A DNA stretch of 64,000 nucleotides from a virus. Numbering within the stretch: the stretch's first letter is position 1; each line of letters begins with the position of its first letter. The DNA is taken from the IMG/VR virus record IMGVR_UViG_3300033153_008203, positions 81,070-145,069 of that record; one strand, written 5' to 3'. The position numbers and the translations under genes were made by a program. The notes beneath the pieces were generated by a model. The model saw only the letters and a list, made by a program, of their open reading frames with translations. It had not been told where the DNA came from and ran no database searches. Shown here piece by piece: positions 1 through 64,000 of this stretch.

Positions 1-17
1 GATTGATCCTATTGCCA

Positions 18-902
18 TTATTTACCCCAGTATAAACCTTTCTTTTTCATTGATTCTCTGACCAAGTCAATATAGTCTGAGCTAGGCAGACTTCCATATT
101 GTGTTCCATCAGGCGCTATATATTGATCTAAAAACCTGTCTTGCATAACAGGATCATTTACGTCTTTTATGATGGTTGTACTAGCTCTAAGAGTAAACGG
201 TATGTCAATATACTTGTAGCTTATTGCTCCACTTCCAGAAGGGACTGACTTAACCGATACCTTTCCAGTAGCATAGTTTATATAGTAATCTCCTGGCTCC
301 ATTAAAGAGATGTTAGGGGACACTACCTTTCTGTAGAATACGCTAATGTCTGAGAAGCTAACAGTTCCTTCTATGATATTAGAGTACTGCAAATAGAATG
401 TATTTGACGATGGTATGTCCTCGCTAAATACTTCTACACTACTATCCTGATGTGTCAAGACCAATGACTCCTCATATGCTTTCGTGTAATCTAACAGTGT
501 TGCACTAAAGTATGTGCTAGCATTGATTGCAGTAACAACATCAGACAAGGTTCTCTGATACGTACTAGCATTCTTATTATACAATTCAATAGTCACATCA
601 ACAACCCCTGTTAAATAGTCTTCATATAACACTAGTGTTGCATGATCTACTTCTATCATAGGCACGTACCCTTCTGACACAGGAGTAGAATTAGTTATTG
701 TTATTGCATCATATATGCTTAAGCCTAGTTCTCTGCTTATGCCATTCAGCAATCCAGAATAAGATGAGTTTGATTTATTTACTCCTACATCAAGCAGTCT
801 TTGTTTGTATATTTTATTCGGCTCTCCTTTAAGTCTTGGAAGCCCTAACAAAACGCCATGCTCATCTAAGCTATTAAATATATTTTTTACTTTTTGTTCC
901 AT
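18..902 (-). CDS. putative baseplate/tail structural protein
   Basis: 294-aa ORF translationally coupled (TAATG) to the baseplate genes. Contains a GDYYINYATGKV beta motif similar to GDYFMDYDTG in the head decoration protein. Function inferred from position. Confidence 0.5.
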   Translation of the reverse strand: MEQKVKNIFNSLDEHGVLLGLPRLKGEPNKIYKQRLLDVGVNKSNSSYSGLLNGISRELGLSIYDAITITNSTPVSEGYVPMIEVDHATLVLYEDYLTGVVDVTIELYNKNASTYQRTLSDVVTAINASTYFSATLLDYTKAYEESLVLTHQDSSVEVFSEDIPSSNTFYLQYSNIIEGTVSFSDISVFYRKVVSPNISLMEPGDYYINYATGKVSVKSVPSGSGAISYKYIDIPFTLRASTTIIKDVNDPVMQDRFLDQYIAPDGTQYGSLPSSDYIDLVRESMKKKGLYWGK

Positions 903-2533
903 TAGTATGCCACGTCTATAGAGAAGTACTCTTCTCTTGTGTATAGTATTTTGCTTTCTATGTCTAGCATAGCTGTATCATAGTGTAGGTAAACTTTATG
1001 AACCACATCAGATGAGCTTGAGTCAAGGATGCACAGCTCATAATCAGAGTTAAACGCTATGCCTGTAACATTCGAGATACCATGTTCTAATTCTACTAAC
1101 GGAGAGATCGTCCTTATAACAAGAATTCTTTTGTCAACGTCTACAGACCCATCAAGATATTCTATGCTTAGAGTCCACACATACTCTCCTGTGTCTGCAA
1201 TCGTGTAGTCAAGTGCTCTGTGATAGAAGTTGTTTGGATCTGAGGTTTCATAAGGATTCTTATTCCATCCACTGTAGTCTCCGTCTATTATATATGCTTG
1301 CTCTACAAAGCTTCCACCACTATATACGAATGTTGCTCTGCTTCCATCAGGCTTTTCTAGATCCCACTTATACTTGATTATACGTTTAGTATTCCTTTGC
1401 CTTTCTGGCTTCAGTTCTACTGTATCTCCTTCTAATGCATACTCATTGTTTATGAATATGTATACTTCTGAGTCTGATGTTTTACCAGCAAGCTTACTAT
1501 GGTCTATTGCAACTTGCCTTGTATCATAAGCGATTATCTTTGTATCAGTTAATACGAAGTATCTTGTTGCATCAGGTTGAATTGCTATATCAAGTATACC
1601 AGTTATGTCTGACTCTAATGAGTCTAGTAGCTTAACTTTATTAACTTCATGTTTAGTATCTATCCCTACTAATAGGTCTTGAACCGTACTTGCAGTAACT
1701 ACTTTATATTTTATAAATGATTTTCCGCCAACTTCCTCATAACTAAGATATAGTGTTTTATCGGTATTAAACTCATCAATATATCTTTCGCTATCATATT
1801 GGTAATCGTCGTAGTTAAAGTTTATTGCATCTACTTTTATCGTTGCTGAACTTGGCCCAATATTAACCGTATGTATAGTTGATATTGTTCTCCACTCTTT
1901 AAGCGTAATTACTGTAGAATTGTATACAAATGGAATAATCTCTGTATCGTAAGTGCCTCTTCTGTTAGTTCCAGAAATCTTTATGTATCCTTGTTCTTTA
2001 GTATCAACATGAGAAAACTCTGTTCCATCTTGAATCGTAACAAAAAGATATCCTGGCTCATAGATATCGTTAAAAGAAGAAAACTCTTCTACTCCTATCT
2101 CAGACTCGCTCAACACGGTCTGGTAATTCAGAGTAACAGGATCAACTGTGAGTCTTGTTGGGACCGCATCATACCAGAAATCCTCTATTGAGTTTGTATC
2201 AGATATGTCTACTTGTGTCTGTGAATCTCCTTCGTTGATTACCACATTTATGGCTGGTTGCAAAAGCTTTGGGATTCTAAAATCAGAGTTATCATATTGA
2301 AACTCAAATCCTTGTCCTAATCTAGTCTCATATAAAACATCGACTTCTGAAAGACTAACTGTATTAATAAATCTGCCTCTCAGCGCTATGCCTGCCTTTT
2401 TTATTATATCGTCAAATTCAGATGCAGGTGCACCCATCAGCTGCTGAAAAAGGCTCTGCTTATCTTGCCTTGCGCGTGACCACGATGGCATATAGTTTGC
2501 AAACTTTTGTGTTATGTGTGAGTAGTAACTCAA
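902..2533 (-). CDS. putative baseplate wedge/tail-fibre attachment protein
   Basis: 543-aa acidic beta-rich ORF directly downstream of the baseplate J-like gene, the usual position of the gpI-like wedge subunit. Confidence 0.5.
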   Translation of the reverse strand: MSYYSHITQKFANYMPSWSRARQDKQSLFQQLMGAPASEFDDIIKKAGIALRGRFINTVSLSEVDVLYETRLGQGFEFQYDNSDFRIPKLLQPAINVVINEGDSQTQVDISDTNSIEDFWYDAVPTRLTVDPVTLNYQTVLSESEIGVEEFSSFNDIYEPGYLFVTIQDGTEFSHVDTKEQGYIKISGTNRRGTYDTEIIPFVYNSTVITLKEWRTISTIHTVNIGPSSATIKVDAINFNYDDYQYDSERYIDEFNTDKTLYLSYEEVGGKSFIKYKVVTASTVQDLLVGIDTKHEVNKVKLLDSLESDITGILDIAIQPDATRYFVLTDTKIIAYDTRQVAIDHSKLAGKTSDSEVYIFINNEYALEGDTVELKPERQRNTKRIIKYKWDLEKPDGSRATFVYSGGSFVEQAYIIDGDYSGWNKNPYETSDPNNFYHRALDYTIADTGEYVWTLSIEYLDGSVDVDKRILVIRTISPLVELEHGISNVTGIAFNSDYELCILDSSSSDVVHKVYLHYDTAMLDIESKILYTREEYFSIDVAY

Positions 2534-3763
2534 TTATACACTCCTAACAGTAATGGGTGACTGGATCGATTGTTCTACTATTACTCTTTCATCAGAGAAT
2601 GCTATATAGTCACTGATTAGCGTTTGTCTTGTTCTGTTATCTGCTATTCTAGAGTCCCTATATATAAACAAGCTATCAAAAGGCTTGCCTGTTCTTCCTA
2701 TGTTTTTAATTTCTTCGCTTATATTAAGTATTCTACTGACAAGTTCCTGATTAACAAACTCTTCGCCTATATCTAAATTATTAATATATGAAATTATCTC
2801 GTCTTCGACTAGCGCTTCAATGGCAGTTTTCTGGTCAGCTGTTATTGCAGAACGATAATTTATAGAGACTGACACTTCCATACCTACGTATTTTGGGGCA
2901 CGTACCACTGCACTATTCCCGAGAGACTTCACTCTATCAATAATCTCCTGAACTTTATCAAGTAGTGCACTTGAAACAGTAGGGTAGATAGACTTAACAT
3001 ATACAGAAAAGCTACCTGAACCCCTATCATAAGGTACAACAGATACGTCTGCAACCCCTGCAACTCCAAGTGCTGCTAGTGTTATCGCTGTTAGATTTGC
3101 AGTTTCTGATCCTACTACAGCATTGCTTATTCTATATCTATAGTTTGTGTCTATCTCTCTATCAGTTCCTCCTGCAATACCACTAACATTTGTTACCTTA
3201 AGTGCGTCATTTTGATATCCTGTATACCCTGTAAAGTTATGAGTATTAATTGCGCCGGCACCAACTGACGCCCTAGATCCTGCGCTCCTACTTATAGCTG
3301 ACGCATATACCTCAGTTGCTGTTGTGCCAAGCTCTACATCTTCATAGGTAATGTACTCTATTGTTGTAGTAATTCCTGCTATTGTAGACTCTGCTGCAAG
3401 CACTGTTCCCTTAGAGACTATTACCGGTACTCCACCAGTTATGTCGCCAAACGTTCCAGATATCACATAGAACTTTATGTTACCGTGTGATGCATCTGTA
3501 TTTGCCTTTTGCGCTTCTTTTCTAACAACCCCAACCAGTTCACCGATTAAGTCTAGATTGTCTCCAGATGCAGTACGCACAAATGCTTCAGCAATCTCAA
3601 GATCGAAACTTTCAGCAAGTCTGCCATGCTCATTTGCCATGAGCTCAAGTATTGCTCTAGCTTTTCCACCAGGAGTTGTTTGAGTTATACCTGTAGTGTT
3701 GTTTAATATGTCTAATGAATTTTGGAGCGCAGTGTCTGCGTTATGGTAATTTGATATTGGCAT
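2534..3763 (-). CDS. baseplate J-like wedge protein
   Basis: Typical BaseplateJ motifs: TASGDNLDLIGELVGVVRK, GGTDREIDTNYRYRI, GVAGVADV. Confidence 0.9.
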   Translation of the reverse strand: MPISNYHNADTALQNSLDILNNTTGITQTTPGGKARAILELMANEHGRLAESFDLEIAEAFVRTASGDNLDLIGELVGVVRKEAQKANTDASHGNIKFYVISGTFGDITGGVPVIVSKGTVLAAESTIAGITTTIEYITYEDVELGTTATEVYASAISRSAGSRASVGAGAINTHNFTGYTGYQNDALKVTNVSGIAGGTDREIDTNYRYRISNAVVGSETANLTAITLAALGVAGVADVSVVPYDRGSGSFSVYVKSIYPTVSSALLDKVQEIIDRVKSLGNSAVVRAPKYVGMEVSVSINYRSAITADQKTAIEALVEDEIISYINNLDIGEEFVNQELVSRILNISEEIKNIGRTGKPFDSLFIYRDSRIADNRTRQTLISDYIAFSDERVIVEQSIQSPITVRSV

Positions 3764-3771
3764 CTGTTCTC

Positions 3772-4209
3772 CTAGTATACTGTAAGCTTATGATTGTCTA
3801 TGTCGAGTAACAATGTAACCTGAACTTCGCTTGTGTATCCGTTCTCTGGAGTTGCATCAACATTGATCTCTAAAATGTACATTAATGCATCTTTTGCTAC
3901 TGGAACATACTTAATATTAACATCTTCTGCACTAAGAAAGGCCCCTATAGTTAGGGCAGTCTTTATCTTTTCTTTTCCTATTTCTGCTGTTTCTCTTGTA
4001 TTTGGTTCACCAATGATCTCGCTTAATCCTGCTCCAATCCAGCTATACATTGACCAATCTTGTAAGTCGCTTTTTACTCTATTGTATATTTCTTGCTTAA
4101 AAGATAATAGCAAATCAGATTCTGTAGAAGCTATGTCTCCAGTATTATCTAATGCAAAATCTCCAGCGCTATTAAAAAACAGGTCTATGTCGTCTTTTAT
4201 TTGTGGCAT
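3772..4209 (-). CDS. gp25-like/XkdS-like baseplate wedge (sheath initiator) protein
   Basis: 145 aa immediately upstream of baseplate J. GDF..GDI and WIGAGLSEIIGEPN patterns are typical of this family. Confidence 0.75.
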   Translation of the reverse strand: MPQIKDDIDLFFNSAGDFALDNTGDIASTESDLLLSFKQEIYNRVKSDLQDWSMYSWIGAGLSEIIGEPNTRETAEIGKEKIKTALTIGAFLSAEDVNIKYVPVAKDALMYILEINVDATPENGYTSEVQVTLLLDIDNHKLTVY

Positions 4210-4218
4210 AATTTCTCC

Positions 4219-4542
4219 TTATATTAGTAACGTAGAAAGTTGCGCAACCATAAATGTTATGTTTGCAACTCCATTAAGCGGTTGAGAACTGCTCAACACT
4301 GGCATTGGAGTAATTATAGTAGATGGAAGAGTACTTACAATAGAATCATTAAACGTCCACATTCCTGCTATTCTTATATCTGATGGTGAACATACAAAAC
4401 TATGCTTACCTCCATGATATGTTCCATCTGGAGTCATCACAATAAAATTTTCTTTTGAGCCTTGCATAGACGCAGACTCCTCTGCTACTGTCATTCCAGC
4501 TTGTGCATCCATACTTGCTTTCCATACTTTTTTTCTAGCCAT
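4219..4542 (-). CDS. small baseplate/spike-associated protein
   Basis: 107-aa ORF between the putative spike gene and the gp25-like gene. Assigned by position only. Confidence 0.4.
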   Translation of the reverse strand: MARKKVWKASMDAQAGMTVAEESASMQGSKENFIVMTPDGTYHGGKHSFVCSPSDIRIAGMWTFNDSIVSTLPSTIITPMPVLSSSQPLNGVANITFMVAQLSTLLI

Positions 4543-4543
4543 A

Positions 4544-4966
4544 CTAATCTCCTGGGGGAAAAACTACAAATGATGTTTGTCCTATTTCTGTTGCTCCAGC
4601 TGCTGCTCCAGCTGGACGATCATTCTTATCTTCTGTAATCATGTAGGCCTTACCAAGCCACGGCTTATACCTATATACTATTTCTACTCTATCGCCTTCT
4701 TGTGGTTCACCAAATCTTAATGCGATATCTAATGGATCATCACCAAGATATATCCATGTGTTCTCGTCTCCTATTAGGCCAGAGTGTCCTGGATCTGCTG
4801 ACTTCCCTTCGTATCTTACTTGCACAAGTGGTTGAGTCCAGTTCCCTTTTTTGTCTGTGAATATTTTGCTTATTCTTCCAAAGACTCTCTTTTCTTGAAC
4901 AAGAAGACCTGTGCTTCCTGATTGCAGCTTTAATCTTTTTTCATTTCCTAGTTTGCCTTTATTCAT
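4544..4966 (-). CDS. putative baseplate spike N-terminal OB-fold protein (gp5/gpV-like)
   Basis: GRISKI...VQVRY...WIYL...PQEGDRVEIVY resembles the spike OB fold. Follows the hub gene. Confidence 0.5.
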   Translation of the reverse strand: MNKGKLGNEKRLKLQSGSTGLLVQEKRVFGRISKIFTDKKGNWTQPLVQVRYEGKSADPGHSGLIGDENTWIYLGDDPLDIALRFGEPQEGDRVEIVYRYKPWLGKAYMITEDKNDRPAGAAAGATEIGQTSFVVFPPGD

Positions 4967-4968
4967 AT

Positions 4969-7900
4969 TTACTCCAATACCTCACTAAAGACTTCTGCTA
5001 GCCCTTCTTTTACATCTTCCCATGCATCTTCGACATCATCGAAAGCCTCACCGAACCTATCGCTATACGCCGACCACAACGTATTGTGTTTGAATCCTTC
5101 TATGCCAGCTACAAATGGAACCTTATTAACAACAAGAGGCTTAATAATAATTGGCTGGCGCTCTTGAGTTTCTTTGATATAAACTGATCCAATCCCATAT
5201 AACACAAATGCACCAACTGCGAAGATGCCACGCTTGCCTACAGTTTTGTAAGCCACACCCAAGAGCCCCTTAAATCCTCCTCTAAGCTTTAGTGAAGCAC
5301 CGCCTTTTGCTTTAAAATCAGTGACCTTGTTTAATAATGTAGACCCTGTTGCCGTAATCTTTGTTTTGGCACCAACTTTAGCTGCACCATATGCGTCCAC
5401 TGTAGCCGTGCCTAGTCCTACTGACCTAATATAGTCTCTTCCCTGCCAATACTTAATTAAACCGGTCTCAGCCAAATCAACTACTTTACCTTTACCGTAT
5501 AACGAGTATATGTATCCAGTTTTTGCTGCACTCTTTATTTTGTCTCCAGCAATTAGTCCTTTTAGAATACCTGTTTCAGTTGCGCCTTTTACTGCCTTTT
5601 CCACTACGCCTTTTGGTGTTGTACCTAACACTGCTCCTATTACATGGGGTGCAGCCTTTACACCTGCAAACCTTAATTTTGACCAAAGAGCACCAGCTCC
5701 TAAGTACTTCAGATAGTTTATCTCTCCCATTGCTTGTTGCAATGCCATAGTTGCATACTCATTTCCACTAACACAAAGATCTGGAATTATCTCTGTTATA
5801 AATCCAGTCTCACTAGAGAAATGATGAACAACTTGCTCTACTTCTACAGGACCATACATATCAGCTATGTCGTCAAAAACATGACACACATCATATGGTT
5901 TAATCTTTGGATTTCCTAGTACGGTAATGCTTCCAGTATACACGTCTTTTAGATGTCTTAGAAGTAATCCTTGTGCATATCTAGTAGCCATAAACTCTCC
6001 TTCACAGTTTGGCTGCTGAGAGAACAGTAGGTTTACATTCTCATCTCTAAGATCTTTATCAACTTTAAGAGTTTTCGTATTACCTGTCTTATAGTTAACG
6101 TTACCATACTCATCTATCTCTTTTACATCATCGACATATTGCACAGTTACTGCATTATAAACGTCTGCATTTACCTTTATATCGTTTGATATGATATTAA
6201 TCTTATCCGCCAAATAAAAATGCTTTCTGAATGGAGTAAATCTGTCTCTAACTATACTTTTTCTTATATTGACAGCACTCTCATCTAGCTCTACTGGAAT
6301 ACCTGATATACCATCTCTCCTTCTGTTTTGATTAAGCAGTGTTATTGCTGTACTATGTCCAGGCACTTCTTTCCTAAGCGGAGAATTCTTTTGATACTCT
6401 TCTATTGTCTCAGGCCTACTCCAATGTCCCATATCTGGTACACCAAAAAACATCGACATCCTGTCGCCATATATTGTAGGCGAAGCAATCCATCCTGGAT
6501 GTCTAAGCTCCATCTCCTTAAAGATGTCCCATATGGTAGTATGAAATATCTTGTAGTCAAGATTAACATATCTTTCTACCATTCCGGTAGCAAATCCATG
6601 CATAAAAAGACCTGCAGTTACAACTCCACCTGTAGCCGCTCCAGCAGTAATTTTAGCAGATGCTACTAGTAGACCGCCATCCCAAAATGCTGTCTTAAAT
6701 CCTTGTTTAATGCCTTCTGCTATGTTTAGATCCCAAGCAGATCCTCCCCAATCAAAGAAATTGCTATCAGTTAAATACAACTCTATACTTGGAGGAAAAA
6801 TATTATCATCTCTTGGATCTAGATTTGGACCATACAACGAGTTTCCTGCTGACGCTATCTCTTCTTTACCTGTAAGAATAATATTAGCAATAGCTGTTTT
6901 CTTTCTAGTTCCAAAATGAACAACTTCTGGAGATTGCATTATCTTAGCAAGCAATCCACCTGTTATTTTCTCAGGTTCTTTTTTTATTTCTTCAGGCTCT
7001 TCTACTCCCTTTATCTGACTAACAAGCTCTGTTGCATAACTCTGACATACAATTGTAACTGCATGTGTTCCTCCAACCTCTACTATCTGTCCATTAAAAA
7101 CAGTCTCCAATTTTCTCGGGTCATTAGAGTATCCTAGTCTTACCTGTATTTTTTGTCCAGGTCTAAGTATTAATGCATCTATTGGATTCTCTGATAAAGA
7201 CTCTTTGTCTGTTCCTCTTGTCTCATAGAACTTGTCATCATCACCAGCATTATATTTTGCAACACTAGTTAGTTTTTGATTCAAGTTAGACATTGTCAAT
7301 ATGCACAAGTCTGCAGGAACTTTTCTGCTCCTGATTATTTTAATATCATGTACAGCATTATACCCAAAAAAGTCATCAAAGCTTAATCTTGGAATCAAAT
7401 GAAACTCTTCGTCTTCATCTTCTTCAATAAAGTATACCTTGTATGTTGGATAAGCCCTGTTCATTGTAAAGATTTCATCGTCATGCGCTTGATCAACTAG
7501 TGTGTCAAGCATACCTTTTAGTCCAGTTTGACTAAAATCATGAGACTTTACAAACTTTTCATTTATTTTAAAGTAGTCTGTCTTTGTACTGTTGCCGTAC
7601 TCCTCTGGTCTCTCATGACCATTTGTAGCTGATTCTCCAGACCAAACATCTGCTGGTCTCCATTCTTTCTGTACTGTCTCCATTTTCATTGCTATCTCTA
7701 ATGACTCTTCAGCATACTGCTTAGTATCATTAAGTAGCTCATTAAAATACTCAGTGTGATTGTCTTCGCTCCAGAAATAATAGTCTGGATCGGTGTCTAT
7801 AGGCTCATTTGTTATTGTAGTTGGCAAATTCAAGTCTCTATAACACTCAGTTAAAGACTGTGTTCTGAGCTTGTTTATTTCTTTATCTACACTCTTAAAT

Positions 7901-10083
7901 TGATCTAACTGAAAAATCCCGTTTCCAAACATACTCCAAAATTCATTAGATAATTTCTCATATATCTTTGCAGGTATTGCAATATTAATAGAGTCATCTG
8001 GTTCATAGTCCATAGCAGCTACACCTGCGCCTGCTGCACCTGGTTTTCTTTTTGCAACTATTTTTGGTTTCTTAGAGCTTATCAGATCTTTTACTTTTTT
8101 ATCAAGGCCATAGATGCTACCCATATTATCAACATAACCGCTATGCACATCTTCGTTAGCAATGTAGTCGTTTAATATGTCTACTACATTGTTTATGTGC
8201 GACTCAAGAACAGGACTATAGTCTTTTATGTGTGGACCGTACTTACTCTTTACACCTTGTGTTCTAGTGCCTGGGCTAAAAGTTGCTTGGGCGCCTTCTA
8301 CTACAATATCTGCCCAGGACTTTTTAGTGCCTCCATAATCAGCGTAGGCTTCTTGCCCAATAAATTTGCTCATTGTCCCATGCTCAAGATACCTGTCTAT
8401 CAACGAGAATGCCTTAGTTTTTATCTGCTTATTGACCATAACATCTTCTCTAGAGAATCCTTCAGTAAACCACGGATCATACTGTGCAACACTAAAAACA
8501 AATATGTCCATATCTGGATTTCCAGGAACTGTTGATGATTCAGTATTATCTGTTAAACAATGCTCTAAACCAAAAAGTCTCGTAATCGGATTTACTATTG
8601 TGAGAACATTGTTATCTCTTATTCTTTTAAATTCGTTCTCATTATTATGTGCTGTGTTAAGCGCCAACTTTATATTGTCTATTTGGTCGTTTCTTAATCC
8701 TTCTAATGCAAATATTGCTTTAGTATGTTTGCCACCCATATACTGAGTAGTAGGGTATTCATGTCCGACTATAGGGATAGAAGTAATATTGTGCGTCAAT
8801 GACACATTAACACTGGTAACTGCAAGCCTATCATTGCCTTGAACTATCGTCTGTGATGCCTGTATCTTCCATATGTTTCGTGCATTTGTAGGTAAGTAAC
8901 CAGTGGACCTTTTCTGTTTAAGAAAATCAGTATACACTCTCATGTAGTCTTCATTGTCAAGCGCATTTTTCTTGTCGCTTATTAGTGATCCAATAGAATG
9001 GTTTTCCCTGATTATCTCTTCTACGTTCTTTTTACCAAGCTCTCCTGTGTAGCTAAAGTGCCATGGTCTATCTTTGTTTGGAGTAAAACTATTATCTTGT
9101 GCTATTGCAACAAATGACTTATATCTTTTGTCATTATAGTACTTACTCTTAAGTTCTGTTATCCCAGTAGCGCTGCCAATAGAGTGTAATATCAAATCAA
9201 ATGCTAATCCAGCCATATGCTCATTCATAATAGCTTTATCTTCTGTCTCATCTGTATAAAAATCTATTCCGCCGGCAGGAATAAACATATTTGAAACAGG
9301 CATCCCTACTCCATACTTCCTTTTATAAAGCCTAGCAAGATGCTTAAAGGTACCAGTGGCATTTCTATGCATCTTTGAGCTAGGACCAATAATTCTAGTG
9401 TCGCTAGTATTAGAAGAGAACAATGTCTTTCCTATCTCTGCTACTTCACTTTCTGATAAGTGTCCAGCTGTTGGTGGCGTATCTCTCATGTAAGTATTAT
9501 ACGCTAGAGTTAAATCATTGTTTGCAGCAGTAATAGTTGGGATAGCATTTAGCACTCTTTGGAATCCCTTTTGATACAAGTTAGATTGAGTTGGGTCTAT
9601 AACCTTTTGATACTTGTTTTTCTCATCAATTCTTGGTCCAGTAAGCTCATTTTTAAAAGAGAAGTCAGGAGAATAAGGAAGATAATTAAACAATGTCATA
9701 TCAAAATTCGCGAACAACGATTCAGGTAGATCAGGCACCGTATAAACACTAAGGTTACTAAGTGTTACAGCAAGATTAGATGACTCTGTTACTTCTGATA
9801 ATGCTGCATTGGATATATATCTACTGCTAATATGAGCAAATGGCGACACCTTAAAGTGCGCTATCAAATGTCTTAGTTTATTGTTGATCTCATTTGTATT
9901 TGGAAACGCCATTTCTGCAGACACTACAAATATAGATCTGCCTGAACGAGCCCCTGTCGGAGTACTCTGTCTAAGGACATGATTGTACGCATTCATATTT
10001 CTCTTATGAAGCTGTATTCTAGTTGTATTTGCAGTCAGATCAAGACCGTTTAATACGAAATCATATGTTGGATTATCAGCCAT
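4969..10083 (-). CDS. giant baseplate hub protein with M15-like peptidase domain and hydrophobic segments
   Basis: Hub-type motifs LRPGQKIQVRLGYSNDP..LETVFNGQIVEV and GSITVLGNPKIKPYD..VEQVVHHFS..GFITEI. M15-like motifs HMAGLAFD and PWHFSY. Hydrophobic stretches near the C-terminus. Confidence 0.75.
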   Translation of the reverse strand: MADNPTYDFVLNGLDLTANTTRIQLHKRNMNAYNHVLRQSTPTGARSGRSIFVVSAEMAFPNTNEINNKLRHLIAHFKVSPFAHISSRYISNAALSEVTESSNLAVTLSNLSVYTVPDLPESLFANFDMTLFNYLPYSPDFSFKNELTGPRIDEKNKYQKVIDPTQSNLYQKGFQRVLNAIPTITAANNDLTLAYNTYMRDTPPTAGHLSESEVAEIGKTLFSSNTSDTRIIGPSSKMHRNATGTFKHLARLYKRKYGVGMPVSNMFIPAGGIDFYTDETEDKAIMNEHMAGLAFDLILHSIGSATGITELKSKYYNDKRYKSFVAIAQDNSFTPNKDRPWHFSYTGELGKKNVEEIIRENHSIGSLISDKKNALDNEDYMRVYTDFLKQKRSTGYLPTNARNIWKIQASQTIVQGNDRLAVTSVNVSLTHNITSIPIVGHEYPTTQYMGGKHTKAIFALEGLRNDQIDNIKLALNTAHNNENEFKRIRDNNVLTIVNPITRLFGLEHCLTDNTESSTVPGNPDMDIFVFSVAQYDPWFTEGFSREDVMVNKQIKTKAFSLIDRYLEHGTMSKFIGQEAYADYGGTKKSWADIVVEGAQATFSPGTRTQGVKSKYGPHIKDYSPVLESHINNVVDILNDYIANEDVHSGYVDNMGSIYGLDKKVKDLISSKKPKIVAKRKPGAAGAGVAAMDYEPDDSINIAIPAKIYEKLSNEFWSMFGNGIFQLDQFKSVDKEINKLRTQSLTECYRDLNLPTTITNEPIDTDPDYYFWSEDNHTEYFNELLNDTKQYAEESLEIAMKMETVQKEWRPADVWSGESATNGHERPEEYGNSTKTDYFKINEKFVKSHDFSQTGLKGMLDTLVDQAHDDEIFTMNRAYPTYKVYFIEEDEDEEFHLIPRLSFDDFFGYNAVHDIKIIRSRKVPADLCILTMSNLNQKLTSVAKYNAGDDDKFYETRGTDKESLSENPIDALILRPGQKIQVRLGYSNDPRKLETVFNGQIVEVGGTHAVTIVCQSYATELVSQIKGVEEPEEIKKEPEKITGGLLAKIMQSPEVVHFGTRKKTAIANIILTGKEEIASAGNSLYGPNLDPRDDNIFPPSIELYLTDSNFFDWGGSAWDLNIAEGIKQGFKTAFWDGGLLVASAKITAGAATGGVVTAGLFMHGFATGMVERYVNLDYKIFHTTIWDIFKEMELRHPGWIASPTIYGDRMSMFFGVPDMGHWSRPETIEEYQKNSPLRKEVPGHSTAITLLNQNRRRDGISGIPVELDESAVNIRKSIVRDRFTPFRKHFYLADKINIISNDIKVNADVYNAVTVQYVDDVKEIDEYGNVNYKTGNTKTLKVDKDLRDENVNLLFSQQPNCEGEFMATRYAQGLLLRHLKDVYTGSITVLGNPKIKPYDVCHVFDDIADMYGPVEVEQVVHHFSSETGFITEIIPDLCVSGNEYATMALQQAMGEINYLKYLGAGALWSKLRFAGVKAAPHVIGAVLGTTPKGVVEKAVKGATETGILKGLIAGDKIKSAAKTGYIYSLYGKGKVVDLAETGLIKYWQGRDYIRSVGLGTATVDAYGAAKVGAKTKITATGSTLLNKVTDFKAKGGASLKLRGGFKGLLGVAYKTVGKRGIFAVGAFVLYGIGSVYIKETQERQPIIIKPLVVNKVPFVAGIEGFKHNTLWSAYSDRFGEAFDDVEDAWEDVKEGLAEVFSEVLE

Positions 10084-10085
10084 TC

Positions 10086-13000
10086 TTAGCCCTCTATTAG
10101 TCTATCTATCATTTCAGCGGTTATTGTCCTTGAATTGTCATTTATATTAACGTTAACATTAGAAGGCATTTTCATTCTTTCCATTATTTTTTGGCTTATC
10201 TCATTATAGTCTACATTTGCAGATTCCCTACCCCTAATTCTTACAACGCTTGACATAGGAGTTGTGTTTTGATCTACCATTGCCTTTGGCGTATGCTGCA
10301 TAGCTTGTGGTGAACCTACTTGTCCAGCCTTTAATTGGCCTCCCTGTATACTCTCTGGATGTATATACTTAGGCTTAGCCTGAAAATTTAAGTCAGGTAT
10401 AACCATCTCTCCTGCTGATCCTCGTGGAGGTCTTGATGGTGGTGCCATAATATTATGTCCGCCAAAAGGAGTCTCTTCTCTAGATTTTGCACCAAGATAA
10501 AAAAGTCCTCCCGCCAAAGCAGTTGCTGCTGCAACCATTGCTGTTCCTTTACCCATACCAGCAAATTGACCTTTCATCATAGTCTTCACATTAGCAGTAA
10601 GAGTTTCTACAGCAGAATATCCAGTTGCTCCTGATTTCATTGACAAAATAGGATCAGGCATCATAGCACCATGCATTGATCCGCCTGCTGCGTCTGCAGT
10701 TCTCAAGACTCGCATCGGATCACTTGCAAGCCTTAGTGCTGCTGCAGTAGTTGGTCCTTTGCGACCAATGTGCATAAATGCCTTTAGGTCTTCAGCTTTT
10801 ACTGCTGAACCTTTCCTTGCCTTTAAAGATCTAGTAACTATTTCCTCGACATCTATTCCTTGTTCAGCAAGCTTACTCAAATCAAATCTTTTGCCTACCG
10901 CTTCAGATATTTGGCCTGCACCTTCTATTATGCCTTCAGGACTCCTGGCACCACGAATAGCTTTCATTATTCTTTGCGACTCTCCAATCATTGCTTTAGC
11001 TTCTGCTGGAGTCATGTGCTTTGCAGATATGATTTCCTGAGGAACATTTTCATACAATTGCTGTGCACCTGCTATTATTTTTTTATCTCCAGATGCAGCA
11101 GCGCTTTCAAGTATGTCTTCAAATGCAACATCTAATGCTCCTATTTCAGATGTAACTGCCATCTTTAACTGTTCTCCTAGCTGACTGAATTCAACTGCTG
11201 CGGCACCAGATACAGCTCCTCGTTTTGCTCTACTGAATATCGCTGCTGATTTTGCAAAGTCATCAAAGGTAGCAGTAAGCGTTTTGTGCTTTAGCATTTT
11301 TCTAGCAGTTTCTTGTTCCCTTTTATTCATGACTGTTGTGACTATTACATTATCTCCATCATAGTCTCCTCTCAGCACTTTCATGACAGACTCGCTAGCT
11401 TCAAGCTGATGACCAAGTTCGTCAAGCTTAGAATCGTATCTTAGTCTAATTGGAAACGCACCTGTCTTACCTGTTATTGGATGTCTAGCTACTAAACCTT
11501 CAACAGCTTCTCCTCTTAAAAAGGCTTCACGCTGAGACTTTACAAATGCCTTATCGGTTGAGTCTGCCCACATCTTTTCCATAATATTGCGGCTTGCTTT
11601 AACCTCTGCTTCTCTTTCAATCCATCTTCCTGCTTCAGCAGAAGGAAATGGCCCTATGAATCCTGTAGCCTGACTCTGAACTCTCGTGTAAACAAAACCA
11701 GGAGTCTTGGCTTTACCTGCCGTAGCTCTAGCATATTGCGTAGAAAGCTCAATATCAAGATTCTTCATTGCAGCAGTAACGTCTTTCGCTGATTCCTTAG
11801 TCATTACAGCAGAAAGAAGTTCTGAGTATCTTTTAAGTGTTGATAGAGCCTCTCTTTTGCCAGCTTCACCAGGACGCGTTCCCATTCCAGTTACTTCAGT
11901 TATTGACGGCAAATACATATGCTTCTTAAGACCGTATGTCTTTTGTTGCTCTTCTGTAAACTTTAGCAGCGTGCCTTCTTGACTCCATATTGTCTTGTCA
12001 CTGGTTCGCCTAAGCATTGATCTATCAAGCTCCTGTGCACCAGCAAACTGTTGCTCTGTTAGCAGCTTAGAAAGGTTAGCGTCTCCAGCTACAGACAGCA
12101 TTGCTTTTCTTAGTTCTGTTACAGCTCCGTATGACTTGCCCAGTCTTCTTTGGCCTACAATCTCTGCGACTCCTTCTCCTGTAGGTCCTCCTAAACCGGC
12201 CTTCCATATTGCTCTTGTCTCAAATGATCCTTTTACCATCTCATGAGCACCAAGCTCTCCACCTGGAACAACCTGAGCTATACCAAATGCAAATGGGTTC
12301 CTTTTAATATATTCTAGTTCTTTTTCACTGAAATCTATAGCTCCAGACAGTATTGCACTGGATTCTTCTTTTATCTCTTTAGCATATGTGCCAAATACCA
12401 TTCCAAACTCAACACCAGTTAAGCCATGCTTTCTTGACAATGCTAATAGCTTACGCTCAACACCATATGCTTGGCCTTGTACGTCAGAAAGATACTGTAA
12501 TGGATCATCAGTAAACGCATTATTAACACCAGCTTGACTAAGGATATGTCTTAGCCCTGTTGTCATTTGATATTTTCTGGCTCTAGGATCTTTAAATAGT
12601 GCCTCATAATGCGTAAAAGCTTCTGGCTTAATTCCTGTTCCTGAAACTTTTTGTGCATACTTAGCTAACATACTTGACTCTTGAGGCCTCAATACACTTT
12701 TTACTCCACCTTCTCCAAATACTTTTTGGGCTACGCCTCCTCTTACTTGTCTTTCTATCTCTACTGTTACGTAATCGGTGCCTGATGCCTTTTTTACACT
12801 CTTTATTATGTCTGTAATATCGTCACCAACGGTTTGAGATATTAGCTCATCTAAGTCTGATGTCTTTCCACCATATACAACCTCTCCTGCTGCAGTTGTT
12901 GTCTTTAGCAGCTCACGTCCCATACCTAGTCGTGCTCCTGCTGCCAACCTAACAGGTTTCCCTGTTGCTTGTGCTTCGACTATTTCTGGTGCCAAAGGAA

Positions 13001-14519
13001 GAATTCCAGAGCTCTCTAATATACGATACTTACGTGTTGACTGAGTATTAAGCATTTCTGTAATCGTATCTGAAACTGCTATCTCTCCTTCTCTAACGCC
13101 AAGGTCCATCATGTCAGGCATATACAGCATTGGCATATTAAGGTCTCTTATATTGGCCATCTGTATTGCAGCTTCAGCTGTTACTGTCTTTCTTATTCCT
13201 CTTGCCTTCTCAAACATTCTTACACTCTGTACTGCATCACTAGTAAGAGTTGTTTCAGGCCTTATAATATGAAGAGGTTTTCGCGCCCAACGTGTCTCTT
13301 CTCCAAAAGGAACAAGCTTAGTCAAATCTACACCACGCTGAAACGGATAGAACTGTCTACCACCTTCGGTTCTTATTATCTCTCCTTTTGGGCTATAGAA
13401 TATGCCCGGTCTTGCTACTTGTTTCTCTATCCATGCTGGCAAATCTTCTGGAGCCATATCTTTTGGCAACTCTATATTGACTCTACTTGAACGCATTGTT
13501 TCCCAAACTCCAGAGACTCCAGTTTCAGGACCAGCAGGCATAGCTTGAGGAAAAAAGTCCCCATACAGTTTTCTCATGTCTTTTAGATTGTCTTTTCCTT
13601 CCGCCTTAAAATGATGTAATCCAGCATCCCACTTAGCAAGCAACCCATTCTTATTGACAAGGTCTTCTATAATGAACTCTCCAAAGTTTAATAATCTTCC
13701 CTTGGCTCCTTGACGCTCAAGAGTATCTACCTCTCCAAATATGTTAGATGCGAGAGAACTTACGGGCACACTAGAGGTCAATGGTATCTGCATTGTACGT
13801 CTTGCCCTATCAGCTCCAGTTGCCTTGCTTATTCCGAACTGCATGACTGGTGCACCTGCGATCTCTTTAATACTAAAACCAGTGCTTACATCAAACTTAT
13901 CAGGAAAGTTTTTACCTACAAGCTCTGAAACTCTAGCATGTAGCTTAGTTGCATGTCCTTTGTGTGTGCTTCTATTAGTAATATCTAATACTTCTTCAGG
14001 TGCAAAGCTATATTCGGTTGTTAGTCTCTTAACGTCTAAGTCGTCAACCATTGCAACTTGAGACCTTACATTCTTCATCAAAGATGTCCTTCCCATTCTT
14101 TGGGAAAGATTCTCAAGCTTCTGAACAAGTTCTCCAGAACCAACTGATGGAAGCCCATCAACCTCTAGCAACCCTTCGTTTCTCATTAGGTCTTGTACAT
14201 CTGCAACACCTAAATGCCTAAAGGTCTGCATTAAAGCATTACGAGTAGCATGCTCTAACTTGAAGCGCATATTCCTATCCCCTTTATTCTGAATCCTAAT
14301 CAAGTCCTGAAGAATCTGCTGATTTACAGTCGTAGCTTTTACAAATGGCTCTTTGCTTCTAGGGTTAATCATGTTCTGAAGTCCCAGTCTGCCTTGACGA
14401 GACTTAAGCCTATATGGGTCTAAAGAATCTTCTACTGTCTTAAAGTTATACACGCCCTTAACATCACGAAGATGTTGCTTGAGACTTCTATTCTGTTTTT
14501 TTATCTTATTGTCTGACAT
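10086..14519 (-). CDS. putative virion-associated single-subunit two-barrel (DPBB) RNA polymerase
   Basis: Beta-prime-like catalytic DYDGD (11352-11366) preceded by RHP. Beta-like K-x7-K motif KVFGEGGVK (12699-12725) and EGEIAVS. C-terminal hydrophobic helix. Start placed at the ATG overlapping the upstream stop (TAATG, 14519). Confidence 0.75.
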   Translation of the reverse strand: MSDNKIKKQNRSLKQHLRDVKGVYNFKTVEDSLDPYRLKSRQGRLGLQNMINPRSKEPFVKATTVNQQILQDLIRIQNKGDRNMRFKLEHATRNALMQTFRHLGVADVQDLMRNEGLLEVDGLPSVGSGELVQKLENLSQRMGRTSLMKNVRSQVAMVDDLDVKRLTTEYSFAPEEVLDITNRSTHKGHATKLHARVSELVGKNFPDKFDVSTGFSIKEIAGAPVMQFGISKATGADRARRTMQIPLTSSVPVSSLASNIFGEVDTLERQGAKGRLLNFGEFIIEDLVNKNGLLAKWDAGLHHFKAEGKDNLKDMRKLYGDFFPQAMPAGPETGVSGVWETMRSSRVNIELPKDMAPEDLPAWIEKQVARPGIFYSPKGEIIRTEGGRQFYPFQRGVDLTKLVPFGEETRWARKPLHIIRPETTLTSDAVQSVRMFEKARGIRKTVTAEAAIQMANIRDLNMPMLYMPDMMDLGVREGEIAVSDTITEMLNTQSTRKYRILESSGILPLAPEIVEAQATGKPVRLAAGARLGMGRELLKTTTAAGEVVYGGKTSDLDELISQTVGDDITDIIKSVKKASGTDYVTVEIERQVRGGVAQKVFGEGGVKSVLRPQESSMLAKYAQKVSGTGIKPEAFTHYEALFKDPRARKYQMTTGLRHILSQAGVNNAFTDDPLQYLSDVQGQAYGVERKLLALSRKHGLTGVEFGMVFGTYAKEIKEESSAILSGAIDFSEKELEYIKRNPFAFGIAQVVPGGELGAHEMVKGSFETRAIWKAGLGGPTGEGVAEIVGQRRLGKSYGAVTELRKAMLSVAGDANLSKLLTEQQFAGAQELDRSMLRRTSDKTIWSQEGTLLKFTEEQQKTYGLKKHMYLPSITEVTGMGTRPGEAGKREALSTLKRYSELLSAVMTKESAKDVTAAMKNLDIELSTQYARATAGKAKTPGFVYTRVQSQATGFIGPFPSAEAGRWIEREAEVKASRNIMEKMWADSTDKAFVKSQREAFLRGEAVEGLVARHPITGKTGAFPIRLRYDSKLDELGHQLEASESVMKVLRGDYDGDNVIVTTVMNKREQETARKMLKHKTLTATFDDFAKSAAIFSRAKRGAVSGAAAVEFSQLGEQLKMAVTSEIGALDVAFEDILESAAASGDKKIIAGAQQLYENVPQEIISAKHMTPAEAKAMIGESQRIMKAIRGARSPEGIIEGAGQISEAVGKRFDLSKLAEQGIDVEEIVTRSLKARKGSAVKAEDLKAFMHIGRKGPTTAAALRLASDPMRVLRTADAAGGSMHGAMMPDPILSMKSGATGYSAVETLTANVKTMMKGQFAGMGKGTAMVAAATALAGGLFYLGAKSREETPFGGHNIMAPPSRPPRGSAGEMVIPDLNFQAKPKYIHPESIQGGQLKAGQVGSPQAMQHTPKAMVDQNTTPMSSVVRIRGRESANVDYNEISQKIMERMKMPSNVNVNINDNSRTITAEMIDRLIEG

Positions 14520-17500
14520 TAAATCCAACCTTCCTTAACAGCGTTCTCGAATCCAACCTGCAATGAATCCCTTGTTATATCAAGATCTATTATGTTTTGC
14601 GGGTCCTTCTTTAGAAACTTATCTACAGTAATATTAACGTCTTCGACCCCGTAACTAGCTAAGATATCATGTAAAGCTGCTCTCATATCACCTGCTGACA
14701 TATCACCTTCCATATGTGTGACCTGCTCGATTGCATCTTCATCTATGTATGGTTTGTATGGAAGAGTCTTTTCTCTTGACTCCCAAAGATTAAAGTCATG
14801 CACATCTTTTCCTTCATTCTTTACCACAACAAACTTAATATCCTCTAAGTCTGTCTGTGGATGAAACCCTACGAAATCATTCCTAGGCAATGGATGACTT
14901 TTAAAGTAGTCTTCCAGCAATCTCTCACGTTGAAAATCTGCATAGCTCATTGCTATATCTTCTGAGACATCATCTTCATAGTTTTTATAGGCAGCCATAG
15001 CAGACGGATCAACTGCTTGACCTTCAGATATTCTTCGCCTATGAAGCTCCTCAAGCATCTCATGTTGTTCAGTAGAGAGACTTCCTTTTATTTTTCTCTC
15101 AGCAAACAGCTGATTCATCATGTCAAGATTCCACCTAGCTTGAACCAAATGACGCTCATGCTTCGGCAACATGTCCATTATGAGCTCTCTCTCTGATTCT
15201 GTAGATGCACGTGCAAATGCATCGAAATAAGGCTTGTCTCTCTTTTGCATCGCAAGCAATCCGTTAAGAGGATTTCCATATGGATCAGCTCCAAATGCTG
15301 TCCTACGTCTTATCTTTTCGTACTCTTCAGCAGTCTCTGTATCACCTTGTGTAAGCGCCAGATTCTTAAGTCTTGTAAACTTAACATACTTTAGTTTGTC
15401 AAAGTATTCTTCTATCTCGTTTCTTTCTTTTATGTGTTGAGGTAGCTCTCTCACACCTGCATACTTATATCCTGCATAATGAAGCATTGGCCTCAAGAAG
15501 TTCTCCCATGGCCTATCCCAAAATGCAGCAGATGTTCCGTATGCCTCTGCAGCAGCATACTCTTCTACAGCAGTCCTTGTCTTAGTACCAAGAAACTTAT
15601 GGAACGGAGAAAAAGGAGTCAGATATTCTGACGGATCATCAATAGCACGAATTCCAGTTTCCCAATATGCTCCAACTAGTTGCTCGAATGGATTATACGC
15701 AATCTGACCTGTTAGTTGTCCTGCAGACGCTTTATCATATTCAGCAAGCTCTGCTTCAAGCAGCATCCTATTTAGATTAACTCCTTCTCCAGTCCTGACT
15801 ACAGCTCTTATTTCTGGCTTATCTGATTTTGTTTTAGAGTACTGCCTTAATATATCTCCAGACATCTCTATCTCTACCTGAGTTCCAGCAGCTACACCAA
15901 GACCTGCAAGCTCTCGTGATGCTCTCATTCTCCTTTGATTAGCCCTGATTCCTGCTTCTTGTTGTGTAAGCTCGTTGTTTTCTTTTATGGCCATTCTAGA
16001 GAATGCTGATTGGCTTGTCTTTAGTCCTGCCATGGCTATTGTGACACCAGGCATTTCTTCTATCTCAAACTTGCCAGGCTCTATCATCTTGGAAATAGTG
16101 ACAGTTCTTGTCTCAGTTTCACGATCTATAAACTGCTTCTGTTCTCTGAATTCTTTAAATATTTTTTTCTGTTGCAACTGATCCTGAATCGTCTGATAAA
16201 GCTGCTCATCTCTTTCATTAAGAGTTCCTTGTTTACGCAGGCCTTGAACCATTTGCTTATAGAATTTAGTCTGAGGAGAATAAGGAGACACATCAGAAAG
16301 AATCTTATATCTCCACATTAGTGAATAGTTTTTTGGATCTATTCCCTCAAGCTCAGGATAAAGAGCTTCCATTCCTCTTCCCGGTAAGCGTAACTCTCCC
16401 TCTAGTATTTTGCCAAATGCAAAACCATGTTGAAAGTCAGGAGAAGGCTGGCCAGGTCCAGGCAACCATCCTGGCATTGTATTTTTTATTGGATTAAATA
16501 AATCTATGCCTCTACGTCTATGCGGATATAAACGTCTGAACAGCTCTGTTGAGAGCGCTCCACCACCAATTTGGAGGTCCCAGTAGGCTCTCTCTATTCC
16601 AGTGGCTCTACTGGCAGATTCTAGCCTCTCATACTGATCATAGAACTCCTCAGTACCGGTTAACATGCCTTTTGCTACAGTTAAACTATAGCCAGGTAGA
16701 CCGAACATTTCTGTGAGCCTATAAGCCTGTTCACCAAATGCTTGTGTAGGACTGTATGGGTCTACAGGTATTCCTCTAGGAATCTCTCCAAGATCATATG
16801 CTGGTGTCTCACCAAATGGTCTAGGCAACCTTTTAACTTCCATCTGCCCAGGTCCATATCCATATCCTTCTAGCTCTCCTTTCATCTGTCCAATAGGAAT
16901 AGACATCTGTCCTGGATCAGCTATACCTGGACCAAATCCTGCTGGTCCAAACGATGGTCCAACTTGTCTCATCCATTCTTCGGTATGCATCAGCTTGGAA
17001 GGCTTAATTACCTGTCCAATTGTTGCTGCAAGCATTGGCCCAATGAAAGGAACATCTTCAAATGCTGGAGCTGTTACTGGAAACGGGAACTCATAATAAT
17101 GTTCTTTCTCCCACTTGTATGGATCCATTAAGTATCCAATAGGATTATATATTGGATCAGATAAGATCTTCTGTCCTTCACTTCCATATAGGGCTTTAAC
17201 TTTTCCCCGCGATAAATAAGACGGAATGAAGTGCTTACGGAAATACTGTATGCGCCCGCCTTCATAAGGAGAATTGTGAACAAGAAATTCTCCTGCCACA
17301 AACAAATGATCTTCATCGTCTATCTCAAAATCATAAACTATATCATCATAATTATATGTCTCAACCTTTCTAATAACCGAAAACAGTCTTCCATCATAGA
17401 TTTGCATAGATCTATTAGAACAGTTATTCTTAGTATAAAATCTTAATCTCCATTTTCCTTTAAAGTCATTCTCTTCTTTTGGGCCTATCCCACATAGCAT

Positions 17501-19888
17501 ACCTAAGTTAAGAGCCATTAGCCGCACATCTTCAAGCAAGTGTTTTCTAGAAGAGCTTATAATCATAGCAAACTTATCAAGATGCCCATCTCCTCTCCAA
17601 TATCCTTCAATCAAGTCTTTCTTAAATGCATCTGGAGCATCTAAGAATATTCTTGGAATACACTTGTCATTAAGCTTATGATCATTATCATAGAATAATC
17701 CATAAAAAAGCTTTGCTAAAATACTACTGCATATTCTGACTATCCATGCACCTTCTATAGCTTTAGTAAAATTAGTCCTATGTTTAAAGGCAGGAGTTAT
17801 ATTAAAATATTTTTCACAAATCTCTACTATATCATCAACTATCCATTTCTCTGACACAGCATGTACAGTTTCTATAAACTGTGGAACTTTACCATCTCTA
17901 AAAGAAAGATTTCCTTCTGCTAAAAAATACCCAAATAGTCTTCCTATATCAGCATTTAAGACTATATCACTAGAGATAGAATGTTTTCCACTCCTTTGGT
18001 AGTTTTTTGTATGCCAATTCTTTTGAGCAGAGTAAATTTTACCGTATTGCTCTATAATAGGAAAATCTATAAAATCAGCAGCACTTATAGTCTCAACACT
18101 GTTTTTAAGTTTTCTAAAAGGAGTCTCTACAAAGTCTCCATATTTAATATTCCTAGCTTCTTCCTCTATCAATTCTCCTTTTCTAATGATTGGCACAATA
18201 TGATTCCCTGTCAGGTCGGTAGTATTGTCTCTATCGAATGCAGAAGAAAAGCTATACATAGTTTCATTTGCATCTCTAGTATAGATGTCTATGACTTTGA
18301 CTTTTCTATATCCTCTTCCAACTAAGATATCCCCTACTTTGATATCTTCTGCACTAATGCTATGGTCCATGAAAAGCTTGCAAGTAGTTGATTTCATTAA
18401 ACATCTTCCGGCCTCCCACCAGCGACCTTTTCTTATTGCAACTTCTTTTTCACCAGAGTATATCGCTGCAAGCTCTTCCGATGTCTCAGTACCTGCTATT
18501 GCTCCAGGAAAGAACGGTGCTGCAAATGCTAATCCAAGAAGTCCACCTGTTCTCCTCAATGCACTAGAAAGATTTCTTTGTTTAAATCCTAGCTTCTTAC
18601 CTATTCCAAAGAACGTATTATAGTTCTTTTCCTTAAACTTATTGGCAGCTATCAACGCAGCTTCAGCAGCGCCAACTCCTGGCCTCATTGCTTCACGTGC
18701 AGTATAGGCAAGTCTGGCTCCATATGCACCGAAGCCAAGCATTGCTCCTTTAAGTGGGAATGCAGATAAACCTAGTAAGCTTGTAGATCCTGGTGCTATC
18801 TCTTCCTGACGAGTTGCATACTCTTGCATGCCAGTGGCTTCCATAAGCTTGGCTTTCATGATCTTTGCTTGAGCATAACCACCAAGCACTGTTCCGCTTA
18901 TCATGTTACCAGTTGCATAGTCAGCTAATTGAAATCCTTTCCATAGTGCTACAGCCGGCAACACTCTTCTTGTAAGGTAACGTCCTATAGTCTGATGTGC
19001 TACACCAGGCTTTATCTCTGGAAACACCTTGTTAAACGCTTTTGCTGCTAAAGAGCCTTGTACTTTTGGCCCAACTTTTGATTTTATTTTGTCAGCCAGA
19101 TCACGCATTACTGGCAGCTCTGCTATCTCTGTAGGTGAAACTCTGAGAATCCTGTTGGTCATCTCAGTTGCACTTGTAAAGCCAAACCTAGCATAAGCGT
19201 GTGCTATATTTCTTCCACCTATAGGCAAGAACTCTTTAGTTGAGAACTTGAGATCGTCTGCACCTATTGCTCTGACATAGTTTTTAAAAAATTCCGCCTG
19301 ACCAAGTTCCCTATATGTTCTGAGCTTACTAGCTCTACCAAGTACTGTAGCGCCTAGTCCTTGTTTTTTAGAAACGTCTGCACCAATCCTAAGCTTACCT
19401 TCACTGAGGACAAGACCTCTTGACAAGATGTCGTCTTTATGCTTAGTAAATACATCTTTACCTAGAAGCTTTCCAAGATACTTCTGTCTACTTGGGTCGT
19501 CCCAGAATTGGCCTCTCCATGTTGTTTGACCAGATGCAACTCTTTCTAGTGGACTAAGTGCTTCACTTACTCTAAACGTAGATAGGATTTGTGCAGGTGA
19601 TGCCCGTTCAACGAATTTGGCTGCACCTATATATTTGTCCCATACCCTATCTTTCAGTGAGTATGCGACTCCTTTTTGTCCTGGTAATGGTATCGCTCCT
19701 GCTGCAAATACTGCTGCACCAACCATGCCTGCAGCTGCAAGTATAGATCTCTGTTCTCCTTCTGAGACAACAGGACGCTGAGGACCAGCTGCCCACATTG
19801 TGGGTTCAGTTGCAGGTGTACGATAATCTGTTTGAGTAACAGAAGTATTTTGATTTATTGGGAATCCAGGTATATCAGGTCTTGACAT
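14519..19888 (-). CDS. giant tape-measure/ejection-type virion protein with intein and SNase-like domain
   Basis: 1789 aa following the tail chaperones. Several Gly/Ala-rich hydrophobic helices, an intein at aa 496-872, and a thermonuclease-like segment (GVNLNRMLLEAELAEY). Confidence 0.6.
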   Translation of the reverse strand: MSRPDIPGFPINQNTSVTQTDYRTPATEPTMWAAGPQRPVVSEGEQRSILAAAGMVGAAVFAAGAIPLPGQKGVAYSLKDRVWDKYIGAAKFVERASPAQILSTFRVSEALSPLERVASGQTTWRGQFWDDPSRQKYLGKLLGKDVFTKHKDDILSRGLVLSEGKLRIGADVSKKQGLGATVLGRASKLRTYRELGQAEFFKNYVRAIGADDLKFSTKEFLPIGGRNIAHAYARFGFTSATEMTNRILRVSPTEIAELPVMRDLADKIKSKVGPKVQGSLAAKAFNKVFPEIKPGVAHQTIGRYLTRRVLPAVALWKGFQLADYATGNMISGTVLGGYAQAKIMKAKLMEATGMQEYATRQEEIAPGSTSLLGLSAFPLKGAMLGFGAYGARLAYTAREAMRPGVGAAEAALIAANKFKEKNYNTFFGIGKKLGFKQRNLSSALRRTGGLLGLAFAAPFFPGAIAGTETSEELAAIYSGEKEVAIRKGRWWEAGRCLMKSTTCKLFMDHSISAEDIKVGDILVGRGYRKVKVIDIYTRDANETMYSFSSAFDRDNTTDLTGNHIVPIIRKGELIEEEARNIKYGDFVETPFRKLKNSVETISAADFIDFPIIEQYGKIYSAQKNWHTKNYQRSGKHSISSDIVLNADIGRLFGYFLAEGNLSFRDGKVPQFIETVHAVSEKWIVDDIVEICEKYFNITPAFKHRTNFTKAIEGAWIVRICSSILAKLFYGLFYDNDHKLNDKCIPRIFLDAPDAFKKDLIEGYWRGDGHLDKFAMIISSSRKHLLEDVRLMALNLGMLCGIGPKEENDFKGKWRLRFYTKNNCSNRSMQIYDGRLFSVIRKVETYNYDDIVYDFEIDDEDHLFVAGEFLVHNSPYEGGRIQYFRKHFIPSYLSRGKVKALYGSEGQKILSDPIYNPIGYLMDPYKWEKEHYYEFPFPVTAPAFEDVPFIGPMLAATIGQVIKPSKLMHTEEWMRQVGPSFGPAGFGPGIADPGQMSIPIGQMKGELEGYGYGPGQMEVKRLPRPFGETPAYDLGEIPRGIPVDPYSPTQAFGEQAYRLTEMFGLPGYSLTVAKGMLTGTEEFYDQYERLESASRATGIERAYWDLQIGGGALSTELFRRLYPHRRRGIDLFNPIKNTMPGWLPGPGQPSPDFQHGFAFGKILEGELRLPGRGMEALYPELEGIDPKNYSLMWRYKILSDVSPYSPQTKFYKQMVQGLRKQGTLNERDEQLYQTIQDQLQQKKIFKEFREQKQFIDRETETRTVTISKMIEPGKFEIEEMPGVTIAMAGLKTSQSAFSRMAIKENNELTQQEAGIRANQRRMRASRELAGLGVAAGTQVEIEMSGDILRQYSKTKSDKPEIRAVVRTGEGVNLNRMLLEAELAEYDKASAGQLTGQIAYNPFEQLVGAYWETGIRAIDDPSEYLTPFSPFHKFLGTKTRTAVEEYAAAEAYGTSAAFWDRPWENFLRPMLHYAGYKYAGVRELPQHIKERNEIEEYFDKLKYVKFTRLKNLALTQGDTETAEEYEKIRRRTAFGADPYGNPLNGLLAMQKRDKPYFDAFARASTESERELIMDMLPKHERHLVQARWNLDMMNQLFAERKIKGSLSTEQHEMLEELHRRRISEGQAVDPSAMAAYKNYEDDVSEDIAMSYADFQRERLLEDYFKSHPLPRNDFVGFHPQTDLEDIKFVVVKNEGKDVHDFNLWESREKTLPYKPYIDEDAIEQVTHMEGDMSAGDMRAALHDILASYGVEDVNITVDKFLKKDPQNIIDLDITRDSLQVGFENAVKEGWI
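17273..18403 (-). mobile_element. intein with LAGLIDADG homing endonuclease (377 aa) in the giant virion protein
   Basis: Starts Cys (GR|CLMKSTT) and ends VYDFEI...LVHN|S. LAGLIDADG blocks LFGYFLAEGNL and LIEGYWRGDGHL. Confidence 0.93.
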
Positions 19889-19895
19889 AATTCAC

Positions 19896-19940
19896 AAAAA
19901 AATAAGGGGAGAAAACAACTACTTAGTCATGTTTCTCCCC
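19896..19940 (-). terminator. intrinsic terminator after the tail chaperone genes
   Basis: Minus strand GGGGAGAAAC...GTTTTCTCCCC stem followed by TTATTTTTTT. Confidence 0.8.
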
Positions 19941-19948
19941 AGGTTTAA

Positions 19949-20563
19949 TTACTGAGCTCTTCTTCTATTCATGTTCCAGTCTCCTGGAGGAGGTCCTAAA
20001 TCGCTTTTTGCAAGCTCTTTATTTGCTCTACCAAAGTCTATTGGTCCAGCTTTTATTTTCTTTGTAGATTTACCACTTATTTGTAATGGCTCACCAAGTA
20101 TGCCTTGAGAAATCAAGATGCTCTCTGCTAATGCAAGCTTCTCAGAGACATCATCCCAGCTCATACTGTCTATATCGTCTGGCGTATATCCAGGAAATGC
20201 TTGACATATTAGAGCTGTTATTTGATTTGTTATTGATCCAACAAGCTCTCTTTTTTCCTCTAGCTTTTCATCTATACTCTCAATGCTTTGTGGACCAGAC
20301 TCATGTAGTATGAGACCAGCTACTGTAAGAATATCTCCTGCATAAAACAAGTCTATTGCTCCTGTATATATGTCATCTAATACACAGTCTTTAAAGATCT
20401 TTTCTTCTATATGATAAGAAGGAATCCCGCCAGATTGGAGCGTACTGGTATACGATAAATATTCATTCCACGTAAGCAGTCGATATACTATCTCATGGCC
20501 AGCAGGAGAACTGTATTTGAATATGCGTTTATATTTGCATTTTGCATCTAAATACTGGTTCAT
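19949..20563 (-). CDS. tail assembly chaperone-like protein
   Basis: Upstream of the tape-measure-type gene. YRLLTWNEY...KDCVL parallels WRPITWQDY...YKCVL in the adjacent gene. Confidence 0.6.
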   Translation of the reverse strand: MNQYLDAKCKYKRIFKYSSPAGHEIVYRLLTWNEYLSYTSTLQSGGIPSYHIEEKIFKDCVLDDIYTGAIDLFYAGDILTVAGLILHESGPQSIESIDEKLEEKRELVGSITNQITALICQAFPGYTPDDIDSMSWDDVSEKLALAESILISQGILGEPLQISGKSTKKIKAGPIDFGRANKELAKSDLGPPPGDWNMNRRRAQ

Positions 20564-20569
20564 TATCCA

Positions 20570-21019
20570 TTACAGGTCTATAACCAGATTCATTGCTACC
20601 TGTGGCGGGATAAAGTTTGATCCCTCCATTATCTGTTGTGACAGAGTAGGAATTGTTCCGCCTTTTAATGTTGGTATATTTTCAGGCATAATCTTAGGCC
20701 AAAGAACACACTTATATAATAGTTGCTCATCAAAGAAGTTTGGATTTTGCGGATTCTCTGCTGCAGACTGTTGCAACATCTTATAGTCTTGCCAAGTAAT
20801 TGGCCTCCATAAGAATGCTTCTTTCTCGGAAAACATAGACATTTTTACTTCATATGTAGTTTTCCAATGAGTCACTTGTTCTTGTGTTGGAGCGTTTGGG
20901 ATGCTTGCAAGAATTGCATATGGATCAGGCGCCCCATCTTCCTCTAGTTCTGCTTCTAGTGCTGGTGCTTCTGTTTCTGGTGTTACTTCTTGTTCTGTCT
21001 CTTTGTTAGTATTTGGCAT
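20570..21019 (-). CDS. tail assembly chaperone-like protein
   Basis: Position between tube genes and the giant gene. Paralogous to 19949-20563. Strong SD AAGGAGG. Confidence 0.6.
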   Translation of the reverse strand: MPNTNKETEQEVTPETEAPALEAELEEDGAPDPYAILASIPNAPTQEQVTHWKTTYEVKMSMFSEKEAFLWRPITWQDYKMLQQSAAENPQNPNFFDEQLLYKCVLWPKIMPENIPTLKGGTIPTLSQQIMEGSNFIPPQVAMNLVIDL

Positions 21020-21047
21020 TTACTTCCTCCTTTAAAGGGTTTAACTT

Positions 21048-21056
21048 ATTATATCA
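21048..21056 (-). promoter_or_regulatory. extended -10 promoter (TGATATAAT)
   Basis: TGnTATAAT in the intergenic gap upstream of 21019, with no -35 match. Confidence 0.5.
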
Positions 21057-21078
21057 TATTTTATTATTTTAAAACCCC

Positions 21079-21828
21079 TTATATAACATCTCTTGCAATG
21101 AAAGTGTATGCCTCCTGAATAGGTTCTCCACTTACTTCAACTAATTGAGACTGCCCTACAAGTTCAACCTGCCTTATTCTCCTAGCAGTGTGGTTTGATG
21201 ATGCGTCATCTAGATTTCCAAACGTAAGAAATATATCAAAATTATCCATTAAATCTGGTCTACGCAATCCTTCTTCAAATGGACCTCTTGCTGCAGTGCT
21301 ACCTCCTGGTCCCCATATCGCATCTTCAAACTTTTCAGCAATATTTTCAAACTGAGAATCTGGAAGGCTAGACAGATCTGACAAGTCTTTCATTGTCTCT
21401 GGCGTTACTCCCTTTTGTATTAGAGTCTCTATGTTTGCTTTAACTATTGGACTAGTTGAGGTTATCTTGTCTGCCTCATAATCTGGAGAAGAAGGAATAG
21501 GACTTTTTGATATACTATTTCTTACAATATGATCTAATACTATGTGCAGATAACCAGCTTCTTTAAAGTTGATTGTAAAATTACCAGTAACAATAGTTGT
21601 ACCTTTTGCTACAAAATCCCAATGATGAGATGCATAGCCATATATTGGTCTCTTCTGTTGTTCCATTCTATACTGTATAGATGTTATTTCGTCTATTAAT
21701 ATGTCGCCGATATATAAGGATACATTAGCACCGGAAAAATGATCGTAGTCGTATTGTTGTTGACCAGGAACCATTCCTTGATTACTTGGTTTAGATCCAT
21801 ATTCTCTACTTGGTAATTTAGGTGGCAT
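21079..21828 (-). CDS. tail tube-fold protein (tube initiator/baseplate tube-like)
   Basis: FSGANV...PIYGY...GNFTINF...YTFIARD, paralogous to the main tube protein. Confidence 0.7.
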   Translation of the reverse strand: MPPKLPSREYGSKPSNQGMVPGQQQYDYDHFSGANVSLYIGDILIDEITSIQYRMEQQKRPIYGYASHHWDFVAKGTTIVTGNFTINFKEAGYLHIVLDHIVRNSISKSPIPSSPDYEADKITSTSPIVKANIETLIQKGVTPETMKDLSDLSSLPDSQFENIAEKFEDAIWGPGGSTAARGPFEEGLRRPDLMDNFDIFLTFGNLDDASSNHTARRIRQVELVGQSQLVEVSGEPIQEAYTFIARDVI

Positions 21829-22547
21829 TAGAATTTAAGTCCCCCTTTTAAATAATTTTTCATTCTTTCTTCTGAGCTTTTTTTCATCATAAGATCGCTT
21901 GCTGAAAGAGCCATATCTGTTTGAAGTCTCTTAGATGTATCTGTATCTGGAAGCATAGGTCTAATATCTTGTGCTATGTATTGCACTACATTTTCTGTGA
22001 AGAAGTCCTCTATAGACATTGTAATACCTTCAGATATTATCTCAACCCCGTATATTACTAGTGAAGATGCGGCTCCATATTCGTTTGCAAAAGTTACAGT
22101 TACATCGAATCTTGGAAGCTGATCTATGAGAGGCGTAGACAAATCGCTACTTGTATCAGGAGCTATCCTTTTCATAAGATCATACAAGACTTGCTTATTG
22201 AACATCGTAAAGATCATAGTTCCACTTATTGTACGTGGGCCTCTTGTAAAACCTTTTGGATATCCCATTCCTATTGTTCTTACAGGATATTTTTCCCGAT
22301 AAATAGAATAAGAAAGCGTCTGTATGTCTCCTAGGACTAGTGGCTTACTAGAGTGTTCAGTGTCATTCTCTTGTCCTGTTCCTTTTTCTTCACCTGCTTT
22401 ATTAATAGGCAAGAAGTCTATTGGGATATGAACAATAGCTTTGATGTCTGCTCCACTATACACGTCGTATCCTGATGGAGCGTCTATGTCTTGCTGTAAG
22501 CTAGTCGCATATGCAGCAGATGAGATATTATTATTAGTATTTGCCAT
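21828..22547 (-). CDS. tail tube-fold protein (tube initiator/baseplate tube-like)
   Basis: YSGADI...SYSIYREKYPV...GFTRGPRTISGTMIF...FDVTVTFANEYG...IYGVEI, a clear paralogue of 22625-23263. Start placed at the ATG at 22547. Confidence 0.75.
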   Translation of the reverse strand: MANTNNNISSAAYATSLQQDIDAPSGYDVYSGADIKAIVHIPIDFLPINKAGEEKGTGQENDTEHSSKPLVLGDIQTLSYSIYREKYPVRTIGMGYPKGFTRGPRTISGTMIFTMFNKQVLYDLMKRIAPDTSSDLSTPLIDQLPRFDVTVTFANEYGAASSLVIYGVEIISEGITMSIEDFFTENVVQYIAQDIRPMLPDTDTSKRLQTDMALSASDLMMKKSSEERMKNYLKGGLKF

Positions 22548-22557
22548 TGTCACCTAC

Positions 22558-22594
22558 AAAAAAATAGCGGCCAGCCAATAAAGGCATGGCCGCT
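22558..22594 (-). terminator. intrinsic terminator after the tail tube gene
   Basis: AGCGGCCA...TGGCCGCT stem followed by ATTTTTTT on the minus strand. Confidence 0.8.
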
Positions 22595-22624
22595 TTATAA
22601 TTTAGATTAATTGATACGATTATA

Positions 22625-23263
22625 TTATACTGGATCCCCTACGTTAGCAACAGGATTCTGTACAGTCCAAGGAGCTATACCACGGCACACATAAGTGTAC
22701 TGTTGTTCTGAGACTATGTCATCAATGCTGACTCCATATCCTTCGTTAAGGATTTCAACGCCATAGATTCTCATAACTGAAACTGCACCATATTCGTTAG
22801 CTGCACTTAATGTTACATCGAAAGGCAACATTTGATCTGTGTACCAAGGTTTATCAGCTGCTTTCTGTGCACCTGATGTAGGGACACCTATCAGTTCGCC
22901 TTCTTGTACGTTGGTAAGCTGGGTTATTCCAGCAAGAGTCGTTGCTCCACCAATGCTTGATCCTGTTGGCTCATTCAATGAAGAAAAACCTGGAGGTCTT
23001 GGGTCATTTTTCTCGGCTGCAAACTTGAACCCACCCATCTCGTCAAGCAATGCATTCCTATCAAACATTGTGAATATTAGTGATCCTGCTATGCCTCTTT
23101 TACCTCTAGAAAAAGCTCTTGGATCAGGTGAGCCCATCGTATAAATAGGGGCCTTTTCTCTTGTAACAGAGTAACTTATGCCTTGCAAGGCGCCAATTAC
23201 TTGGCTACCAAACACAGCAGTTATGTCTACTCCGCTAAAAGAGTTATATGCCTGTTCTGCCAT
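22625..23263 (-). CDS. major tail tube protein
   Basis: Directly downstream of the sheath, with strong SD AAGGAGG and a following terminator. Tube-type beta-strand pattern. Confidence 0.8.
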   Translation of the reverse strand: MAEQAYNSFSGVDITAVFGSQVIGALQGISYSVTREKAPIYTMGSPDPRAFSRGKRGIAGSLIFTMFDRNALLDEMGGFKFAAEKNDPRPPGFSSLNEPTGSSIGGATTLAGITQLTNVQEGELIGVPTSGAQKAADKPWYTDQMLPFDVTLSAANEYGAVSVMRIYGVEILNEGYGVSIDDIVSEQQYTYVCRGIAPWTVQNPVANVGDPV

Positions 23264-23281
23264 TTTAAATTTCCTCCTTTA

Positions 23282-25210
23282 TTAGATTAATGCGCTAAGC
23301 GACAATACTATAGTGATTTGTCTTAACTCGAATGCAGGGACAAGCTTAAGTTCTATTGTTGCATCACCTTGTATCTGTTGTACAGGCGTAGATGTAACAG
23401 ACAAAACAAATCCTTGTATGTATCCTTCTCTCTGAAGTGACCCTAGTCCAGCATCAACTGCAGTTTCAAGCGCTGCCCTTCTCTGAGCTGTGTTTGCTTC
23501 TCCAACGAATGGATCGGCTACTGCTCTTACAACATCTATAGCATCTTTAACGATCCTCACTGTTGAAAGTCTAACGTAATCTGAACTCTGTCTTGCAGCA
23601 GTAGGAGCATCAGCAACAACGGTTCCCTTAGGTCTAAGAGCAAGCATTGTATACTTGGCGCCAGCAAGATTATCAAGCACAGTATTGTTTAAGCCATGTA
23701 TTGCCCTTACAGAAGGGATTACCTTGTTAGTAGGTGCTGACTTAGACTCAAGAGACATAATCAGACCAGCATAGCTAGGTGCTCCGTTTGTGACATATCC
23801 GTTAACATTTGTTGTCCACTGGTTGGCAAGCCTTCCATAACTTGGAACAACTGATATGTATTTACCGATATCAACAAGCTCGTTATTCTGATCAGAGATT
23901 TCTGAACCACCTAAGTTTCCAGAATCAGTAGCAATAAAACCACCTTGTGCATCTCCACTTCTGTAGCCTGCTGATCCAGCCATAAACTTGTTTCCAAGAA
24001 GGCCTGATCCATTGTCTCCAGCATCATTTATAAGTCTGCTTCCGTCATCTAGTACAGTATACGTTGGAAGTGATCCAACCCAAATTGCAATGTCTTTTGG
24101 ACTAAAGCTTGTTGGAGGAAGCATTCCTATTGTACCTATACATTCATTGTTATTTACTGACAAGTTGAAACAAAAGTTTGCCAACTGATAACCAAAATTG
24201 ACCTCAATAAAGCTGCTAGCAGTTAGAGTATCTCCAGCTGCATTGGTTGTTGCTGATGCACTAGCTACAGATGGATAAATATTACACCCAGCATCAGTAG
24301 TAAACACATCTCCAAGATCACCCTGAGGATTAGATGGCAACCACCAGTAGAAATAATTCTCTCCTTGGTACTCTTCGATGTAAACTCTTCCAAGAACGTC
24401 CTTCTCACCATTTGTTACAGGATAGTCTGAAAGCGCAGCAAGACCAAGATCAGTTACGTCATCTGATGTCAAATCAACTATGTTTGTATCATCGACATAT
24501 GCGTCCATAGGAATTACCATGTCGATTCTTTCGTTCTCAAGTGCCTTGTATGTATTATACAGATACTCGTAAAGCTTCATCCTTGATGGATCAGTACCGT
24601 CTGTTCCTGCTGTATATAGAGCTGTTATTCCAGAAAGAGCATCTACATCCTCAAGAGGAATTGCTCCTGTAGCAGAATCAGTACCTATTACTTCACCAAA
24701 AGTTCCGCCAAGAACAGAACCAGATACAATCACATCAAGTGTATCTATTTCGCTTCCAGACTCATTACTATATACTAAAAAGTCATCAGAAGCTCGCCAT
24801 ACTTTAAGTAGGCCGGCATCACCGTTCTCATTAAAATCAAAGTGAATGTTATATAGAGCTCCAGCAGTATTGTCTTTATCTGAAGTCTCTACGATATAGC
24901 CATAATCTCCAGTTGCTGCAAATGCTGTATTACCAACACCTTCAAGCTTAGCTGAAGTAGCTCCCATCCTATATATTCTTACATTTGTTGCACCGCCATC
25001 TTTGACCTCATACAGTCCTCTTACAAGAGTTCCGCTAAGTCCAAATTGCGCTACTGTGTCAGCAGTTCTTACTACTCTAGTTAGTTGGTCTCCGGCGCCT
25101 TGTGCTGATGTTCCCAATACAACTGTATTAGGTGCAGTTTCAGGCGTAAATATATCTAGACCACCATCGATTTTCTCACTGAAAACCCCAGGTAAATTTT
25201 CGAAAGCCAT
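23282..25210 (-). CDS. tail sheath protein
   Basis: N-terminal LPGVF. C-terminal YVRLSTVRIV...FVGEANT...LVPAFELRQITIVL typical of contractile sheaths. Confidence 0.9.
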   Translation of the reverse strand: MAFENLPGVFSEKIDGGLDIFTPETAPNTVVLGTSAQGAGDQLTRVVRTADTVAQFGLSGTLVRGLYEVKDGGATNVRIYRMGATSAKLEGVGNTAFAATGDYGYIVETSDKDNTAGALYNIHFDFNENGDAGLLKVWRASDDFLVYSNESGSEIDTLDVIVSGSVLGGTFGEVIGTDSATGAIPLEDVDALSGITALYTAGTDGTDPSRMKLYEYLYNTYKALENERIDMVIPMDAYVDDTNIVDLTSDDVTDLGLAALSDYPVTNGEKDVLGRVYIEEYQGENYFYWWLPSNPQGDLGDVFTTDAGCNIYPSVASASATTNAAGDTLTASSFIEVNFGYQLANFCFNLSVNNNECIGTIGMLPPTSFSPKDIAIWVGSLPTYTVLDDGSRLINDAGDNGSGLLGNKFMAGSAGYRSGDAQGGFIATDSGNLGGSEISDQNNELVDIGKYISVVPSYGRLANQWTTNVNGYVTNGAPSYAGLIMSLESKSAPTNKVIPSVRAIHGLNNTVLDNLAGAKYTMLALRPKGTVVADAPTAARQSSDYVRLSTVRIVKDAIDVVRAVADPFVGEANTAQRRAALETAVDAGLGSLQREGYIQGFVLSVTSTPVQQIQGDATIELKLVPAFELRQITIVLSLSALI

Positions 25211-25225
25211 TATTTAAAGTCCTCC

Positions 25226-25933
25226 TTATTGGTTTATTAAGCTAAAATTTACTACTACTTGTTCAATCGCTTTTTCACTAACAACTGAGATTTCCTCAGT
25301 TCTTACAAAAAATTTAATCGATCTCCCAAACATTGTATACCCATCAGCTTCCACTGATGTTTCTTCTCCTCTTCCTAAATATAAAACACGTTGAACCCCA
25401 GAATACCTAAAAAACCAGAGATAGTTTGTCATAAAGTTCTCAAACCATAATGCTCTATCATCTGCTTCTTTGTTGGTTCTTCCATAGCATTTAAACTCAA
25501 CCATGTTATCGTACCAGTATCCAAACGTGAGTTTTTTATATCCTGGATTATCTTCGTCTTCTAGTTCTTCACGAAATATTGGCCTATAATTTTTTACAGC
25601 TCCTCCACCAAAAGGCTCATTCTGACTAAAATCTCCTGGCTGTCGCTTCTTTAAACTATAAGTTATTATTTCATTTTTCATGCCCTTAAGACTATAGTCT
25701 CTTGTGAAATCGACTTTCATCTCATCGCTAACGTCTCCGACGTTTTCTACATGATCAATTGCTTCTTTTACTAGAGTGTAGAATCCCTCTATATTTTTTG
25801 ATACTCCGGGAGTTCTAGACGCTCCTGTTTGCCTTAGAGCAGCAGATGTCATGTTTGAAACAACATGATTCACAGTAACTCTAGCTTGCTCTTCTAATAG
25901 TGCAGGGTTTAAGTTTTCTAATAATTCTGTCAT
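25226..25933 (-). CDS. putative tail terminator/completion protein
   Basis: Position immediately upstream of the sheath, with a mixed alpha/beta pattern. Confidence 0.55.
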   Translation of the reverse strand: MTELLENLNPALLEEQARVTVNHVVSNMTSAALRQTGASRTPGVSKNIEGFYTLVKEAIDHVENVGDVSDEMKVDFTRDYSLKGMKNEIITYSLKKRQPGDFSQNEPFGGGAVKNYRPIFREELEDEDNPGYKKLTFGYWYDNMVEFKCYGRTNKEADDRALWFENFMTNYLWFFRYSGVQRVLYLGRGEETSVEADGYTMFGRSIKFFVRTEEISVVSEKAIEQVVVNFSLINQ

Positions 25934-26427
25934 TATTGTGGTCCCATATATCTTCTGTTCATTGGTGCTGCTACAACCCTATAGTAAGCAAGCTCACCAT
26001 AGTCTTCTCTCAGCAAATCAACAGGAAGGATATTATAGATCTTTACTCTTTCTATTGGTGCAATAGTATTTCCATCATCATCAAACTTGACTGTTATAAG
26101 TTCGTCAAGACCAGATGGAGCTACATCATGATTAAAGTAAACCACTAAATTGTCATCAGCACCAGGTCTATGCCAGTATGCCTTGACAAACTCTTCATCC
26201 CAATAATACTTAGACCCAAGACAGTAAGGACAATATGTATCCTTATCAGCTTCATCAGTTATGTTGCTAACGCAAGCACATTTGATTGGGCTATTGTTTG
26301 AGTCAAGCCTAATTCTACGATAGATAATGTCTCTACCTTTAGGCGCTTCTACACCTGATCCAAACATAAACCTGTCCATTTCTGTTTGCAGATTTAAGTT
26401 TTTTTCAAATAAATCGAAAGCTCCCAT
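25933..26427 (-). CDS. putative neck/head-closure protein with Cys cluster
   Basis: CAC...CPYCLG motif. Position between adaptor and tail completion genes. Confidence 0.55.
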   Translation of the reverse strand: MGAFDLFEKNLNLQTEMDRFMFGSGVEAPKGRDIIYRRIRLDSNNSPIKCACVSNITDEADKDTYCPYCLGSKYYWDEEFVKAYWHRPGADDNLVVYFNHDVAPSGLDELITVKFDDDGNTIAPIERVKIYNILPVDLLREDYGELAYYRVVAAPMNRRYMGPQ

Positions 26428-27800
26428 TATGATCTAGGCTCCCAAGTATTTTTCCACCTATAATAGTGTGCTTCTTTTGTATTAGCAGCAGGAACTGATC
26501 CACTTTGCTTTTCCCATACTCTCCCAATCATTGGTCTATTAGGATCGTAAAGACCTTTAACTGCCATAGTAAAGTCTTTCTCGTTACCTCCATTCATAAG
26601 AAGAGGTTGCCACTTCTCTACGCAATCAGCAAGTCTATCTAGTATTCTTGGTAAATGTCCCGTATCATATTGGACTTCAAAGTCTCCAAGCTTCTTCTTA
26701 GATATTCCACCTTCCATAGATATTCCCTGTAAGAGTATCCCGGATGCTTCACATATCACAAAGTTTCTTTTTACCATATCAAAATATGCTTGATTGGTAA
26801 TAGTCCCTGTATATGCCAGTACGTCAGCAATTCTACTTGCTTCAAATATAGCAAGGTTAATTGTGTCATCTGGTATACCTGATAAGAATCCACCTATATC
26901 TAGTCTAATCCTTCTTGGCGTCACGTATAAAGGAGTATAAGTAGTTGTAAAATAAAAAGAATAGTCGCCGCTTATAACGTTCCCATTCTCGTCTTTTAAA
27001 CTACCTCCTATAGTAACAGTTACCGCATTATTTATAACCAAAGAATCTGTCATCGTTAATGTTACAGTTCCTCCTGTTACACTGCTAGTAAATGTTATTG
27101 TGCCAGCAGAAGGAATAGATGTATCACCATTAACAGACTCTGCGATAATTGATATTGCAGAATCAACAGTAGCATCATCAACGTTAACATTAAAATCTAA
27201 TATTATTGTATCTGTTGCTATATCAAGGTTGGTTGCTCTATTAGCAGGTATGCTGCTCAGCAGCTTAAATGGGTCAGATACAACAGACGATACTGCTGGT
27301 GGTACAGACACTGCAGTTGAAGATACAGTAGGGACTTCAGATACACTTCCACTACCAGTTGTAAATTTCCATATATATGTTCCTACTAGAACTGTGGAAT
27401 CTACCGCTGCTATAGGCGGAACTATATTGTCGTCTAAACCTTCATCTCCTGCAAGATATATGACATATTCTGTGTTGGGTGCAAATGGAGCAGTAGGGGT
27501 GAATGTGGCTTTTGTGCCATACTCTCCTCCTCCAAGATCTTCTTGTGAAAAAGAAACAACTCCACTTATATATTCATCTCCACCGAAGTCAAGAAGAACA
27601 TTTTCAGGAGATGTATTCTCTATTACTCTTATACCAGGGGTAGACCAGGCAGAATCGTCTGGTCCAGATACCATGAATGTGGATGTAGTAATCGTTGCTT
27701 CATCCATTAATTGGTTGAAAACAACTGATATCTGAGTTTGAAGCGGAAGCCCTAAAGAAGCATCTAATGGATTAACTGATTCTATTTCTACTATAGCCAT
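26427..27800 (-). CDS. head-tail adaptor-like protein with two N-terminal Ig-like domains
   Basis: Two Big-type repeats (ISVVFNQLMD...WKFTTG; IILDFNVNVD...FYFTT) followed by a helical adaptor-like region (KKKLGDFEVQY). Confidence 0.6.
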   Translation of the reverse strand: MAIVEIESVNPLDASLGLPLQTQISVVFNQLMDEATITTSTFMVSGPDDSAWSTPGIRVIENTSPENVLLDFGGDEYISGVVSFSQEDLGGGEYGTKATFTPTAPFAPNTEYVIYLAGDEGLDDNIVPPIAAVDSTVLVGTYIWKFTTGSGSVSEVPTVSSTAVSVPPAVSSVVSDPFKLLSSIPANRATNLDIATDTIILDFNVNVDDATVDSAISIIAESVNGDTSIPSAGTITFTSSVTGGTVTLTMTDSLVINNAVTVTIGGSLKDENGNVISGDYSFYFTTTYTPLYVTPRRIRLDIGGFLSGIPDDTINLAIFEASRIADVLAYTGTITNQAYFDMVKRNFVICEASGILLQGISMEGGISKKKLGDFEVQYDTGHLPRILDRLADCVEKWQPLLMNGGNEKDFTMAVKGLYDPNRPMIGRVWEKQSGSVPAANTKEAHYYRWKNTWEPRS

Positions 27801-27814
27801 TCTTTAGCCGTCCT

Positions 27815-28315
27815 TTAAACTACATTTATCTCTACTTTTTCGCTGTCTTCGATATCGTCAACAACGAGCGATACTCCTCCTGTATTTTCTAACGCTTCTT
27901 TGACAGCTTTAATAACACTTTTTCTATTTAGCTTACTTTCTTCTACAGTTAGCATAGACTCAAGTTTTCTAAAACCAACATTTTTTCCTTGCTTTTTACA
28001 CCATGCAACTATAGTTTTAGCGCTACCTTTAAGTTGTAGCTCTGCACTTTTCAAGATTCTGTCTAACTCTTTGTTTTTAGCAGAGGCATCATTAGAACTA
28101 ATGTTAGTCTTACTGTCTGTTTCTACGTTAGTAACAGGTGTATCACCAGACTCTGTTTTAATCAATATTCTACGATTAATTGCATTTTGCAATACCGTTT
28201 TGTCTTCTTGACTAAGTGACTCTACATCAATCTCTTTAGGACCTGGGTCTTGAAAAGAAAAATGAATATCCTTGTGATACCAAAGTGTGGCTCTCTCTGA
28301 AAGCTGTAAATACAT
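27815..28315 (-). CDS. hypothetical virion-region protein
   Basis: ORF after the capsid gene. Start moved to the ATG at 28315 because of the GGAGG SD and because the longer ORF overlaps a hairpin. Confidence 0.6.
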   Translation of the reverse strand: MYLQLSERATLWYHKDIHFSFQDPGPKEIDVESLSQEDKTVLQNAINRRILIKTESGDTPVTNVETDSKTNISSNDASAKNKELDRILKSAELQLKGSAKTIVAWCKKQGKNVGFRKLESMLTVEESKLNRKSVIKAVKEALENTGGVSLVVDDIEDSEKVEINVV

Positions 28316-28336
28316 ATTATTATCCTCCATGATTAA

Positions 28337-28371
28337 AGTGGTATAGTGGGCCCGAAGACCCACTAACCACT
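28337..28371 (-). terminator. UUCG-capped hairpin after the major capsid gene (terminator or stabiliser)
   Basis: Minus strand AGTGGT-TAGTGGGTC(TTCG)GGCCCACTA-T-ACCACT with only a short T tract. Confidence 0.65.
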
Positions 28372-28404
28372 AGTATATCATAGACTATGTTTTACTAAAC
28401 CCTC

Positions 28405-29640
28405 TTAGAGAGTTATAGCAGTGTCTCTTGCAAGCTCACCGATGCTTCCACTTACAGAGATTTGGCTCTGAGCAGGAAGTACGATCTCATTAGGTACAAC
28501 CCTAATGTTCCTCATTACACCAATTGCCTGTCCTTCGTTAAGGATAGCCATGCCATACCTTTCACGAAGCTTGATCTTCCTGATATCAACAGAAGGATCA
28601 TTAAACTCTTCTGTAGTAATATCTTCGTCAACTACAAGCACACCAAGCTCGGTAGAATCAAACATCATAATGTTTGTAAGCTTGTTCTTTGGATCATAAT
28701 GAACGAATGGAGAAACAATTATCCTCATAGGTACATTGAAGTACGTAGGAAGAGTAGGTGCAGAGTTAATATTCTGCGGATACGCATTAAGCGGATCAGC
28801 TGATTCACCAGCAAGATTACCACCAGGCATAATGTTTTGGCCTGGGCTAACTCCAAGAGGATCAGTCCAGTTTGCTTTACCAGAAGGATTACCATTCCAA
28901 GTAGCGAAATAAGTACCGCCACCTGAAGCTAGAGCGAAAGCCCTAAGAGTAGGATCCTTGATAAACATTACCCACGTGAGTGGATGCATAAGCAGAGTGT
29001 TTGGGGTGAAACCTTGAGTTATGAGCTGGCCATAAGCATCAAAGATATCATCCATTGTGATAGAACCGTTTCCAGAACCATCAAGAGACCTACCTGATAC
29101 AGTACCGAAGATAGAGTCTGTAGGATTAAGGTTGTCGTGAGTTGTTACACCCATGCTGTTGATATAGTTAAATATCTTGACTTCCTTATGCCTTGCGAGA
29201 GCTCTACCGGCTTCCCTCAGATGCATACCAATTACGTCGAACTGGCTGTACCTGATCATTTCGTCAGTTACCTGAACTGCGAGACCGGACTTACCAACGG
29301 TAGCCGTTACAGTGGCTCCTTCCCTTGCTAACCCTCTGATTGGGTATTCTTGACCTTCTGCGATATCAGCTGCTACCATTCCGCCAACGGCAGGGAATGT
29401 GATCGTTTGACCATAAGAGTAGTTGACACGTTGAAGTAAAGAAGTACCTACCAAAAGAGGTTCAGCAGCTTCCTTAACGATATTGCTGATGACCTTAGGA
29501 AGCAGGGTAGCTGCGTTTGGAGTTGACAGAGCATCTGTCATACTTACAGTTTTACCTGCTTGATCTCCAAAAGCACAACCGTTATTCTTCCAGAGCCATT
29601 GGTAACCGCTCAGGTCTTCTATGTTGAACTTTTTTGCCAT
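28405..29640 (-). CDS. major capsid protein (HK97 fold)
   Basis: 411 aa with IAEGQEYP, KSGLAVQVTDEMI, PNTLLMHP and KLRERYG motifs. Follows the protease and decoration genes and has a strong SD. Confidence 0.9.
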   Translation of the reverse strand: MAKKFNIEDLSGYQWLWKNNGCAFGDQAGKTVSMTDALSTPNAATLLPKVISNIVKEAAEPLLVGTSLLQRVNYSYGQTITFPAVGGMVAADIAEGQEYPIRGLAREGATVTATVGKSGLAVQVTDEMIRYSQFDVIGMHLREAGRALARHKEVKIFNYINSMGVTTHDNLNPTDSIFGTVSGRSLDGSGNGSITMDDIFDAYGQLITQGFTPNTLLMHPLTWVMFIKDPTLRAFALASGGGTYFATWNGNPSGKANWTDPLGVSPGQNIMPGGNLAGESADPLNAYPQNINSAPTLPTYFNVPMRIIVSPFVHYDPKNKLTNIMMFDSTELGVLVVDEDITTEEFNDPSVDIRKIKLRERYGMAILNEGQAIGVMRNIRVVPNEIVLPAQSQISVSGSIGELARDTAITL

Positions 29641-29667
29641 TATTACTTTCCTCCTTTTTCTATTTTA

Positions 29668-30828
29668 TTATCTGTTTATAAGGTTGATTCTAACAACTGC
29701 ATTAGCAGCACCAGAATAACTAATGTTAGCTGGGACACCGCCATTGGCAGAACCAGGCATTTGCTGCTCTACACCAAGACCTGCATAAGCTGTCCTGACT
29801 TTCTCAAGAGCATCTTTAGGGAATCTAGTATCAACAGCCAGAATTTGACCAAGACACAGAGACCATACATCAGTTCCTTCTACCCACAAAGTGAGGTTAG
29901 AGTTTGCATCAGCTTTAACAAAATCACCTGGTGAAAGAATACCATTTGCACATGCATAGTTATTTGTGCTATTAGCAGTACCAGCATAGTGGTAGTATGC
30001 GATAGTATAGTCGGTATCGCCAGGTGCACCAGTTGCATACACAGAGCATATGCCAGTGTCGTAATCCATGAAGTAGTCGCCAGATGATATAATGTCATCA
30101 ATGGTAGCAACCTCATTTACAAACCTTGTTGCAACATCAGCAGGAGCACCAACGCCTTCAGCGAAGACAAATGGGGTCCTAGTTGTATTCTTGGCAACCG
30201 GAAGATTGTCAATAGCAATAAAACTATAAACATTCTTTGAACCGTACTGAGAAGCATTATCAAGTGCCTCAGCAGTTTGAGCTGCAGGAACATAAGGAAG
30301 TTCAACATAGAAGTCACAAAGGACTGCTACTTGATGCTGAAGATTATGATTATGTTTCCTGTATTGAGATGGATTAAAACCATCACCACCGGCCCACTGC
30401 CAGTAGTTGTAAGGTGCAAATCCGATAGGTGCAGAAACCTGACCAACCTCAGTGTCACCCATATCAAGACCTCTACCCATGAAGTCAGAAACGGTAGATA
30501 CTGCGAAAGTAGCAGCTGCTGCTAAAGCAGTACCAGTTCTAACATCAATTGTGCCTGCTGCAACATCGTCATCTGTGTATACAATGTTGTTTGTTTCTGT
30601 CCTGTATTGTGCAGGAACTACATTGCCATCAGCATCGAGAGCAACTGCTTTACCTGCTGATACAACGAACCACTCTTCGTAGTACTTATCAAACCTTAGA
30701 ACAGGAAGCCAAGCCGCTGGCTTAAGCTCTTCTGCTGGACGGATACCTTCAGATATCTCGAAATCAGGTGTAATAGAACCTACGTGATCCCACTGCTTGT
30801 GGTTTCCTACGTATTGATTAAGTGCCAT
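29668..30828 (-). CDS. head decoration/cement protein
   Basis: Between protease/scaffold and MCP, with strong SD. PGDFVKADANSNL motif. Confidence 0.6.
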   Translation of the reverse strand: MALNQYVGNHKQWDHVGSITPDFEISEGIRPAEELKPAAWLPVLRFDKYYEEWFVVSAGKAVALDADGNVVPAQYRTETNNIVYTDDDVAAGTIDVRTGTALAAAATFAVSTVSDFMGRGLDMGDTEVGQVSAPIGFAPYNYWQWAGGDGFNPSQYRKHNHNLQHQVAVLCDFYVELPYVPAAQTAEALDNASQYGSKNVYSFIAIDNLPVAKNTTRTPFVFAEGVGAPADVATRFVNEVATIDDIISSGDYFMDYDTGICSVYATGAPGDTDYTIAYYHYAGTANSTNNYACANGILSPGDFVKADANSNLTLWVEGTDVWSLCLGQILAVDTRFPKDALEKVRTAYAGLGVEQQMPGSANGGVPANISYSGAANAVVRINLINR

Positions 30829-30852
30829 TATTTTTTTTCCTCCTTTAAATGT

Positions 30853-33045
30853 TTACTTGTTAAGTGCGTCTAAGCTAGCTGGTATTAGCTTCTTAGTTCT
30901 GCACTCATCTAAATATTTAGTAGCAGCTACTCCACCTTTTGCAAAAAGAATTGCGGTATAAGTATCTCCTACTGTTTTGATTGTTTCTGCATCATAGCTA
31001 TCTTCGCCAGCTTGCAGAGACGGATCTCCTACTGTGCCTTCTGGGTTATTTGATGTTCCGTCATTAACCTTTTTAGCAATTTTAGAGAAATCTACTCCAT
31101 CTGTTATACTATTAAACTGATCAGATAACTCAGAAGCTGTTTTTTTCTTTAAGTCTTCAACTTTTATTTCCTCTTCCCCTTTTAGTGCAGCAACATCAGA
31201 GATTACCTGAGACATTGACGTACTATAAGTGTCTAGAAGATCAGCATAGAGACAGTTAACTTCCTCTGTGTCCTTAAAGGCTTCTTTAAGCTCATTCCTT
31301 ACTGCTGAAAGTTGATCGCTTGACTTAATAACTTTGTCCTCAAGCTCAGCAATAGATGTCTCACTTGCATCACAGCTCAAGCAATCGTCTACAAGCTCCC
31401 TCTCTTTCATTGCAACTAGAACTTTGTCGCTAAGAGCTTTGAGCTCTTCGTCAGACATATCAGCTATATCTGCAGCCTTTGTTGCTACTGGTTGCTTTTG
31501 ATCACAAGCATAGACCTTCTCTTTCTTGTCTAGAGTCTTGTTGATTGCTTCTTTCAACTCATCAGACATGGTAGAGTCTGCGACATACTTTTTAGCTGCT
31601 CTGACATAGTCAAGATTAGGAACAGGAATGAATCCTTTAATTCCTTCTACCTTCTTATCAGCAGGCACGCAAAAAGACATCTTAGGCAAAGTCTTTCTTT
31701 TTTCTGGTGAGATTTTAGAATCACCAAGCTCAAGCTCGTCCATCACTTCTTCTACAGCATTGAATACTACAACTGGATCTAGAACCTGAATATCATCAAC
31801 TGCATCGTTGGTGTCGTCTTCAGTGCTCTTGAACTTGCTTTCGATATCCTCTATTAGACCAAGTCTAGAATCCTTCTCTTCGTCTTTGAGTTTAGCGAGA
31901 GCTTCTTCGTCAGCATCAACAACACTTGTGATGAAGTCAACTAGTGCAACAACAGCAGCATCAAAATCCTCTTCTGTTGTATCACCAAGTTTTTCGTCTC
32001 CTATAACTGATAGCTGAGTAGTAGCAGCAAATTCAACGTACTCTTTGTTGATGCCTTCATTGGCAGCAACTATACGCTCAACACTTGCAATAACTATACT
32101 TTCGATATCAGCCTTAGAAGAGTCTTTAACTAACTTCTTCTCCATCGGCTTTGTTTCCTCCTTTTTATTGTCTTTTATTTTGAATGCGGCCTGCACCGTT
32201 TCATCCAAAACGTTAAATTTCTTATCATCTTTTTCAAGATACATATCGAGTATAATCGGCTTAACCGAACTCTTATGATCTTCACAGGCAACAGATTGTG
32301 TATGCATTGTATTACCGTCTGCACTAGAGATCTCTATTACTTTTGCATGAGGATCTGCTGGTGTAGATACAAATGATACTTCGTCATAAAACAGGTTTCC
32401 CGCGATTATAAAGGCTTGCTTGCCATCATACTCGTGTCCTGGGACATGATCGCACATTTCTCCACTATCTGTCCAATCTGTCTTACAAATAGAACAAACA
32501 GCAGCATCAGTTTCTGCTCCAATTGAAACAGTTAAATACCTGTTGTCTAATATTTTTTCTTTAGCTTCGCTATCAGTAATTGCAGCTATAATTTCTATGT
32601 ATCCTACACCTTCATATGATGGGTCATCAAGTAATCCATCACTGATAAGCCTATCAATAAGAGCAACTTTTGTCTCAAATTGAACATGTGGATCCATGAA
32701 GTCTTTTAGGTAGCTGTCTTTTTTAGCTAAACCTGTAGATGTATCCATGTATGCTGCGTGCTTGATTCTTCCTACTGGGTCTCCATCATGAGAATTATGA
32801 TGAAGTAAAACTGGTTTTCCGTAATTCTGAACAAAAGATAGTGCGCCTGTTCTCATCTTATCTGGCATATAGAAGCCATTGTTTCTAGTTATAATTCCAG
32901 CATGTGTTGCTGCAATCTTTACCATTAATGGAGCGCTATTTGCAGTATAGATCGAGTCTACGAAAAACTGTTTGTTTGCCGCAGGAACGTCTACTGGTGT
33001 TATAGTGAGCGAATCACTAAGTTTTACTTTAAATTTTTTGCTCAT
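30853..33045 (-). CDS. prohead protease fused to scaffold
   Basis: KPVLLHHN, TVSIG, CSIC..CDH and EVSFVSTPADP protease motifs. Acidic coiled-coil C-terminal half. Confidence 0.85.
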   Translation of the reverse strand: MSKKFKVKLSDSLTITPVDVPAANKQFFVDSIYTANSAPLMVKIAATHAGIITRNNGFYMPDKMRTGALSFVQNYGKPVLLHHNSHDGDPVGRIKHAAYMDTSTGLAKKDSYLKDFMDPHVQFETKVALIDRLISDGLLDDPSYEGVGYIEIIAAITDSEAKEKILDNRYLTVSIGAETDAAVCSICKTDWTDSGEMCDHVPGHEYDGKQAFIIAGNLFYDEVSFVSTPADPHAKVIEISSADGNTMHTQSVACEDHKSSVKPIILDMYLEKDDKKFNVLDETVQAAFKIKDNKKEETKPMEKKLVKDSSKADIESIVIASVERIVAANEGINKEYVEFAATTQLSVIGDEKLGDTTEEDFDAAVVALVDFITSVVDADEEALAKLKDEEKDSRLGLIEDIESKFKSTEDDTNDAVDDIQVLDPVVVFNAVEEVMDELELGDSKISPEKRKTLPKMSFCVPADKKVEGIKGFIPVPNLDYVRAAKKYVADSTMSDELKEAINKTLDKKEKVYACDQKQPVATKAADIADMSDEELKALSDKVLVAMKERELVDDCLSCDASETSIAELEDKVIKSSDQLSAVRNELKEAFKDTEEVNCLYADLLDTYSTSMSQVISDVAALKGEEEIKVEDLKKKTASELSDQFNSITDGVDFSKIAKKVNDGTSNNPEGTVGDPSLQAGEDSYDAETIKTVGDTYTAILFAKGGVAATKYLDECRTKKLIPASLDALNK

Positions 33046-33124
33046 ATTTTCTCCTATAATAAGGCAACAGTTCAGCCTTCATATGTAATATAAACCATCA
33101 ACAGTGTAAAAATGCTAAAAAAAA

Positions 33125-35161
33125 TTAAACTATATCACATTGACAGTTGTCATGTGCAATTGGCATATCGTCTAATCTTATGTTCGCCAACTGAATCTTG
33201 TTATCATCTTGCCTTTGACAGTCCTCGCAAGCTCCATTCTCAACTTGTACGCTAACTGTGTCCTGCCCGTTATTTCTGAGCCCTATTGCTTTGCCATACA
33301 GAAACGCCCTTCTTTGCTCTGTTCTCAATATAAAATCAAACCTGAACGCCAAAGACTTATACATCTTCTGAACGCTCTCTAAAGTATTGTCTTGCGCTTC
33401 AAAGCCTCTTACAATTTTCTTAACTGTGTTTATTATATTACGGACTCTATAGTTTGCAAACCCCTCTATTTGCTTATAACCAGATGACATTTCTACTTCG
33501 TATGGTTTTGTAATTGACTTTATACCTAATCTCATACTCTTGCCCATGAGACCTTGTAGCCTATCTACCATTCTTGTTTCTATCATACTGAGTAACTGTA
33601 TTGCCCAGTCGATAGAGAATGTACCGGTAAGCTCTGATTGCTCTAAATCAGATATCAAGTCTTTAAACTCTTCTCTAAGCACACCATCACTCATAGCTAG
33701 TTTTGGAATAAATGAGCTCTTTTTCTTTTCTGGTCCACTCTTTGTTCCATGCTGATTGGATGGCTGCTGTTTAGCTTTTGCAGCATTACTTGCACCATTT
33801 GACTGTCCAAGAGACATATCTGATTCATACTTGATCATGGGCTTAGCTACTATCTCAAGATACATTCCTTCTCTTTCTGAATCAGCTATAGACTCTCTAC
33901 CTATTGCATTTCTAAGCTCTGTTTCACTAATTGTATGACCTTGATATTGAAGCATGTTATGATTTTCACGTTTTATTTTTGAATCTATATCTATCTCATT
34001 AAACGCAAGATACACTTTGTTCTTTTCGTCAAGAGTGTCGAAATTAAAGTCCCCTTCAAGAAGAAGCTCTCTCAACATCGTTGTATTAAAAAAAGTTACA
34101 ATAGTCTGCTGAAAGTCTTTTACCTCATCAATCATTGCTCCAGACATTGTCTCTGCTGTACTTCTATTGCTTGTGCCTCCTTCTCCAAGATCTACTGAGC
34201 TAATACCAAGTCCAGCTATTACTCTTTTCTTAAAGTGCTCAATATAACCTTCTGCTTTAATAGCTCTTGACTCAGCTCCAATAGCAGTTATCTCATGTCT
34301 ATAAGATGTAACTATGCTGCCTTCTGATGGCATCATCTCAATCTCATCTCTAACGAGATCTACTTCTTTTTCACCGTCATTGTATGTTCTGTCTGGCTGT
34401 TCTTTCGTACCAACCTTATGATGAAACAGTGGAAATAGATGTTGATAAATTAAAAGCTCTATATTTTGCTCAATCCTTCTTAAAGCTCTTATGTCATCTA
34501 TAACAGGTATAATGGTAGGTTTTCCAGTATTGAAACCTGGCCTTCTGTCATAATAGAAGTGGACCACATCTTCTGGATTGTATTCCTTAGTTCTACCATC
34601 AGGCATACTCTGACGATACTTTTCTATTTTACCAGTCTCTTTGTTTATTTTTACCTCTACTGTTTCTGCAGGTAATATGAAATACCCTGCTACTGGCTTT
34701 AGAGTTCTTCCGTTTGCATCTCTTCTAACCTTTCCTCCAGATGCCTTTTCATTTCTTGCCTTTAATAGAAACGCATTTGAAAGCCTAATTAGGTCTGACC
34801 CTATGCTTCTCATTAATGTCTGTGTAGGGACTCCTGATACATCTTGTATCTGAGCTAAACGCTTCTTTATATATTGAACCGTTTTCTTGTTAGGGCCTAC
34901 AAAGTCATATCCTTCTTTGAACATTAAGCCAGTCTTCTTCTTAAATGCCTGACGCACCATGTTCTCTACATCTTCTATTCTACCTATTTCTGATAGATCG
35001 TATTCTGCAGGAACAAAAGAATCTCGCCCAAAACCGAATGTATATCCGAGTACAGGCGAATTGACTGGCTTCATTACTTTAACAGATGGTCTTACTGCGT
35101 CGCCTTGTTCTACAAGAACCTTAACAATAACCTTATCTTTTTTCTTATTATTACTATGCAT
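33125..35161 (-). CDS. portal protein with C-terminal Mu gpF-like head morphogenesis domain
   Basis: SNAFLLK, EDVVHF and IAGLGIS portal motifs. C-terminal ILRTEQRRA...ACEDC...PIAHDNCQC is gpF-like. Confidence 0.85.
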   Translation of the reverse strand: MHSNNKKKDKVIVKVLVEQGDAVRPSVKVMKPVNSPVLGYTFGFGRDSFVPAEYDLSEIGRIEDVENMVRQAFKKKTGLMFKEGYDFVGPNKKTVQYIKKRLAQIQDVSGVPTQTLMRSIGSDLIRLSNAFLLKARNEKASGGKVRRDANGRTLKPVAGYFILPAETVEVKINKETGKIEKYRQSMPDGRTKEYNPEDVVHFYYDRRPGFNTGKPTIIPVIDDIRALRRIEQNIELLIYQHLFPLFHHKVGTKEQPDRTYNDGEKEVDLVRDEIEMMPSEGSIVTSYRHEITAIGAESRAIKAEGYIEHFKKRVIAGLGISSVDLGEGGTSNRSTAETMSGAMIDEVKDFQQTIVTFFNTTMLRELLLEGDFNFDTLDEKNKVYLAFNEIDIDSKIKRENHNMLQYQGHTISETELRNAIGRESIADSEREGMYLEIVAKPMIKYESDMSLGQSNGASNAAKAKQQPSNQHGTKSGPEKKKSSFIPKLAMSDGVLREEFKDLISDLEQSELTGTFSIDWAIQLLSMIETRMVDRLQGLMGKSMRLGIKSITKPYEVEMSSGYKQIEGFANYRVRNIINTVKKIVRGFEAQDNTLESVQKMYKSLAFRFDFILRTEQRRAFLYGKAIGLRNNGQDTVSVQVENGACEDCQRQDDNKIQLANIRLDDMPIAHDNCQCDIV

Positions 35162-36614
35162 TCGTTAGCTCACTAATCCATTTTTGTACTTTCTCAGAAC
35201 TCGCACCTTCTGCACCATATAAACAGTCCTCGAATCTAATTGTGACTTGATCACCTATTGACGATATGTCTGTACCAGCTTCTAATGCACTCTTTGCTGC
35301 ATCTGAAACTTCATCAGACGCCTGTATGCTTGTTTGTATTTCTACTATGTTTTCTATGATATTTCCTATCGGCCCAATATCGCCATCTGATACAATGACT
35401 CCATCGTCTCCTACTGATATCTTTAACTTTGTAGAAGGAGATATATAAGTATTAACAAAAACACTTAGCTCTTCAGCTGAAAAGTTTTTTCCATCACAAA
35501 TATTACCAAGAGACTTAAACTGAATTAGCGCACTTATCAATCCAAGAACTCTTGTTATTCTAAGCTTAGCAGCAGAAAACTGTGCACTCTCGTAACTCTT
35601 ATTAAACCAGTCTCCAAAAAAAGCGTTTATTTGCTGATCAAGCATATCAACCTTTTCTTCAAGAAAGTCTTTGCCTTCTGCAACAACTTCAGATATCCAT
35701 ATGGACGCTTCAGTTGTGACTTCAGAGAGTTCTCTTACTTCTAGCGTAGTCTGCTTGATATTTAACTTCTGTGCTTGATACCGCATAGAATCTATTACAC
35801 ACTCTATCACACCTAACACTAGCTGAGCATACTGATCAAACAGCCCTCTTAAGTCTATTAGTATAGGCTGAAATAATGCGTTAACCAATCCCATCATTAT
35901 TGATGTTACATCTCCAATTTTAACAGTGTATTTTGTTAATAGAAAAGTTAGCAAAGACAATATTCTAACAAGATCTGGCACACACATAAAGTTAAGCGAA
36001 TTCACTAATGAGCATATGTCGTCTAACACATCTTTGTTCGCAGTAAAGCTTAGCATGTTTTTCAGGTAATTTATTCTATTGACTATATCAGACTCTATCT
36101 GATCTTTAAAGTTGCCAGATATATTTACTTCAAATCCTGCCGTAACTCTACCATCACATGGAATACAGTCTGCGAGCAAAGTCTTTAACGCATCACCAAG
36201 ATTGTTCTGTCCTGCCATAGTAAGAATTGTGTTTTTGATTTCTGCACCAAGAACGCTCCCATGAATGTCGCTTTTTGCTGTAGAAAATGAAGCGATATGA
36301 TCTAGCCTATCTCCTATGGTCTTTCCAGCTCTACCAACTTCTGAGTCTATTGATGTTGTTACAGCATCTGCAGCATCGCTTATCTGTTCTCCAACTTGTG
36401 AAATTGCATCTTCTACACTGGTCTCAGACGCTTGCAATGCAGCATAACCTTTAACTGTATCTTCGAATCTTACTGCCTGAGTAAGCTGATCCCTTATGTT
36501 TCTAGCCATAGGGATATAGACGCTCTTCTCTTCTGTAGAAGATATTGCCCCTTTCTCATAAGCATCAGATATAGTCTGCAGAAGCTGCAATTTTTGTGCT
36601 TGCGCTAATCTCAT
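35154..36614 (-). CDS. hypothetical helical virion-region protein
   Basis: 486-aa ORF with scattered Cys and hydrophobic helices, coupled to its neighbours. Confidence 0.55.
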   Translation of the reverse strand: MRLAQAQKLQLLQTISDAYEKGAISSTEEKSVYIPMARNIRDQLTQAVRFEDTVKGYAALQASETSVEDAISQVGEQISDAADAVTTSIDSEVGRAGKTIGDRLDHIASFSTAKSDIHGSVLGAEIKNTILTMAGQNNLGDALKTLLADCIPCDGRVTAGFEVNISGNFKDQIESDIVNRINYLKNMLSFTANKDVLDDICSLVNSLNFMCVPDLVRILSLLTFLLTKYTVKIGDVTSIMMGLVNALFQPILIDLRGLFDQYAQLVLGVIECVIDSMRYQAQKLNIKQTTLEVRELSEVTTEASIWISEVVAEGKDFLEEKVDMLDQQINAFFGDWFNKSYESAQFSAAKLRITRVLGLISALIQFKSLGNICDGKNFSAEELSVFVNTYISPSTKLKISVGDDGVIVSDGDIGPIGNIIENIVEIQTSIQASDEVSDAAKSALEAGTDISSIGDQVTIRFEDCLYGAEGASSEKVQKWISELTNA

Positions 36615-36925
36615 TATTTTATTTTTGCTTTAGCGGTAGTTTTTGCAACTTTAAATTCTGCGTTAAAGGCAACATCAGATGCAGCAGTCTCAGCAAGCTT
36701 TGTGATCGAGTCTGGTGACTGAATCTCTGACTCTGTTCCAGCACTAATTACCTTTCCGGATCCAGTACCAACAAATGTTAACGCACCGTGACATATTGTG
36801 CAGTCTCCTCTGTGTCTAAAATCTTCTAGTATTCTGCTATACAGCTTAGTGTAAAGCTCGTCAACTAGCATATCCATAAACTGTCCATCATCAATATCTT
36901 TGTCAAGGTATTCCAGTAATGCCAT
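36614..36925 (-). CDS. hypothetical protein
   Basis: 103-aa ORF in the operon, with an H..DCTICH motif. Confidence 0.55.
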   Translation of the reverse strand: MALLEYLDKDIDDGQFMDMLVDELYTKLYSRILEDFRHRGDCTICHGALTFVGTGSGKVISAGTESEIQSPDSITKLAETAASDVAFNAEFKVAKTTAKAKIK

Positions 36926-36932
36926 TATTCAC

Positions 36933-37313
36933 CTATTGAGTAAAAATTTCATCGCCAATTTCACTGTTGGCTTTAATTTGCTCTTCTATGACTTCTTTAT
37001 ACATATCGTATGTGATTTCGCTTGTAGTTACACCAAATACCTTTCTTATTGCTGATGCAAGATCTGGCCTTTCTACTGGATCAAACTTGTATGCATATCC
37101 GCTGCATTTATTATCTATTACAGTAGTCATCTTTTTAGTGACATCTATTATAGATTTATACTTATCAAGATACAGACTTACGTTGCCAGCTACTTCCTTC
37201 TCTTCTTTTTCTTTTAGCTTCGGATCAACCTGAATCACATCTGGAGAATCATAAACTATATCACTATGCTCAGAAAGAACCTTTCTGTCTTTTTTAGATA
37301 TATCTTCTGGCAT
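36933..37313 (-). CDS. hypothetical protein
   Basis: 126-aa ORF tightly packed in the operon. Confidence 0.55.
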   Translation of the reverse strand: MPEDISKKDRKVLSEHSDIVYDSPDVIQVDPKLKEKEEKEVAGNVSLYLDKYKSIIDVTKKMTTVIDNKCSGYAYKFDPVERPDLASAIRKVFGVTTSEITYDMYKEVIEEQIKANSEIGDEIFTQ

Positions 37314-37314
37314 C

Positions 37315-37758
37315 TTATATAGTGTTCTCTGTATAACTAAGTCTTAATGATACGTCAAGCTTTAGCCCTACATGTATTCCTCTTGGTGATGTTATTCTAT
37401 ACCAAAATGGTTCGCTTCCTATGCCACTTAATTCATTTGGATCATCTGGAATTGAAACAGATGCTCCCGCCGTTATTGTAGCCCATTCAGCATCTGATGG
37501 CTGAAGATTTCCAAGACTAATCTTAATACTCCATCCAGACTGAATCCCCTCTATATCATTAGGATACTCTGTGTCAGCAAAATCAATTACAACATCAGTG
37601 TATTCTTTTGCAGCATCATCGTTTCTTACATATAAAAGAACATCTCTAGATTGCTCTACACGTCCATCATGAACTGTTGTAATTGGATTTGTCTGGTCGC
37701 CGTTAGATGAGTAAGCAGTCCATTCTCCACCATCTAAATCTACTACTTGAATTCCCAT
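37315..37758 (-). CDS. hypothetical beta-sandwich virion protein
   Basis: 147-aa beta-rich ORF (LYVRND, PFWYRI) coupled to the terminase stop. Confidence 0.55.
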   Translation of the reverse strand: MGIQVVDLDGGEWTAYSSNGDQTNPITTVHDGRVEQSRDVLLYVRNDDAAKEYTDVVIDFADTEYPNDIEGIQSGWSIKISLGNLQPSDAEWATITAGASVSIPDDPNELSGIGSEPFWYRITSPRGIHVGLKLDVSLRLSYTENTI

Positions 37759-40700
37759 TAGATATTGCTCCTGCTAGGTCTTGAGTTTCTAGTTTTACTG
37801 ATTCCTTTTCTAATCACTTTACTATTTACATTATTGTACCCTTTAATCATTCCTGGCAAACCCCTGCTAAGAATCATATCGCTCTCTATGGAAAATCTTT
37901 CTTGAGGTCTTGCTGCATCTCTTTTATTATCAGCTTGCTTTCTTCTGTAACTGTTCTCTATTACAAGCTCAATTGTTCCTGGCATAGGCGCTTTCTTAGA
38001 AGCTGGCATATCACCAAAAGAACCACCAAATGAAACTGCACTAATAACAAGTGATTGACCAAACTCTGTGTATTCCATTGTAAATGCAAGTAGCGCTAGT
38101 ACCATAGCATCTAGCTCATGGTCTCCAACTCTCTTATTTCCCTGAGCATATACTGGCGCACCAGACTGAGTCCTTCTTTCAACTACGTAACCAAGCAACT
38201 CTTGCTCAAGTTCATCGTCATGTTTTGACAACTCTATTAGGTCGTGCTCAAAATACCTTACTGAGTTCTCTATCATGTATGGCTTAGCAGGCTTATTTTC
38301 CGTTATACCAGTCCTTATGTTTCTGGTTTCAAGAGTACCGCCAGCACTAATACCTTTTACATATCTAAGCATAGAATCAGGATGAGCTGCACCTACCTCA
38401 CTAAGACTCTTTTCTCCAAACTGTTGAAGCAACTCTATTTGAGTCGTACCGAATCCAGCATCACAATAAATATGTGCACATTGCCAGTATTTATTTACTT
38501 CTCTTATTTTGTCTATTGCTATTAACTGAGTCCATCCAACTCTATCTACACAGTGTTTTGCTACAATTCTATATTTATTCTTAGCTGTGTCGTGCCCTAT
38601 AATACAAATCTGCGTACCTATGGCTGTGTCGTTCCAGTCCACACCCATTGTATAGATCCATCCATCCATTCTTTTCTGTTCTTCATACTTGTATTCCGTT
38701 AAAGCCTTATCAACATACTGGTTCTGATAAACGCCTTCTACTTCTTCTCCAAACTCAGCAAGGATCTCGTGCTGATATCCGGCCTCTGTTCCAGCATCAA
38801 GCCTGGCATCCCTATCCATCTGATCATTCCAGAAAGGAAGAACTGTTGAAGGATAATGAAACTCTCTAAATCTTGAGTCATGGCACTGGTCATAGAAACG
38901 CTCTCTACGACCTGTTGGAGTACTACTAGTCCATAACGTAACATTTGGGTTAGTATAAAGAATCGCTCCAATAGCATTAAGGTCATCAGGATCAAGGTAA
39001 TCGGCCTCGTCAAGATATAGTGCATCAGCAGAGTTATGAACAATAACATTATTTGCTATAAAATTATGTGTATCGCTAACCTCTATGTCATATGCTAACT
39101 CTTTCCCGATATAGAATATGGATTTAATTGTATCCAGAACGACATTATTGCTTTCAGACTTGTGATATTGGCTCTTAGTTTTATGTTTAACTAAATCAAA
39201 AACTTCAGCGCAAATCTCTTCTTTTCCATAAATATATCCTATATCAGACAAAAACCTTCTAACATAAAAGCCAGATCTAACTTTAACGATATATTGTTTA
39301 GCAGTATTATAGTGCTCCCATTTCTTATCTCTTTCTTGTATTTTTGATACAACTCCGAGTTCAGCTAGTAATTCTTGTAGCTCATGAGCCAACCGCTTAG
39401 ATACTGTGCAATATCCGATCTCTACTTGTGGTCCTCTCTTTTGATTAGAGTAACAGCACCAGCCATCTGTTGCAAACAGTTTTCTTATGAATAGTTTTTT
39501 ATTCTCTTTTGTGCTTGTTTTGATTATAGATGGGACGTGCTTATCGTATGAGAGTTTGTTTGCAACTTCATACTTTTCTAGAATGTCTAGAATGTGTTTA
39601 TGTTTTATTTTAAGACCACTTACCCTGATATTTTTAGTGTTTTTCGTTTCTTTCTTATTTTGAATACCAAAATAAACGTCCTTTTTATCAAGAATGTTGG
39701 TAAAATCATTAAGAATTTTTACATTTTCATTTATAAAATCAATAGCACCACGATCAATTACCTTCTTACCACAGCTTCCATCACCTATCATATATGCTGC
39801 AAACGATATCTCATCTTCATCTAACGCATTAGCTTTCTCAAGATCATAGTCAACAACATAAGACAGATTATCTCCTACTCTCCAGTCTTTAAGGCTTTTC
39901 CATTCAAATTTATTCCCAGCCCTAACCACATTAGAATCATGTCTAGTACCAACTCTTCCATATAGTTCATGATCTTTGCTGCAACTTATTGATCTTCCTG
40001 ACTCAAGTTTAACTTCAAACAGATCTTTTACATTTGACTCAAAAACATGACTAACTGTTCCAACCACTTTATTATTATACTCATCAACTGAAACAACTCT
40101 GTCTCCAACCATAATGTCTTTAATGTTCTTTGCTTTACCTGAAGCCATTAGTACTGCAGAATCGCACCTTAAGCACTGGCCTCTTACACCGTCTCCCTTA
40201 GATCCGCTTCTAGAACCAGAAGTAAACAGTTTTATAATAGATCCATTATGTAGCTCTATTTCTGCATAAGGAGTCTTAACATTTCTTTTGAGGGAATTTT
40301 TTAAATCATTAGAATCAAATATAAGCTCTATCAATCTGTCATAAATGACCTGAGCATGAGACTTCTGTGGGCATACAACAAGAATATCATGACCATTTCT
40401 AGTAGACGCATTGTACAATATGTTTATGCAAAGGGAATCTGTTTTTCCTGATCTACGACCAATTCGTGAAATTTTTCTTTTTGCATCACACCTAAGCATT
40501 GTAGCTTGATATTCTATGTCATCTCTAGATGTACGTGGGTGCCAATCAAGAACAGCAGCTGCCCATCCAATAGGATCAAGCAAAGAGTTTGCTGCTTTTG
40601 CTTGTGCATCAGTTAAGGTTTTGCCTGATTGCTTTGCAAGCTTATATGCTGCCGGAAATATACCGGTACAATCTGCATCGAAAGTTCCATCCTTCGATTT

Positions 40701-40766
40701 AGCCATTACCTTTTCTCTACAACGAAGACACTCTTCGCTTATGTTAGGATCATTAAAATCTGGCAT
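37758..40766 (-). CDS. terL: terminase large subunit (intein-containing)
   Basis: Walker A GRRSGKT, Walker B LYLDEAD, STPTG coupling motif, and RNase H-type nuclease motifs MGVDWN and DHELDA. Confidence 0.95.
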   Translation of the reverse strand: MPDFNDPNISEECLRCREKVMAKSKDGTFDADCTGIFPAAYKLAKQSGKTLTDAQAKAANSLLDPIGWAAAVLDWHPRTSRDDIEYQATMLRCDAKRKISRIGRRSGKTDSLCINILYNASTRNGHDILVVCPQKSHAQVIYDRLIELIFDSNDLKNSLKRNVKTPYAEIELHNGSIIKLFTSGSRSGSKGDGVRGQCLRCDSAVLMASGKAKNIKDIMVGDRVVSVDEYNNKVVGTVSHVFESNVKDLFEVKLESGRSISCSKDHELYGRVGTRHDSNVVRAGNKFEWKSLKDWRVGDNLSYVVDYDLEKANALDEDEISFAAYMIGDGSCGKKVIDRGAIDFINENVKILNDFTNILDKKDVYFGIQNKKETKNTKNIRVSGLKIKHKHILDILEKYEVANKLSYDKHVPSIIKTSTKENKKLFIRKLFATDGWCCYSNQKRGPQVEIGYCTVSKRLAHELQELLAELGVVSKIQERDKKWEHYNTAKQYIVKVRSGFYVRRFLSDIGYIYGKEEICAEVFDLVKHKTKSQYHKSESNNVVLDTIKSIFYIGKELAYDIEVSDTHNFIANNVIVHNSADALYLDEADYLDPDDLNAIGAILYTNPNVTLWTSSTPTGRRERFYDQCHDSRFREFHYPSTVLPFWNDQMDRDARLDAGTEAGYQHEILAEFGEEVEGVYQNQYVDKALTEYKYEEQKRMDGWIYTMGVDWNDTAIGTQICIIGHDTAKNKYRIVAKHCVDRVGWTQLIAIDKIREVNKYWQCAHIYCDAGFGTTQIELLQQFGEKSLSEVGAAHPDSMLRYVKGISAGGTLETRNIRTGITENKPAKPYMIENSVRYFEHDLIELSKHDDELEQELLGYVVERRTQSGAPVYAQGNKRVGDHELDAMVLALLAFTMEYTEFGQSLVISAVSFGGSFGDMPASKKAPMPGTIELVIENSYRRKQADNKRDAARPQERFSIESDMILSRGLPGMIKGYNNVNSKVIRKGISKTRNSRPSRSNI
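39033..40175 (-). mobile_element. intein with LAGLIDADG endonuclease (381 aa) in terL
   Basis: VRGQ|CLRCDS ... AYDIEV..HNFIAN.VIVHN|SADALYLDE. Blocks FAAYMIGDGSC and LFATDGWC. Inserted just before Walker B. Confidence 0.95.
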
Positions 40767-40808
40767 ATTATTTAAAGAATTCCCGCCGAAATAAAAAGTT
40801 TTATCATA

Positions 40809-41201
40809 TTATCTATATCCGTAGTTAGAACGCATAGATGTGCTTCTATTGTTTGATTTTCCAAAGAGAGCTCTTGTTACTCTTGACATTGCATAACCAG
40901 CAGCTGCTCCTGCAATACCTCCGCCCATTCTTCCTCTAGGTAGTGCTATGCCTCCTGCTCTTAATGGGGTTGCTCTTCTAGCTGCTGCTAGACCAGTTCT
41001 TGCTCCTCTTGCTGCTCCTGCTCCAAAACCTCCAGCACGAGAAATACTTCTTAATGCACTTCCTCCATACCTTGCACCTAAATATGCTCCTCCTGCAGTC
41101 GTTGCAAATGATGTAGTACCTGGCGCATATCTACTTGCAGCCCCATAGCCACCTATACCTGCTGCTGCTACTCCTGCAGTCACTAAATTTGGATTTGGCA
41201 T
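40809..41201 (-). CDS. small Gly/Ala/Arg-rich membrane-type protein (putative ejected/internal virion protein)
   Basis: No acidic residues and several GxxxG helices. SD AGAGGAG. Confidence 0.6.
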   Translation of the reverse strand: MPNPNLVTAGVAAAGIGGYGAASRYAPGTTSFATTAGGAYLGARYGGSALRSISRAGGFGAGAARGARTGLAAARRATPLRAGGIALPRGRMGGGIAGAAAGYAMSRVTRALFGKSNNRSTSMRSNYGYR

Positions 41202-41212
41202 TTTGTTCTCCT

Positions 41213-41860
41213 CTACCTTATGTGTGAGTAATAAGCCTCGTTTCCTAATGCATTCCTAGCATTAAGATGGCTTCGTTGAACTTCTCTAAGAGACCTTTGT
41301 CTCATTGTATAAGCAGTCCCAAACGGATCATGGAAACCACCACCAGTTTCATACTGCTTTAATCTACGTCCATATTCCATAGCTTTCCTAGGCGCTGTTG
41401 TAACAAAGTCATACATTGCTCCTGTAACCGCTGCTGCTGCAAGAAATCCTGCACCTCCGCCTATTACAGTTCCAGCTCCTAATGCATATCTTGCGGCTAT
41501 GATCCCAGATTTGGATCCTTTTTTAATAGCAGCTTTCTGAAAAGTTCCAACTCCAAGCCCAGTCATTGCTGCTTTTCCTAGTCCACCACCTACACGTGCT
41601 CCTGCTGCATATGCTGCTGCACCTATGGAATACTCAAAAGCTAGCTGACCAGGACTCATACCAGAATACAAACCAAGCCCAATACCAGCAAGACCCATCT
41701 TTGTGCCAAGCCCAAATTTAACTGATGCTGATGCTGATTTGTACCATTGTACAGGATTTAACCCTTTACCTATATTTTGACCAGGAGTAGAAATCCACCA
41801 TTCTTTAAATGGCCCAATACTTTGTGCTCCTGATCTACTAGCTGTTTGCTGTACGGCCAT
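41213..41860 (-). CDS. Gly/Ala-rich membrane-type protein (putative ejected/internal virion protein)
   Basis: Multiple glycine-zipper helices and a C-terminal AYTMRQRS...NARNALGNEA helix. Confidence 0.6.
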   Translation of the reverse strand: MAVQQTASRSGAQSIGPFKEWWISTPGQNIGKGLNPVQWYKSASASVKFGLGTKMGLAGIGLGLYSGMSPGQLAFEYSIGAAAYAAGARVGGGLGKAAMTGLGVGTFQKAAIKKGSKSGIIAARYALGAGTVIGGGAGFLAAAAVTGAMYDFVTTAPRKAMEYGRRLKQYETGGGFHDPFGTAYTMRQRSLREVQRSHLNARNALGNEAYYSHIR

Positions 41861-42252
41861 TAACCTCTCCTAAGATTATTAAGAGACAATGTTAAATCTC
41901 CATTATCAGCAAACTGACCCGGTGTCATTCCTTTCCTATATTGTTCTCTAATGGCTGGATTAAATAGCATTGGCTCACTTGGCATAGTGCCTTCTGTACT
42001 TACTGATCTAGGATTTCTCATTGAATACGGTTCAAATATAGATTGATTAATAGCACTATATGCAGGCTTAACTACTCCATAGTATCCTGCTGCTCCTACC
42101 AATCCAGCTGTCGCTATGTTTTGAGCATTATGTACTGCTCGTGGTGCTGCTGCTGCTATAGATGCAGGCGCTCCTTTTACAGATGCAGCTGCTCCTTTTA
42201 ACGTCGCTTTAGCTCTTGCTATTTTTCTTAATTGTGCAAACCCAAGTGCCAT
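41860..42252 (-). CDS. small Ala-rich membrane-type protein
   Basis: Basic amphipathic N-terminus plus the hydrophobic helix IATAGLVGAAGYYGVV. Coupled by TAATG overlaps. Confidence 0.6.
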   Translation of the reverse strand: MALGFAQLRKIARAKATLKGAAASVKGAPASIAAAAPRAVHNAQNIATAGLVGAAGYYGVVKPAYSAINQSIFEPYSMRNPRSVSTEGTMPSEPMLFNPAIREQYRKGMTPGQFADNGDLTLSLNNLRRG

Positions 42253-43154
42253 TAACTATACCCCATGCTAGCATGTCTTCTTCCACCGTTCTTTGCTGCT
42301 TGAAACATGTATTCTGTTTTATTTCCATCCATCATATTACTAATATTAACATTTTGTAACTGATTAAAGGTGGAAACTTCTTGATCATTATAGAACTGCT
42401 CTCTTTTATTAATAAAGTTTCCTAGTGCTCCTTTGACTCCTTTAACATCAAAACTATACTTATTGGTCGTAAATAAATCATTGACACGCTGTGCAGATAC
42501 GCCTAGCTTAGTTGGGAGCTTTTCGGCATCTAATTGTCCTGTTGCTACTTCAAGATTTATCCTTTGTCTAACCCTATTTACTTTTGCCATAGTTTGCTTG
42601 AAAGCTTCTTCATCAGCTTCCCATTCGTAAACTATCTTCTGTGATGGATCGCTTCTCAAATGATATTCTATTTTTCCCATTCTTGATCCATTAAGAATAG
42701 CATAAGTATTAACCTGATCAAAGCTCTTTTGCAGTGGAAGACCTCTTGCCTTTACTTGTGCAAAAACTTTTGCTCCAACAGACTTAATATCTGAAACAGT
42801 ATCATCTTTATAGATAACATCAGCATAACCAGCCAACCCATGTTTATCACTATATATGTACTTCTCTATCTGACTGACATTTTTGTCTTTAGCCATCTTC
42901 ATGGCCTCAGCATATTCGTGAAATGCGGTTCCTACAGTAGCAGCTGTTTCTGGTTCTCTTTCTTCTAGTAGGTCTCCCCACATTGGATTAGGACCTTGTG
43001 GTGCTGTGAGCATCTCATATAGCTCTTCCTCTGACTTACCAAGATAACTCATACCTAGCAATTCGTGCTTCTTTACTCTGGTTGCTGCGCCATACATAAA
43101 GTATCCAGTTGCACCTATTCCTCCAGCAGCCAACAGTTTTCTCCATCCTGCCAT
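42252..43154 (-). CDS. PD-(D/E)XK (RecB/Cas4-like) nuclease with N-terminal membrane anchor
   Basis: GTAFHE...IE...GYADVI...DIKS...QVNTYA motifs and N-terminal LLAAGGIGATGYFMYGAA. No Cas4 Fe-S cysteines. Confidence 0.75.
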   Translation of the reverse strand: MAGWRKLLAAGGIGATGYFMYGAATRVKKHELLGMSYLGKSEEELYEMLTAPQGPNPMWGDLLEEREPETAATVGTAFHEYAEAMKMAKDKNVSQIEKYIYSDKHGLAGYADVIYKDDTVSDIKSVGAKVFAQVKARGLPLQKSFDQVNTYAILNGSRMGKIEYHLRSDPSQKIVYEWEADEEAFKQTMAKVNRVRQRINLEVATGQLDAEKLPTKLGVSAQRVNDLFTTNKYSFDVKGVKGALGNFINKREQFYNDQEVSTFNQLQNVNISNMMDGNKTEYMFQAAKNGGRRHASMGYS

Positions 43155-43155
43155 A

Positions 43156-43977
43156 TTAGCCCTCTGTTATATCTTTAGCTGCTTCTACTTGAGTCATTTC
43201 TATCTCGTCTTTTAATGATTCTAGCTCTGCTCTAAAGTTACTCATCTGAGATGACGGATCACCAGTATCTCTTGTCTTAAGTGCAGCAGCTCTCTTCCAT
43301 TTCTCTTTCCTTGATCCAACCATACATTCTACAAGCTTCATCTTTCTAATCTTAAGTCGCTCTTTTATGTCCCATGCAGTATGCACAACAGTCTGATGAT
43401 ATGGTGCACCTAAATTAGTAACTCCAACGATATTGTTCTGAGTAAGGTCTTGTCCATCTTCTTTTGATAGTGCAATATTGCATCTCATCTCAAATATCTC
43501 TATCTCTGCAAGCTCATTTACCATTGTAAGATCTGTCATGTCTTGTGGGTTTACATTATACTCTTCTATAAATCTTTTTCTAAAAAAGGTAAGAAGCTCT
43601 ACTTCTGGTAAGCATTGCCTGCCTACTGGTGGCTTACCCATCTCATATAGCGGGCATCTTTCTTTAAATTTACATTTATCTCCGGCACAAATCAAAGGGA
43701 TTAGGCTTTGAACGCCAGTACTTGCTGCTTGCACATGTTTTCTGAGCCTGCCTGCTTCATCAGCAGTAAGTGTGATGTCGCTATAATTATCTAGGTTCAT
43801 ATCTAAAAAGCTAAAGAAGTCAGTCTTTTGTACAGAGCCATCTTCTTTTAGAAGTCTACCATCTAAGCTATACATGACATTTTTCTGATATCCCTTTGTT
43901 TCTCTGTCTTCTTTTTTCTTTATATTCTTTATTGTTTTAGATAAGGTTTCCATCTTATCTTCTTTTTTTTCTTTCAT
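43156..43977 (-). CDS. putative terminase small subunit
   Basis: Helical protein with a C..C...CP...C cluster near the start of the late operon, upstream of terL. Assigned by position and helical pattern. Confidence 0.5.
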   Translation of the reverse strand: MKEKKEDKMETLSKTIKNIKKKEDRETKGYQKNVMYSLDGRLLKEDGSVQKTDFFSFLDMNLDNYSDITLTADEAGRLRKHVQAASTGVQSLIPLICAGDKCKFKERCPLYEMGKPPVGRQCLPEVELLTFFRKRFIEEYNVNPQDMTDLTMVNELAEIEIFEMRCNIALSKEDGQDLTQNNIVGVTNLGAPYHQTVVHTAWDIKERLKIRKMKLVECMVGSRKEKWKRAAALKTRDTGDPSSQMSNFRAELESLKDEIEMTQVEAAKDITEG

Positions 43978-43984
43978 CAGTCTC

Positions 43985-44284
43985 CTATCTACCTATGCTC
44001 TTGCTAAGTACTTCTACCATCTTTCTTTTATGCTTCATATCATCATCAACATATTCAACGTAAATATCATCGACTATTTTGTATCCGCAGTGCTTTAGTT
44101 TGTCTATTACTAAGTCCCAAAACTCATGTGTATCTATATTATTTCCACTCTTAAACGGAAAGCCGATTGATTCCGCTAATTCATCAGACAATCTCTCACT
44201 ATTTTTGTCTTTCATAAGATTGTCCGCTTCAAGTATCTTCCTTAACGAACCTCTCCATTCTTTTCCTGTGGGCTCTGATTCCAT
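43985..44284 (-). CDS. hypothetical protein
   Basis: 99-aa ORF with SD AAGGAG. Confidence 0.6.
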   Translation of the reverse strand: MESEPTGKEWRGSLRKILEADNLMKDKNSERLSDELAESIGFPFKSGNNIDTHEFWDLVIDKLKHCGYKIVDDIYVEYVDDDMKHKRKMVEVLSKSIGR

Positions 44285-44496
44285 TATTTCTCCTTATAAA
44301 ACGTGTCGTAAATATGCGATAACTGTTTTTGAATACCCTCAGCATAAAACGCTTCAAACAATTCTTTGGCTTTCATTGCATATCCGCAATCTTTACCATG
44401 TTCACTGTTTTCAGCAAACCACCTGTAGCGTTCTGTTTGGGCTTTATCTAATAAGAGCCTTAGCTCTTCTAGTTCTTCGATGAGATTTTTAGGCAT
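44284..44496 (-). CDS. hypothetical protein (first gene of the late operon)
   Basis: 70-aa ORF with SD GGAGG, downstream of an extended -10. Confidence 0.6.
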   Translation of the reverse strand: MPKNLIEELEELRLLLDKAQTERYRWFAENSEHGKDCGYAMKAKELFEAFYAEGIQKQLSHIYDTFYKEK

Positions 44497-44525
44497 GTTC
44501 CTCCAGATATAATATGCTAATAAAC

Positions 44526-44534
44526 ATTATACCA
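44526..44534 (-). promoter_or_regulatory. extended -10 promoter heading the structural operon (TGGTATAAT)
   Basis: TGnTATAAT 30 nt upstream of 44496 and downstream of a terminator. No -35 consensus. Confidence 0.55.
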
Positions 44535-44588
44535 TGGATTTATTTTGGCGCTATACCTATATTAAACAATTTGAAAAGAAGAATGAAG

Positions 44589-44617
44589 AAAAAAAGAAAG
44601 GCCCCAATAGGGGCCTT
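44589..44617 (-). terminator. intrinsic terminator separating accessory region from structural operon
   Basis: AAGGCCCC-TATT-GGGGCCTT followed by TCTTTTTTT. Confidence 0.9.
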
Positions 44618-44619
44618 AG

Positions 44620-45141
44620 TTATTCATCGTTGTTTTTTGGAAGTAGTCCTCCCCAGACTGATGGCATGTCTGTAGGTGAGGTTGATGTTGATCCACCATC
44701 CGGTATTGGATAACTAGGAAGAAGAGGATCATAAGGAGCAATATCATTATATCCTCCTGGCAATGGTTGTGGCATTGTGTTAATTGGCCCACCAATCATT
44801 GTATTAGTGTTTATCCATTGTTGACCACGCATAGAATTTATCTCATCCTGCATCTGCCTTCTAATGATTTCTACAGTCTCTTCAACGTTTTTTATTCCAT
44901 CAACATATTCTTCTAGTTCTGTCAGAAGAATCCTTTCTACTAGTTCAAGTTGATTTTGAACAAAATGTATGTTTCTCACGTCCTCAGCACATGCTTCTTT
45001 AACTAAGTCACTTATAAGCTTTAATGCTTCCTTCTTAATAGTATACTTATCACTAATGAAGCCTGACGCTGGTGCTATCTTTTTACGCTTAATACCTAAG
45101 ATAGATCAAAGCTTCTTATTGTTGAAAATTCTCCCGCACAT
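44620..45141 (-). pseudogene. hypothetical Pro-rich-tailed protein interrupted by an in-frame TGA at codon 12
   Basis: ATG 45141 with SD AGGAG reads MCGRIFNNKKL*SILGIKRKK... and continues in frame into ORF 44620-44979. TGA at 45106-45108. Confidence 0.55.
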
Positions 45142-45142
45142 A

Positions 45143-45328
45143 TTATTCTCCTTTCTCTTTCTCCTTTATGATGTCTAGCATCTTCTGAATAGATTCATCG
45201 CTTATAATTGATAGCCTCTTAACGGTATGAATGTCTATCTCATCGATAGCAGTATCATTAAGATAAAGGACAAGATTGTAGACCGGAACCAAAAAGTCCC
45301 TTATTTTTTCGCAGCATTCATCGTTCAC
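45143..45328 (-). CDS. hypothetical protein
   Basis: 61-aa ORF coupled to thyX, with SD AAGGAG. Confidence 0.55.
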   Translation of the reverse strand: MNDECCEKIRDFLVPVYNLVLYLNDTAIDEIDIHTVKRLSIISDESIQKMLDIIKEKEKGE

Positions 45329-45966
45329 TATATTCTCCTTATAATTTCTTCTTCATAGTCATTTTCATATGTTTCAAATACTATAGGAGCATACTGTTTA
45401 ACTATGTCTAGCATTATCATAGCTGCACGCCTTATCTCCCACTGAGCATGTTTGTCGCCTCTCTCATTAAAGAAGTTCATCAACGAACGAAAGTTAAAAG
45501 TAGTATCAATAACCGTAGAACATGCATTAGGCAACACATACCGGGCGTCTTCTTTTCTAATCCCCAAATCAACAAGGTCAGTATACATTCTATTAATGGC
45601 TACCATGCCTTCTTCATATACTTCTAAAGCGTATTCATTACTCTTTATACTGTCTGGAGTAATGTAACTAAAATTACTCTCCTTAACATATCGTTGAGAC
45701 TTTTGTGAATAAGAGGCTATCCTGTGTCTCACTAACTGATGTGTAAGACTTCTTGATACGTTACTAAACCTAAATGTAACTGTAGCATGCTCAAGAACAG
45801 AAGTATGTCCATTCTTTATTAGGTGTCTAATTAACTTTTCATGGGAGTCTTCAGTAACCTTGTCATAGCTCTCATAACATGTTCTTCCACAGCTCTCTAT
45901 GACCTTTTCACAATTTGGAGTTACCATGATTAGCTGTACGTCTAACTTTTTATCTTCTGTCATCAT
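45328..45966 (-). CDS. thyX: FAD-dependent thymidylate synthase
   Basis: GHTSVLEH, SRSLTHQLVRHRIASYSQKSQRYV (RHR-x7-S-x-R), EDARYVLPNA and HAQWEIR motifs. Confidence 0.97.
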   Translation of the reverse strand: MMTEDKKLDVQLIMVTPNCEKVIESCGRTCYESYDKVTEDSHEKLIRHLIKNGHTSVLEHATVTFRFSNVSRSLTHQLVRHRIASYSQKSQRYVKESNFSYITPDSIKSNEYALEVYEEGMVAINRMYTDLVDLGIRKEDARYVLPNACSTVIDTTFNFRSLMNFFNERGDKHAQWEIRRAAMIMLDIVKQYAPIVFETYENDYEEEIIRRI

Positions 45967-46202
45967 TGTTCCTTTATAGATGAGGTTGTTTCTGTTTTTA
46001 CAATATTAAACTTAACTGTGCCATTATTATCTACATAAAAAAACTCTTTTCTTAGGCAACCATAACAGAAATATTCATCTACAACCTTTAAGCCACCACA
46101 GAATGTACCAGTAACAAGTTTCACTGGTCTTAGTTTCGTTTCTAAGCTACCACATGCAGTACACTTGGCTACTGATTGTAGTATTGTTGATTGTTCTCCC
46201 AT
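45963..46202 (-). CDS. small Zn-finger protein
   Basis: CTAC...CYGC. Confidence 0.6.
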   Translation of the reverse strand: MGEQSTILQSVAKCTACGSLETKLRPVKLVTGTFCGGLKVVDEYFCYGCLRKEFFYVDNNGTVKFNIVKTETTSSIKEQ

Positions 46203-46651
46203 TATCTATCGTCTCCTGATCCTTGAAGTTTACCTCTTGCTTTACGTGACGCTAACTTTTCAAGGTTATATTTGGCTATATCGCTAAGCTTAACCTCGAA
46301 GACTCTTGCTGTTTCTGCCAAATACCACAAAACGTCAGAAAGCTCAGATTTTACTACATCTTTAGCCATCTCATATATCTCACCAGTTTCTTTGTCTCTA
46401 TATGTTCCCTGGTGATCTCTAACTATCTTTTTAAGTTTACCAAGAACTTCTCCTGCTTCATTAGCCAGACCCATTGCTGGGTAGATATAATCAGCATCAT
46501 TGTGTTTTCCGTCACTATCTACTACTATGATTTTAGGATAAATAGCTGTCTTTGCTGCTTCTTCCTGATATGTGTCAAAATTAATTTCGGCGCAAACTTC
46601 TTCCTCTGTAATGTCTCTTGTATTAGTCTTACCTTTCTTAATTATACTCAT
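46202..46651 (-). CDS. mazG: MazG-like nucleotide pyrophosphohydrolase
   Basis: GLANEAGEV...ELSDVLWYL...NLEKLASR..RG.L.GSGDDR. Confidence 0.9.
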   Translation of the reverse strand: MSIIKKGKTNTRDITEEEVCAEINFDTYQEEAAKTAIYPKIIVVDSDGKHNDADYIYPAMGLANEAGEVLGKLKKIVRDHQGTYRDKETGEIYEMAKDVVKSELSDVLWYLAETARVFEVKLSDIAKYNLEKLASRKARGKLQGSGDDR

Positions 46652-46935
46652 TATATCTTTTCCGCTTTTATTATGTATGTGGTTCCGTCTACTGTTACAA
46701 TGCCACCAAAATAATCTGACCTTACTGTTAACCCTGATCCAGAAGAATCAGTAATTATATCTCTTAGTCCCAGTTGTTTTATAACGCTTAAAATACAATT
46801 TTCCAATAGACTCATACTGGCAGGATTTTCGTGCTTATCATCGCCAACACTAAATGTTGCACCAGGATTCTGCAAAGCTTTTCCAAGAGCTTCAAGTGCC
46901 ATTCCTGTTGTCTTTCCGTATCTTCTTACTTCCAT
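46651..46935 (-). CDS. small protein with a terminase-type Walker A start (RRYGKTT)
   Basis: RRYGKTT followed by helix and strand, as in TerL RRSGKT. No Walker B. Confidence 0.6.
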   Translation of the reverse strand: MEVRRYGKTTGMALEALGKALQNPGATFSVGDDKHENPASMSLLENCILSVIKQLGLRDIITDSSGSGLTVRSDYFGGIVTVDGTTYIIKAEKI

Positions 46936-47207
46936 TATTTTATACTCTCCTTTTTAATCCCTTCACACATAATAGTTATCTCTTTCTTGGCTTGTGCTAT
47001 CGTATCGAGCACATTGTCTATATCCTTAGCCTCCTTACAAGACTTATCAATAAACGCAACACATGTCTTCTCAAGAGTTGGGTAGTAAGTTGGATGCTCT
47101 TTTCTGTATTTTTCTCCAGTAACCTTATTAACAGCGTCTCTAAATTGAACTAAAGTCCAGTTATATGGATCATGTGATACACTGAAGTCCTTATTTATCT
47201 TTATCAT
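46935..47207 (-). CDS. hypothetical phage protein
   Basis: 90-aa ORF with ATGA overlap and SD GAGGAG. Confidence 0.6.
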   Translation of the reverse strand: MIKINKDFSVSHDPYNWTLVQFRDAVNKVTGEKYRKEHPTYYPTLEKTCVAFIDKSCKEAKDIDNVLDTIAQAKKEITIMCEGIKKESIK

Positions 47208-47449
47208 TTCTTCTCCTCTGCCTTATCGGCTACTTCAATAGGGATAGTGTACTCTACCATAAATACTCCATCACTTATGCTTGTACTTATGATTTGGGCG
47301 GCGGTATATTTTTGAATATCATAAAGAAACGTATTAATAGACCCTTCTTCTTGACTAGCAAGCTCAAACACTTCTATCTGGGTAACTCTCTGTTTAATAC
47401 TCTCGTTCATAGTCACTCCTATTTCTTTTAGTTTCACTATATCTATCAT
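47204..47449 (-). CDS. hypothetical protein
   Basis: 81 aa. Resembles the C-terminal domain of 48431-48994. Confidence 0.55.
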   Translation of the reverse strand: MIDIVKLKEIGVTMNESIKQRVTQIEVFELASQEEGSINTFLYDIQKYTAAQIISTSISDGVFMVEYTIPIEVADKAEEKK

Positions 47450-47585
47450 TATGCATATTTGTCATGTGGTCTTCTAGGATTTTTTCTGCTCTAAGCAATG
47501 TCCTTATATAGTCTTCCTCTTTCTCATAAATCGATATTACAACTTTATGACAGTAGGGACATATATGATATATTGTATTCTTCAT
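47394..47585 (-). CDS. C2H2-like Zn-finger protein
   Basis: CPYC...HMTNMH. Start moved to the ATG at 47585 after GAGG. Confidence 0.5.
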   Translation of the reverse strand: MKNTIYHICPYCHKVVISIYEKEEDYIRTLLRAEKILEDHMTNMHNDRYSETKRNRSDYEREY

Positions 47586-47695
47586 GCATCTTCCTCGCGC
47601 AGCTATTGGCATAGCTTAGCATTGTAAGCAGCCCCTGTCGTAAAACATCGATTAAAAAAAACAACTCTGCCGTTAATCACAGGTTTTTAAAAAAA

Positions 47696-48421
47696 TTAGA
47701 CAACCCTCTTAAGTACGTGTTTTTTAATTATTCTCTTCTCGTTCTTCATCGCGTCAAGAATCTCTTGTCTTATCTTTTTTTCAATTCTCTTTGTTGCTTT
47801 TTCTTTCCATTCGTTATATAGTTGCTCATGGTTTTCAAAGGATATGTATCTATCTATTATTGGTGGGTCTTCTACAGCTACTGGAAAGTCACTTCTAGCA
47901 CAAGTCCTACATCCTATTTCTGCAGTAGGTATTTCTTCTATAGTTGAGTGCTTACATCCATTACATTGTGGTGTTAGTGCTTGTATTGCTGATGGATATG
48001 CTGGCATCATAGATTCTCCTGGTGCTCTTGTTGCTAATGGGTTATCGTATAAAGGAGGATACTCTCTTGTTACACTGTTGTTTGTGGTTACACTTGATAA
48101 GTTTGAGCCGCGTGAATGAATACCTGCTCGTTCATTTGCGATTAAAGAAGCTAACTGTACATGTGTTTCTCTTTGTCTTTGGTGTTCTGGAGATCCAGGG
48201 TAATAGATTCCTGGTGTTATTGTTGCTGTTCTTGATAGACTTGGGTCTTCGTATCCTGGTGGTACAGATGGTTGTATACTTGTTTGCTGTGGTTGTGCAC
48301 CTACAGACCATCTTCTTCTGGATTCTATGTTGTCTCTTAATGAAGTACTGTTCTTAGTAGGAAGTAATCCTGCTAGGCCTTGGTCTCTTAGTCTTATTAC
48401 TATTGCTTTGAATGGGTTCAT
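47696..48421 (-). CDS. hypothetical protein, disordered Pro/Ser-rich N-terminus plus Cys cluster
   Basis: CNGCKH...CRTC. Confidence 0.55.
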   Translation of the reverse strand: MNPFKAIVIRLRDQGLAGLLPTKNSTSLRDNIESRRRWSVGAQPQQTSIQPSVPPGYEDPSLSRTATITPGIYYPGSPEHQRQRETHVQLASLIANERAGIHSRGSNLSSVTTNNSVTREYPPLYDNPLATRAPGESMMPAYPSAIQALTPQCNGCKHSTIEEIPTAEIGCRTCARSDFPVAVEDPPIIDRYISFENHEQLYNEWKEKATKRIEKKIRQEILDAMKNEKRIIKKHVLKRVV

Positions 48422-48430
48422 TGTTATTCT

Positions 48431-48994
48431 TTATATGGATATAGGGTATGTTCCTACTGGTACTGAGTAATGGACTGAGTACTTGCATTGGTCAGAAAGT
48501 GTCTGTATAGAAATAATATTCCCGCCAGACTCTCTTACTCTGTGTATGAACTCATTCATTTTAGCAGGATGACTTGCGTAAGAGTTTCCATTAGGATCAT
48601 AGTAGTACTCAGTATAAGAATACTCGATCATTGTAACAAGCTCTTTCATCTCTACTTTAGGTTCAGGAACCGGCTCAGGTGCTGATATATGAGTATCGTA
48701 CTCTTGTCTAAGAGAAGACCTCTCTTTAAGACCAAAAGCGCTATTCACAGCATGTCTATTAATGACAGGAACTGATGATTTAAAGTCATACTCTTCAGCA
48801 TGATAACCATCTAAAGGACATTCTTCCCATATGTATCCAGTTTTTAATATATCCTCAAAGACTCTTCCAACTATGTCACCATCTGCATATGCGCTACACT
48901 GAGCCATAGTCGTATCATATACCGTGCCATCATGGTCATATTGACTACAATTAGGACACATATAGCAACTTATTACCTCAAACTTCTTACTCAT
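48431..48994 (-). CDS. two-domain hypothetical protein (Cys-rich N-terminus)
   Basis: CYMCPNC...C...CPL. Start moved to 48994 after AGGAG. Confidence 0.6.
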   Translation of the reverse strand: MSKKFEVISCYMCPNCSQYDHDGTVYDTTMAQCSAYADGDIVGRVFEDILKTGYIWEECPLDGYHAEEYDFKSSVPVINRHAVNSAFGLKERSSLRQEYDTHISAPEPVPEPKVEMKELVTMIEYSYTEYYYDPNGNSYASHPAKMNEFIHRVRESGGNIISIQTLSDQCKYSVHYSVPVGTYPISI

Positions 48995-49310
48995 CGTCTC
49001 TCCTATCACTACAAAACTCACAATTTGGGTCACTACATTTAGGCTCTAACCAAGTGTTGCATTCAGAACAGAAGTAGGCATCATGTGTCTCGCAGTACTC
49101 ACCAAGAGAACTACACTTGTCACATCTGAGCACAGCAGTTGTATATAGCATTTCTGCATACTCTATCTCGTCTTCATGTGTGATTCTTGCTCTCTTTTCT
49201 TGCATAGTTTGTGCTTCATAGGTGTCTTTAAACTCGTTATCTTTCCATGGCTTACACATACTACAGCCGGCTCTGCTACTCTTTCTTTTTTCTCTCTTAT
49301 GGTTTGCCAT
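48987..49310 (-). CDS. Cys-rich Zn-binding protein
   Basis: CSMCKPWK and CDKC...HDAYFCSECNTWLEPKCSDPNCEFC. Confidence 0.65.
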   Translation of the reverse strand: MANHKREKRKSSRAGCSMCKPWKDNEFKDTYEAQTMQEKRARITHEDEIEYAEMLYTTAVLRCDKCSSLGEYCETHDAYFCSECNTWLEPKCSDPNCEFCSDRRDDE

Positions 49311-49464
49311 ACCTTCCTAATTCCTTTTTAATTATCCTATTAATTTCGTCTTCTGTTAAACGAGATTTAACGGAGACGCCACAATCATCACACTTTAACG
49401 TGATTGACAACTCAAGACAATCAATGACTCCCCTAGTATTCTTATGTTCGCAATCGTCTATCAT
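49297..49464 (-). CDS. small Zn-ribbon protein (55 aa, below ORF-track cut-off)
   Basis: MIDDCEHKN...KCDDCG...; TAATG-coupled to 49464-49724. Confidence 0.55.
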   Translation of the reverse strand: MIDDCEHKNTRGVIDCLELSITLKCDDCGVSVKSRLTEDEINRIIKKELGRYGKP

Positions 49465-49724
49465 TAGTGAGTAGTATAGTCGTCTTCGTCTTCTTCGTAG
49501 TTTACTGTAGCAACAATCTCGTTAGTATCTGCATCAATAAGCCTTACAAGCTGATATTCAAACAACAAATCAGGGTTAGACGCATCTTCAATAAGAACGG
49601 ATATCACAGGGTTAGTCATGGCTTCATCCACATCGTCCTGCACTACAGATGTTTCTACATAACCTTCTTGGTCACTAAGGTCACAATAATCTATTAGTTC
49701 TAGATCATCTAATCTATTCGGCAT
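49464..49724 (-). CDS. highly acidic small protein (possible DNA mimic)
   Basis: 25 Asp/Glu against 2 Arg and 0 Lys in 86 aa. Confidence 0.6.
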   Translation of the reverse strand: MPNRLDDLELIDYCDLSDQEGYVETSVVQDDVDEAMTNPVISVLIEDASNPDLLFEYQLVRLIDADTNEIVATVNYEEDEDDYTTH

Positions 49725-49917
49725 CTTCCTTGTCTCCTTCTTTAAACTCTGCTTCTGGTAATGGACAATCTGATGATATTAAATCATTCATGACTGCAAA
49801 TGTTATATCTCTTAGATCTGTATCTTTAATCGACCTACACATATAGCTATTCTCGGTCAATTCATGTTGTCTTACATATGGACATACGGAACACTTAACT
49901 ATTGGTATATATCTCAT
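49714..49917 (-). CDS. small Cys-rich protein
   Basis: CSVCP...C...CPL, the same pattern as the N-terminus of 48431-48994. Confidence 0.6.
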   Translation of the reverse strand: MRYIPIVKCSVCPYVRQHELTENSYMCRSIKDTDLRDITFAVMNDLISSDCPLPEAEFKEGDKEDAE

Positions 49918-50369
49918 TAAACCTCTACTCCTATTGTATAAAATTCCATTTCTTTTTCAGTTAACGGTTCAGATTCAATCGCTCCAACAGGACCTTTTCC
50001 AAAATCTTTCATATATGGGCTTCCTGTTGCTCTGAACTTCCATATTCCATCTTTATTGGTTACAAAAGTATTTTGAACCTTAACTCCTTCTGGTTCCATC
50101 ATTAGAAAGACATCTCCTTTTTTCAAGTCCATGAAATCTACTTCTGTCATATATATTCTTGGAGGATTTGGTACGCCTTCCATTACGTACACAGGTGCTG
50201 GATTACGGTTTAATTTATATGTAGTTCTACGTTGCTGACTATCGTCTATTGTACTGTCTTTACAATCGCTACACAATTCGTATACTACTGTTTTATCTTT
50301 AGACATACATCTACACTGTGAGATTACAGTATTACAATTAGAACAACGAGTTATTTGATGGCTATGCAT
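49917..50369 (-). CDS. hypothetical protein with N-terminal Zn finger
   Basis: H...CSNC...CRC...CSDC. Confidence 0.6.
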   Translation of the reverse strand: MHSHQITRCSNCNTVISQCRCMSKDKTVVYELCSDCKDSTIDDSQQRRTTYKLNRNPAPVYVMEGVPNPPRIYMTEVDFMDLKKGDVFLMMEPEGVKVQNTFVTNKDGIWKFRATGSPYMKDFGKGPVGAIESEPLTEKEMEFYTIGVEV

Positions 50370-50371
50370 AA

Positions 50372-50794
50372 TTAACCCCAGGTCTTGTGTACTTCTGATA
50401 TGCTTTCTATACCATCATAGTCACTTATCTCGTAATCTACATTATCAGGTATATCTACAACTTTTAGTTCTGCACAGTCTCCATTGGCTTCTTTGCCAAG
50501 TGCTTCTACTACTTCTATAAGGAGAGAGTCTGTTCTTTCTAAGCCTCCTGAGTACCAATATGTATCGTCACCTGGATATTCAGAAAAACTATCCCCGTGA
50601 TCCTTGGTGTACGTACTTGTAAACATACTCGTATCATCAGACCCTACTTTCTCGTACAGCGCCTCTCCATCACTGTGCTTGTACTTAGTCTGCTTATACC
50701 TATAAAGCTTCATCTGAGACTTCTCTGCATATAGGTCTTCTGCCTTAGCACTCAAACCGAAACCGCCATAACATTTGTTTATAATTATCTTCAT
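50372..50794 (-). CDS. conserved phage hypothetical protein (CYGGFGLS family)
   Basis: MKIIINKCYGGFGLS...RTD..LIEVVEALG..ANG..AELKVVDIP...YDGIESI.E.H..W, a pattern I recognise from many phages. Function unknown. Confidence 0.75.
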   Translation of the reverse strand: MKIIINKCYGGFGLSAKAEDLYAEKSQMKLYRYKQTKYKHSDGEALYEKVGSDDTSMFTSTYTKDHGDSFSEYPGDDTYWYSGGLERTDSLLIEVVEALGKEANGDCAELKVVDIPDNVDYEISDYDGIESISEVHKTWG

Positions 50795-51123
50795 TACTTG
50801 CCTCCAATTTCCGCTGCTACTTTATATAGATCGTTAGATAAGTTACGTATACGACCACATTCATTGCCAAGATAACCACATGTACTTTGATCTATGTCAG
50901 ACCCAAACATTGTATCACTAATATTCTTAACTATATCAGAAGTCCTAATAGCCATACAACGCAACTTGTTGGCTACTTCCTTATCTCTGCTGCTTATCTC
51001 AGGACACTTATATCCTTCCCTAGGAACAACTATCATATGTACATGGGTGTAACCTGGCTCTATTTTAATGGGTAGACTATTTTTGTTTAAACGCTTTAGG
51101 TCGCGGCTATTGAATATCGTCAT
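50794..51123 (-). CDS. hypothetical protein
   Basis: 109-aa ORF coupled to its neighbours. Confidence 0.55.
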   Translation of the reverse strand: MTIFNSRDLKRLNKNSLPIKIEPGYTHVHMIVVPREGYKCPEISSRDKEVANKLRCMAIRTSDIVKNISDTMFGSDIDQSTCGYLGNECGRIRNLSNDLYKVAAEIGGK

Positions 51124-51124
51124 A

Positions 51125-51329
51125 TTATTGTCCTATATCCAATGGAACCTCATAAAAAAATAAATCCACAATTACTACACATACGCTCTATCATCTCTTC
51201 TGGTGCCGACATCCAACGCTGAGAGTTACCATCAGGCATATGAAAAAACTTTCCCTTTGGAAGAAACTTATCAGATATCTCCTCACATCTACACTTAATG
51301 CACTTCATATCTTTGCTGTACTTGTTCAT
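51125..51329 (-). CDS. small Zn-ribbon protein, probably frameshifted at a T7 run
   Basis: ATG 51329 after GAGG and a consensus promoter. CIKC...CSNCG. As written it stops at 51150; removing one T at 51154-51160 gives ...FYEVPLDIGQ* abutting the next start. Confidence 0.55.
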
Positions 51330-51356
51330 CTAATTCCTCTCTAATTGTATTACTCT

Positions 51357-51385
51357 ATTATAGCGGGGAAATTCGATTTTGTCAA
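51357..51385 (-). promoter_or_regulatory. consensus sigma70 promoter
   Basis: TTGACA-N17-TATAAT, exact match. Confidence 0.9.
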
Positions 51386-51398
51386 GTGTTTTCTTATT

Positions 51399-51818
51399 CT
51401 ATTTCCAATTATAAGTTTCTGAATTACCAAGGTGAACATTTACCCTAGCAGAAAGTACAGCAGAGCCCAAACAGCGTCTTACAGGCTCTTTCATCTCATG
51501 AACGTTACATACTATACATATACTCTCAAACGTCCTCATATGGAAGTCCTCGGGCTCTGAGAGCAGACTTATGGAGGAGTTTGTATTTCTATATATTAAG
51601 AATGTCCCATTCTGAGTTCCAATATAATCTGGAGCACTAAGACTCATAGGACGTGGCTCTGTTTCTAAGTAATGTATGACTTTATCGTATACAGTTCTTT
51701 TCTCACTAGGTAGACAAACAATTCCCACATTTTGATACTCATTAGGTGGAGCACATGATATAACCGCCTTATTCATCATTCTCGTAAATCTGTAATCTCT
51801 ATTCGGTATCTTAACCAC
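51399..51818 (-). CDS. degenerate terminase ATPase-like fragment lacking Walker A/B
   Basis: NVGIVCLPSEKRTVYDKVIHYL aligns by eye to TerL DILVVCPQKSHAQVIYDRLIELI, and NSSISLLS to NGSIIKLFT. Confidence 0.5.
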   Translation of the reverse strand: MVKIPNRDYRFTRMMNKAVISCAPPNEYQNVGIVCLPSEKRTVYDKVIHYLETEPRPMSLSAPDYIGTQNGTFLIYRNTNSSISLLSEPEDFHMRTFESICIVCNVHEMKEPVRRCLGSAVLSARVNVHLGNSETYNWK

Positions 51819-52015
51819 TATTTGACCTCATTATCAAAGATACTACACTTATAAGCACATGTATTTACTGCTGATATTATGCCGGAGCAAATATGCTCTT
51901 CCTCACAAAAAAGATAAGCATCTGAAAACACTTTCCCACTTATATCAGCATCAACACCAACGACTGATATCGAACTACCATTCTTATTCTCTACGCTTAA
52001 CCATAACCAGTACAC
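51818..52015 (-). CDS. hypothetical protein
   Basis: 65-aa ORF in the operon. Confidence 0.4.
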   Translation of the reverse strand: MYWLWLSVENKNGSSISVVGVDADISGKVFSDAYLFCEEEHICSGIISAVNTCAYKCSIFDNEVK

Positions 52016-52191
52016 TCGTGCTGAACATCTGCATCTCTTAAAGCTTCTATAATATGGTCATATGTTGTAGTCCTATCAAGAAAATAAGTAACAACCACAA
52101 TCTTTCTAACACAAGGCCAAGTGAAGTCATGTAGTATCTTCCTTAGCATTCTCTTTGCTCTATACTTTTGATTTGGTATACCGTTCTTCAT
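51997..52191 (-). CDS. hypothetical protein
   Basis: 64-aa ORF, TAATG-coupled to the mini-tube gene. Confidence 0.5.
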   Translation of the reverse strand: MKNGIPNQKYRAKRMLRKILHDFTWPCVRKIVVVTYFLDRTTTYDHIIEALRDADVQHECTGYG

Positions 52192-52550
52192 TATATAACC
52201 TTACAAGCAATACACTCGCATTCCTTAGAAGGATTGTGCCACCACGTAACACATTGTAGGTCAAACGCGTTTACTTCGCCGGGGATTATTTCTTCTCTCG
52301 CTGTAATACCATGAATAGACATTATCTTCTCATTACCATATTCATCAGAACAAGATAATATAAGATCGGATTTAAAATTAAGATCCATAGCACTAATATA
52401 TTCCTCTTCGTCTAACACAGCTATACTAGCTGTTTGACCTTCAACAGATATCGCCCTGATCTTGCCTATCTTAACGTCGCTCTGGTAAACATCCATATTT
52501 ACCCCACTGAAACCATTGAAACTAAATTCATCTGCTGTATTACTCTTCAT
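52191..52550 (-). CDS. miniature paralogue of the tail tube protein (internal hairpin deleted)
   Basis: Gap-free blocks FNGFSGVNM...IGKIRAIS vs YNSFSGVDI...IGALQGIS, and DLILSCSDEYGNEKIMSIHGI vs DVTLSAANEYGAVSVMRIYGV. SD AAGGAG. Confidence 0.8.
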   Translation of the reverse strand: MKSNTADEFSFNGFSGVNMDVYQSDVKIGKIRAISVEGQTASIAVLDEEEYISAMDLNFKSDLILSCSDEYGNEKIMSIHGITAREEIIPGEVNAFDLQCVTWWHNPSKECECIACKVI

Positions 52551-52577
52551 TTCTTTCTCCTTTAGTTTGATTATCTT

Positions 52578-52606
52578 AGTATAGCGACTTTATCTAGTTT
52601 TGTCAA
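52578..52606 (-). promoter_or_regulatory. near-consensus sigma70 promoter
   Basis: TTGACA-N17-TATACT directly upstream of 52550. Confidence 0.85.
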
Positions 52607-52609
52607 GTT

Positions 52610-53053
52610 GTTTCTATTAGTTGTTAATTTTAGGCAATACTACGCCAAGAGGCTATCGTGATAAACTAGGAAGCGAGTGATTAAACCCAATTCCATTTAC
52701 TTAGCCTCTAATAGATAAAATATATACTAACAGTTGTAAGAAAGAAAATATTTACTCGGATGTAGATTTTTTTTGCAAGTGTCCCACCACTTTCTAGTAT
52801 CACGATGAAGCATCCTCATATCTATCTTGACTACTGCTCTAGTCTAACAGGGGTCGCTCTTCCACGGCATGGCTAGTGTTGTTCCGTTTCGAGGAGATGT
52901 TAATTCAACTCCTAAACCCTATTCTCCTTCTCTTGTAACAAGTTATCACTTCTTTCATATAGCTATAATCAATAACTTAAGTAAGTCATCGATCTGTATT
53001 ACTGATAAGCCCAATGTAGGAGAAACTGTTTAAAACTACATTACTTTAATCAT
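52610..53053 (-). ncRNA. candidate ~450-nt structured non-coding RNA
   Basis: Lies downstream of a consensus promoter. The longest ATG-ORF I found is about 30 codons, with no good SD. Several hairpins, e.g. AGAGGCTA/TAGCCTCT and GACTA/TAGTC. Confidence 0.35.
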
Positions 53054-53059
53054 TACTCT

Positions 53060-53088
53060 ATTATAGCGGGGGATTTTGTTTTTGTCAA
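53060..53088 (-). promoter_or_regulatory. consensus sigma70 promoter
   Basis: TTGACA-N17-TATAAT. Shares CCCCGCTATAATAGAGTAA with the promoter at 51357. Confidence 0.9.
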
Positions 53089-53746
53089 GCTTTTTCTTGT
53101 TTTTTCATAAAGAAATATAACTTTTCAATATCTTCAAAAGATCCATTATTCTTCATTTGATTGGCTTTACAAGAAATAACCTGAACATTTTTAGGAACGT
53201 AGCCAATTGAGTTGTCTATTCTGTCTAAGGTTGGACTATTATCTCTAGGGCCCGAAACACCAGTCCTACTTGAAAAAATTTTAATCCCTAGTATCGGGCA
53301 TACGTCTGGAATGATAACATGCTCTTCTAATATTGAGAATTCAAGCCCATTGGTCTTGGCTCTATGCTTTGCGCCTTTAAGCATTTTATAGGCCCTGTTT
53401 TTTCTCTGTGCTTTAAAGATAGAGACTCGTAATGCTCAAGATCTTTTTCTCTATGCTTTTTTGCTAAAGCGTTTGAGCATTCTTTGCATTTAGTTTGCTT
53501 CCCATGTTTTCCTCTTTTTAGCTTTGCGAATAAATCGAGTGTTTTAGTTTTTTTGCAACCTGTGCATTTCTTATGGGTAGGTATTTGTTCTTTTGGTTTA
53601 TTTTTCTTCTTTTTCTTACGATATTGCTTTTGATACTCTTCAAGACATTTTTTACATGTGTATTGAAGCTTGTCTTTACTGTTGCTATTAAAACTGAATC
53701 CGCTTATGTCTTTGTCTTGTTTGCATATATTACAATGTTTAGTCAT
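53085..53746 (-). pseudogene. Zn-finger/HNH-type homing endonuclease split by a -1 frameshift
   Basis: CxxC repeats in 53327-53746 and nuclease PTLDRIDNSIGYVPKNVQVISCKANQMKN in 53085-53384. One extra A in the run at 53398-53403 fuses them (HREKNRAYKMLKGAKHRAK). Confidence 0.75.
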
Positions 53747-53768
53747 TTTAATCCTTCTTGTTGTTATT

Positions 53769-53777
53769 AGTATAACA
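53769..53777 (-). promoter_or_regulatory. extended -10 promoter of the HNH gene (TGTTATACT)
   Basis: TGnTATACT about 23 nt upstream of ATG 53746. Confidence 0.5.
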
Positions 53778-54021
53778 CACTTTAAAGAAAAAATGACTAA
53801 AAAATAAAATAAATCTAATAGGAAGGCTTGGTACAGGAAATAATATCCCGCCGCTACATATGTACGTGTAACGACGAGAAAGACTCTAAAATAGGTAAAT
53901 TGAACTGAAAAATTTCTGAAAATTAATAAACAGTGATTGCTAGGTGATTCATAGTGATTAACGGATGTTTGACTGTAAACTGCTCACAGTCCCTGTACGT
54001 AGTACAGTGGCGCGAAGTGAA

Positions 54022-54317
54022 TCATAAACCGTATGGATCAACATCTGTTGCTGTAAATTTGTAAGTTGCACCTTCATCATTAAACATGTCCACTTGTATT
54101 TTGCATCCTGTTATGATTCTTTTCCTGATACAATGCACGTGTTTTTATCAAGTGCAATTTTATTACCATCACAACGCTTATATGGAACTAAAAAAGAACC
54201 TGAAATTTCTTTTGTGATTTTCGTAGGTGATGTAGTTAGTGATACTGTCTTTTTTACATTCATTTTAAAGTCGTCTATGTCAACTGATAATGGTCCGTTT
54301 GCTACAAATGATTTCAT
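54022..54317 (-). CDS. mini tube-like protein, frameshifted at an A4 run
   Basis: Paralogue of 54317-54577 (GP..DI.D, ISGSFLV). Adding one A at 54120-54123 restores GKRIITGCKI...YKFTATDV, matching the paralogue C-terminus. Confidence 0.6.
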
Positions 54318-54577
54318 TATGACTCCTTTTCTAATCCTTGTGCTATAAATTCAAACTCTGTGCCATATAACTTGATGTCTCTCGAAGTAATACGACATTC
54401 TGTGATAAGCCATCTATTTCCATGTACACAATCTATAATTGTGAATTCACTTGCCATATTCAAGTCTTTAGCATAGATTTTTACTAAAAATGATCCCGCG
54501 ATTAATGCATCGTCTGTTACGGTTGTTTCTAAGTCTTCTATGTCTAGCGCATCGGGGCCTTTTACTAAGATTGTCAT
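54317..54577 (-). CDS. mini tube-like protein
   Basis: Start moved to 54577 (SD GAGGAG, downstream of the promoter). IAGSFLV...ITECRI...FEFIAQ resembles tube strands IAGSLIF and YTFIARD. Confidence 0.55.
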   Translation of the reverse strand: MTILVKGPDALDIEDLETTVTDDALIAGSFLVKIYAKDLNMASEFTIIDCVHGNRWLITECRITSRDIKLYGTEFEFIAQGLEKES

Positions 54578-54602
54578 ACTATACTCCTCTAAGCGTATGT
54601 AT

Positions 54603-54631
54603 ATTATAACAAGTGTTCGCCGATTTGTCAA
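54603..54631 (-). promoter_or_regulatory. consensus sigma70 promoter with extended -10
   Basis: TTGACA-N17-TATAAT with TG at -15/-14. Confidence 0.9.
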
Positions 54632-54638
54632 GGGAAAT

Positions 54639-55037
54639 CTAGTGTTTAGTCCTCTTTCTTCCACCTTTATCCATGGCTTTTGTTACTGAGTCTACTAGGC
54701 CATTAGAACAGAATGGTTTCTCGATGTAATCACATACTCCTCTTGCCAGTAAGCAAGTCTTACTCGCTGTTCCTGTCGCTGTAAGCACAACTATTGGTAT
54801 ATCGTTTATTGCATTCATTAATGCAGTCTTTTTTACAAAAGTGCAACCATCCATTCCTGGCATTTTAAGATCAAGAAGTATTGCGTCTAAATTCTCATTA
54901 TGTGCAATCTCTATTGCTTCTTCTGCAGTATTTGTAGTGAGGACATTAAATCCTTTAGTCTCAAATAAGAATTTAAGCATTGCTAGTATTTGATCATCAT
55001 CGTCAACTATTAACAGTGTGCTGTCTTCTTCAATCAT
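54639..55037 (-). CDS. stand-alone CheY-like response regulator receiver domain
   Basis: LLIVDDD, ILLDLKMPGMDG (phospho-acceptor Asp), VVLTA and YIEKPF. Start moved to 55037 (SD AGGAG). Confidence 0.92.
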   Translation of the reverse strand: MIEEDSTLLIVDDDDQILAMLKFLFETKGFNVLTTNTAEEAIEIAHNENLDAILLDLKMPGMDGCTFVKKTALMNAINDIPIVVLTATGTASKTCLLARGVCDYIEKPFCSNGLVDSVTKAMDKGGRKRTKH

Positions 55038-55146
55038 CTGTATTCTCCTGGTTTGAATTGTACTCATAAGCAAGGTGCAAGTCATAGATGTAGAGCGATA
55101 TTTAATATAAAAAGATTATTGGAAGATAATGCTAAACTATGTACGA

Positions 55147-56264
55147 TTAACCAGGTATGAAGGTATTCCCTTTGTGTTCGTTTTTAGTTGCCGTGATTAT
55201 CTGCAAGTTGTTTTCAACGTGTAATCCGCAAACCAATGGATGATGCATTGGTACGATATGATCGACATGAAAAGATACGTACCCAGCCTCTTTGTTTAGC
55301 CTACGCATCTCTCTGTAGATGAGTCTTATTGCTGTTGTGTCTCCCCCCAAGCTACTTTTGCTTCTTTGTGTCTACGTTTAATGCTTACTTTGTTCTCTTT
55401 TTTTCATGCTCTATGACGCTTTCTATAGTCGTCTTTGTTGTCTTGGTAGTGTTGAGATCGTTTCTTTCTTGTGCAATCTGTGCAGTAGTAGCTTAGGTGA
55501 TCTGGAGACTGATAGTTTATATAAAACTCTTTAAAGGTTTTTTCTGTGTTGCAGTGCTTGCACAGTTTTGTTTTATCAGTAAGGATTAGCGTGTCATATA
55601 GTGTTCTTATGGCTGGTTTATCGATTTTCAATGTATGTCGTTTTCTTTCTTCTTGAGTTGATACTGCTTTACATGAAGAACAATATTTGTTTCTGCCTTT
55701 ATTCAAGACTATATTGGTGCATTCTTTGTTTTTACATTGCCTGGTTGTAGGCACTAATAGCCTATCTGTATTTGTTTTGTATTTTTTTCTTGTTCTTCTC
55801 TTTTCTCTAACTATATCTGAACAATCAAAACACCAATATTGTTTTCCTCTATCTGTGTCTTTTAGTAATGAAAAGTGTCTTTTGGCTTTCATTTGTTTGC
55901 AAGAGTAACATTTTATTTTAGGTCTACGTTTTATGTCTGGGTTTAGCACGCCTTTTCTGTGTCTTATCGCTGCGTTGACGCAGTCCCGACATCTGCTATG
56001 AAATCCAGACTGCTCATGCTTAACAATCTCAAACAACTCTATTGGCTTTTCTATTTTACATTTAGTGCATACTTTAGATATTAAATCTACTGAATCATAG
56101 GTTAAATCTTTATTTTTTTTCTTATATTCCTCTCTTTTTTGTTTTGCATATTTAACGTTACACTCTTTGCACCACCATTCGCGTCCAGTCTTATTTTTTT
56201 CTGAACGCTTTCTGTTACCAAATTCTAATTTACCTTTATTAATCTTGCATCTTGGGCACACCAT
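55147..56264 (-). pseudogene. Zn-finger-repeat HNH endonuclease disrupted by TGA and a frameshift
   Basis: Multiple CxxC repeats (55404-56264), in-frame TGA at 55404-55406, G6 run at 55343-55348, then HVDHIVPM....VCGLHVENNLQII....N..K.N. Confidence 0.75.
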
Positions 56265-56313
56265 CGCTGTCTCCTTAAAATTAGTTCCAATATAACTATT
56301 ATGTTATATATGC

Positions 56314-56322
56314 ATTATAACA
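56314..56322 (-). promoter_or_regulatory. extended -10 promoter (TGTTATAAT)
   Basis: TGnTATAAT upstream of ATG 56264 (SD AAGGAG). Confidence 0.55.
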
Positions 56323-56515
56323 CATTGTTAACACTAAAATACCTAAAAATAAGTATATAATTTTATAGTTCAATCCTACTGTTTTTCAGTATCAATCGTT
56401 TTGGAGTCTATAGATTTATATAGTGATTATGGTGTTCGGCAAGCGAGGCCCGGCCTTCGCTGAGAGAGGTTGAACATGGCAATTAAGCCTAAACGTAAAC
56501 GATGGAGGTAGAGAG

Positions 56516-56743
56516 ATGAAGAAGATAATAGAAGTAAAAGACAGCAAAGACTTTGAGTGTCCTGAGTGTAGTGGCGACATGCTAGATGATGGTACTACTA
56601 CGCACTGTACTGTGTGTTGTCAAGTATTCAAGAGTAAGGACTTGATTGCAGTGGACACCATCTATGTCATGGAGGACAGTGACATGATCAAGGATGATAG
56701 TGGGATAGGCTATGAGCTACGTGAGCTCTTAGCTAAGATGTAA
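56516..56743 (+). CDS. small Zn-ribbon protein
   Basis: CPEC...CTVC, SD GGAGGT. First gene after the strand switch. Confidence 0.65.
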   Translation: MKKIIEVKDSKDFECPECSGDMLDDGTTTHCTVCCQVFKSKDLIAVDTIYVMEDSDMIKDDSGIGYELRELLAKM

Positions 56744-56771
56744 GTTAACCATAATGAACAAGGAGAGAGTC

Positions 56772-57014
56772 ATGAAGAGAATCATAGTGAGAGTACCAGC
56801 TACACCTAAGAACAATGCAGTATCAGTAGATGTAGTACGCATGGCATACAATGCACTAACAGGTGATCCTACTACTAGGCTCACTAGTAAGACAGTACAG
56901 CCTACTGATATACAGGCATGGATAGATGCTGAGATGTGCACATGTGTAGATGTAGACAGTGTACGTGTAGCAATGCTTGAGCTTAGACGTGTACCTGGTG
57001 TATGTGTAGCATAA
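56772..57014 (+). CDS. hypothetical protein
   Basis: Start moved to the ATG at 56772 after AAGGAG. Confidence 0.6.
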   Translation: MKRIIVRVPATPKNNAVSVDVVRMAYNALTGDPTTRLTSKTVQPTDIQAWIDAEMCTCVDVDSVRVAMLELRRVPGVCVA

Positions 57015-57045
57015 CGCTAACCTTAACTAGAGAGGAGAGAGTACA

Positions 57046-57201
57046 ATGAGAGATATGAAGAATGATAGGCTTACATGGAAGGATAAGCATGAGGACATGG
57101 TGTCCTTGGTTAAGACAGTAGCTGATGCTCTAGTGCTAGGTGCACTGGGCATAGTGCTGTGTATACTGTTCTTTTCATTAACCCCATATGCAGGAGCGTG
57201 A
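57046..57201 (+). CDS. small membrane protein (51 aa)
   Basis: SD GAGGAG. TM helix ALVLGALGIVLCILFFSL. Below ORF-track cut-off. Confidence 0.55.
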   Translation: MRDMKNDRLTWKDKHEDMVSLVKTVADALVLGALGIVLCILFFSLTPYAGA

Positions 57202-57202
57202 T

Positions 57203-57334
57203 ATGAAATACCTTATGTATCCAGTAGACTTCATGATAGGCGCATTGGGCGCACTGTACATAGTAACTGATCTACTGTTTGAGTATGCAGTAGAGGCATT
57301 CGAACTTAAACTTAAGCAACTGCTAGGGAGGTAG
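57203..57334 (+). CDS. small membrane protein (43 aa)
   Basis: SD AGGAG. Hydrophobic FMIGALGALYIVTDLLF. Confidence 0.5.
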   Translation: MKYLMYPVDFMIGALGALYIVTDLLFEYAVEAFELKLKQLLGR

Positions 57335-57338
57335 AGTC

Positions 57339-57521
57339 ATGGTAGAAGTTAGTGTTATGGATAAAGAGTTCTTTTACTTCAACGATGTAGAGGAACTAAG
57401 GGCTGCTGAGTCATACCTCTTGGGTGTGCATGGCGGATACTTATATAAGGACATAAAGACTAAGGCTATAGATGCCTTGCCTGCTGGTAAAGAGGTAAAC
57501 AGGTGGGAAGATGTACTGTAA
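57339..57521 (+). CDS. hypothetical protein
   Basis: SD GGAGGT, 60 aa. Confidence 0.6.
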   Translation: MVEVSVMDKEFFYFNDVEELRAAESYLLGVHGGYLYKDIKTKAIDALPAGKEVNRWEDVL

Positions 57522-57957
57522 CGGCCTGCCTGAGCGTAATGTAGGGTTCTTGCCCTACGTGCATGAGATTCTCAGGATACTAGAGAGTGAGAGTTTGGCT
57601 ATTGAGCCGATTCAATTAAACCTTAAACTAGAGGAGAGCGTCATGTGTGAGAGATGTATGAAGACTAGAGAGGAGCAGATAGAGTGGGATAAGACACATA
57701 AACTAAACGGAGGTAGAGAGATGAAGACTAAAGAGAGTAATCCTGTACAAGGCGATCCTCAGTTGTTTGAGGAAATAGAGAAGCAAGATCCTCGTGAAGT
57801 CTACGAAGAACCACAAAGTAGAAGTTTGCTGCATCATAAGGCAGGTGTATGTCCACAGTGTGAGGCAGACATGTATGTTGTGTCTACTAGCAAAGCATTC
57901 GGTAAGTCTAATCAGGCTTGTGAGTGTGAGCATTGTGGTTATGTTGAGAATAGATAA
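57511..57957 (+). CDS. Zn-ribbon protein with nested in-frame starts (57511, 57643, 57721)
   Basis: CPQC...CEHC at the C-terminus. Internal ATGs preceded by GAGGAG and GGAGGT leaders. Confidence 0.55.
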   Translation: MYCNGLPERNVGFLPYVHEILRILESESLAIEPIQLNLKLEESVMCERCMKTREEQIEWDKTHKLNGGREMKTKESNPVQGDPQLFEEIEKQDPREVYEEPQSRSLLHHKAGVCPQCEADMYVVSTSKAFGKSNQACECEHCGYVENR

Positions 57958-58005
57958 AGGCAATTCCGCCGAAATAAACTTTAACTTTTAATAAGGAGAG
58001 AGATC

Positions 58006-58782
58006 ATGAAGAACAGAATAGAAGAGAAGGTAAGCGAGAACTATCTGCAGAGAACTACTGATGCAGATCCAAATATCAAGGTACGTCCAGATTGGATGTG
58101 TCGTAATGCTATCTTTGACTTGAGAGAGAAGGTTCTCTCAGGTGATCTCGATAGGACAGAGGATCTAGATGTGATCCAAGCTGTGTGCTTCAACATGAGT
58201 GACAAATATCTAGGGCCAGTACGTGGTCTAGGTGTAACCATTCATAAAGAAGAGGGAGTTGTGCTAGATCAGGCAACTCAATGGTCATTAGATCATCCTA
58301 CTAGGCTCACAGGTGAGTCCTTAGAGAGAGACTATCTCGATGGACCAGACTGCATGCTCCAGAACGATTATGGAGAGTCAGCTATGGAGAGAATGGTATG
58401 GGAAAGAGATATCCGTATCAGGAACTTCTTCAGAGTGTCAGGTACTATCAAGAAGGCATTGACGCATAAGAACAAGCTACTGATGGCTAAGGTAGCAGCA
58501 AGGTTCTGGAAGAGATGCTTCAATCAGGATGATAAGCTCTGGCTCACAGTAGAACAGAAGTCAGCTATAGTCTGGTTACTGGATAAGCACTATAAAGAGT
58601 ATCCTAAGGTAAAGAAGACGGCTTGGGGTCCAGTAGCAACAGATCTGAAGCATACTTTACTCGGACATCCTGATGATAGGAACAGAGCAGAGTGTGGTGT
58701 AGGTGATATCTATAGTGACAATGTAGAAGGTGGGATAAACCCAGAAACTCAGATGATACTAGCTGAGGAAATAGCTAACTAG
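58006..58782 (+). CDS. hypothetical protein (258 aa)
   Basis: SD AAGGAG, long ORF, no recognised motif. Confidence 0.7.
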   Translation: MKNRIEEKVSENYLQRTTDADPNIKVRPDWMCRNAIFDLREKVLSGDLDRTEDLDVIQAVCFNMSDKYLGPVRGLGVTIHKEEGVVLDQATQWSLDHPTRLTGESLERDYLDGPDCMLQNDYGESAMERMVWERDIRIRNFFRVSGTIKKALTHKNKLLMAKVAARFWKRCFNQDDKLWLTVEQKSAIVWLLDKHYKEYPKVKKTAWGPVATDLKHTLLGHPDDRNRAECGVGDIYSDNVEGGINPETQMILAEEIAN

Positions 58783-58790
58783 AGTATAAC

Positions 58791-58812
58791 GGGGAGTCAG
58801 CAATGGCTCCCC
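58791..58812 (+). terminator. GNRA-capped hairpin (terminator or processing site)
   Basis: GGGGAGTCA-GCAA-TGGCTCCCC with a weak U tract. Confidence 0.6.
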
Positions 58813-58831
58813 ATAATTTAAGGAGGAGAGA

Positions 58832-59065
58832 ATGGCTATTGTATGTAGAGAGTGTGGAGAAGAGATTAGTGCTCCAGGTGGAGATGTGTGTGGCAACTGT
58901 AGTGACGTAGTAATATATGTATGGCCAGATGGTTTATGGGTTGAAGCATATGAGTACTGCGAAACAGCTGATGCTTGGAGAGGTGATGATTTCCAACAGA
59001 TAACAGTACCATTACGTGATGCAGAAGATATAGATGTTTACGTAGATGAATTAATGAATAAGTGA
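58832..59065 (+). CDS. acidic protein with N-terminal Zn finger
   Basis: CREC...CGNC, SD AAGGAGG. Confidence 0.65.
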   Translation: MAIVCRECGEEISAPGGDVCGNCSDVVIYVWPDGLWVEAYEYCETADAWRGDDFQQITVPLRDAEDIDVYVDELMNK

Positions 59066-59070
59066 TTCAC

Positions 59071-59100
59071 CCTGTCTATCAGTGAGAGCTGGTAGATGGG
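59071..59100 (+). terminator. RNA hairpin with G-U pairs after the first plus-strand block
   Basis: CCTGTCTATCAG-TGAGAG-CTGGTAGATGGG followed by CTTGCTTT. Confidence 0.55.
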
Positions 59101-59315
59101 CTTGCTTTACTTACTAGTGCCTTAAGACATCCGTGCTCTACATATTAAGGGGCCGTGTTATTCGCTCGCTTCGCTCGCTAAAGAATGTTGTTCTCTTTGT
59201 TCACTACTATTATATAAAACAAATCAAAATCAATAGCGCAAATCATATGTGATTCACTACGTTTCATCACTGTGTGTATAGCCGGGTACTATTTTAAGCG
59301 TTGCCTTAATAGATA

Positions 59316-59914
59316 CGTGAGTACTATTTTTTCTCTCTTATATTAAATTTACTTTAACTCTATTTGGGAGAGATACAATGAACATACTAATATACACAGA
59401 CGGAGCATGCTCTGGTAATCACAGTAAGGATATCGAAGGCTCAGGTGGTATAGGCATCGTAATGGCATGCTACAATGATAATGGAACATTACGCAAAGAG
59501 CGTCACATCTCAAAGTATGTTCCTAACGCTACAAACAACATAACAGAGCTACAGGCTGCTATTGAAGCAATCAAGGCTGTTGCTACTGGCACACCTATAA
59601 CTGTTCATTCTGATTCGCAATATGTAGTAAAGGGAATCACCGAATGGATATCCAACTGGAAGAAGAAAGGTTGGAAAGGCTCTAACAGGAAGCCTGTTGC
59701 TAATAGAGAGCTATGGCAGGAACTTGATGAGTTAAACCATGATAAGATCACATGGGTTTGGCTTAAGGGCCACGATGGTCATCCCGAGCAAGAGATGGCT
59801 GATACTCTTGCTGTAGAGGCTGCTACTTCAGGAAAAGACAGTGATACAACAATAGCGTGAGTATTATTTTTTCTCTTATTTGAAATTTTTAATTTAATTT
59901 ATTTAATTTGGGAG
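59316..59914 (+). repeat. imperfect direct repeats of a leader flanking the RNase H gene (59316-59370 and 59856-59914)
   Basis: CGTGAGTA(C/T)TATTTTTTCTCT...AT-rich...TTTGGGAG precedes both ATG 59378 and ATG 59918. Confidence 0.7.
59378..59860 (+). CDS. rnhA: ribonuclease HI
   Basis: YTDGACSGN, TNNITELQA, HSDSQYV, W...GWK....PVAN.ELW and WLKGH.GH...E.AD.LA. Confidence 0.96.
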   Translation: MNILIYTDGACSGNHSKDIEGSGGIGIVMACYNDNGTLRKERHISKYVPNATNNITELQAAIEAIKAVATGTPITVHSDSQYVVKGITEWISNWKKKGWKGSNRKPVANRELWQELDELNHDKITWVWLKGHDGHPEQEMADTLAVEAATSGKDSDTTIA

Positions 59915-59917
59915 TAC

Positions 59918-60094
59918 ATGATGAGCGAAGAGACAAAGACAAAAGAAGAACAGAAGAAAGCCAACATCAAGAAGGTTGCATACGGTGTTGGTATGATGGG
60001 CGTGGCCGTTGTGGGTATATACACATTGGGCTTGATACCAGGGCTCATAGCAGGCATTGGAGCACACAAGGCAACTAAAACCGGCGACATTTAA
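59918..60094 (+). CDS. small glycine-zipper membrane protein (58 aa)
   Basis: SD GGGAG. VAYGVGMMGVAVVGIYTLGLIPGLIAGIGA. Below ORF-track cut-off. Confidence 0.6.
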   Translation: MMSEETKTKEEQKKANIKKVAYGVGMMGVAVVGIYTLGLIPGLIAGIGAHKATKTGDI

Positions 60095-60119
60095 TTTAAT
60101 TATACAATAGGAGAGAGCT

Positions 60120-60317
60120 ATGTTTGGAATTGATTTGATGTTGGTTGGGTTTTTCGTAACTATTGGCGGTAAAGGTGCTATCGATACATATGATGGCGGC
60201 AAGCAGCTTATCAAGGGCATCACTCAGAGTGAGAAGGCTCATGACATGATGGACAAGGTACACAAAACGGTAGACAACACGCTCGATAGACATAAAGACG
60301 AGCACAAAGATAAATAA
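60120..60317 (+). CDS. small membrane-anchored protein
   Basis: SD AGGAG and a hydrophobic N-terminus. Confidence 0.6.
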   Translation: MFGIDLMLVGFFVTIGGKGAIDTYDGGKQLIKGITQSEKAHDMMDKVHKTVDNTLDRHKDEHKDK

Positions 60318-60326
60318 GCCTCCTCT

Positions 60327-60359
60327 GCTCCGACTCTGAAAAGGGTTGGAGCTTTTTTT
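60327..60359 (+). terminator. intrinsic terminator
   Basis: GCTCCGACTCT-GAAA-AGGGTTGGAGC followed by T7. Confidence 0.9.
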
Positions 60360-60409
60360 AATTCAGGGTTATACGTTTGGCATATCTCGTGATTCACAAG
60401 GAGGATATC

Positions 60410-60622
60410 ATGGGCATTAAAGTAGTAGCAATATCTGGTGATGATGATACTTCCATAAGTATGCAGATCAGCGATGAGACAATCATACTCGGTGAGAAGC
60501 CCACTGATGTAGGAACAGTAGAAATCGGCTATGTAGATATAACATGTAGTGAAGCAAGGAAGCTTGGACAGGAACTCATAGAACTATCTAATAAGATGAG
60601 CTGGCCAAATACTCTCGGTTAA
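60410..60622 (+). CDS. hypothetical protein
   Basis: Start moved to the ATG at 60410 after GGAGG. Confidence 0.55.
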   Translation: MGIKVVAISGDDDTSISMQISDETIILGEKPTDVGTVEIGYVDITCSEARKLGQELIELSNKMSWPNTLG

Positions 60623-60641
60623 TCATACGTGATTCACATAT

Positions 60642-60729
60642 GCAGAGGTGGTGAAACTGGTAAACACGCTGGCCTTGGCAGTGGTAAGCTCGCTACTTAC
60701 TTTTGCAGGTTCGACTCCTGCCCTTTGCA
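60642..60729 (+). tRNA. class II (Leu-type) tRNA-like element with collapsed anticodon arm
   Basis: Acceptor GCAGAGG/CCTTTGC with discriminator A. D arm GTG-AAACTGGTAAA-CAC, T arm GCAGG-TTCGACT-CCTGC, long variable arm GTAAG/CTTAC. The anticodon arm is only CTGGCCTTGGCAG (13 nt rather than 17). No encoded CCA. Confidence 0.7.
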
Positions 60730-60851
60730 ACGTTAATCATACGTGACTATACAGCCGTTAAACTCTGAAACCTAGCTCCTAGTATTCATGTGATATTTAA
60801 AGCCCCTGAGTGGAGTATACGAGCCTTAGAGGATACAATTAGAAGGAGAAG

Positions 60852-61037
60852 ATGATGCAAATATTCGATATAATATTCTTATCATGTATGTGCTTTGCAA
60901 GTGGGATAGCTCTTGGTATTCAAATAGGTGTCTCGCTTCATAAGGATGCGGCTATTAAATCAGGTCATAGTAGATACAATGAGATGACTGGTATATTTGA
61001 GTGGAAAGAGATAGATAAAAAAGAAGATAAAGGATGA
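60852..61037 (+). CDS. small membrane protein
   Basis: SD AAGGAG and an N-terminal TM helix. Confidence 0.6.
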   Translation: MMQIFDIIFLSCMCFASGIALGIQIGVSLHKDAAIKSGHSRYNEMTGIFEWKEIDKKEDKG

Positions 61038-61053
61038 TTACTCGGAGGATATC

Positions 61054-61164
61054 ATGCAAGAAGCGTTACTGACGATAATGGTAGCAATGTCAACAATAGC
61101 TATAAGCACTCCTATGTGGTTCATAGTAAGAGAACTACGAAAAATAAAAGAAAAAATAAGGTAA
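61054..61164 (+). CDS. very small membrane peptide (36 aa)
   Basis: SD GGAGG. TM helix followed by a basic tail. Confidence 0.45.
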   Translation: MQEALLTIMVAMSTIAISTPMWFIVRELRKIKEKIR

Positions 61165-61349
61165 AAGTGATTAACCTCAGAGATTGGCTCTTATATACCG
61201 GTTTTATCATATAATTGTCGAAGGGGAGCCTATCTGTGTACAGGAAATTTCTATATATCCAGCTGTAAGCTATATGTATTCTCTATTATATAGTGAAGCT
61301 CTGGCGTAACACTCTGTTACTCTAACGCTAATCATTTAGGAGAACTATC

Positions 61350-61562
61350 ATGTATAAGAATACTGTTGAGTACCATAATACAGATAGAAGCGGAACAATC
61401 ATGACTATAAATGGTAACTTAGTTAATCATTTACCAGTGAATAATTCGCTCTTTACAGTAAATGGTAAAAACTATACTGTTGATAATATTGTACATGATT
61501 ATACCTATGTTGATGGAGAACTTATTAGTATACATATATGGGTATATTGTACTGCACATTAA
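61350..61562 (+). CDS. hypothetical protein
   Basis: SD AGGAG, 70 aa, beta-rich. Confidence 0.6.
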   Translation: MYKNTVEYHNTDRSGTIMTINGNLVNHLPVNNSLFTVNGKNYTVDNIVHDYTYVDGELISIHIWVYCTAH

Positions 61563-61724
61563 TACTCTGACGTTAATCATGAGAACTTGTTCGAATGTTG
61601 GATGAGTTATAGTTACATTAATCATTTAATTGGAAAGTAAGATGAAAGATACTTGGAAACTATTTATATTATCAATCATGTTGTTTGTATGTTACTGCTT
61701 ACTGGAAGTAAAGGGGTGTATATA

Positions 61725-61904
61725 ATGCCACAGATACATAGGTCTCAACTTAGTAGATGGTATGCTAAAAGAGATAGAAAGAATCTATCAGTTGCTGATA
61801 AGAGACTGATGGATAGAACTGTTATAGTTATGTACATATGCATGGGTATAATTATAGGAGTTGTTATCTATGCTATATGTAGTATATATGCTATTACATG
61901 GTAA
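61725..61904 (+). CDS. small membrane protein
   Basis: Start moved to 61725 (SD AAGGGG). C-terminal TM helix. Confidence 0.5.
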   Translation: MPQIHRSQLSRWYAKRDRKNLSVADKRLMDRTVIVMYICMGIIIGVVIYAICSIYAITW

Positions 61905-61954
61905 GCTATGATTTAAAAGATGCCCGGCAAAAATAAAGAACTCTGAGGTGTATC

Positions 61955-62203
61955 ATGTTAGAAGAACAACAAATAGTAATGGATGCTTTACTTAAACAGA
62001 ACAGTCCAGAGGCTATCATGAGAAGGATAAGATTCAATGAACCACTGTTAAAAGAAGATGGTTCTCTTCATCAGGTTATGTTGAAAATTGCAGGTAAACC
62101 TTATAGGTGTCACTGTGGTTGTAATGTATTTCACCATCCAGACAAAGAAAACTTAAGCCTCTATGAATGTAATAGCTGTAAAGCAGTATTTAGCTCTGAG
62201 TGA
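61955..62203 (+). CDS. Zn-ribbon protein
   Basis: CHCGCNVFH...YECNSC, SD GAGGTG. Confidence 0.65.
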   Translation: MLEEQQIVMDALLKQNSPEAIMRRIRFNEPLLKEDGSLHQVMLKIAGKPYRCHCGCNVFHHPDKENLSLYECNSCKAVFSSE

Positions 62204-62342
62204 AACTCTGTCGTTAATCATTCTATTAGTTGCTGAGTAATAGTGATTAGTATTATATATTATCTTATACGTAATATAAGACTTAAAAATAAGCTTAAAA
62301 GGCTTATGATTTAAAAATGCCCGCCAAATAAAGAGGAATACT

Positions 62343-62543
62343 ATGAAACCACAATATATTGACGATGTTACTGCTGAAGATACACTATCTCTCATGTGTT
62401 CCCAATCTGATTGTAATGGATACACGAAGCTATATGACCAGGAAGCGTTCAATGCTTCTGACAATATGGTTGTAATACCTATGAAATGTGTTAAATGTGG
62501 ACATGAAGTCTGTATTAACATCGATGTAGTCGTGCCTAAGTAA
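62343..62543 (+). CDS. Zn-ribbon protein
   Basis: C....C...CVKCG, SD GAGG. Confidence 0.6.
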   Translation: MKPQYIDDVTAEDTLSLMCSQSDCNGYTKLYDQEAFNASDNMVVIPMKCVKCGHEVCINIDVVVPK

Positions 62544-62554
62544 TACTCTTTCTG

Positions 62555-62583
62555 TTGACATAATAGAAGAGATATAATAAATT
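62555..62583 (+). promoter_or_regulatory. possible sigma70 promoter
   Basis: TTGACA-N17-TAAATT upstream of ATG 62616. Confidence 0.45.
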
Positions 62584-62615
62584 AAAAGTTTCCGGCCAAT
62601 CACAAGGAGTCAATC

Positions 62616-62759
62616 ATGGTACTACAGATAGGAGGATTTATAACAACGTTATCTCAAACACAGGTGATTATTATATGTATAGCTAGTGCACTTATTGTAC
62701 ACTTTTTAGATATCTTCTTGATAAATAAACATAAAAGAATTATAAGGGAAAACAAATGA
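62616..62759 (+). CDS. small membrane protein (47 aa)
   Basis: SD AAGGAG. TM helix VIIICIASALIVHFLDIFLI. Confidence 0.5.
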   Translation: MVLQIGGFITTLSQTQVIIICIASALIVHFLDIFLINKHKRIIRENK

Positions 62760-63256
62760 AAAGATTTATGGAGTTTAGCTTACTACAAGGCATATTTATA
62801 TGGATTGCTTCTAAAATCAGAAAAATAAAAAAGAAACTCAGAGGTTAATCATAGTATTTAAAATAGGAAACACTAGAACTAATAAACATCATGAAACAAT
62901 AGTCACAGAACATGATACCAAAGAATAGCTTACGCTAACATGTGATCATATTGGTAAGCCATATATAGATCAATATGGAAGATCTTGGACAGTAACAAAA
63001 AACCATACACTTGAGCTTGTAACATCTTAATAATCATATTTAACCCCAGCGTTAATTATTTGTTATAGTTTTATAGATAGTGCTCATGTATTCTATTAGA
63101 TGCTAAGTAGTATAGAGATGTTTATATGTTCTCTCTTTATAAAAGTCTTAGTAGTGATAAGTCCAAGATGTCTTGTTGGAGTAATGTATGGAGGAGGAAT
63201 CGAACTCCATTAAAGCTATGATTTAAAAGATATCCCACCGGGATAAGGAGAATACT

Positions 63257-63454
63257 ATGCATTGCAGAGAAATGGAGAGACTCACATTCTTAGAAAAAAG
63301 AGATGGTAAAGAAGGTACTATAGCATTTGCTAAGCAAGGGATAATCTCATATAGACGATCTGTACTTAAATCAAGAACGTTGTATAGAGACAAGATGATA
63401 GAAAGCTATTTATGCTTTAAGAAGTATTTGTCCTATCAGTCTATAAGGAGCTGA
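63257..63454 (+). CDS. hypothetical basic protein
   Basis: SD AAGGAG, 65 aa. Confidence 0.6.
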   Translation: MHCREMERLTFLEKRDGKEGTIAFAKQGIISYRRSVLKSRTLYRDKMIESYLCFKKYLSYQSIRS

Positions 63455-63457
63455 ATT

Positions 63458-63691
63458 ATGAAAGAGATACATATAAAAGTAACTACCGCTGGTGGCAAAG
63501 TAATAGACTCTAAATCCCAAGCACATAATGCTAAGGTTCAAAAAAGCTTTGAAGAGCTTGTTGAATCAATTCCTAATATGAATTATCTGACTCTTGTTAC
63601 AGATACTGATAAGGCATACATATATGAAGAAACTCTTGCTAATAGTGTAATTGAGCTAGTTATATTTGATCCAGAAGAGGATAGGTGTTAA
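63458..63691 (+). CDS. hypothetical protein
   Basis: SD AAGGAG, 77 aa. Confidence 0.6.
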   Translation: MKEIHIKVTTAGGKVIDSKSQAHNAKVQKSFEELVESIPNMNYLTLVTDTDKAYIYEETLANSVIELVIFDPEEDRC

Positions 63692-63771
63692 AGGTATCCC
63701 GCCAATTTACATGGGTATTATTCTCTCTCTATTGTAATTAAATTTATTTTTATTATAAGAGAGGTGTAGCC

Positions 63772-64000
63772 ATGGTACGATTCATAGAAGAAGCACTCAG
63801 AAGCTATCAAACTTCAGGTGTGTGCATAGTAAATAATCCCAAAGAAAGCAATCTAAGAATCGAGACCATGAATGGTGAGATATTCATTCAGGTAAATAAA
63901 AGCGTGAACATAGGCGAGGTACTCGAACTATGCAGCGTTGATGTAGACTCAGCTGCTCATGAAATGGCTGAGATAGTTGCCAAGAAGATGTGTAACTTAA
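63772..64000 (+). CDS. hypothetical protein, truncated by the window end
   Basis: SD GAGGTG and an open frame MVRFIEEALR... to the window edge. Confidence 0.55.
   Translation, partial: MVRFIEEALRSYQTSGVCIVNNPKESNLRIETMNGEIFIQVNKSVNIGEVLELCSVDVDSAAHEMAEIVAKKMCNL

Follow-up and report, generated by a model that had tools for sequence, protein, structure and literature searches.

Several bacterial sensors, among them Avs1-3, Avs16, DSR2 and Upx, respond to phage components that are conserved, for example the terminase and the tail tube. The phage protein DSAD1 inhibits DSR2 by filling its tail-tube-binding pocket and, according to its authors, "mimics TTP to trap DSR2" (PMC10973363, PMC11263360). 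T4 vs.8, Ksap1 and Ksap2 are small accessory proteins resembling the terminase ATPase; they bind the terminase pocket of Avs2 and are suspected of an anti-defence role, but they activate Avs2 and do not block it (PMC13601566). The sensor Avs16, in turn, contacts the β-hairpin of the tube (PMC13581612). How a phage could escape tube and terminase sensors without changing essential proteins is the question on which the set of genes described here bears.

We analysed the final 64 kb (the window) of a 145-kb IMG/VR record that derives from an uncultured myophage of about 190 kb. Five small genes that a preliminary description had singled out as mimics of late proteins, three tube-like (T1, T2 and T3) and two terminase-like (TL1 and TL2), are all present where they had been placed, on the minus strand. 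No relatives were found in the phage collection by megablast and blastn, an Rfam scan of 52400-54700 gave no match, and none of the five genes had a significant match in Pfam or PHROGs. When small ORFs were compared with the late proteins by BLASTP and by Smith-Waterman alignment with shuffles, T1 was the only match.

The late proteins of the phage itself served as references. Its three tail tube paralogues (22625-23263, 21828-22553 and 21079-21828, minus strand), which have phrog_9206 in common and more than 4800 homologues, lie immediately downstream of the sheath gene (23282-25210; PHROG E 8e-74). Since the tube profile had no match among PDB sequences, they are identified as tubes by their synteny with the sheath. 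The large terminase gene (TerL; 37758..40766, minus strand) carries a LAGLIDADG intein at residues 198-578, between VRGQ and SADALYLDEADY.

T1 and the tail tube of the phage

T1 (119 aa; 52191..52550, minus strand) and the tube recognise each other in profile searches. Of the 885 ORFs of the genome, a 121-sequence tube HMM picked out the three tubes and T1 (E 2.8e-5) and no others, and the T1-family HMM, run genome-wide, matched only the three tubes (3.8e-7, 6.8e-4 and 0.016). In hhalign the two aligned over the whole length (E 8.6e-6), gaps falling at the tip of the hairpin and at an insertion, and positions 10-37 and 152-173 of the tube HMM fell on two tube-like blocks of T1, residues 9-36 and 62-83. 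T1 also keeps, in the order of the tubes, the motif (Y/F)N.FSG.(D/N)I ... IG followed by the C-terminal (N/D)EYG block. The similarity proposed in the preliminary description is thus confirmed and far above chance, and judged by these profiles T1 is a true, much shortened paralogue of the tail tubes of this phage.

The conserved tube hairpin (ISYS.TREKAPIYTMGS.DPRAFSRGKRGIAG), which varies least within the family, is missing in 5/5 T1 orthologues. The region that bears it measures about 25 residues in T1 vs about 115 in the tube, T1 being devoid of some 26 residues of the hairpin segment and of a tube insertion of about 60 residues. T1 shows that loss of the hairpin need not entail loss of the tube core, which is useful for understanding tube assembly. 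The gene is not beside the sheath: it lies 29 kb from the late tail module, behind a sigma-70-type promoter. Its orthologues (P0002-P0004 and L009:4315-4641) give a dN/dS of 0.3, and a search for further relatives of T1 or TL1 in IMG/VR found none. A predicted complex of the tube with T1 scored below the mark.

T1 further contains a TerL-like block (residues 32-64) and a CxCxxC tail. The block was matched by the TerL HMM (E 0.001, among the 885 ORFs), and in hhalign T1 aligned with the TerL ATPase profile at P=7.5e-6, the minimum P in 150 column shuffles being 0.004. The stretch corresponds to the Arg, the Walker B strand and the next helix of TerL (AVRGQSA..L.(F/L)DEADYL..DL), and all five orthologues and all 13 TerLs match one another there. 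At the level of DNA it is 47% identical to TerL; recent gene conversion and a copied intein homing site are thereby ruled out as its source. The likeness is at the motif level only, and T1 is not an ATPase. T1 thus looks like a tube/terminase mosaic in which a TerL-like Arg/Walker-B stretch replaces the hairpin. This stretch is newly recognised here and lends unexpected support to the terminase theme of the early genes.

Predicted barrel-fold and candidate terminase-like genes

T2 (86 aa; 54317..54577, minus strand) is all-β, and its AF2 model (pLDDT 89.9) has a predicted Hcp/tail-tube fold with no long hairpin. T3 (54022..54317, minus strand) is a frameshifted paralogue of T2, both pieces of which are matched by the T2-family HMM (E 5e-23 and 1e-11). 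The frameshift, already noted before, could be placed in an A4 run at 54120-54123, and orthologues of 98 aa are intact in relatives (P0137, L010:6330-6626). In 1.84 billion proteins the T2-type family is represented by 10 members, which conserve the motifs GP.A.DI, I.GSF.V, C.ITS and F.F.A. Profiles detected no sequence homology of T2/T3 to the tube or to T1 (hhalign E 0.41 and 0.071, respectively). A kinship between the T2 profile and a SprB-repeat adhesin (3464 aa, 31 weak repeats) was judged to be a summed β-strand pattern and was rejected.

The top Foldseek matches of the T2 model in the PDB were Hcp2-Hcp3, Hcp5 and the tubes of Pa193, E217, Mu, AFP and PVC. Its named matches in BFVD were tail tube proteins, and in the Atlas it matched Phage_tube_2, E217_Gp32 and T6SS_HCP at TM 0.73-0.78. 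The model superposes over the full protein on solved tube and Hcp chains, with VIA Z of 8-9.8 for tubes, although a tie in VIA with flavin-reductase and PilZ barrels remains. The PilZ c-di-GMP motifs RxxxR and (D/N)xSxxG are absent from the 10-row family alignment. T2 and T3 form a family apart from T1, and the model, a confident one, predicts an Hcp/tail-tube fold lacking the long hairpin. Hence the claim of three tube-like genes stands by homology for T1 and by predicted fold for T2 and T3, but a sequence link to the tube does not hold for the latter two; the long hairpin is indeed missing from all three.

TL1 (139 aa; 51399..51818, minus strand) belongs to a tandem multi-copy family; it weakly resembles the ATPase core of TerL, in register. 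A second copy (51818..52191, minus strand) is split into ORFs 51997-52191 and 51818-52015, which match the TL1 family in hhalign (P 2e-11 and 4e-7), and this twin is intact elsewhere at 125-126 aa (L010:7629-8009, L015:8295-8672). The TL1 orthologue L010:8477-8899 shows 59% identity and a dN/dS of 0.31. Compared by hhalign with a profile of four TerLs, TL1 gave P 7.4e-4 with 134 columns in register, and a weaker P 6.3e-3 with a broader profile of 13. TerL is the top-scoring non-family protein for TL1 in the genome, at P just 0.01, and Atlas features suggest three TerL ATPase families (0.84-0.85), which we take as leads only. Neither Walker A (G/RxxGK[ST]) nor Walker B (hhhhDE) is conserved in the eight members of the family; in the hhalign register PNRDYRF stands opposite TerL GRRSGKT and CIVCNVH opposite LYLDEAD. 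Searches with the family against Pfam and PDB sequences gave no terminase match, and an AF2 model from a 2-row alignment was unusable (pLDDT 35). Both TL1 and the split copy probably represent terminase-ATPase-like domains that lack the Walker motifs, the sequence link to TerL being marginal.

TL2 (94 aa; 46651..46935, minus strand) overlaps the start of MazG, 4.5 kb from the remaining candidate genes. Its N-terminal RRYGKTT-helix resembles the Walker A and helix of TerL and is the only part that aligns in hhalign (P 0.007-0.012; 23 columns at P 0.007). Eight homologues are 70-81% identical to TL2 (dN/dS 0.12-0.16); in a divergent L015 copy the N-terminal 25 aa are 84% identical vs 26% in the remainder. 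A complete ATPase core is missing, the Lys of the peptide is replaced by Asn in the homologue P0127, and the Atlas model resembles R3H/Jag and unnamed viral proteins in structure. TL2 shares a single Walker-A-like peptide with TerL and is not counted as a mimic. Two terminase-like genes had been proposed: TL1 keeps that status marginally (P 7e-4 to 6e-3), and TL2 loses it, its likeness being that one peptide. The description of the genes as disabled is unproven for T2, since Hcp proteins about equally small assemble into rings.

Promoters, selection and spread among relatives

On the gene strand we found three perfect (12/12) sigma-70 sites and one with 11/12 matches, in agreement with the host-RNAP-type promoters claimed for the accessory arm. 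One site (TTGACA-17-TATACT; 52578..52606, minus strand), conserved in L006 and L010, precedes T1 and leads on into TL1, and a perfect one (TTGACA-17-TATAAT; 54603..54631, minus strand) precedes T2/T3. These data support an early, variable, sigma-70-driven accessory region as the setting of the candidates. With dN/dS of 0.12-0.45 across all families vs 0.03 for a core gene, the codon comparisons indicate that all of them are under purifying but relaxed selection; the tube-like genes stand at 0.3-0.45.

The families are distributed unevenly among relatives, with 0-1 copies of T1, 0-3 of T2 and 0-4 of TL1. L009 has T1 and TL2 and lacks T2 and TL1; L010 has three T2-type and four TL1-type genes, and L015 three and two, both without T1. 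Two copies are frameshifted in the present genome. Such variable copy number and presence, together with frameshifts, is typical of arms-race genes, and the differing copy numbers allow relatives to be compared. Since the families were gained and lost independently, they are not one co-inherited system; the proposal of an organised system fails on this lack of co-occurrence and on the position of TL2 away from the others, beside MazG. The same arm of L010 carries a Lar-type anti-restriction gene.

Possible functions and known systems

The reading we favour, at a probability of roughly 0.35, is that the early arm holds three independent, quickly turning-over small-protein families that copy parts of late proteins and act as decoys for sensors. 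T1, T2/T3 and TL1 would be unable to form a tube or hydrolyse ATP, and would be made ahead of the real tube and terminase. They could then occupy cell proteins with affinity for tube or terminase monomers. The most plausible such targets are pattern-recognition sensors of host defence, which, we infer, would not be triggered by the mimics; each family would act as an independent module. A decoy function of these proteins is plausible. In its favour we count the homology of T1 to the tube and its missing hairpin, the TerL-like stretch of T1, the predicted fold of T2, the promoters, the relaxed purifying selection, the variable copy number, the Lar-type gene of L010, and the precedents of DSAD1 and of vs.8 and Ksap1/2 as binders of tube or terminase pockets. 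Against it we count the activation of Avs2 by vs.8 and Ksap1/2, the weakened link between TL1 and TerL, the tie of T2 with other barrels and the lack of co-occurrence. Further, the hairpin contacted by Avs16 is what T1 lacks, which argues against T1 as a decoy for that type of sensor.

In a related and unlikely scheme, the proteins would be early multi-epitope self-mimics that show active-site peptides of TerL on small unrelated scaffolds, blunting sensors that recognise tube or terminase, including those that read unfolded terminase strands. The Arg/Walker-B strand would be carried on the hairpin-less tube core of T1, the same TerL strand would lie in a 139-aa ORF at another place in the genome, within its acidic tail, and the Walker-A loop and helix would be the sole strongly conserved part of TL2; the minimal tube barrels of T2/T3 and the motif-less, ATPase-like TL1 would join the set.

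Satellites redirect helper assembly using homologues of structural proteins, and by this precedent the mini tubes and terminase-like proteins could be dominant-negative subunits directed against co-infecting or resident related phages, providing superinfection exclusion. They might do so by capping or poisoning tail-tube growth or packaging motors. The early promoters, the rapid turnover of the genes and the retention in T1 of core blocks for would-be lateral ring contacts, without the hairpin, are consistent with interference; but the phage's own tube and terminase, 34-79% closer than any rival's, would be exposed to these proteins as well, and nothing was found that discriminates self from rival, so that we consider it doubtful. 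Alternatively, the proteins might act in the assembly or timing of the phage itself, as chaperones or regulators that hold monomers of tube or terminase or as minor components of the virion. This would suit the purifying selection on the proteins and the frequent use of tube-fold paralogues as initiators, terminators and adaptors in myophages (PDB baseplate and neck chains were matched). Such a role is improbable, however, for genes that follow host-type promoters, at 29 kb from the tail module, and whose presence varies among close relatives with the same tube and TerL, assembly factors being normally conserved.

For T2 and T3 alone, the equal VIA Z of PilZ (PA4608, Z 8.9) and flavin-reductase barrels, a PilZ row in the Atlas list and a stand-alone receiver gene ahead of the T2-type genes of the window, of L010 and of L011 would suit small β-barrels, either PilZ-like or split-barrel, that signal or bind ligands and are partnered by the upstream receiver-domain protein. 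We give this little credence, as the top of the Foldseek PDB list is almost exclusively Hcp and tube, tail tubes are among the best named BFVD matches, the PilZ motifs are missing from the family, and L015 has three T2-type genes with no receiver gene called beside them. That the genes are functionless debris of duplication and illegitimate recombination, as the frameshifts in T3 and the TL1 twin and the mosaic look of T1 might suggest, is very improbable: ORFs are intact in several diverged phages with dN/dS well under 1, and there is a strong promoter per operon and a ribosome-binding site per gene. Conservation largely refutes it for T1, T2, TL1 and TL2. Early proteins built from sensed parts are concrete candidates for "self-mimic" counter-defence, or for inter-phage interference, and T1, in combining tube and terminase parts, makes such "self-mimic" proteins testable.

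As possible decoys, T1 and T2 resemble DSAD1 of phage SPbeta, the inhibitor of the DSR2 NADase, in being small, mostly β phage proteins; DSAD1 is not reported as a tube homologue, whereas T1 is by its profiles a true paralogue of its own tube and T2 has a predicted tube fold. The closest analogues of TL1 are vs.8 and Ksap1/Ksap2, small and lineage-restricted phage proteins whose structure, and in vs.8 also sequence, is akin to the terminase ATPase domain (PMC13601566). The protein vs.8 keeps Walker A and B, whereas TL1 keeps neither and has a marginal terminase link. The best Foldseek match of T2, Hcp2/Hcp3 of the Bacteroides fragilis T6SS (PDB 9vne; TM 0.71/0.69 over ~90 columns), is also a minimal tube-fold barrel of about equal size, but the T2 sequence is 11% identical (no similarity), and Hcp forms secreted hexameric T6SS rings whereas T2 is a phage early gene. 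Finally, T1 shares with the tail tubes of the phage clade an N-terminal FSGxD/N-I block followed by an (N/D)EYG block and, unlike them, has a TerL-like strand, a Cys tail and a location in the early arm.

T1, a small paralogue of the tail tube

T1 (52191-52550, minus strand) encodes a protein of 119 aa that is tube-like by both HMM and hhalign. Of all ORFs in the window, only the three tail tube paralogues of the phage and T1 (T1 E 1e-5) are matched by a tube HMM made from 121 sequences, and the same exclusive matches, three tubes plus T1 (T1 E 2.8e-5), were obtained with the 885 ORFs of the whole record. The match consists of two collinear blocks (HMM 10-37 with T1 9-36, and HMM 152-173 with T1 62-83). 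In the opposite direction, an HMM of the T1 family (five orthologues) matches the three tubes only (E 3.8e-7, 6.8e-4 and 0.016), and hhalign aligns T1 with the tube over residues 3-114 (E 8.6e-6, probability 83%). The hairpin, which is the most invariant segment of the tube, is missing from T1, as is a variable tube insertion of about 60 residues. Intact orthologues are the homologous proteins P0002-P0004 (67-79% identity) and a copy in the related phage locus L009 (L009:4315-4641, 34% identity), and the dN/dS of T1 is ~0.3. The preliminary description, which had seen in T1 a tube-like protein deprived of its hairpin, was correct on this gene. At residues 109-116, four of the five orthologues carry a C-terminal KEC(E/D)C.AC cysteine cluster, absent from the L009 copy, which may form a small metal site.

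T1 also contains a stretch resembling the large terminase (TerL). When we searched with an HMM for the ATPase domain of terminase, made from 13 TerLs of the clade, residues 32-64 of T1 were the best match in the genome after TerL itself (E 0.001, 885 ORFs). The aligned pair, VEGQTASIAVLDEEEYISAMDLN in T1 and VRGQSADALYLDEADYLDPDDLN in TerL, takes in the conserved Arg and the Walker B strand with the helix that follows it. When the profiles of T1 and TerL were compared, P was 7.5e-6 (probability 84%); shuffling the columns of the TerL alignment 150 times gave a minimum P of 0.004, and the reversed alignment gave P 0.56. The TerL HMM matches this stretch in 5/5 T1 orthologues (7.8-15 bits), and the T1 HMM matches 13/13 TerLs. 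T1 is tiled by two tube blocks (9-36 and 62-83) and one TerL block (32-64), and the Asp that ends the strand lies 10 residues from the Gly in both T1 and TerL, versus 15 in the tubes. Recent gene conversion from TerL as the source of the stretch is ruled out, since at the DNA level it is only 47% identical to the TerL of the same phage; old recombination or convergence may account for it. Outside the window, a 139-aa ORF (G000:C1:35594-36013, plus strand) with a coiled-coil N-terminal half has an acidic tail containing DTIRGRSKDAVHLDEANY, which shares 55% identity over 22 residues with the Arg/Walker-B segment of TerL; its match to TerL is weaker than that of T1 (HMM E 0.012, hhalign P 6e-4).

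Predicted small barrels and candidate terminase-like genes

T2 (54317-54577) and T3 (54022-54317), both on the minus strand, are paralogues of each other, and T3 is frameshifted in an A4 run at 54120-54123; a -1 tRNA-Lys slip in this run would bring the frame back. Intact T3 orthologues of 98 aa are P0137 and L010:6330-6626. Only 10 members of the T2/T3 family turned up when 1.84 billion proteins were searched exhaustively by profile, and those that could be traced all lie at the same place in related phages, in 1-3 tandem copies. HMM and hhalign searches found no sequence link with either the tube or T1. AF2 gave a high-confidence model of T2 (pLDDT 89.9, pTM 0.80), whose Foldseek matches in the PDB are nearly all Hcp or tail-tube chains, headed by the B. 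fragilis Hcp2-Hcp3 complex (TM 0.71/0.69, E 1e-3). Tail tube proteins are among the best named matches in BFVD, and the Atlas clusters Phage_tube_2, E217_Gp32 and T6SS_HCP match with TM 0.73-0.78. With a Foldseek-independent aligner, tubes (phiCD508, Z 9.7) were tied with flavin-reductase split barrels and PilZ (Z 8-9.8); PilZ motifs were not found in the family alignment. At the hairpin position of the tubes the family has a variable insertion of 0-15 residues. We conclude that T2 and T3 are minimal barrels of the predicted tube/Hcp fold without the long hairpin. The earlier view of them as disabled tube mimics holds for this predicted fold, but "disabled" goes further than the evidence, because equally small Hcps form rings. 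The T2-family profile also matches 31 SprB repeats of P0136, a giant adhesin-like protein of 3464 aa (summed E 1.5e-11), a match that probably reflects a beta-strand pattern and not kinship.

TL1 (51399-51818, minus strand) is one of a rapidly evolving family of proteins whose start reads IPN.DYR; a split copy, in two short ORFs, lies between T1 and TL1 (51818-52191, minus strand). The register proposed earlier was reproduced: residues 8-139 align with TerL from Walker A to past Walker B (hhalign, 134 columns, P 7.4e-4) with a profile of four TerLs from which the intein was removed. With larger profiles (13 TerLs versus 8 TL1 members), however, P rose to 6.3e-3, and Pfam and PDB sequence searches gave no matches. 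As single sequences, TerL is the top non-family match of TL1 among 182 genome proteins, at chance level (P 0.01), and the nearest named clusters by Atlas features are three different terminase ATPase families (0.84-0.85, rated leads only). We put the odds that TL1 is a motif-less terminase-ATPase-like domain at about even.

TL2 (46651-46935, minus strand) has an N-terminal peptide of RRYGKTT plus a helix. Homologues of TL2 are 70-81% identical. In a comparison with the divergent copy of L015, identity is 84% in the first 25 residues, which comprise this peptide, and 26% in the remainder, so the constraint lies in the N-terminal peptide. This peptide can be aligned with the Walker A loop and helix of TerL over 23 columns (P 0.007), and the Lys is Asn in one homologue. 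In structure, the Atlas model resembles unnamed viral proteins and R3H/Jag. The likeness is at the level of a motif and TL2 is not a terminase-like protein, contrary to its earlier listing as a terminase mimic.

A predicted early arm with independent families

The window covers bases 81070-145069 of a 145-kb linear IMG/VR virus record, which is ~75% complete, and the minus strand is the coding strand for genes up to ~56.3 kb of the window. The late module includes the sheath (23282-25210), the three tube genes directly after it (22625-23263, 21828-22553 and 21079-21828) and, with the major capsid protein and portal, TerL (37758-40766, 1002 aa), all on this strand. A LAGLIDADG intein (residues 198-578) splits the TerL ATPase domain exactly between VRGQ and SADALYLDEADY; an intein-free allele is found in L009 (L009:16218-18098), and the TerL of L014, L023 and L027 likewise looks intein-bearing.

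The small genes lie in an arm spanning ~44-56 kb, which has three perfect 12/12 sigma-70-type promoters on the gene strand (54631, 53088 and 51385) and one of 11/12 at 52606. Since about 0.002 perfect sites would be expected there by chance, the predicted setting, an early region read by the host polymerase, is well founded, as had been proposed.

The proposal of one organised system was not borne out, as the families are present or absent independently across related genomes. The window has one T1, two T2-type (one broken), two TL1-type (one broken) and one TL2 gene, and L006 has one of each. L009 keeps T1 and TL2, one copy each, with neither of the other types; L010 has no T1, three T2-type and four TL1-type genes (its TL2 region lies beyond the locus), and L015 no T1, three T2-type, two TL1-type and one TL2. 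Tandem TL1-type copies number 1-4 in relatives. In L010 the T1 promoter stands directly in front of a TL1-type gene, and TL2, 4.5 kb from the other genes, is tied to MazG. The pattern is that of a hypervariable early arm whose accessory families are independent of one another. The frameshifts in T3 and in the TL1 twin, both seen by comparison with intact orthologues, may reflect a pseudogene, slippage or assembly error.

Other genes share the arm. L010:10156-10473 encodes a Lar-type restriction-alleviation protein (PF14354); in window ORF 49917-50369, residues 1-45 alone match it (72% identity). Just upstream of the T2 promoter, 54639-55085 (minus strand) encodes a stand-alone CheY-type receiver domain protein (Pfam Response_reg, E 2e-22), 65-79% conserved in L009, L010 and L011. 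Zinc-ribbon-repeat plus HNH endonuclease genes, each two ORFs in the window, lie at 53085-53746 and 55147-56264 (both minus strand); the latter is a single ORF in L009:1487-2293, and the former sits between T2/T3 and T1, with no counterpart found in L006 or L010. Behind the perfect promoter at 53060-53088 there is an ORF-less stretch (52610-53053, minus strand), conserved in L006:9144-10001 and L010:7023-7629 (e.g. GGGTTTGGGAGATGAATTAACATTTCCCCGAAACGG) and with no Rfam match at E<=1.

Possible roles and known systems

The facts on which a mechanism can draw are that the small proteins derive from late proteins or have a shape like theirs, that the hairpin and the Walker motifs have been lost, that the promoters are of host type, and that the genes are under selection and turn over rapidly. 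The proteins would bind partners of monomeric tube or terminase. Rival explanations are that they interfere with related phages, that they have a role in the assembly of their own phage, that they include a barrel acting in signalling together with the receiver protein encoded next to it, or that they are debris.

The closest precedents are DSAD1, a protein that fills the pocket in which DSR2 binds the tube (PMC10973363, PMC11263360), and vs.8 and Ksap1/2, accessory proteins that resemble the terminase ATPase and fit the pocket of Avs2 (PMC13601566). Two comparisons count against a simple decoy: the part of the tube that Avs16 reads is the hairpin (PMC13581612), which T1 lacks, and vs.8 and Ksap1/2 trigger Avs2 and do not block it (PMC13601566). 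Finally, Upx has been proposed to thread unfolded terminase beta-strands (PMC13601566), which lends interest to the idea of a displayed terminase strand, though this idea is pure speculation.

Follow-up and report, generated by a model that had tools for sequence, protein, structure and literature searches.

A stand-alone phage protein with a terminase-ATPase-like predicted fold and without the catalytic motifs, encoded behind a host-type promoter together with a putative tube-fold mini-protein

The locus and its operon

The window, which here means the whole stretch of 64,000 nucleotides that was analysed, is the final part of an IMG/VR virus record of 145 kb (IMGVR_UViG_3300033153_008203). 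Its minus strand carries the structural module of a myovirus, with genes for sheath, major head protein, portal and a large terminase (TerL) of 1002 aa. Judged by the major head protein, the nearest cultured relatives are the Moorella phage MTATph1 and the Bacillus phages of the 0305phi8-36 type, at merely 30-37% identity. The same strand harbors a small operon, the last gene of which had been described in an initial annotation as a catalytically dead look-alike of the terminase ATPase. We refer to this gene as paralogue B, or B, and its surroundings are as follows:

52578-52606, minus strand: sigma-70/sigma-A-type promoter of the operon mini tube - A - B, TTGACA-17-TATACT, 11 of 12 positions
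52191-52550, minus strand: "mini tube", 119 aa, first gene of the operon, with a tube/Hcp-like fold in a low-confidence all-beta model
51997-52191, minus strand: N-terminal fragment of paralogue A, 64 aa, cut by a frameshift (BLASTP to the N-terminus of B, E 3e-5)
51818-52015, minus strand: C-terminal fragment of paralogue A, a 65-aa ORF in another frame (family profile positions 77-125, E 6e-8)
51399-51818, minus strand: paralogue B, probably dead terminase-ATPase-like protein, 139 aa, stop codon included in the coordinates (ORF and sequence)
51357-51385, minus strand: perfect consensus promoter right downstream of B, TTGACA-17-TATAAT, 12 of 12 positions
53060-53088 and 54603-54631, both minus strand: the other two perfect promoters, TTGACA-17-TATAAT

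B is a real gene. It starts with a GTG (51818-51816) that shares one nucleotide with the upstream stop codon and is translationally coupled, it is preceded by the Shine-Dalgarno sequence GAGG (51829-51826) 7 nt 5' of the start, and it ends with the stop codon at 51401-51399. All strings that the initial annotation quoted from this DNA are found where it had placed them. It had also put B downstream of a promoter at 52578 and into one operon with the mini tube, and both statements hold: the sigma-70-like element matches the consensus as listed, no terminator is predicted between this promoter (52606-52578) and the ORF, and thus B and a small protein with a tube-like fold, the model of which is of low confidence, stand behind one early host-type promoter. 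The perfect promoter at 51357-51385 starts the next transcription unit and thereby bounds the operon. Perfect TTGACA-17-TATAAT sites occur three times in the window, with 0.04 expected, and all of them lie within 3.3 kb, which indicates that this region is read by the host polymerase and is therefore early.

Two of the three perfect promoters have the spacer end CCCCGC in common. The one at 54603-54631 lies at a phage gene of the early region for a stand-alone response-regulator receiver domain protein (54639-55085, minus strand, 148 aa, PF00072, E 2e-22). Elsewhere in the window, a 94-aa ORF without any match in Pfam (46651-46935, minus strand) has the N-terminus M-E-V-R-R-Y-G-K-T-T, a P-loop-like string at the start of the chain. 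It is located directly upstream of a 149-aa ORF, and relatives have a MazG-family gene at the place of the latter, an assignment that stems from weak precomputed Pfam hits in three contigs. The initial annotation had flagged the 94-aa ORF as another candidate fragment resembling terminase.

The low-confidence model of the mini tube has Hcp, the tube protein of the type VI secretion system, and phage tail-tube proteins as top structural matches. Moreover, BLASTP aligns the mini tube weakly but collinearly with the tube protein of this phage (22625-23263), the middle part of which has no counterpart in the mini tube. The model in the ESM Atlas is too poor for use (pTM 0.27), and a metagenome scan found no further homologues of the mini tube.

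A fast-evolving tandem family

B has eight close homologues at 55-72% identity, all of which start with M-V-x-I-P-N-R-D-Y-R-F. All homologues of the family, close and distant, come from metagenomic phage contigs. B gave no match against 50,697 phage records with megablast and tblastn, and a scan of IMG/VR with the group-B alignment returned no relatives besides the window's own record. An exhaustive phmmer search added two true distant relatives, P0011 and P0013. P0011 (173 aa, on a 142.9-kb contig) is B-like and has an N-terminal CxxC...CxxC extension resembling a zinc ribbon. Three repeat proteins were rejected as relatives: P0012 and P0014 match solely via one short segment that recurs in them, and the match of P0015 is likewise made up of many short stretches.

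The family falls into four paralogue groups of about 125 (A), 140 (B), 149 (C) and 150 aa (D). The genes are arranged in tandem, in the order A-D-B-C in contig L008 and mini tube - A - x - D - B - C in contig L007, and group D is known as the N-terminal half of the 292-aa protein P0016. The latter is encoded on a 1.5-kb contig as a single ORF in which paralogue D is fused to paralogue B. Three of the contigs that bear the family also encode homologues of this phage's TerL, as judged by matching contig sizes. The family, with as many as four copies in tandem (A, D, B, C), was found only in relatives of this phage. Furthermore, three unnamed clusters that lie nearby in the Atlas are mostly viral, and their lengths fit B (142 aa, 62 members), C (150 aa, 50 members) and A (124 aa, 115 members).

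Paralogue A is intact in contig L002 as a 125-aa ORF, relative to which the window has a 4-nt gap. The N-terminal fragment in the window matches the family profile at positions 1-60 (E 3e-12). The frame of A is shifted by -1 in the window and, as an independent event, by +1 in contig L010 (129-459), at about the same place in the hairpin region. A programmed frameshift was considered and rejected, since the two shifts go in different directions and a slippery heptamer is present at neither site. The splits of A are more likely independent decay.

Together with an in-frame TAA at about codon 29 of paralogue B in contig L009 (about 1573-2007), with raised dN/dS values of 0.32-0.76 for B, and with the N that the window copy has at a position where most group-B homologues have D, these frameshifts could be taken to mean that B is a decaying, functionless relic of an old terminase-domain duplication. 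We give this explanation very little chance, as six of the seven contigs for which the DNA was read have B with an intact frame although the proteins diverge by 28-47%, none of the 15 pairs reaches a dN/dS of 1, and the group-B alignment has 21 invariant columns that cluster in motifs. The translationally coupled start with its Shine-Dalgarno sequence and the well-populated Atlas clusters also argue against a relic. Between the window and L002, dN/dS is 0.47 for B and 0.10-0.23 for five neighbouring genes. The family is therefore an optional, fast-evolving accessory family with some constraint remaining, which is dispensable in some genomes.

The true terminase and the likeness in sequence

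The reference for the comparison is the phage's own terminase gene, which is also the source of the TerL strings quoted in the initial annotation:

37758-40766, minus strand: authentic large terminase, 1002 aa (PHROG terminase large subunit, E 2e-24)

This gene contains an intein of 381 aa (about 39033-40175) between VRGQ and SADALYLDEADYL, with the boundary pattern C...HN/S. The intein interrupts the ATPase domain after the Arg motif V-R-G-Q and ahead of Walker B. The initial annotation had mentally spliced out this segment, and it did so correctly; VRGQ and SADALYLDEA flank the intein. Homologues of TerL without the intein have 621-628 aa and are up to 93% identical over the searched segment (residues 60-197); those with an intein have 989-1207 aa and carry the Pfam families PF14528, PF14890 and PF01079. 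As both forms exist, the intein looks like a mobile element.

The resemblance between B and TerL that had been proposed from the letters holds for the fold, as seen in structure searches, but not for the sequence, where the likeness does not exceed chance. BLASTP of B against the phage's own TerL gives an E-value of 3.7. The Smith-Waterman score against the spliced TerL ATPase is 30, compared to a mean of 28.8 for shuffled sequences, and was reached by 183 of 500 shuffles. When the family profile was aligned with a TerL ATPase profile of 12 sequences using hhalign, the score was 21.4 (E 0.018), which 10 of 150 block shuffles reached. Sequence homology of B and TerL is therefore not claimed here. 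B has no Pfam family at E-values up to 1, none of the 20 family members matches a terminase Pfam family (Terminase_6N PF03237, TerL_ATPase PF03354, GpA_ATPase PF05876), and single sequences as well as profiles found neither a PHROG match nor a PDB sequence match to terminases. The hhalign alignment is collinear over 120 columns, and its register is identical to that of the initial annotation and to that of the structural alignment. The aligned pairs, B on TerL, are:

NVGIVCLP on DILVVCPQ
NSSISLLS on NGSIIKLFT
the H-M-R stretch on V-R-G-Q
ICIVCN on LYLDEA
RVNVHL-GNSET on NPNVTL-W-TSSTPTG

The predicted fold

An AlphaFold2 model of B, computed from the 20-sequence family alignment, has a pLDDT of 78.5 and a pTM of 0.76 and consists of helix, strand, helix, hairpin, strand and helix. 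A Foldseek search of this model against the PDB, the check that had been suggested for the terminase reading, has T4 gp17 and D6E TerL as its nine top matches, with probabilities of 0.89-0.99. In a library of 48,161 chains, nearly every solved packaging-ATPase family tops the ranking. The ESM Atlas includes the exact sequence of B with a single-sequence model of its own (pTM 0.74). Of the ten sets of structural neighbours of that model, seven belong to TerL families of Pfam (PF03354, PF03237 or PF05876) and three have no Pfam family, with TM scores by query of 0.65-0.70. A search of the Atlas with the AlphaFold2 model gives a similar picture. Terminase ATPases thus come first in the PDB, BFVD and Atlas searches as well as with the Atlas's own model, as expected for a terminase-type ASCE fold.

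It could be argued that B is just a small alpha/beta domain of ASCE or Rossmann-like type, for which terminases come first among the P-loop folds by chance. This has little chance of being true, because the packaging ATPases not only top the large library but also give the longest alignments, with 118-127 residues compared to 86-94 for AAA+ and STAND proteins, and all their matches begin at the position of Walker A. Moreover, in the independent single-sequence model all neighbours with a Pfam family are terminases, the Pfam-bearing neighbours of B according to a protein language model are three TerL ATPase families, and the register of hhalign is the structural one.

In BFVD, the top match is annotated as large terminase and is followed by many uncharacterised phage proteins of 110-180 aa. 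In their match to the model of B, the latter are roughly on a par with true terminases (TM 0.5-0.6 both ways), and their sources are unrelated phages, which include Acinetobacter AbTZA1, Gordonia Hedwig, Mycobacterium Ryadel and Catdawg, and Rhizobium RHph_I38. According to these models, small terminase-ATPase-like proteins may be widespread.

Motifs that have been lost

The initial annotation had stated that Walker A is absent from B and that the DE of Walker B is lost, and the sequence bears out both. The ORF contains no GxxxxGK[ST] and not even a GK[ST], and it has ICIVCN where TerL has LYLDEA. At the Walker-B place, eight of nine group-B sequences read IYIV[SCG]D, mostly IYIVSD, with the window copy having N and not D; this place is taken by a basic residue in group C and by C-E in group A. 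Residue 1 of the B model aligns to residue 159 of T4 gp17, right before the Walker A of T4 gp17, which we take to lie at residues 161-167. As the chain begins at the position of the P-loop, B has no beta1 strand and no upstream adenine-binding (Q) motif. Its N-terminus is V-K-I-P-N-R-D-Y-R-F, and the family-wide I-P-N-x-x-Y-R stands in the place of the P-loop. At the other end, B stops past the helix that follows the Walker-B strand, and hence without the C-terminal part of the ATPase domain and without the RNase H-like nuclease domain. What B retains, according to the model, are the post-P-loop helix, beta2 and the helix belonging to it, the beta-hairpin of terminase type, the strand of Walker B and the next helix.

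Without beta1, Q motif, Walker A, the Asp-Glu of Walker B and the nuclease, B cannot bind or hydrolyse ATP as TerL does, and thus it would have to act by binding. As judged from the model, B is a binding module without enzyme function. Taken by itself, the reading of B as a stand-alone, catalytically inert terminase-ATPase fold is highly probable.

What the protein may do

B would then be the stand-alone, inert core of the ATPase domain of a large terminase, presumably made early by the host RNA polymerase together with the tube-fold mini-protein. We infer that B, as a look-alike of TerL, may occupy a partner that recognises TerL early in infection. The leading candidate for this partner would be a terminase-sensing immune receptor of the host, of the Avs1-3 or Upx type. 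If the receptor were engaged without being productively activated, B would be an anti-defence mimic. The initial annotation had proposed a terminase decoy co-transcribed with the tube decoy, a reading that is supported in part: the fold, the missing Walker motifs and the common early promoter speak for it, but a decoy role towards Avs1-3 has no support. The mimic is ranked first because small TerL-like ligands of Avs2 as well as sensors of the tail tube are described in the literature. The whole statement, that is an inert TerL ATPase core which acts early as a TerL look-alike and mimics the ligand of a terminase-sensing receptor against defence, is still only tentative, and we consider it more apt to be wrong than right. 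Ksap2 and vs.8, the precedents, trigger Avs2 and do not block it (PMC11564622, PMC13601566). Avs2 furthermore uses the ATP that is bound to terminase (PMC13601566), but B has no P-loop. Finally, the recognition of terminase by Upx has been modelled on the strands beta1, beta4, beta5 and beta6, of which B certainly lacks beta1.

A rather doubtful, but serious rival is that the terminase-type ATPase half-domain, be it by descent or by convergence, is an exapted scaffold with a job unrelated to TerL mimicry, for example a host take-over factor that binds a host protein via the N-terminal I-P-N-x-x-Y-R or the acidic EPEDF loop. Early phage genes of the size of B mostly act on host targets. The motif I-P-N-x-x-Y-R is the most conserved one across all paralogue groups and has no counterpart in TerL, and the missing significance of the sequence likeness to TerL fits a scaffold as well. 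A conserved role in nucleic-acid binding or as a DNA mimic is unlikely, since the isoelectric point varies from 4.9 to 8.6 among the orthologues. On the other hand, the partner in the operon, with its tube fold, likewise resembles a late virion protein, which would be an odd coincidence if mimicry were irrelevant. In addition, small TerL-like proteins of other phages do engage terminase sensors (PMC13601566).

B might instead interfere with packaging or assembly by binding TerL, the portal or the small terminase, either as a poison or capping subunit that hits phage competitors or resident prophages, or by regulating the motor of the phage itself, and the mini tube might do likewise for the polymerisation of the tail tube. 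Terminase ATPases, such as that of P74-26 and others, work as rings with trans-acting arginine fingers. In this respect it is of interest that an invariant Arg of group B (R95) is at most two alignment columns away from the invariant Arg of V-R-G-Q, just upstream of the Walker-B strand, and that a tube protein without the polymerisation hairpin could conceivably cap a growing tube. We nevertheless regard interference as quite improbable: B is under early host-type promoters, far from the packaging genes and ahead of TerL synthesis, and a protein of this kind would put the assembly of the phage itself at risk. When B and the ATPase domain of TerL were predicted as a complex (alignment of intein-free homologues, residues 60-318), the score was 0.00, which weighs on neither side.

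The anti-defence mimic can be extended to the whole operon. Mini tube, A and B, or A-D-B-C in relatives, would then form an early battery of proteins that resemble the terminase ATPase and the tail tube in disabled form and that blind receptors like Avs1-3, Upx and Avs16. The look-alikes would bind the receptors and prevent their oligomerisation before the real terminase and tube appear. If true, this battery would represent the first immune decoys modelled on a phage's own core proteome. We consider it unlikely. Concerning the tube part, Avs16 grips a hairpin of the tube (PMC13581612), and this hairpin is absent from the mini tube according to the initial annotation.

No other protein pattern that bacterial immune systems sense is as well documented as terminase (Avs1-3, Upx). 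Should B suppress terminase sensing, phages would employ copies of their core proteins as decoys, and should B set it off, it would be one more alarm signal specific to a lineage. With neither effect, B would be a terminase half-domain put to a new use.

Comparison with known systems

Compared to the ATPase domains of TerL proteins (T4 gp17, Sf6 gp2, P74-26, D6E, HK97 TerL, phi29 gp16 and HSV pUL15), B has the same predicted fold and the same order of elements from the position of the P-loop to the helix after Walker B, hairpin included, and the TerL-type match covers 118-127 of its 139 residues. Unlike TerL, which is a late packaging gene, B is an early gene with a host-type promoter and has no HMM match.

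The ATPase domain of TerL alone is sufficient to activate Avs2 and Upx (PMC13601566; PMC11564622), and the interface with Avs2 includes the terminase-bound ATP (PMC13601566). Ksap1, Ksap2 and T4 vs.8 have a terminase-like structure, dock in the same pocket of Avs2 and activate it (PMC13601566; PMC11564622). The authors of these studies suggest that the three proteins may originally be anti-defence proteins, and they ask for Ksap2 and vs.8 whether such small terminase-ATPase-like proteins are anti-defence factors (PMC13601566; PMC11564622). The tail tube is sensed as well, by dedicated Avs families, among which Avs16 grips its beta-hairpin (PMC13581612). The anti-Avs proteins known so far, one a ligase and the other with a Rossmann fold, are not mimics (10.1101/2025.06.06.658234).

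Ksap2 (Bas60_220) of Stephanstirmvirinae phages, a KpAvs2-stimulating protein, is an activator of Avs2 by experiment (PMC11564622; PMC13601566). It has no sequence relation to the B family (hhalign E 0.37 over 10 columns against Bas60_220), and it is a single gene between nrdA and nrdB, whereas the B family forms a tandem array of paralogues. T4 vs.8 is, like B, a stand-alone TerL-ATPase-like early protein apart from the true terminase. It has 219 aa and reportedly has sequence homology to T4 TerL, retains both Walker A and Walker B and is toxic together with EcAvs2; it has been modelled in the terminase pocket (PMC13601566). The B family lacks both Walker motifs and has no detectable sequence relation to vs.8 (hhalign E 0.38).

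Stand-alone terminase-ATPase-like accessory proteins are thus already known with Ksap2 and vs.8. The B family is an independent and more radically stripped example without nucleotide site and therefore a clean test case, and it is distinct in being cut at the P-loop, in its array of up to four paralogues and in its operon with a tube-fold mini-protein.

Follow-up and report, generated by a model that had tools for sequence, protein, structure and literature searches.

An inter-ring hairpin is known from the structures of tail tubes, Hcp, and pyocins. Tube-fold proteins without the long hairpin reportedly act as terminators, connectors, and hub domains of tailed phages, and, to our knowledge, reuse of the tube fold is confined to virion assembly modules. 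Tail tube proteins are now known as triggers of bacterial immunity through DSR2 and Avs16. In the present study, we examined a 119-aa protein (hereafter, the mini protein) encoded by a phage known from a metagenome. We found that its gene is a real gene and that the product is a fourth, abridged member of the tail tube family of the source phage. It is very likely an old, selectively maintained duplicate of the major tail tube protein, which was cut to a minimal beta-sandwich core of the tube/Hcp type.

The tubes of the 0305phi8-36-like jumbo myoviruses (phrog_9206) share with the mini protein homology in two to three collinear blocks, the motifs, and a predicted beta-sandwich core. The mini protein differs from them in lacking a 28-aa segment (tube residues 31-58) and a 68-aa insert, in having half the size and a Cys tail, and in its gene, which stands apart from the tail module under a host-type promoter of its own and is restricted to a small sub-lineage. 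The lambda gpU-type terminators, connectors, and hub domains resemble the predicted mini protein in having the tube/Hcp fold without the long stacking hairpin. However, they are late, virion-borne, and encoded in the morphogenetic module, whereas the mini gene lies outside that module, and no sequence match of the mini protein to any terminator or connector family was found in Pfam. Hcp gave the best structure matches of the mini model (Hcp5, Z 7.7; Hcp1, Z 7.6; 91-101 residues aligned) and has a similar small size, but the identity is only 5-12%, with neither a T6SS context nor a Pfam Hcp match, so that the likeness is at the fold level only. Satellite proteins that bind the assembly proteins of a helper phage and the eukaryotic microProteins may share only the proposed logic, in which a small protein competes for the site of a full-length structural protein or of the sensor of that protein. 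The DSAD1-type inhibitors of the tube sensor DSR2 may likewise be compared in logic only, as DSAD1 has not been described as tube-derived.

The window, i.e. the whole 64-kb stretch of DNA analyzed here, is the final part of a 145-kb IMG/VR virus record with a completeness rated at about 75%. Between 56.3 kb and 18 bp, the minus strand carries almost every gene. The mini gene is sited in an accessory arm of small genes, including a receiver-domain gene, pieces of an HNH-type endonuclease, MazG, and ThyX. In reading order, this arm is followed by the terminase, portal, major capsid protein, sheath, and three tube paralogues, and then by two small genes and three giant proteins. The mini gene shares the strand of the structural genes and precedes them in reading order, outside the module between the sheath and the chaperone/tape-measure genes. 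An earlier sequence-only reading had proposed a 119-aa ORF with its own TTGACA-N17-TATACT promoter, 29 kb from the tail genes; the ORF and the promoter are present, the latter conserved in the close clade of relatives, and the distance is right (Table 1). The mini protein is strongly acidic (net charge -11; 20 D/E versus 9 K/R), as is common among phage inhibitor proteins, and its C-terminal tail from C100 to C116 is rich in Cys and His.

Table 1. Mini gene, its expression signals, and structural genes (window coordinates)
Feature	Position	Strand	Basis
Mini tube-family protein, 119 aa	52191..52550	-	ORF, six homologues, profile homology to the tube family
Shine-Dalgarno AAGGAG of the mini gene	52557..52562	-	6 nt before ATG; conserved in relatives L019 and L002
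Sigma70-type promoter TTGACA-N17-TATACT (putative) of the mini gene	52578..52606	-	Sequence scan
Capsid gene proper	28405-29640		
Tail sheath gene, anchors the tail module	23282..25210	-	phrog_16991 tail sheath, E 8e-74; weak Phage_sheath_1C match
Tail tube family protein, 212 aa, closest mini paralogue	22625..23263	-	Adjoins the sheath gene; tube-fold matches weak but consistent
Second tube paralogue, 241 aa	21828..22553	-	phrog_9206; 34% identity to the 212-aa protein, E 4e-28; mini HMM, E 1.2e-4
Third tube paralogue, 249 aa	21079..21828	-	phrog_9206, E 4.7e-12; mini HMM, E 6.8e-3

In the protein collection, 4848 relatives of the 212-aa tube protein were found, many encoded on contigs of about 190 kb. 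Relatives from cultured phages include those of Bacillus phages 0305phi8-36, WH1, Edson, and KLEB27-3, Moorella phage MTATph1, and Acinetobacter phage ME3. In KLEB27-3, the same three genes after the sheath are annotated as tail tube proteins. For the 212-aa protein, the predicted structure is mediocre (pLDDT 61), and the structure matches are weak, headed by tube and Hcp chains. For this family, phrog_9206 and the RefSeq records of 0305phi8-36, ME3, and MTATph1 carry the label 'major head protein'. This is most likely a mislabel, because of the position after the sheath, the tube-like fold matches, and the KLEB27-3 annotation.

Six relatives of the mini protein were found, one of them added by the IMG/VR search; three are close (67-79% identity) and three are distant (30-36%). 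The family of seven sequences, all from metagenomic phages, stands against 4848 tubes. Scans of genome contigs and metagenome contigs gave no further relatives, tblastn against 50,697 phage records gave chance matches only, and a search of the ESM Atlas gave no usable lead. The gene is missing from the cultured Bacillus phages WH1 and KLEB27-3, which have the same tail module; of the thousands of phages with the same tube family, nearly all lack it.

In BLASTP against the 212-aa tube protein, the matches are short and weak but collinear: block 3 has an E-value of 8e-5 and block 1 of 0.006. The sequence-only reading had aligned the two proteins in three gap-free blocks. Blocks 1 and 3 were recovered, whereas block 2 alone is not significant and fits by position only; the C-terminal strands, as far as the WW/W motif, can be aligned too. 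Over about 54 aligned residues, the identity to the phage's own tube is only about 25-35%.

The profile comparisons gave a clearer result. When six mini-family sequences were aligned with 38 tube sequences by hhalign, the global alignment had a probability of 96.5-96.9% (E 1.6e-10 to 8e-10). Two collinear local blocks (mini 10-35 with tube 5-30, and mini 60-87 with tube 147-174) each had a probability of 93-94% with an E-value of about 1e-7. Among the 161 ORFs of at least 60 aa in the window, the mini-family HMM matched only the three tube paralogues of the tail module (E 2.4e-8, 1.2e-4, and 6.8e-3), the next ORF being at 0.36. Conversely, the tube HMM matched the mini ORF at 3e-6 in the same ORF set, on a par with the third tube paralogue. 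The mini ORF scored 20.2 bits with the tube HMM, a score reached by none of 2000 shuffles (best, 7.0). In both the source phage and WH1, the paralogue nearest to the mini protein is the one that directly follows the sheath. In block 3, the distant minis look more tube-like: one reads F-D-I-V-C-T-A-A-N-E-H-G, and the tube consensus is F-D-V-T-L-A-A-A-N-E-Y-G.

The mini protein had no match in Pfam and none below E 0.05 in PHROG, and HMMER against a library of 1.84 billion proteins did not find the link to the tubes at E 0.001 or below. In the latter search, four giant repetitive proteins matched at E 1e-7 to 7e-4. They were taken as composition or repeat artefacts, because the matches consist of multiple short stretches and these proteins contain many unrelated Pfam fragments. 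Although the pairwise BLASTP alone is thin, the relatives, the profile-profile alignment, and the window-wide control make the homology solid, and the proposed derivation from the tube family holds in both profile directions.

In the alignment, ISV-EG-Q of the mini protein is opposite ISY, 28 residues, and GS of the tube. The sequence-only reading had described this deletion correctly, with EG in the place of the 28-aa segment. However, the account was incomplete, since the mini protein has also lost an insert at tube 78-145, of about 68 aa; the 212-aa tube has both, and the 241-aa paralogue likewise lacks the insert. Among 38 tubes, 18 of the 28 positions of segment 31-58 are invariant and three more are nearly so, against a mean column identity of 54% over the alignment, which makes it the best-conserved stretch of the whole tube family. 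In its place, six minis have two residues and one has 13; in one distant mini, the loop at the deletion site is 11 aa longer. From knowledge of the tube fold and from the low-confidence, extended region at residues 32-63 of the tube model, we infer that this segment is probably the inter-ring stacking hairpin. In the mini model, a tight turn links the strands at 26-37 and 40-44.

The mini protein has kept the two best-conserved motifs outside the putative hairpin, S-x-N-x-F-S-G-x-D/N near the N terminus and D-x3-(A/S)-x-(N/D)-E-Y-G-x4-M-x-I-x-G. The polar tube invariants N12, G16, E70, M77, and G81 are present in all seven minis. At the C terminus, the added Cys tail that had been pointed out was found in the mini protein and its close clade. 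The consensus is Q-C-x2-W-W-H-x(1-2)-P-S-K-E-C-x-C-x2-C; its His and its four Cys are invariant in four sequences. In contrast, the distant minis stop after W-W-E, without this tail. The C-x10-C-x-C-x2-C tail of the one clade may possibly bind a metal.

The model of the mini protein, built from only four sequences, is modest (pLDDT 61, pTM 0.54). In an exhaustive comparison with 48,161 solved chains, ranks 1 to 12 were all Hcp, R-pyocin tube, or phage tube/tail chains. A PVC tube chain was at rank 16, and most of the top 20 were Hcp, pyocin, PVC, or phage tube chains. The chains at ranks 1 to 12 and 16 align 89-101 residues with an rmsd of about 3-3.5 Å at Z 6.4-7.7. With the other tube-like chains of the top 20 included, 88-101 of the 119 residues align at Z 5.7-7.7, all middling values, as the search tool warns that a Z below 8 may reflect a common arrangement. 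Neck, terminator, and baseplate chains were also among the matches (neck and terminator at Z of about 5-6), as were split beta-barrel folds (PilZ and PNPOx-like) at about 5. A Foldseek search of BFVD gave nothing at E 0.001 or below; its weak list is dominated by tube proteins and topped by an unnamed 106-aa viral protein. The structural check that had been suggested thus gave tube and Hcp chains as the best matches, but with middling Z and without significant BFVD matches. We take the fold search as consistent support for, not proof of, a tube/Hcp fold.

All seven copies of the gene have an open frame, with mutual identity down to 30%. The dN/dS ratios (Nei-Gojobori) were 0.21 for the window and L019, 0.31 for the window and L002, 0.33 for L019 and L002, and 0.19 for L016 and L018, the more distant pairs being saturated. 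Neutral decay, for which ratios near 1 and stops had been named as the signs, was not seen. The mini protein evolves faster than the tube: between the source phage and a 188-kb ZHAN contig, the identities are 67-69% and 84-86%, respectively. In all relatives, the gene is 2-4 kb downstream of the CheY-like receiver gene. On all available evidence, the mini gene is functional.

In the distant clade, the mini gene overlaps its upstream neighbor, and a gene for a 136-142-aa protein with a Tat-type signal is directly downstream. The orthologue of the latter in the window (49917-50369, minus strand) is now 2.2 kb further on from the mini gene. This protein of 142-150 aa, which has the Tat-type signal in the relatives, is 79% identical between the window and L018 (3318-3746), and the adjoining mini only 34%; the L018 record does not include the tail region and hence no cognate tube.

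The 64 kb contain just four sites with the sequence TTGACA-N17-TATA[AC]T. All four lie on the minus strand in the interval of 51.3-54.7 kb, and the structural genes of the window have none. The mini promoter belongs to a 50-nt cassette (repeat family D1) that is present three times, at 51349, 52570, and 53052. L019 and L002 have the same two hexamers, spaced by 17 and 16 nt, respectively; the distant minis have no promoter of their own. The restriction to the arm and the retention of the hexamers argue for real promoters of the host RNA polymerase and for expression apart from the tail operon. We infer that expression would be early, as had been suggested from the promoter.

What the mini protein does can be stated only tentatively. 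Our preferred reading, which we hold as a possibility rather than an expectation, is that it would be a soluble look-alike of the tube, with the monomer surfaces of a tube subunit but unable to extend a tube, and that it would fill a site where a tube monomer should bind. The target may be a host sensor of free tube protein, for which it would be a decoy or blocker, or the tube or ring that a competing tailocin or related phage is assembling, for which it would be a dominant-negative cap; both had been raised in the sequence-only reading. We rank this mimicry first because the positions kept in both mini clades are polar invariants of tubes, which suggests that a surface or interface was retained and not only the core. 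With an identity as low as that given above, shared surfaces are not proven. Furthermore, some tube proteins of only about 118 aa do polymerize, such as the phage Mu chain among the structure matches; thus, small size alone is no sign of an inability to polymerize.

DSR2 senses only the monomeric tube, via its core domain (PMC10981675), which fits mimicry; a permanently monomeric mimic could occupy DSR2 or could just as well trigger it. Avs16 has been reported to contact the tube hairpin (PMC12803255); a protein without the hairpin therefore cannot be a decoy for a sensor of this kind. Against the decoy, a receptor that senses the core could be triggered, not blocked, by a monomeric tube-like protein made early; against the cap, a protein acting on the tubes of relatives risks poisoning the phage's own tube. 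The strongest form of the idea is a natural phage 'microprotein': a version of the tube subunit that has no hairpin, is expressed from a host-type promoter, and would blind host receptors of free tube or cap the tubes of rival relatives or tailocins. We consider this form unlikely. If true, it would be the first described structural-protein mimic in phage conflict; in the literature, we found no paper on a truncated tube paralogue outside the tail module, nor on a structural-protein mimic as a decoy.

Exaptation is nearly as likely as mimicry and, by itself, also doubtful. The tube-fold core would have been reused for a job unrelated to the tube, for example binding to a nucleic acid or host protein in the form of a small ring or adaptor. 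The putatively metal-binding Cys tail of the close clade would then be the new working part, and the shared motifs would be determinants of the fold only. This would accord with a rare and fast-evolving family, with a Cys/His tail that is invariant in four sequences and absent from the distant clade, as if the working end could change, and with the PilZ and PNPOx-like matches. Another ectopic tube paralogue, gp277 of Bacillus phage vB_BceM_WH1, also favors it, as it indicates that tube-derived domains are reused outside tail modules in this phage lineage. Conversely, the polar tube invariants kept in both mini clades go beyond the usual maintenance of a fold, and neither Pfam nor PHROG revealed a motif of known families of nucleic-acid-binding proteins or enzymes. 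WH1 gp277 (L015 3764-4285) is a 173-aa hypothetical protein encoded among thioredoxin, SSB, and RecA genes. It matches positions 14-60 of the tube profile, hairpin included, at E 4e-13, and the rest, its C-terminal half, is unrelated.

We think it improbable that the mini protein is an ordinary part of the virion or of its assembly, i.e. a non-stacking ring of the tube fold (terminator, adaptor, or initiator) or a helper of tube assembly that happens to be encoded outside the tail module. The hairpin-less terminators, connectors, and hub domains of tailed phages are precedents, and the neck, terminator, and baseplate matches, as well as the position upstream of the structural genes on their strand, would agree with such a part. 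However, the gene sits among small accessory genes at a distance of 29 kb from the tail genes, and its host-type promoter cassette is absent from the structural region. Its absence from WH1, KLEB27-3, and nearly all other phages with the same tube family indicates that it is not a core tail part. A functionless, decaying remnant of a tube gene duplication, suggested by the truncation relative to the parent and by the rarity of the family, is highly improbable in view of the intact frames of copies as little as 30% identical, the conserved start, ribosome-binding site, promoter, and synteny, and the dN/dS of 0.19-0.33, by which we rejected a pseudogene.

A hairpin-less tube copy in an accessory arm would extend the reuse of the tube fold to a non-structural role. 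If it is a plain accessory protein, it is still a clean case of the duplication, reduction, and relocation of a core structural gene. As a small, easily expressed protein, the mini protein can also be used to ask which surfaces of the tube monomer are read by sensors and whether ring formation is separable from stacking.

Two other ORFs of the arm were considered as mimics and rejected at the sensitivity used. The 115-aa ORF at 54317-54664 had a probability of 0.1-0.3% against the tube and mini profiles and no match in the window-wide HMM scan; the 139-aa ORF at 51399-51818, considered as a terminase mimic, matched the terminase at E 3.7.

The ORF-less stretch upstream of the mini gene (52551-52886, minus strand) reaches back to a perfect TTGACA-N17-TATAAT at 53088-53060. 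It is 90-92% identical among the window, L019, and L002, compared with 75-82% for the mini coding sequence. There was no Rfam match, the folding z-score was only -1.3, and two compensatory pairs were seen. The stretch may represent a structured RNA, a long mini-gene leader, or a segment that lies beside a homing endonuclease and was recently exchanged.

On the other side, the ATG of a 64-aa ORF (51997-52191, minus strand) overlaps the stop codon of the mini gene (TAATG). Together with a 65-aa ORF (51818-52015, minus strand), it matches one 127-aa gene in L019 (722-1105), which in the window is split by a frameshift or sequencing error. At 53085-53746 (minus strand), two overlapping ORFs in different frames encode 139 aa with CxxC zinc-ribbon repeats and 99 aa with an HNH/EndoVII-like domain; they look like one split free-standing homing endonuclease, and a similar, intact 286-aa gene is at 55404-56264. 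A stand-alone CheY-like receiver gene (54639-55085, minus strand; Response_reg, E 2e-22) opens the arm after the strand switch, as it does in every related phage found (e.g. L016 2670-3062 and L017 2085-2420).
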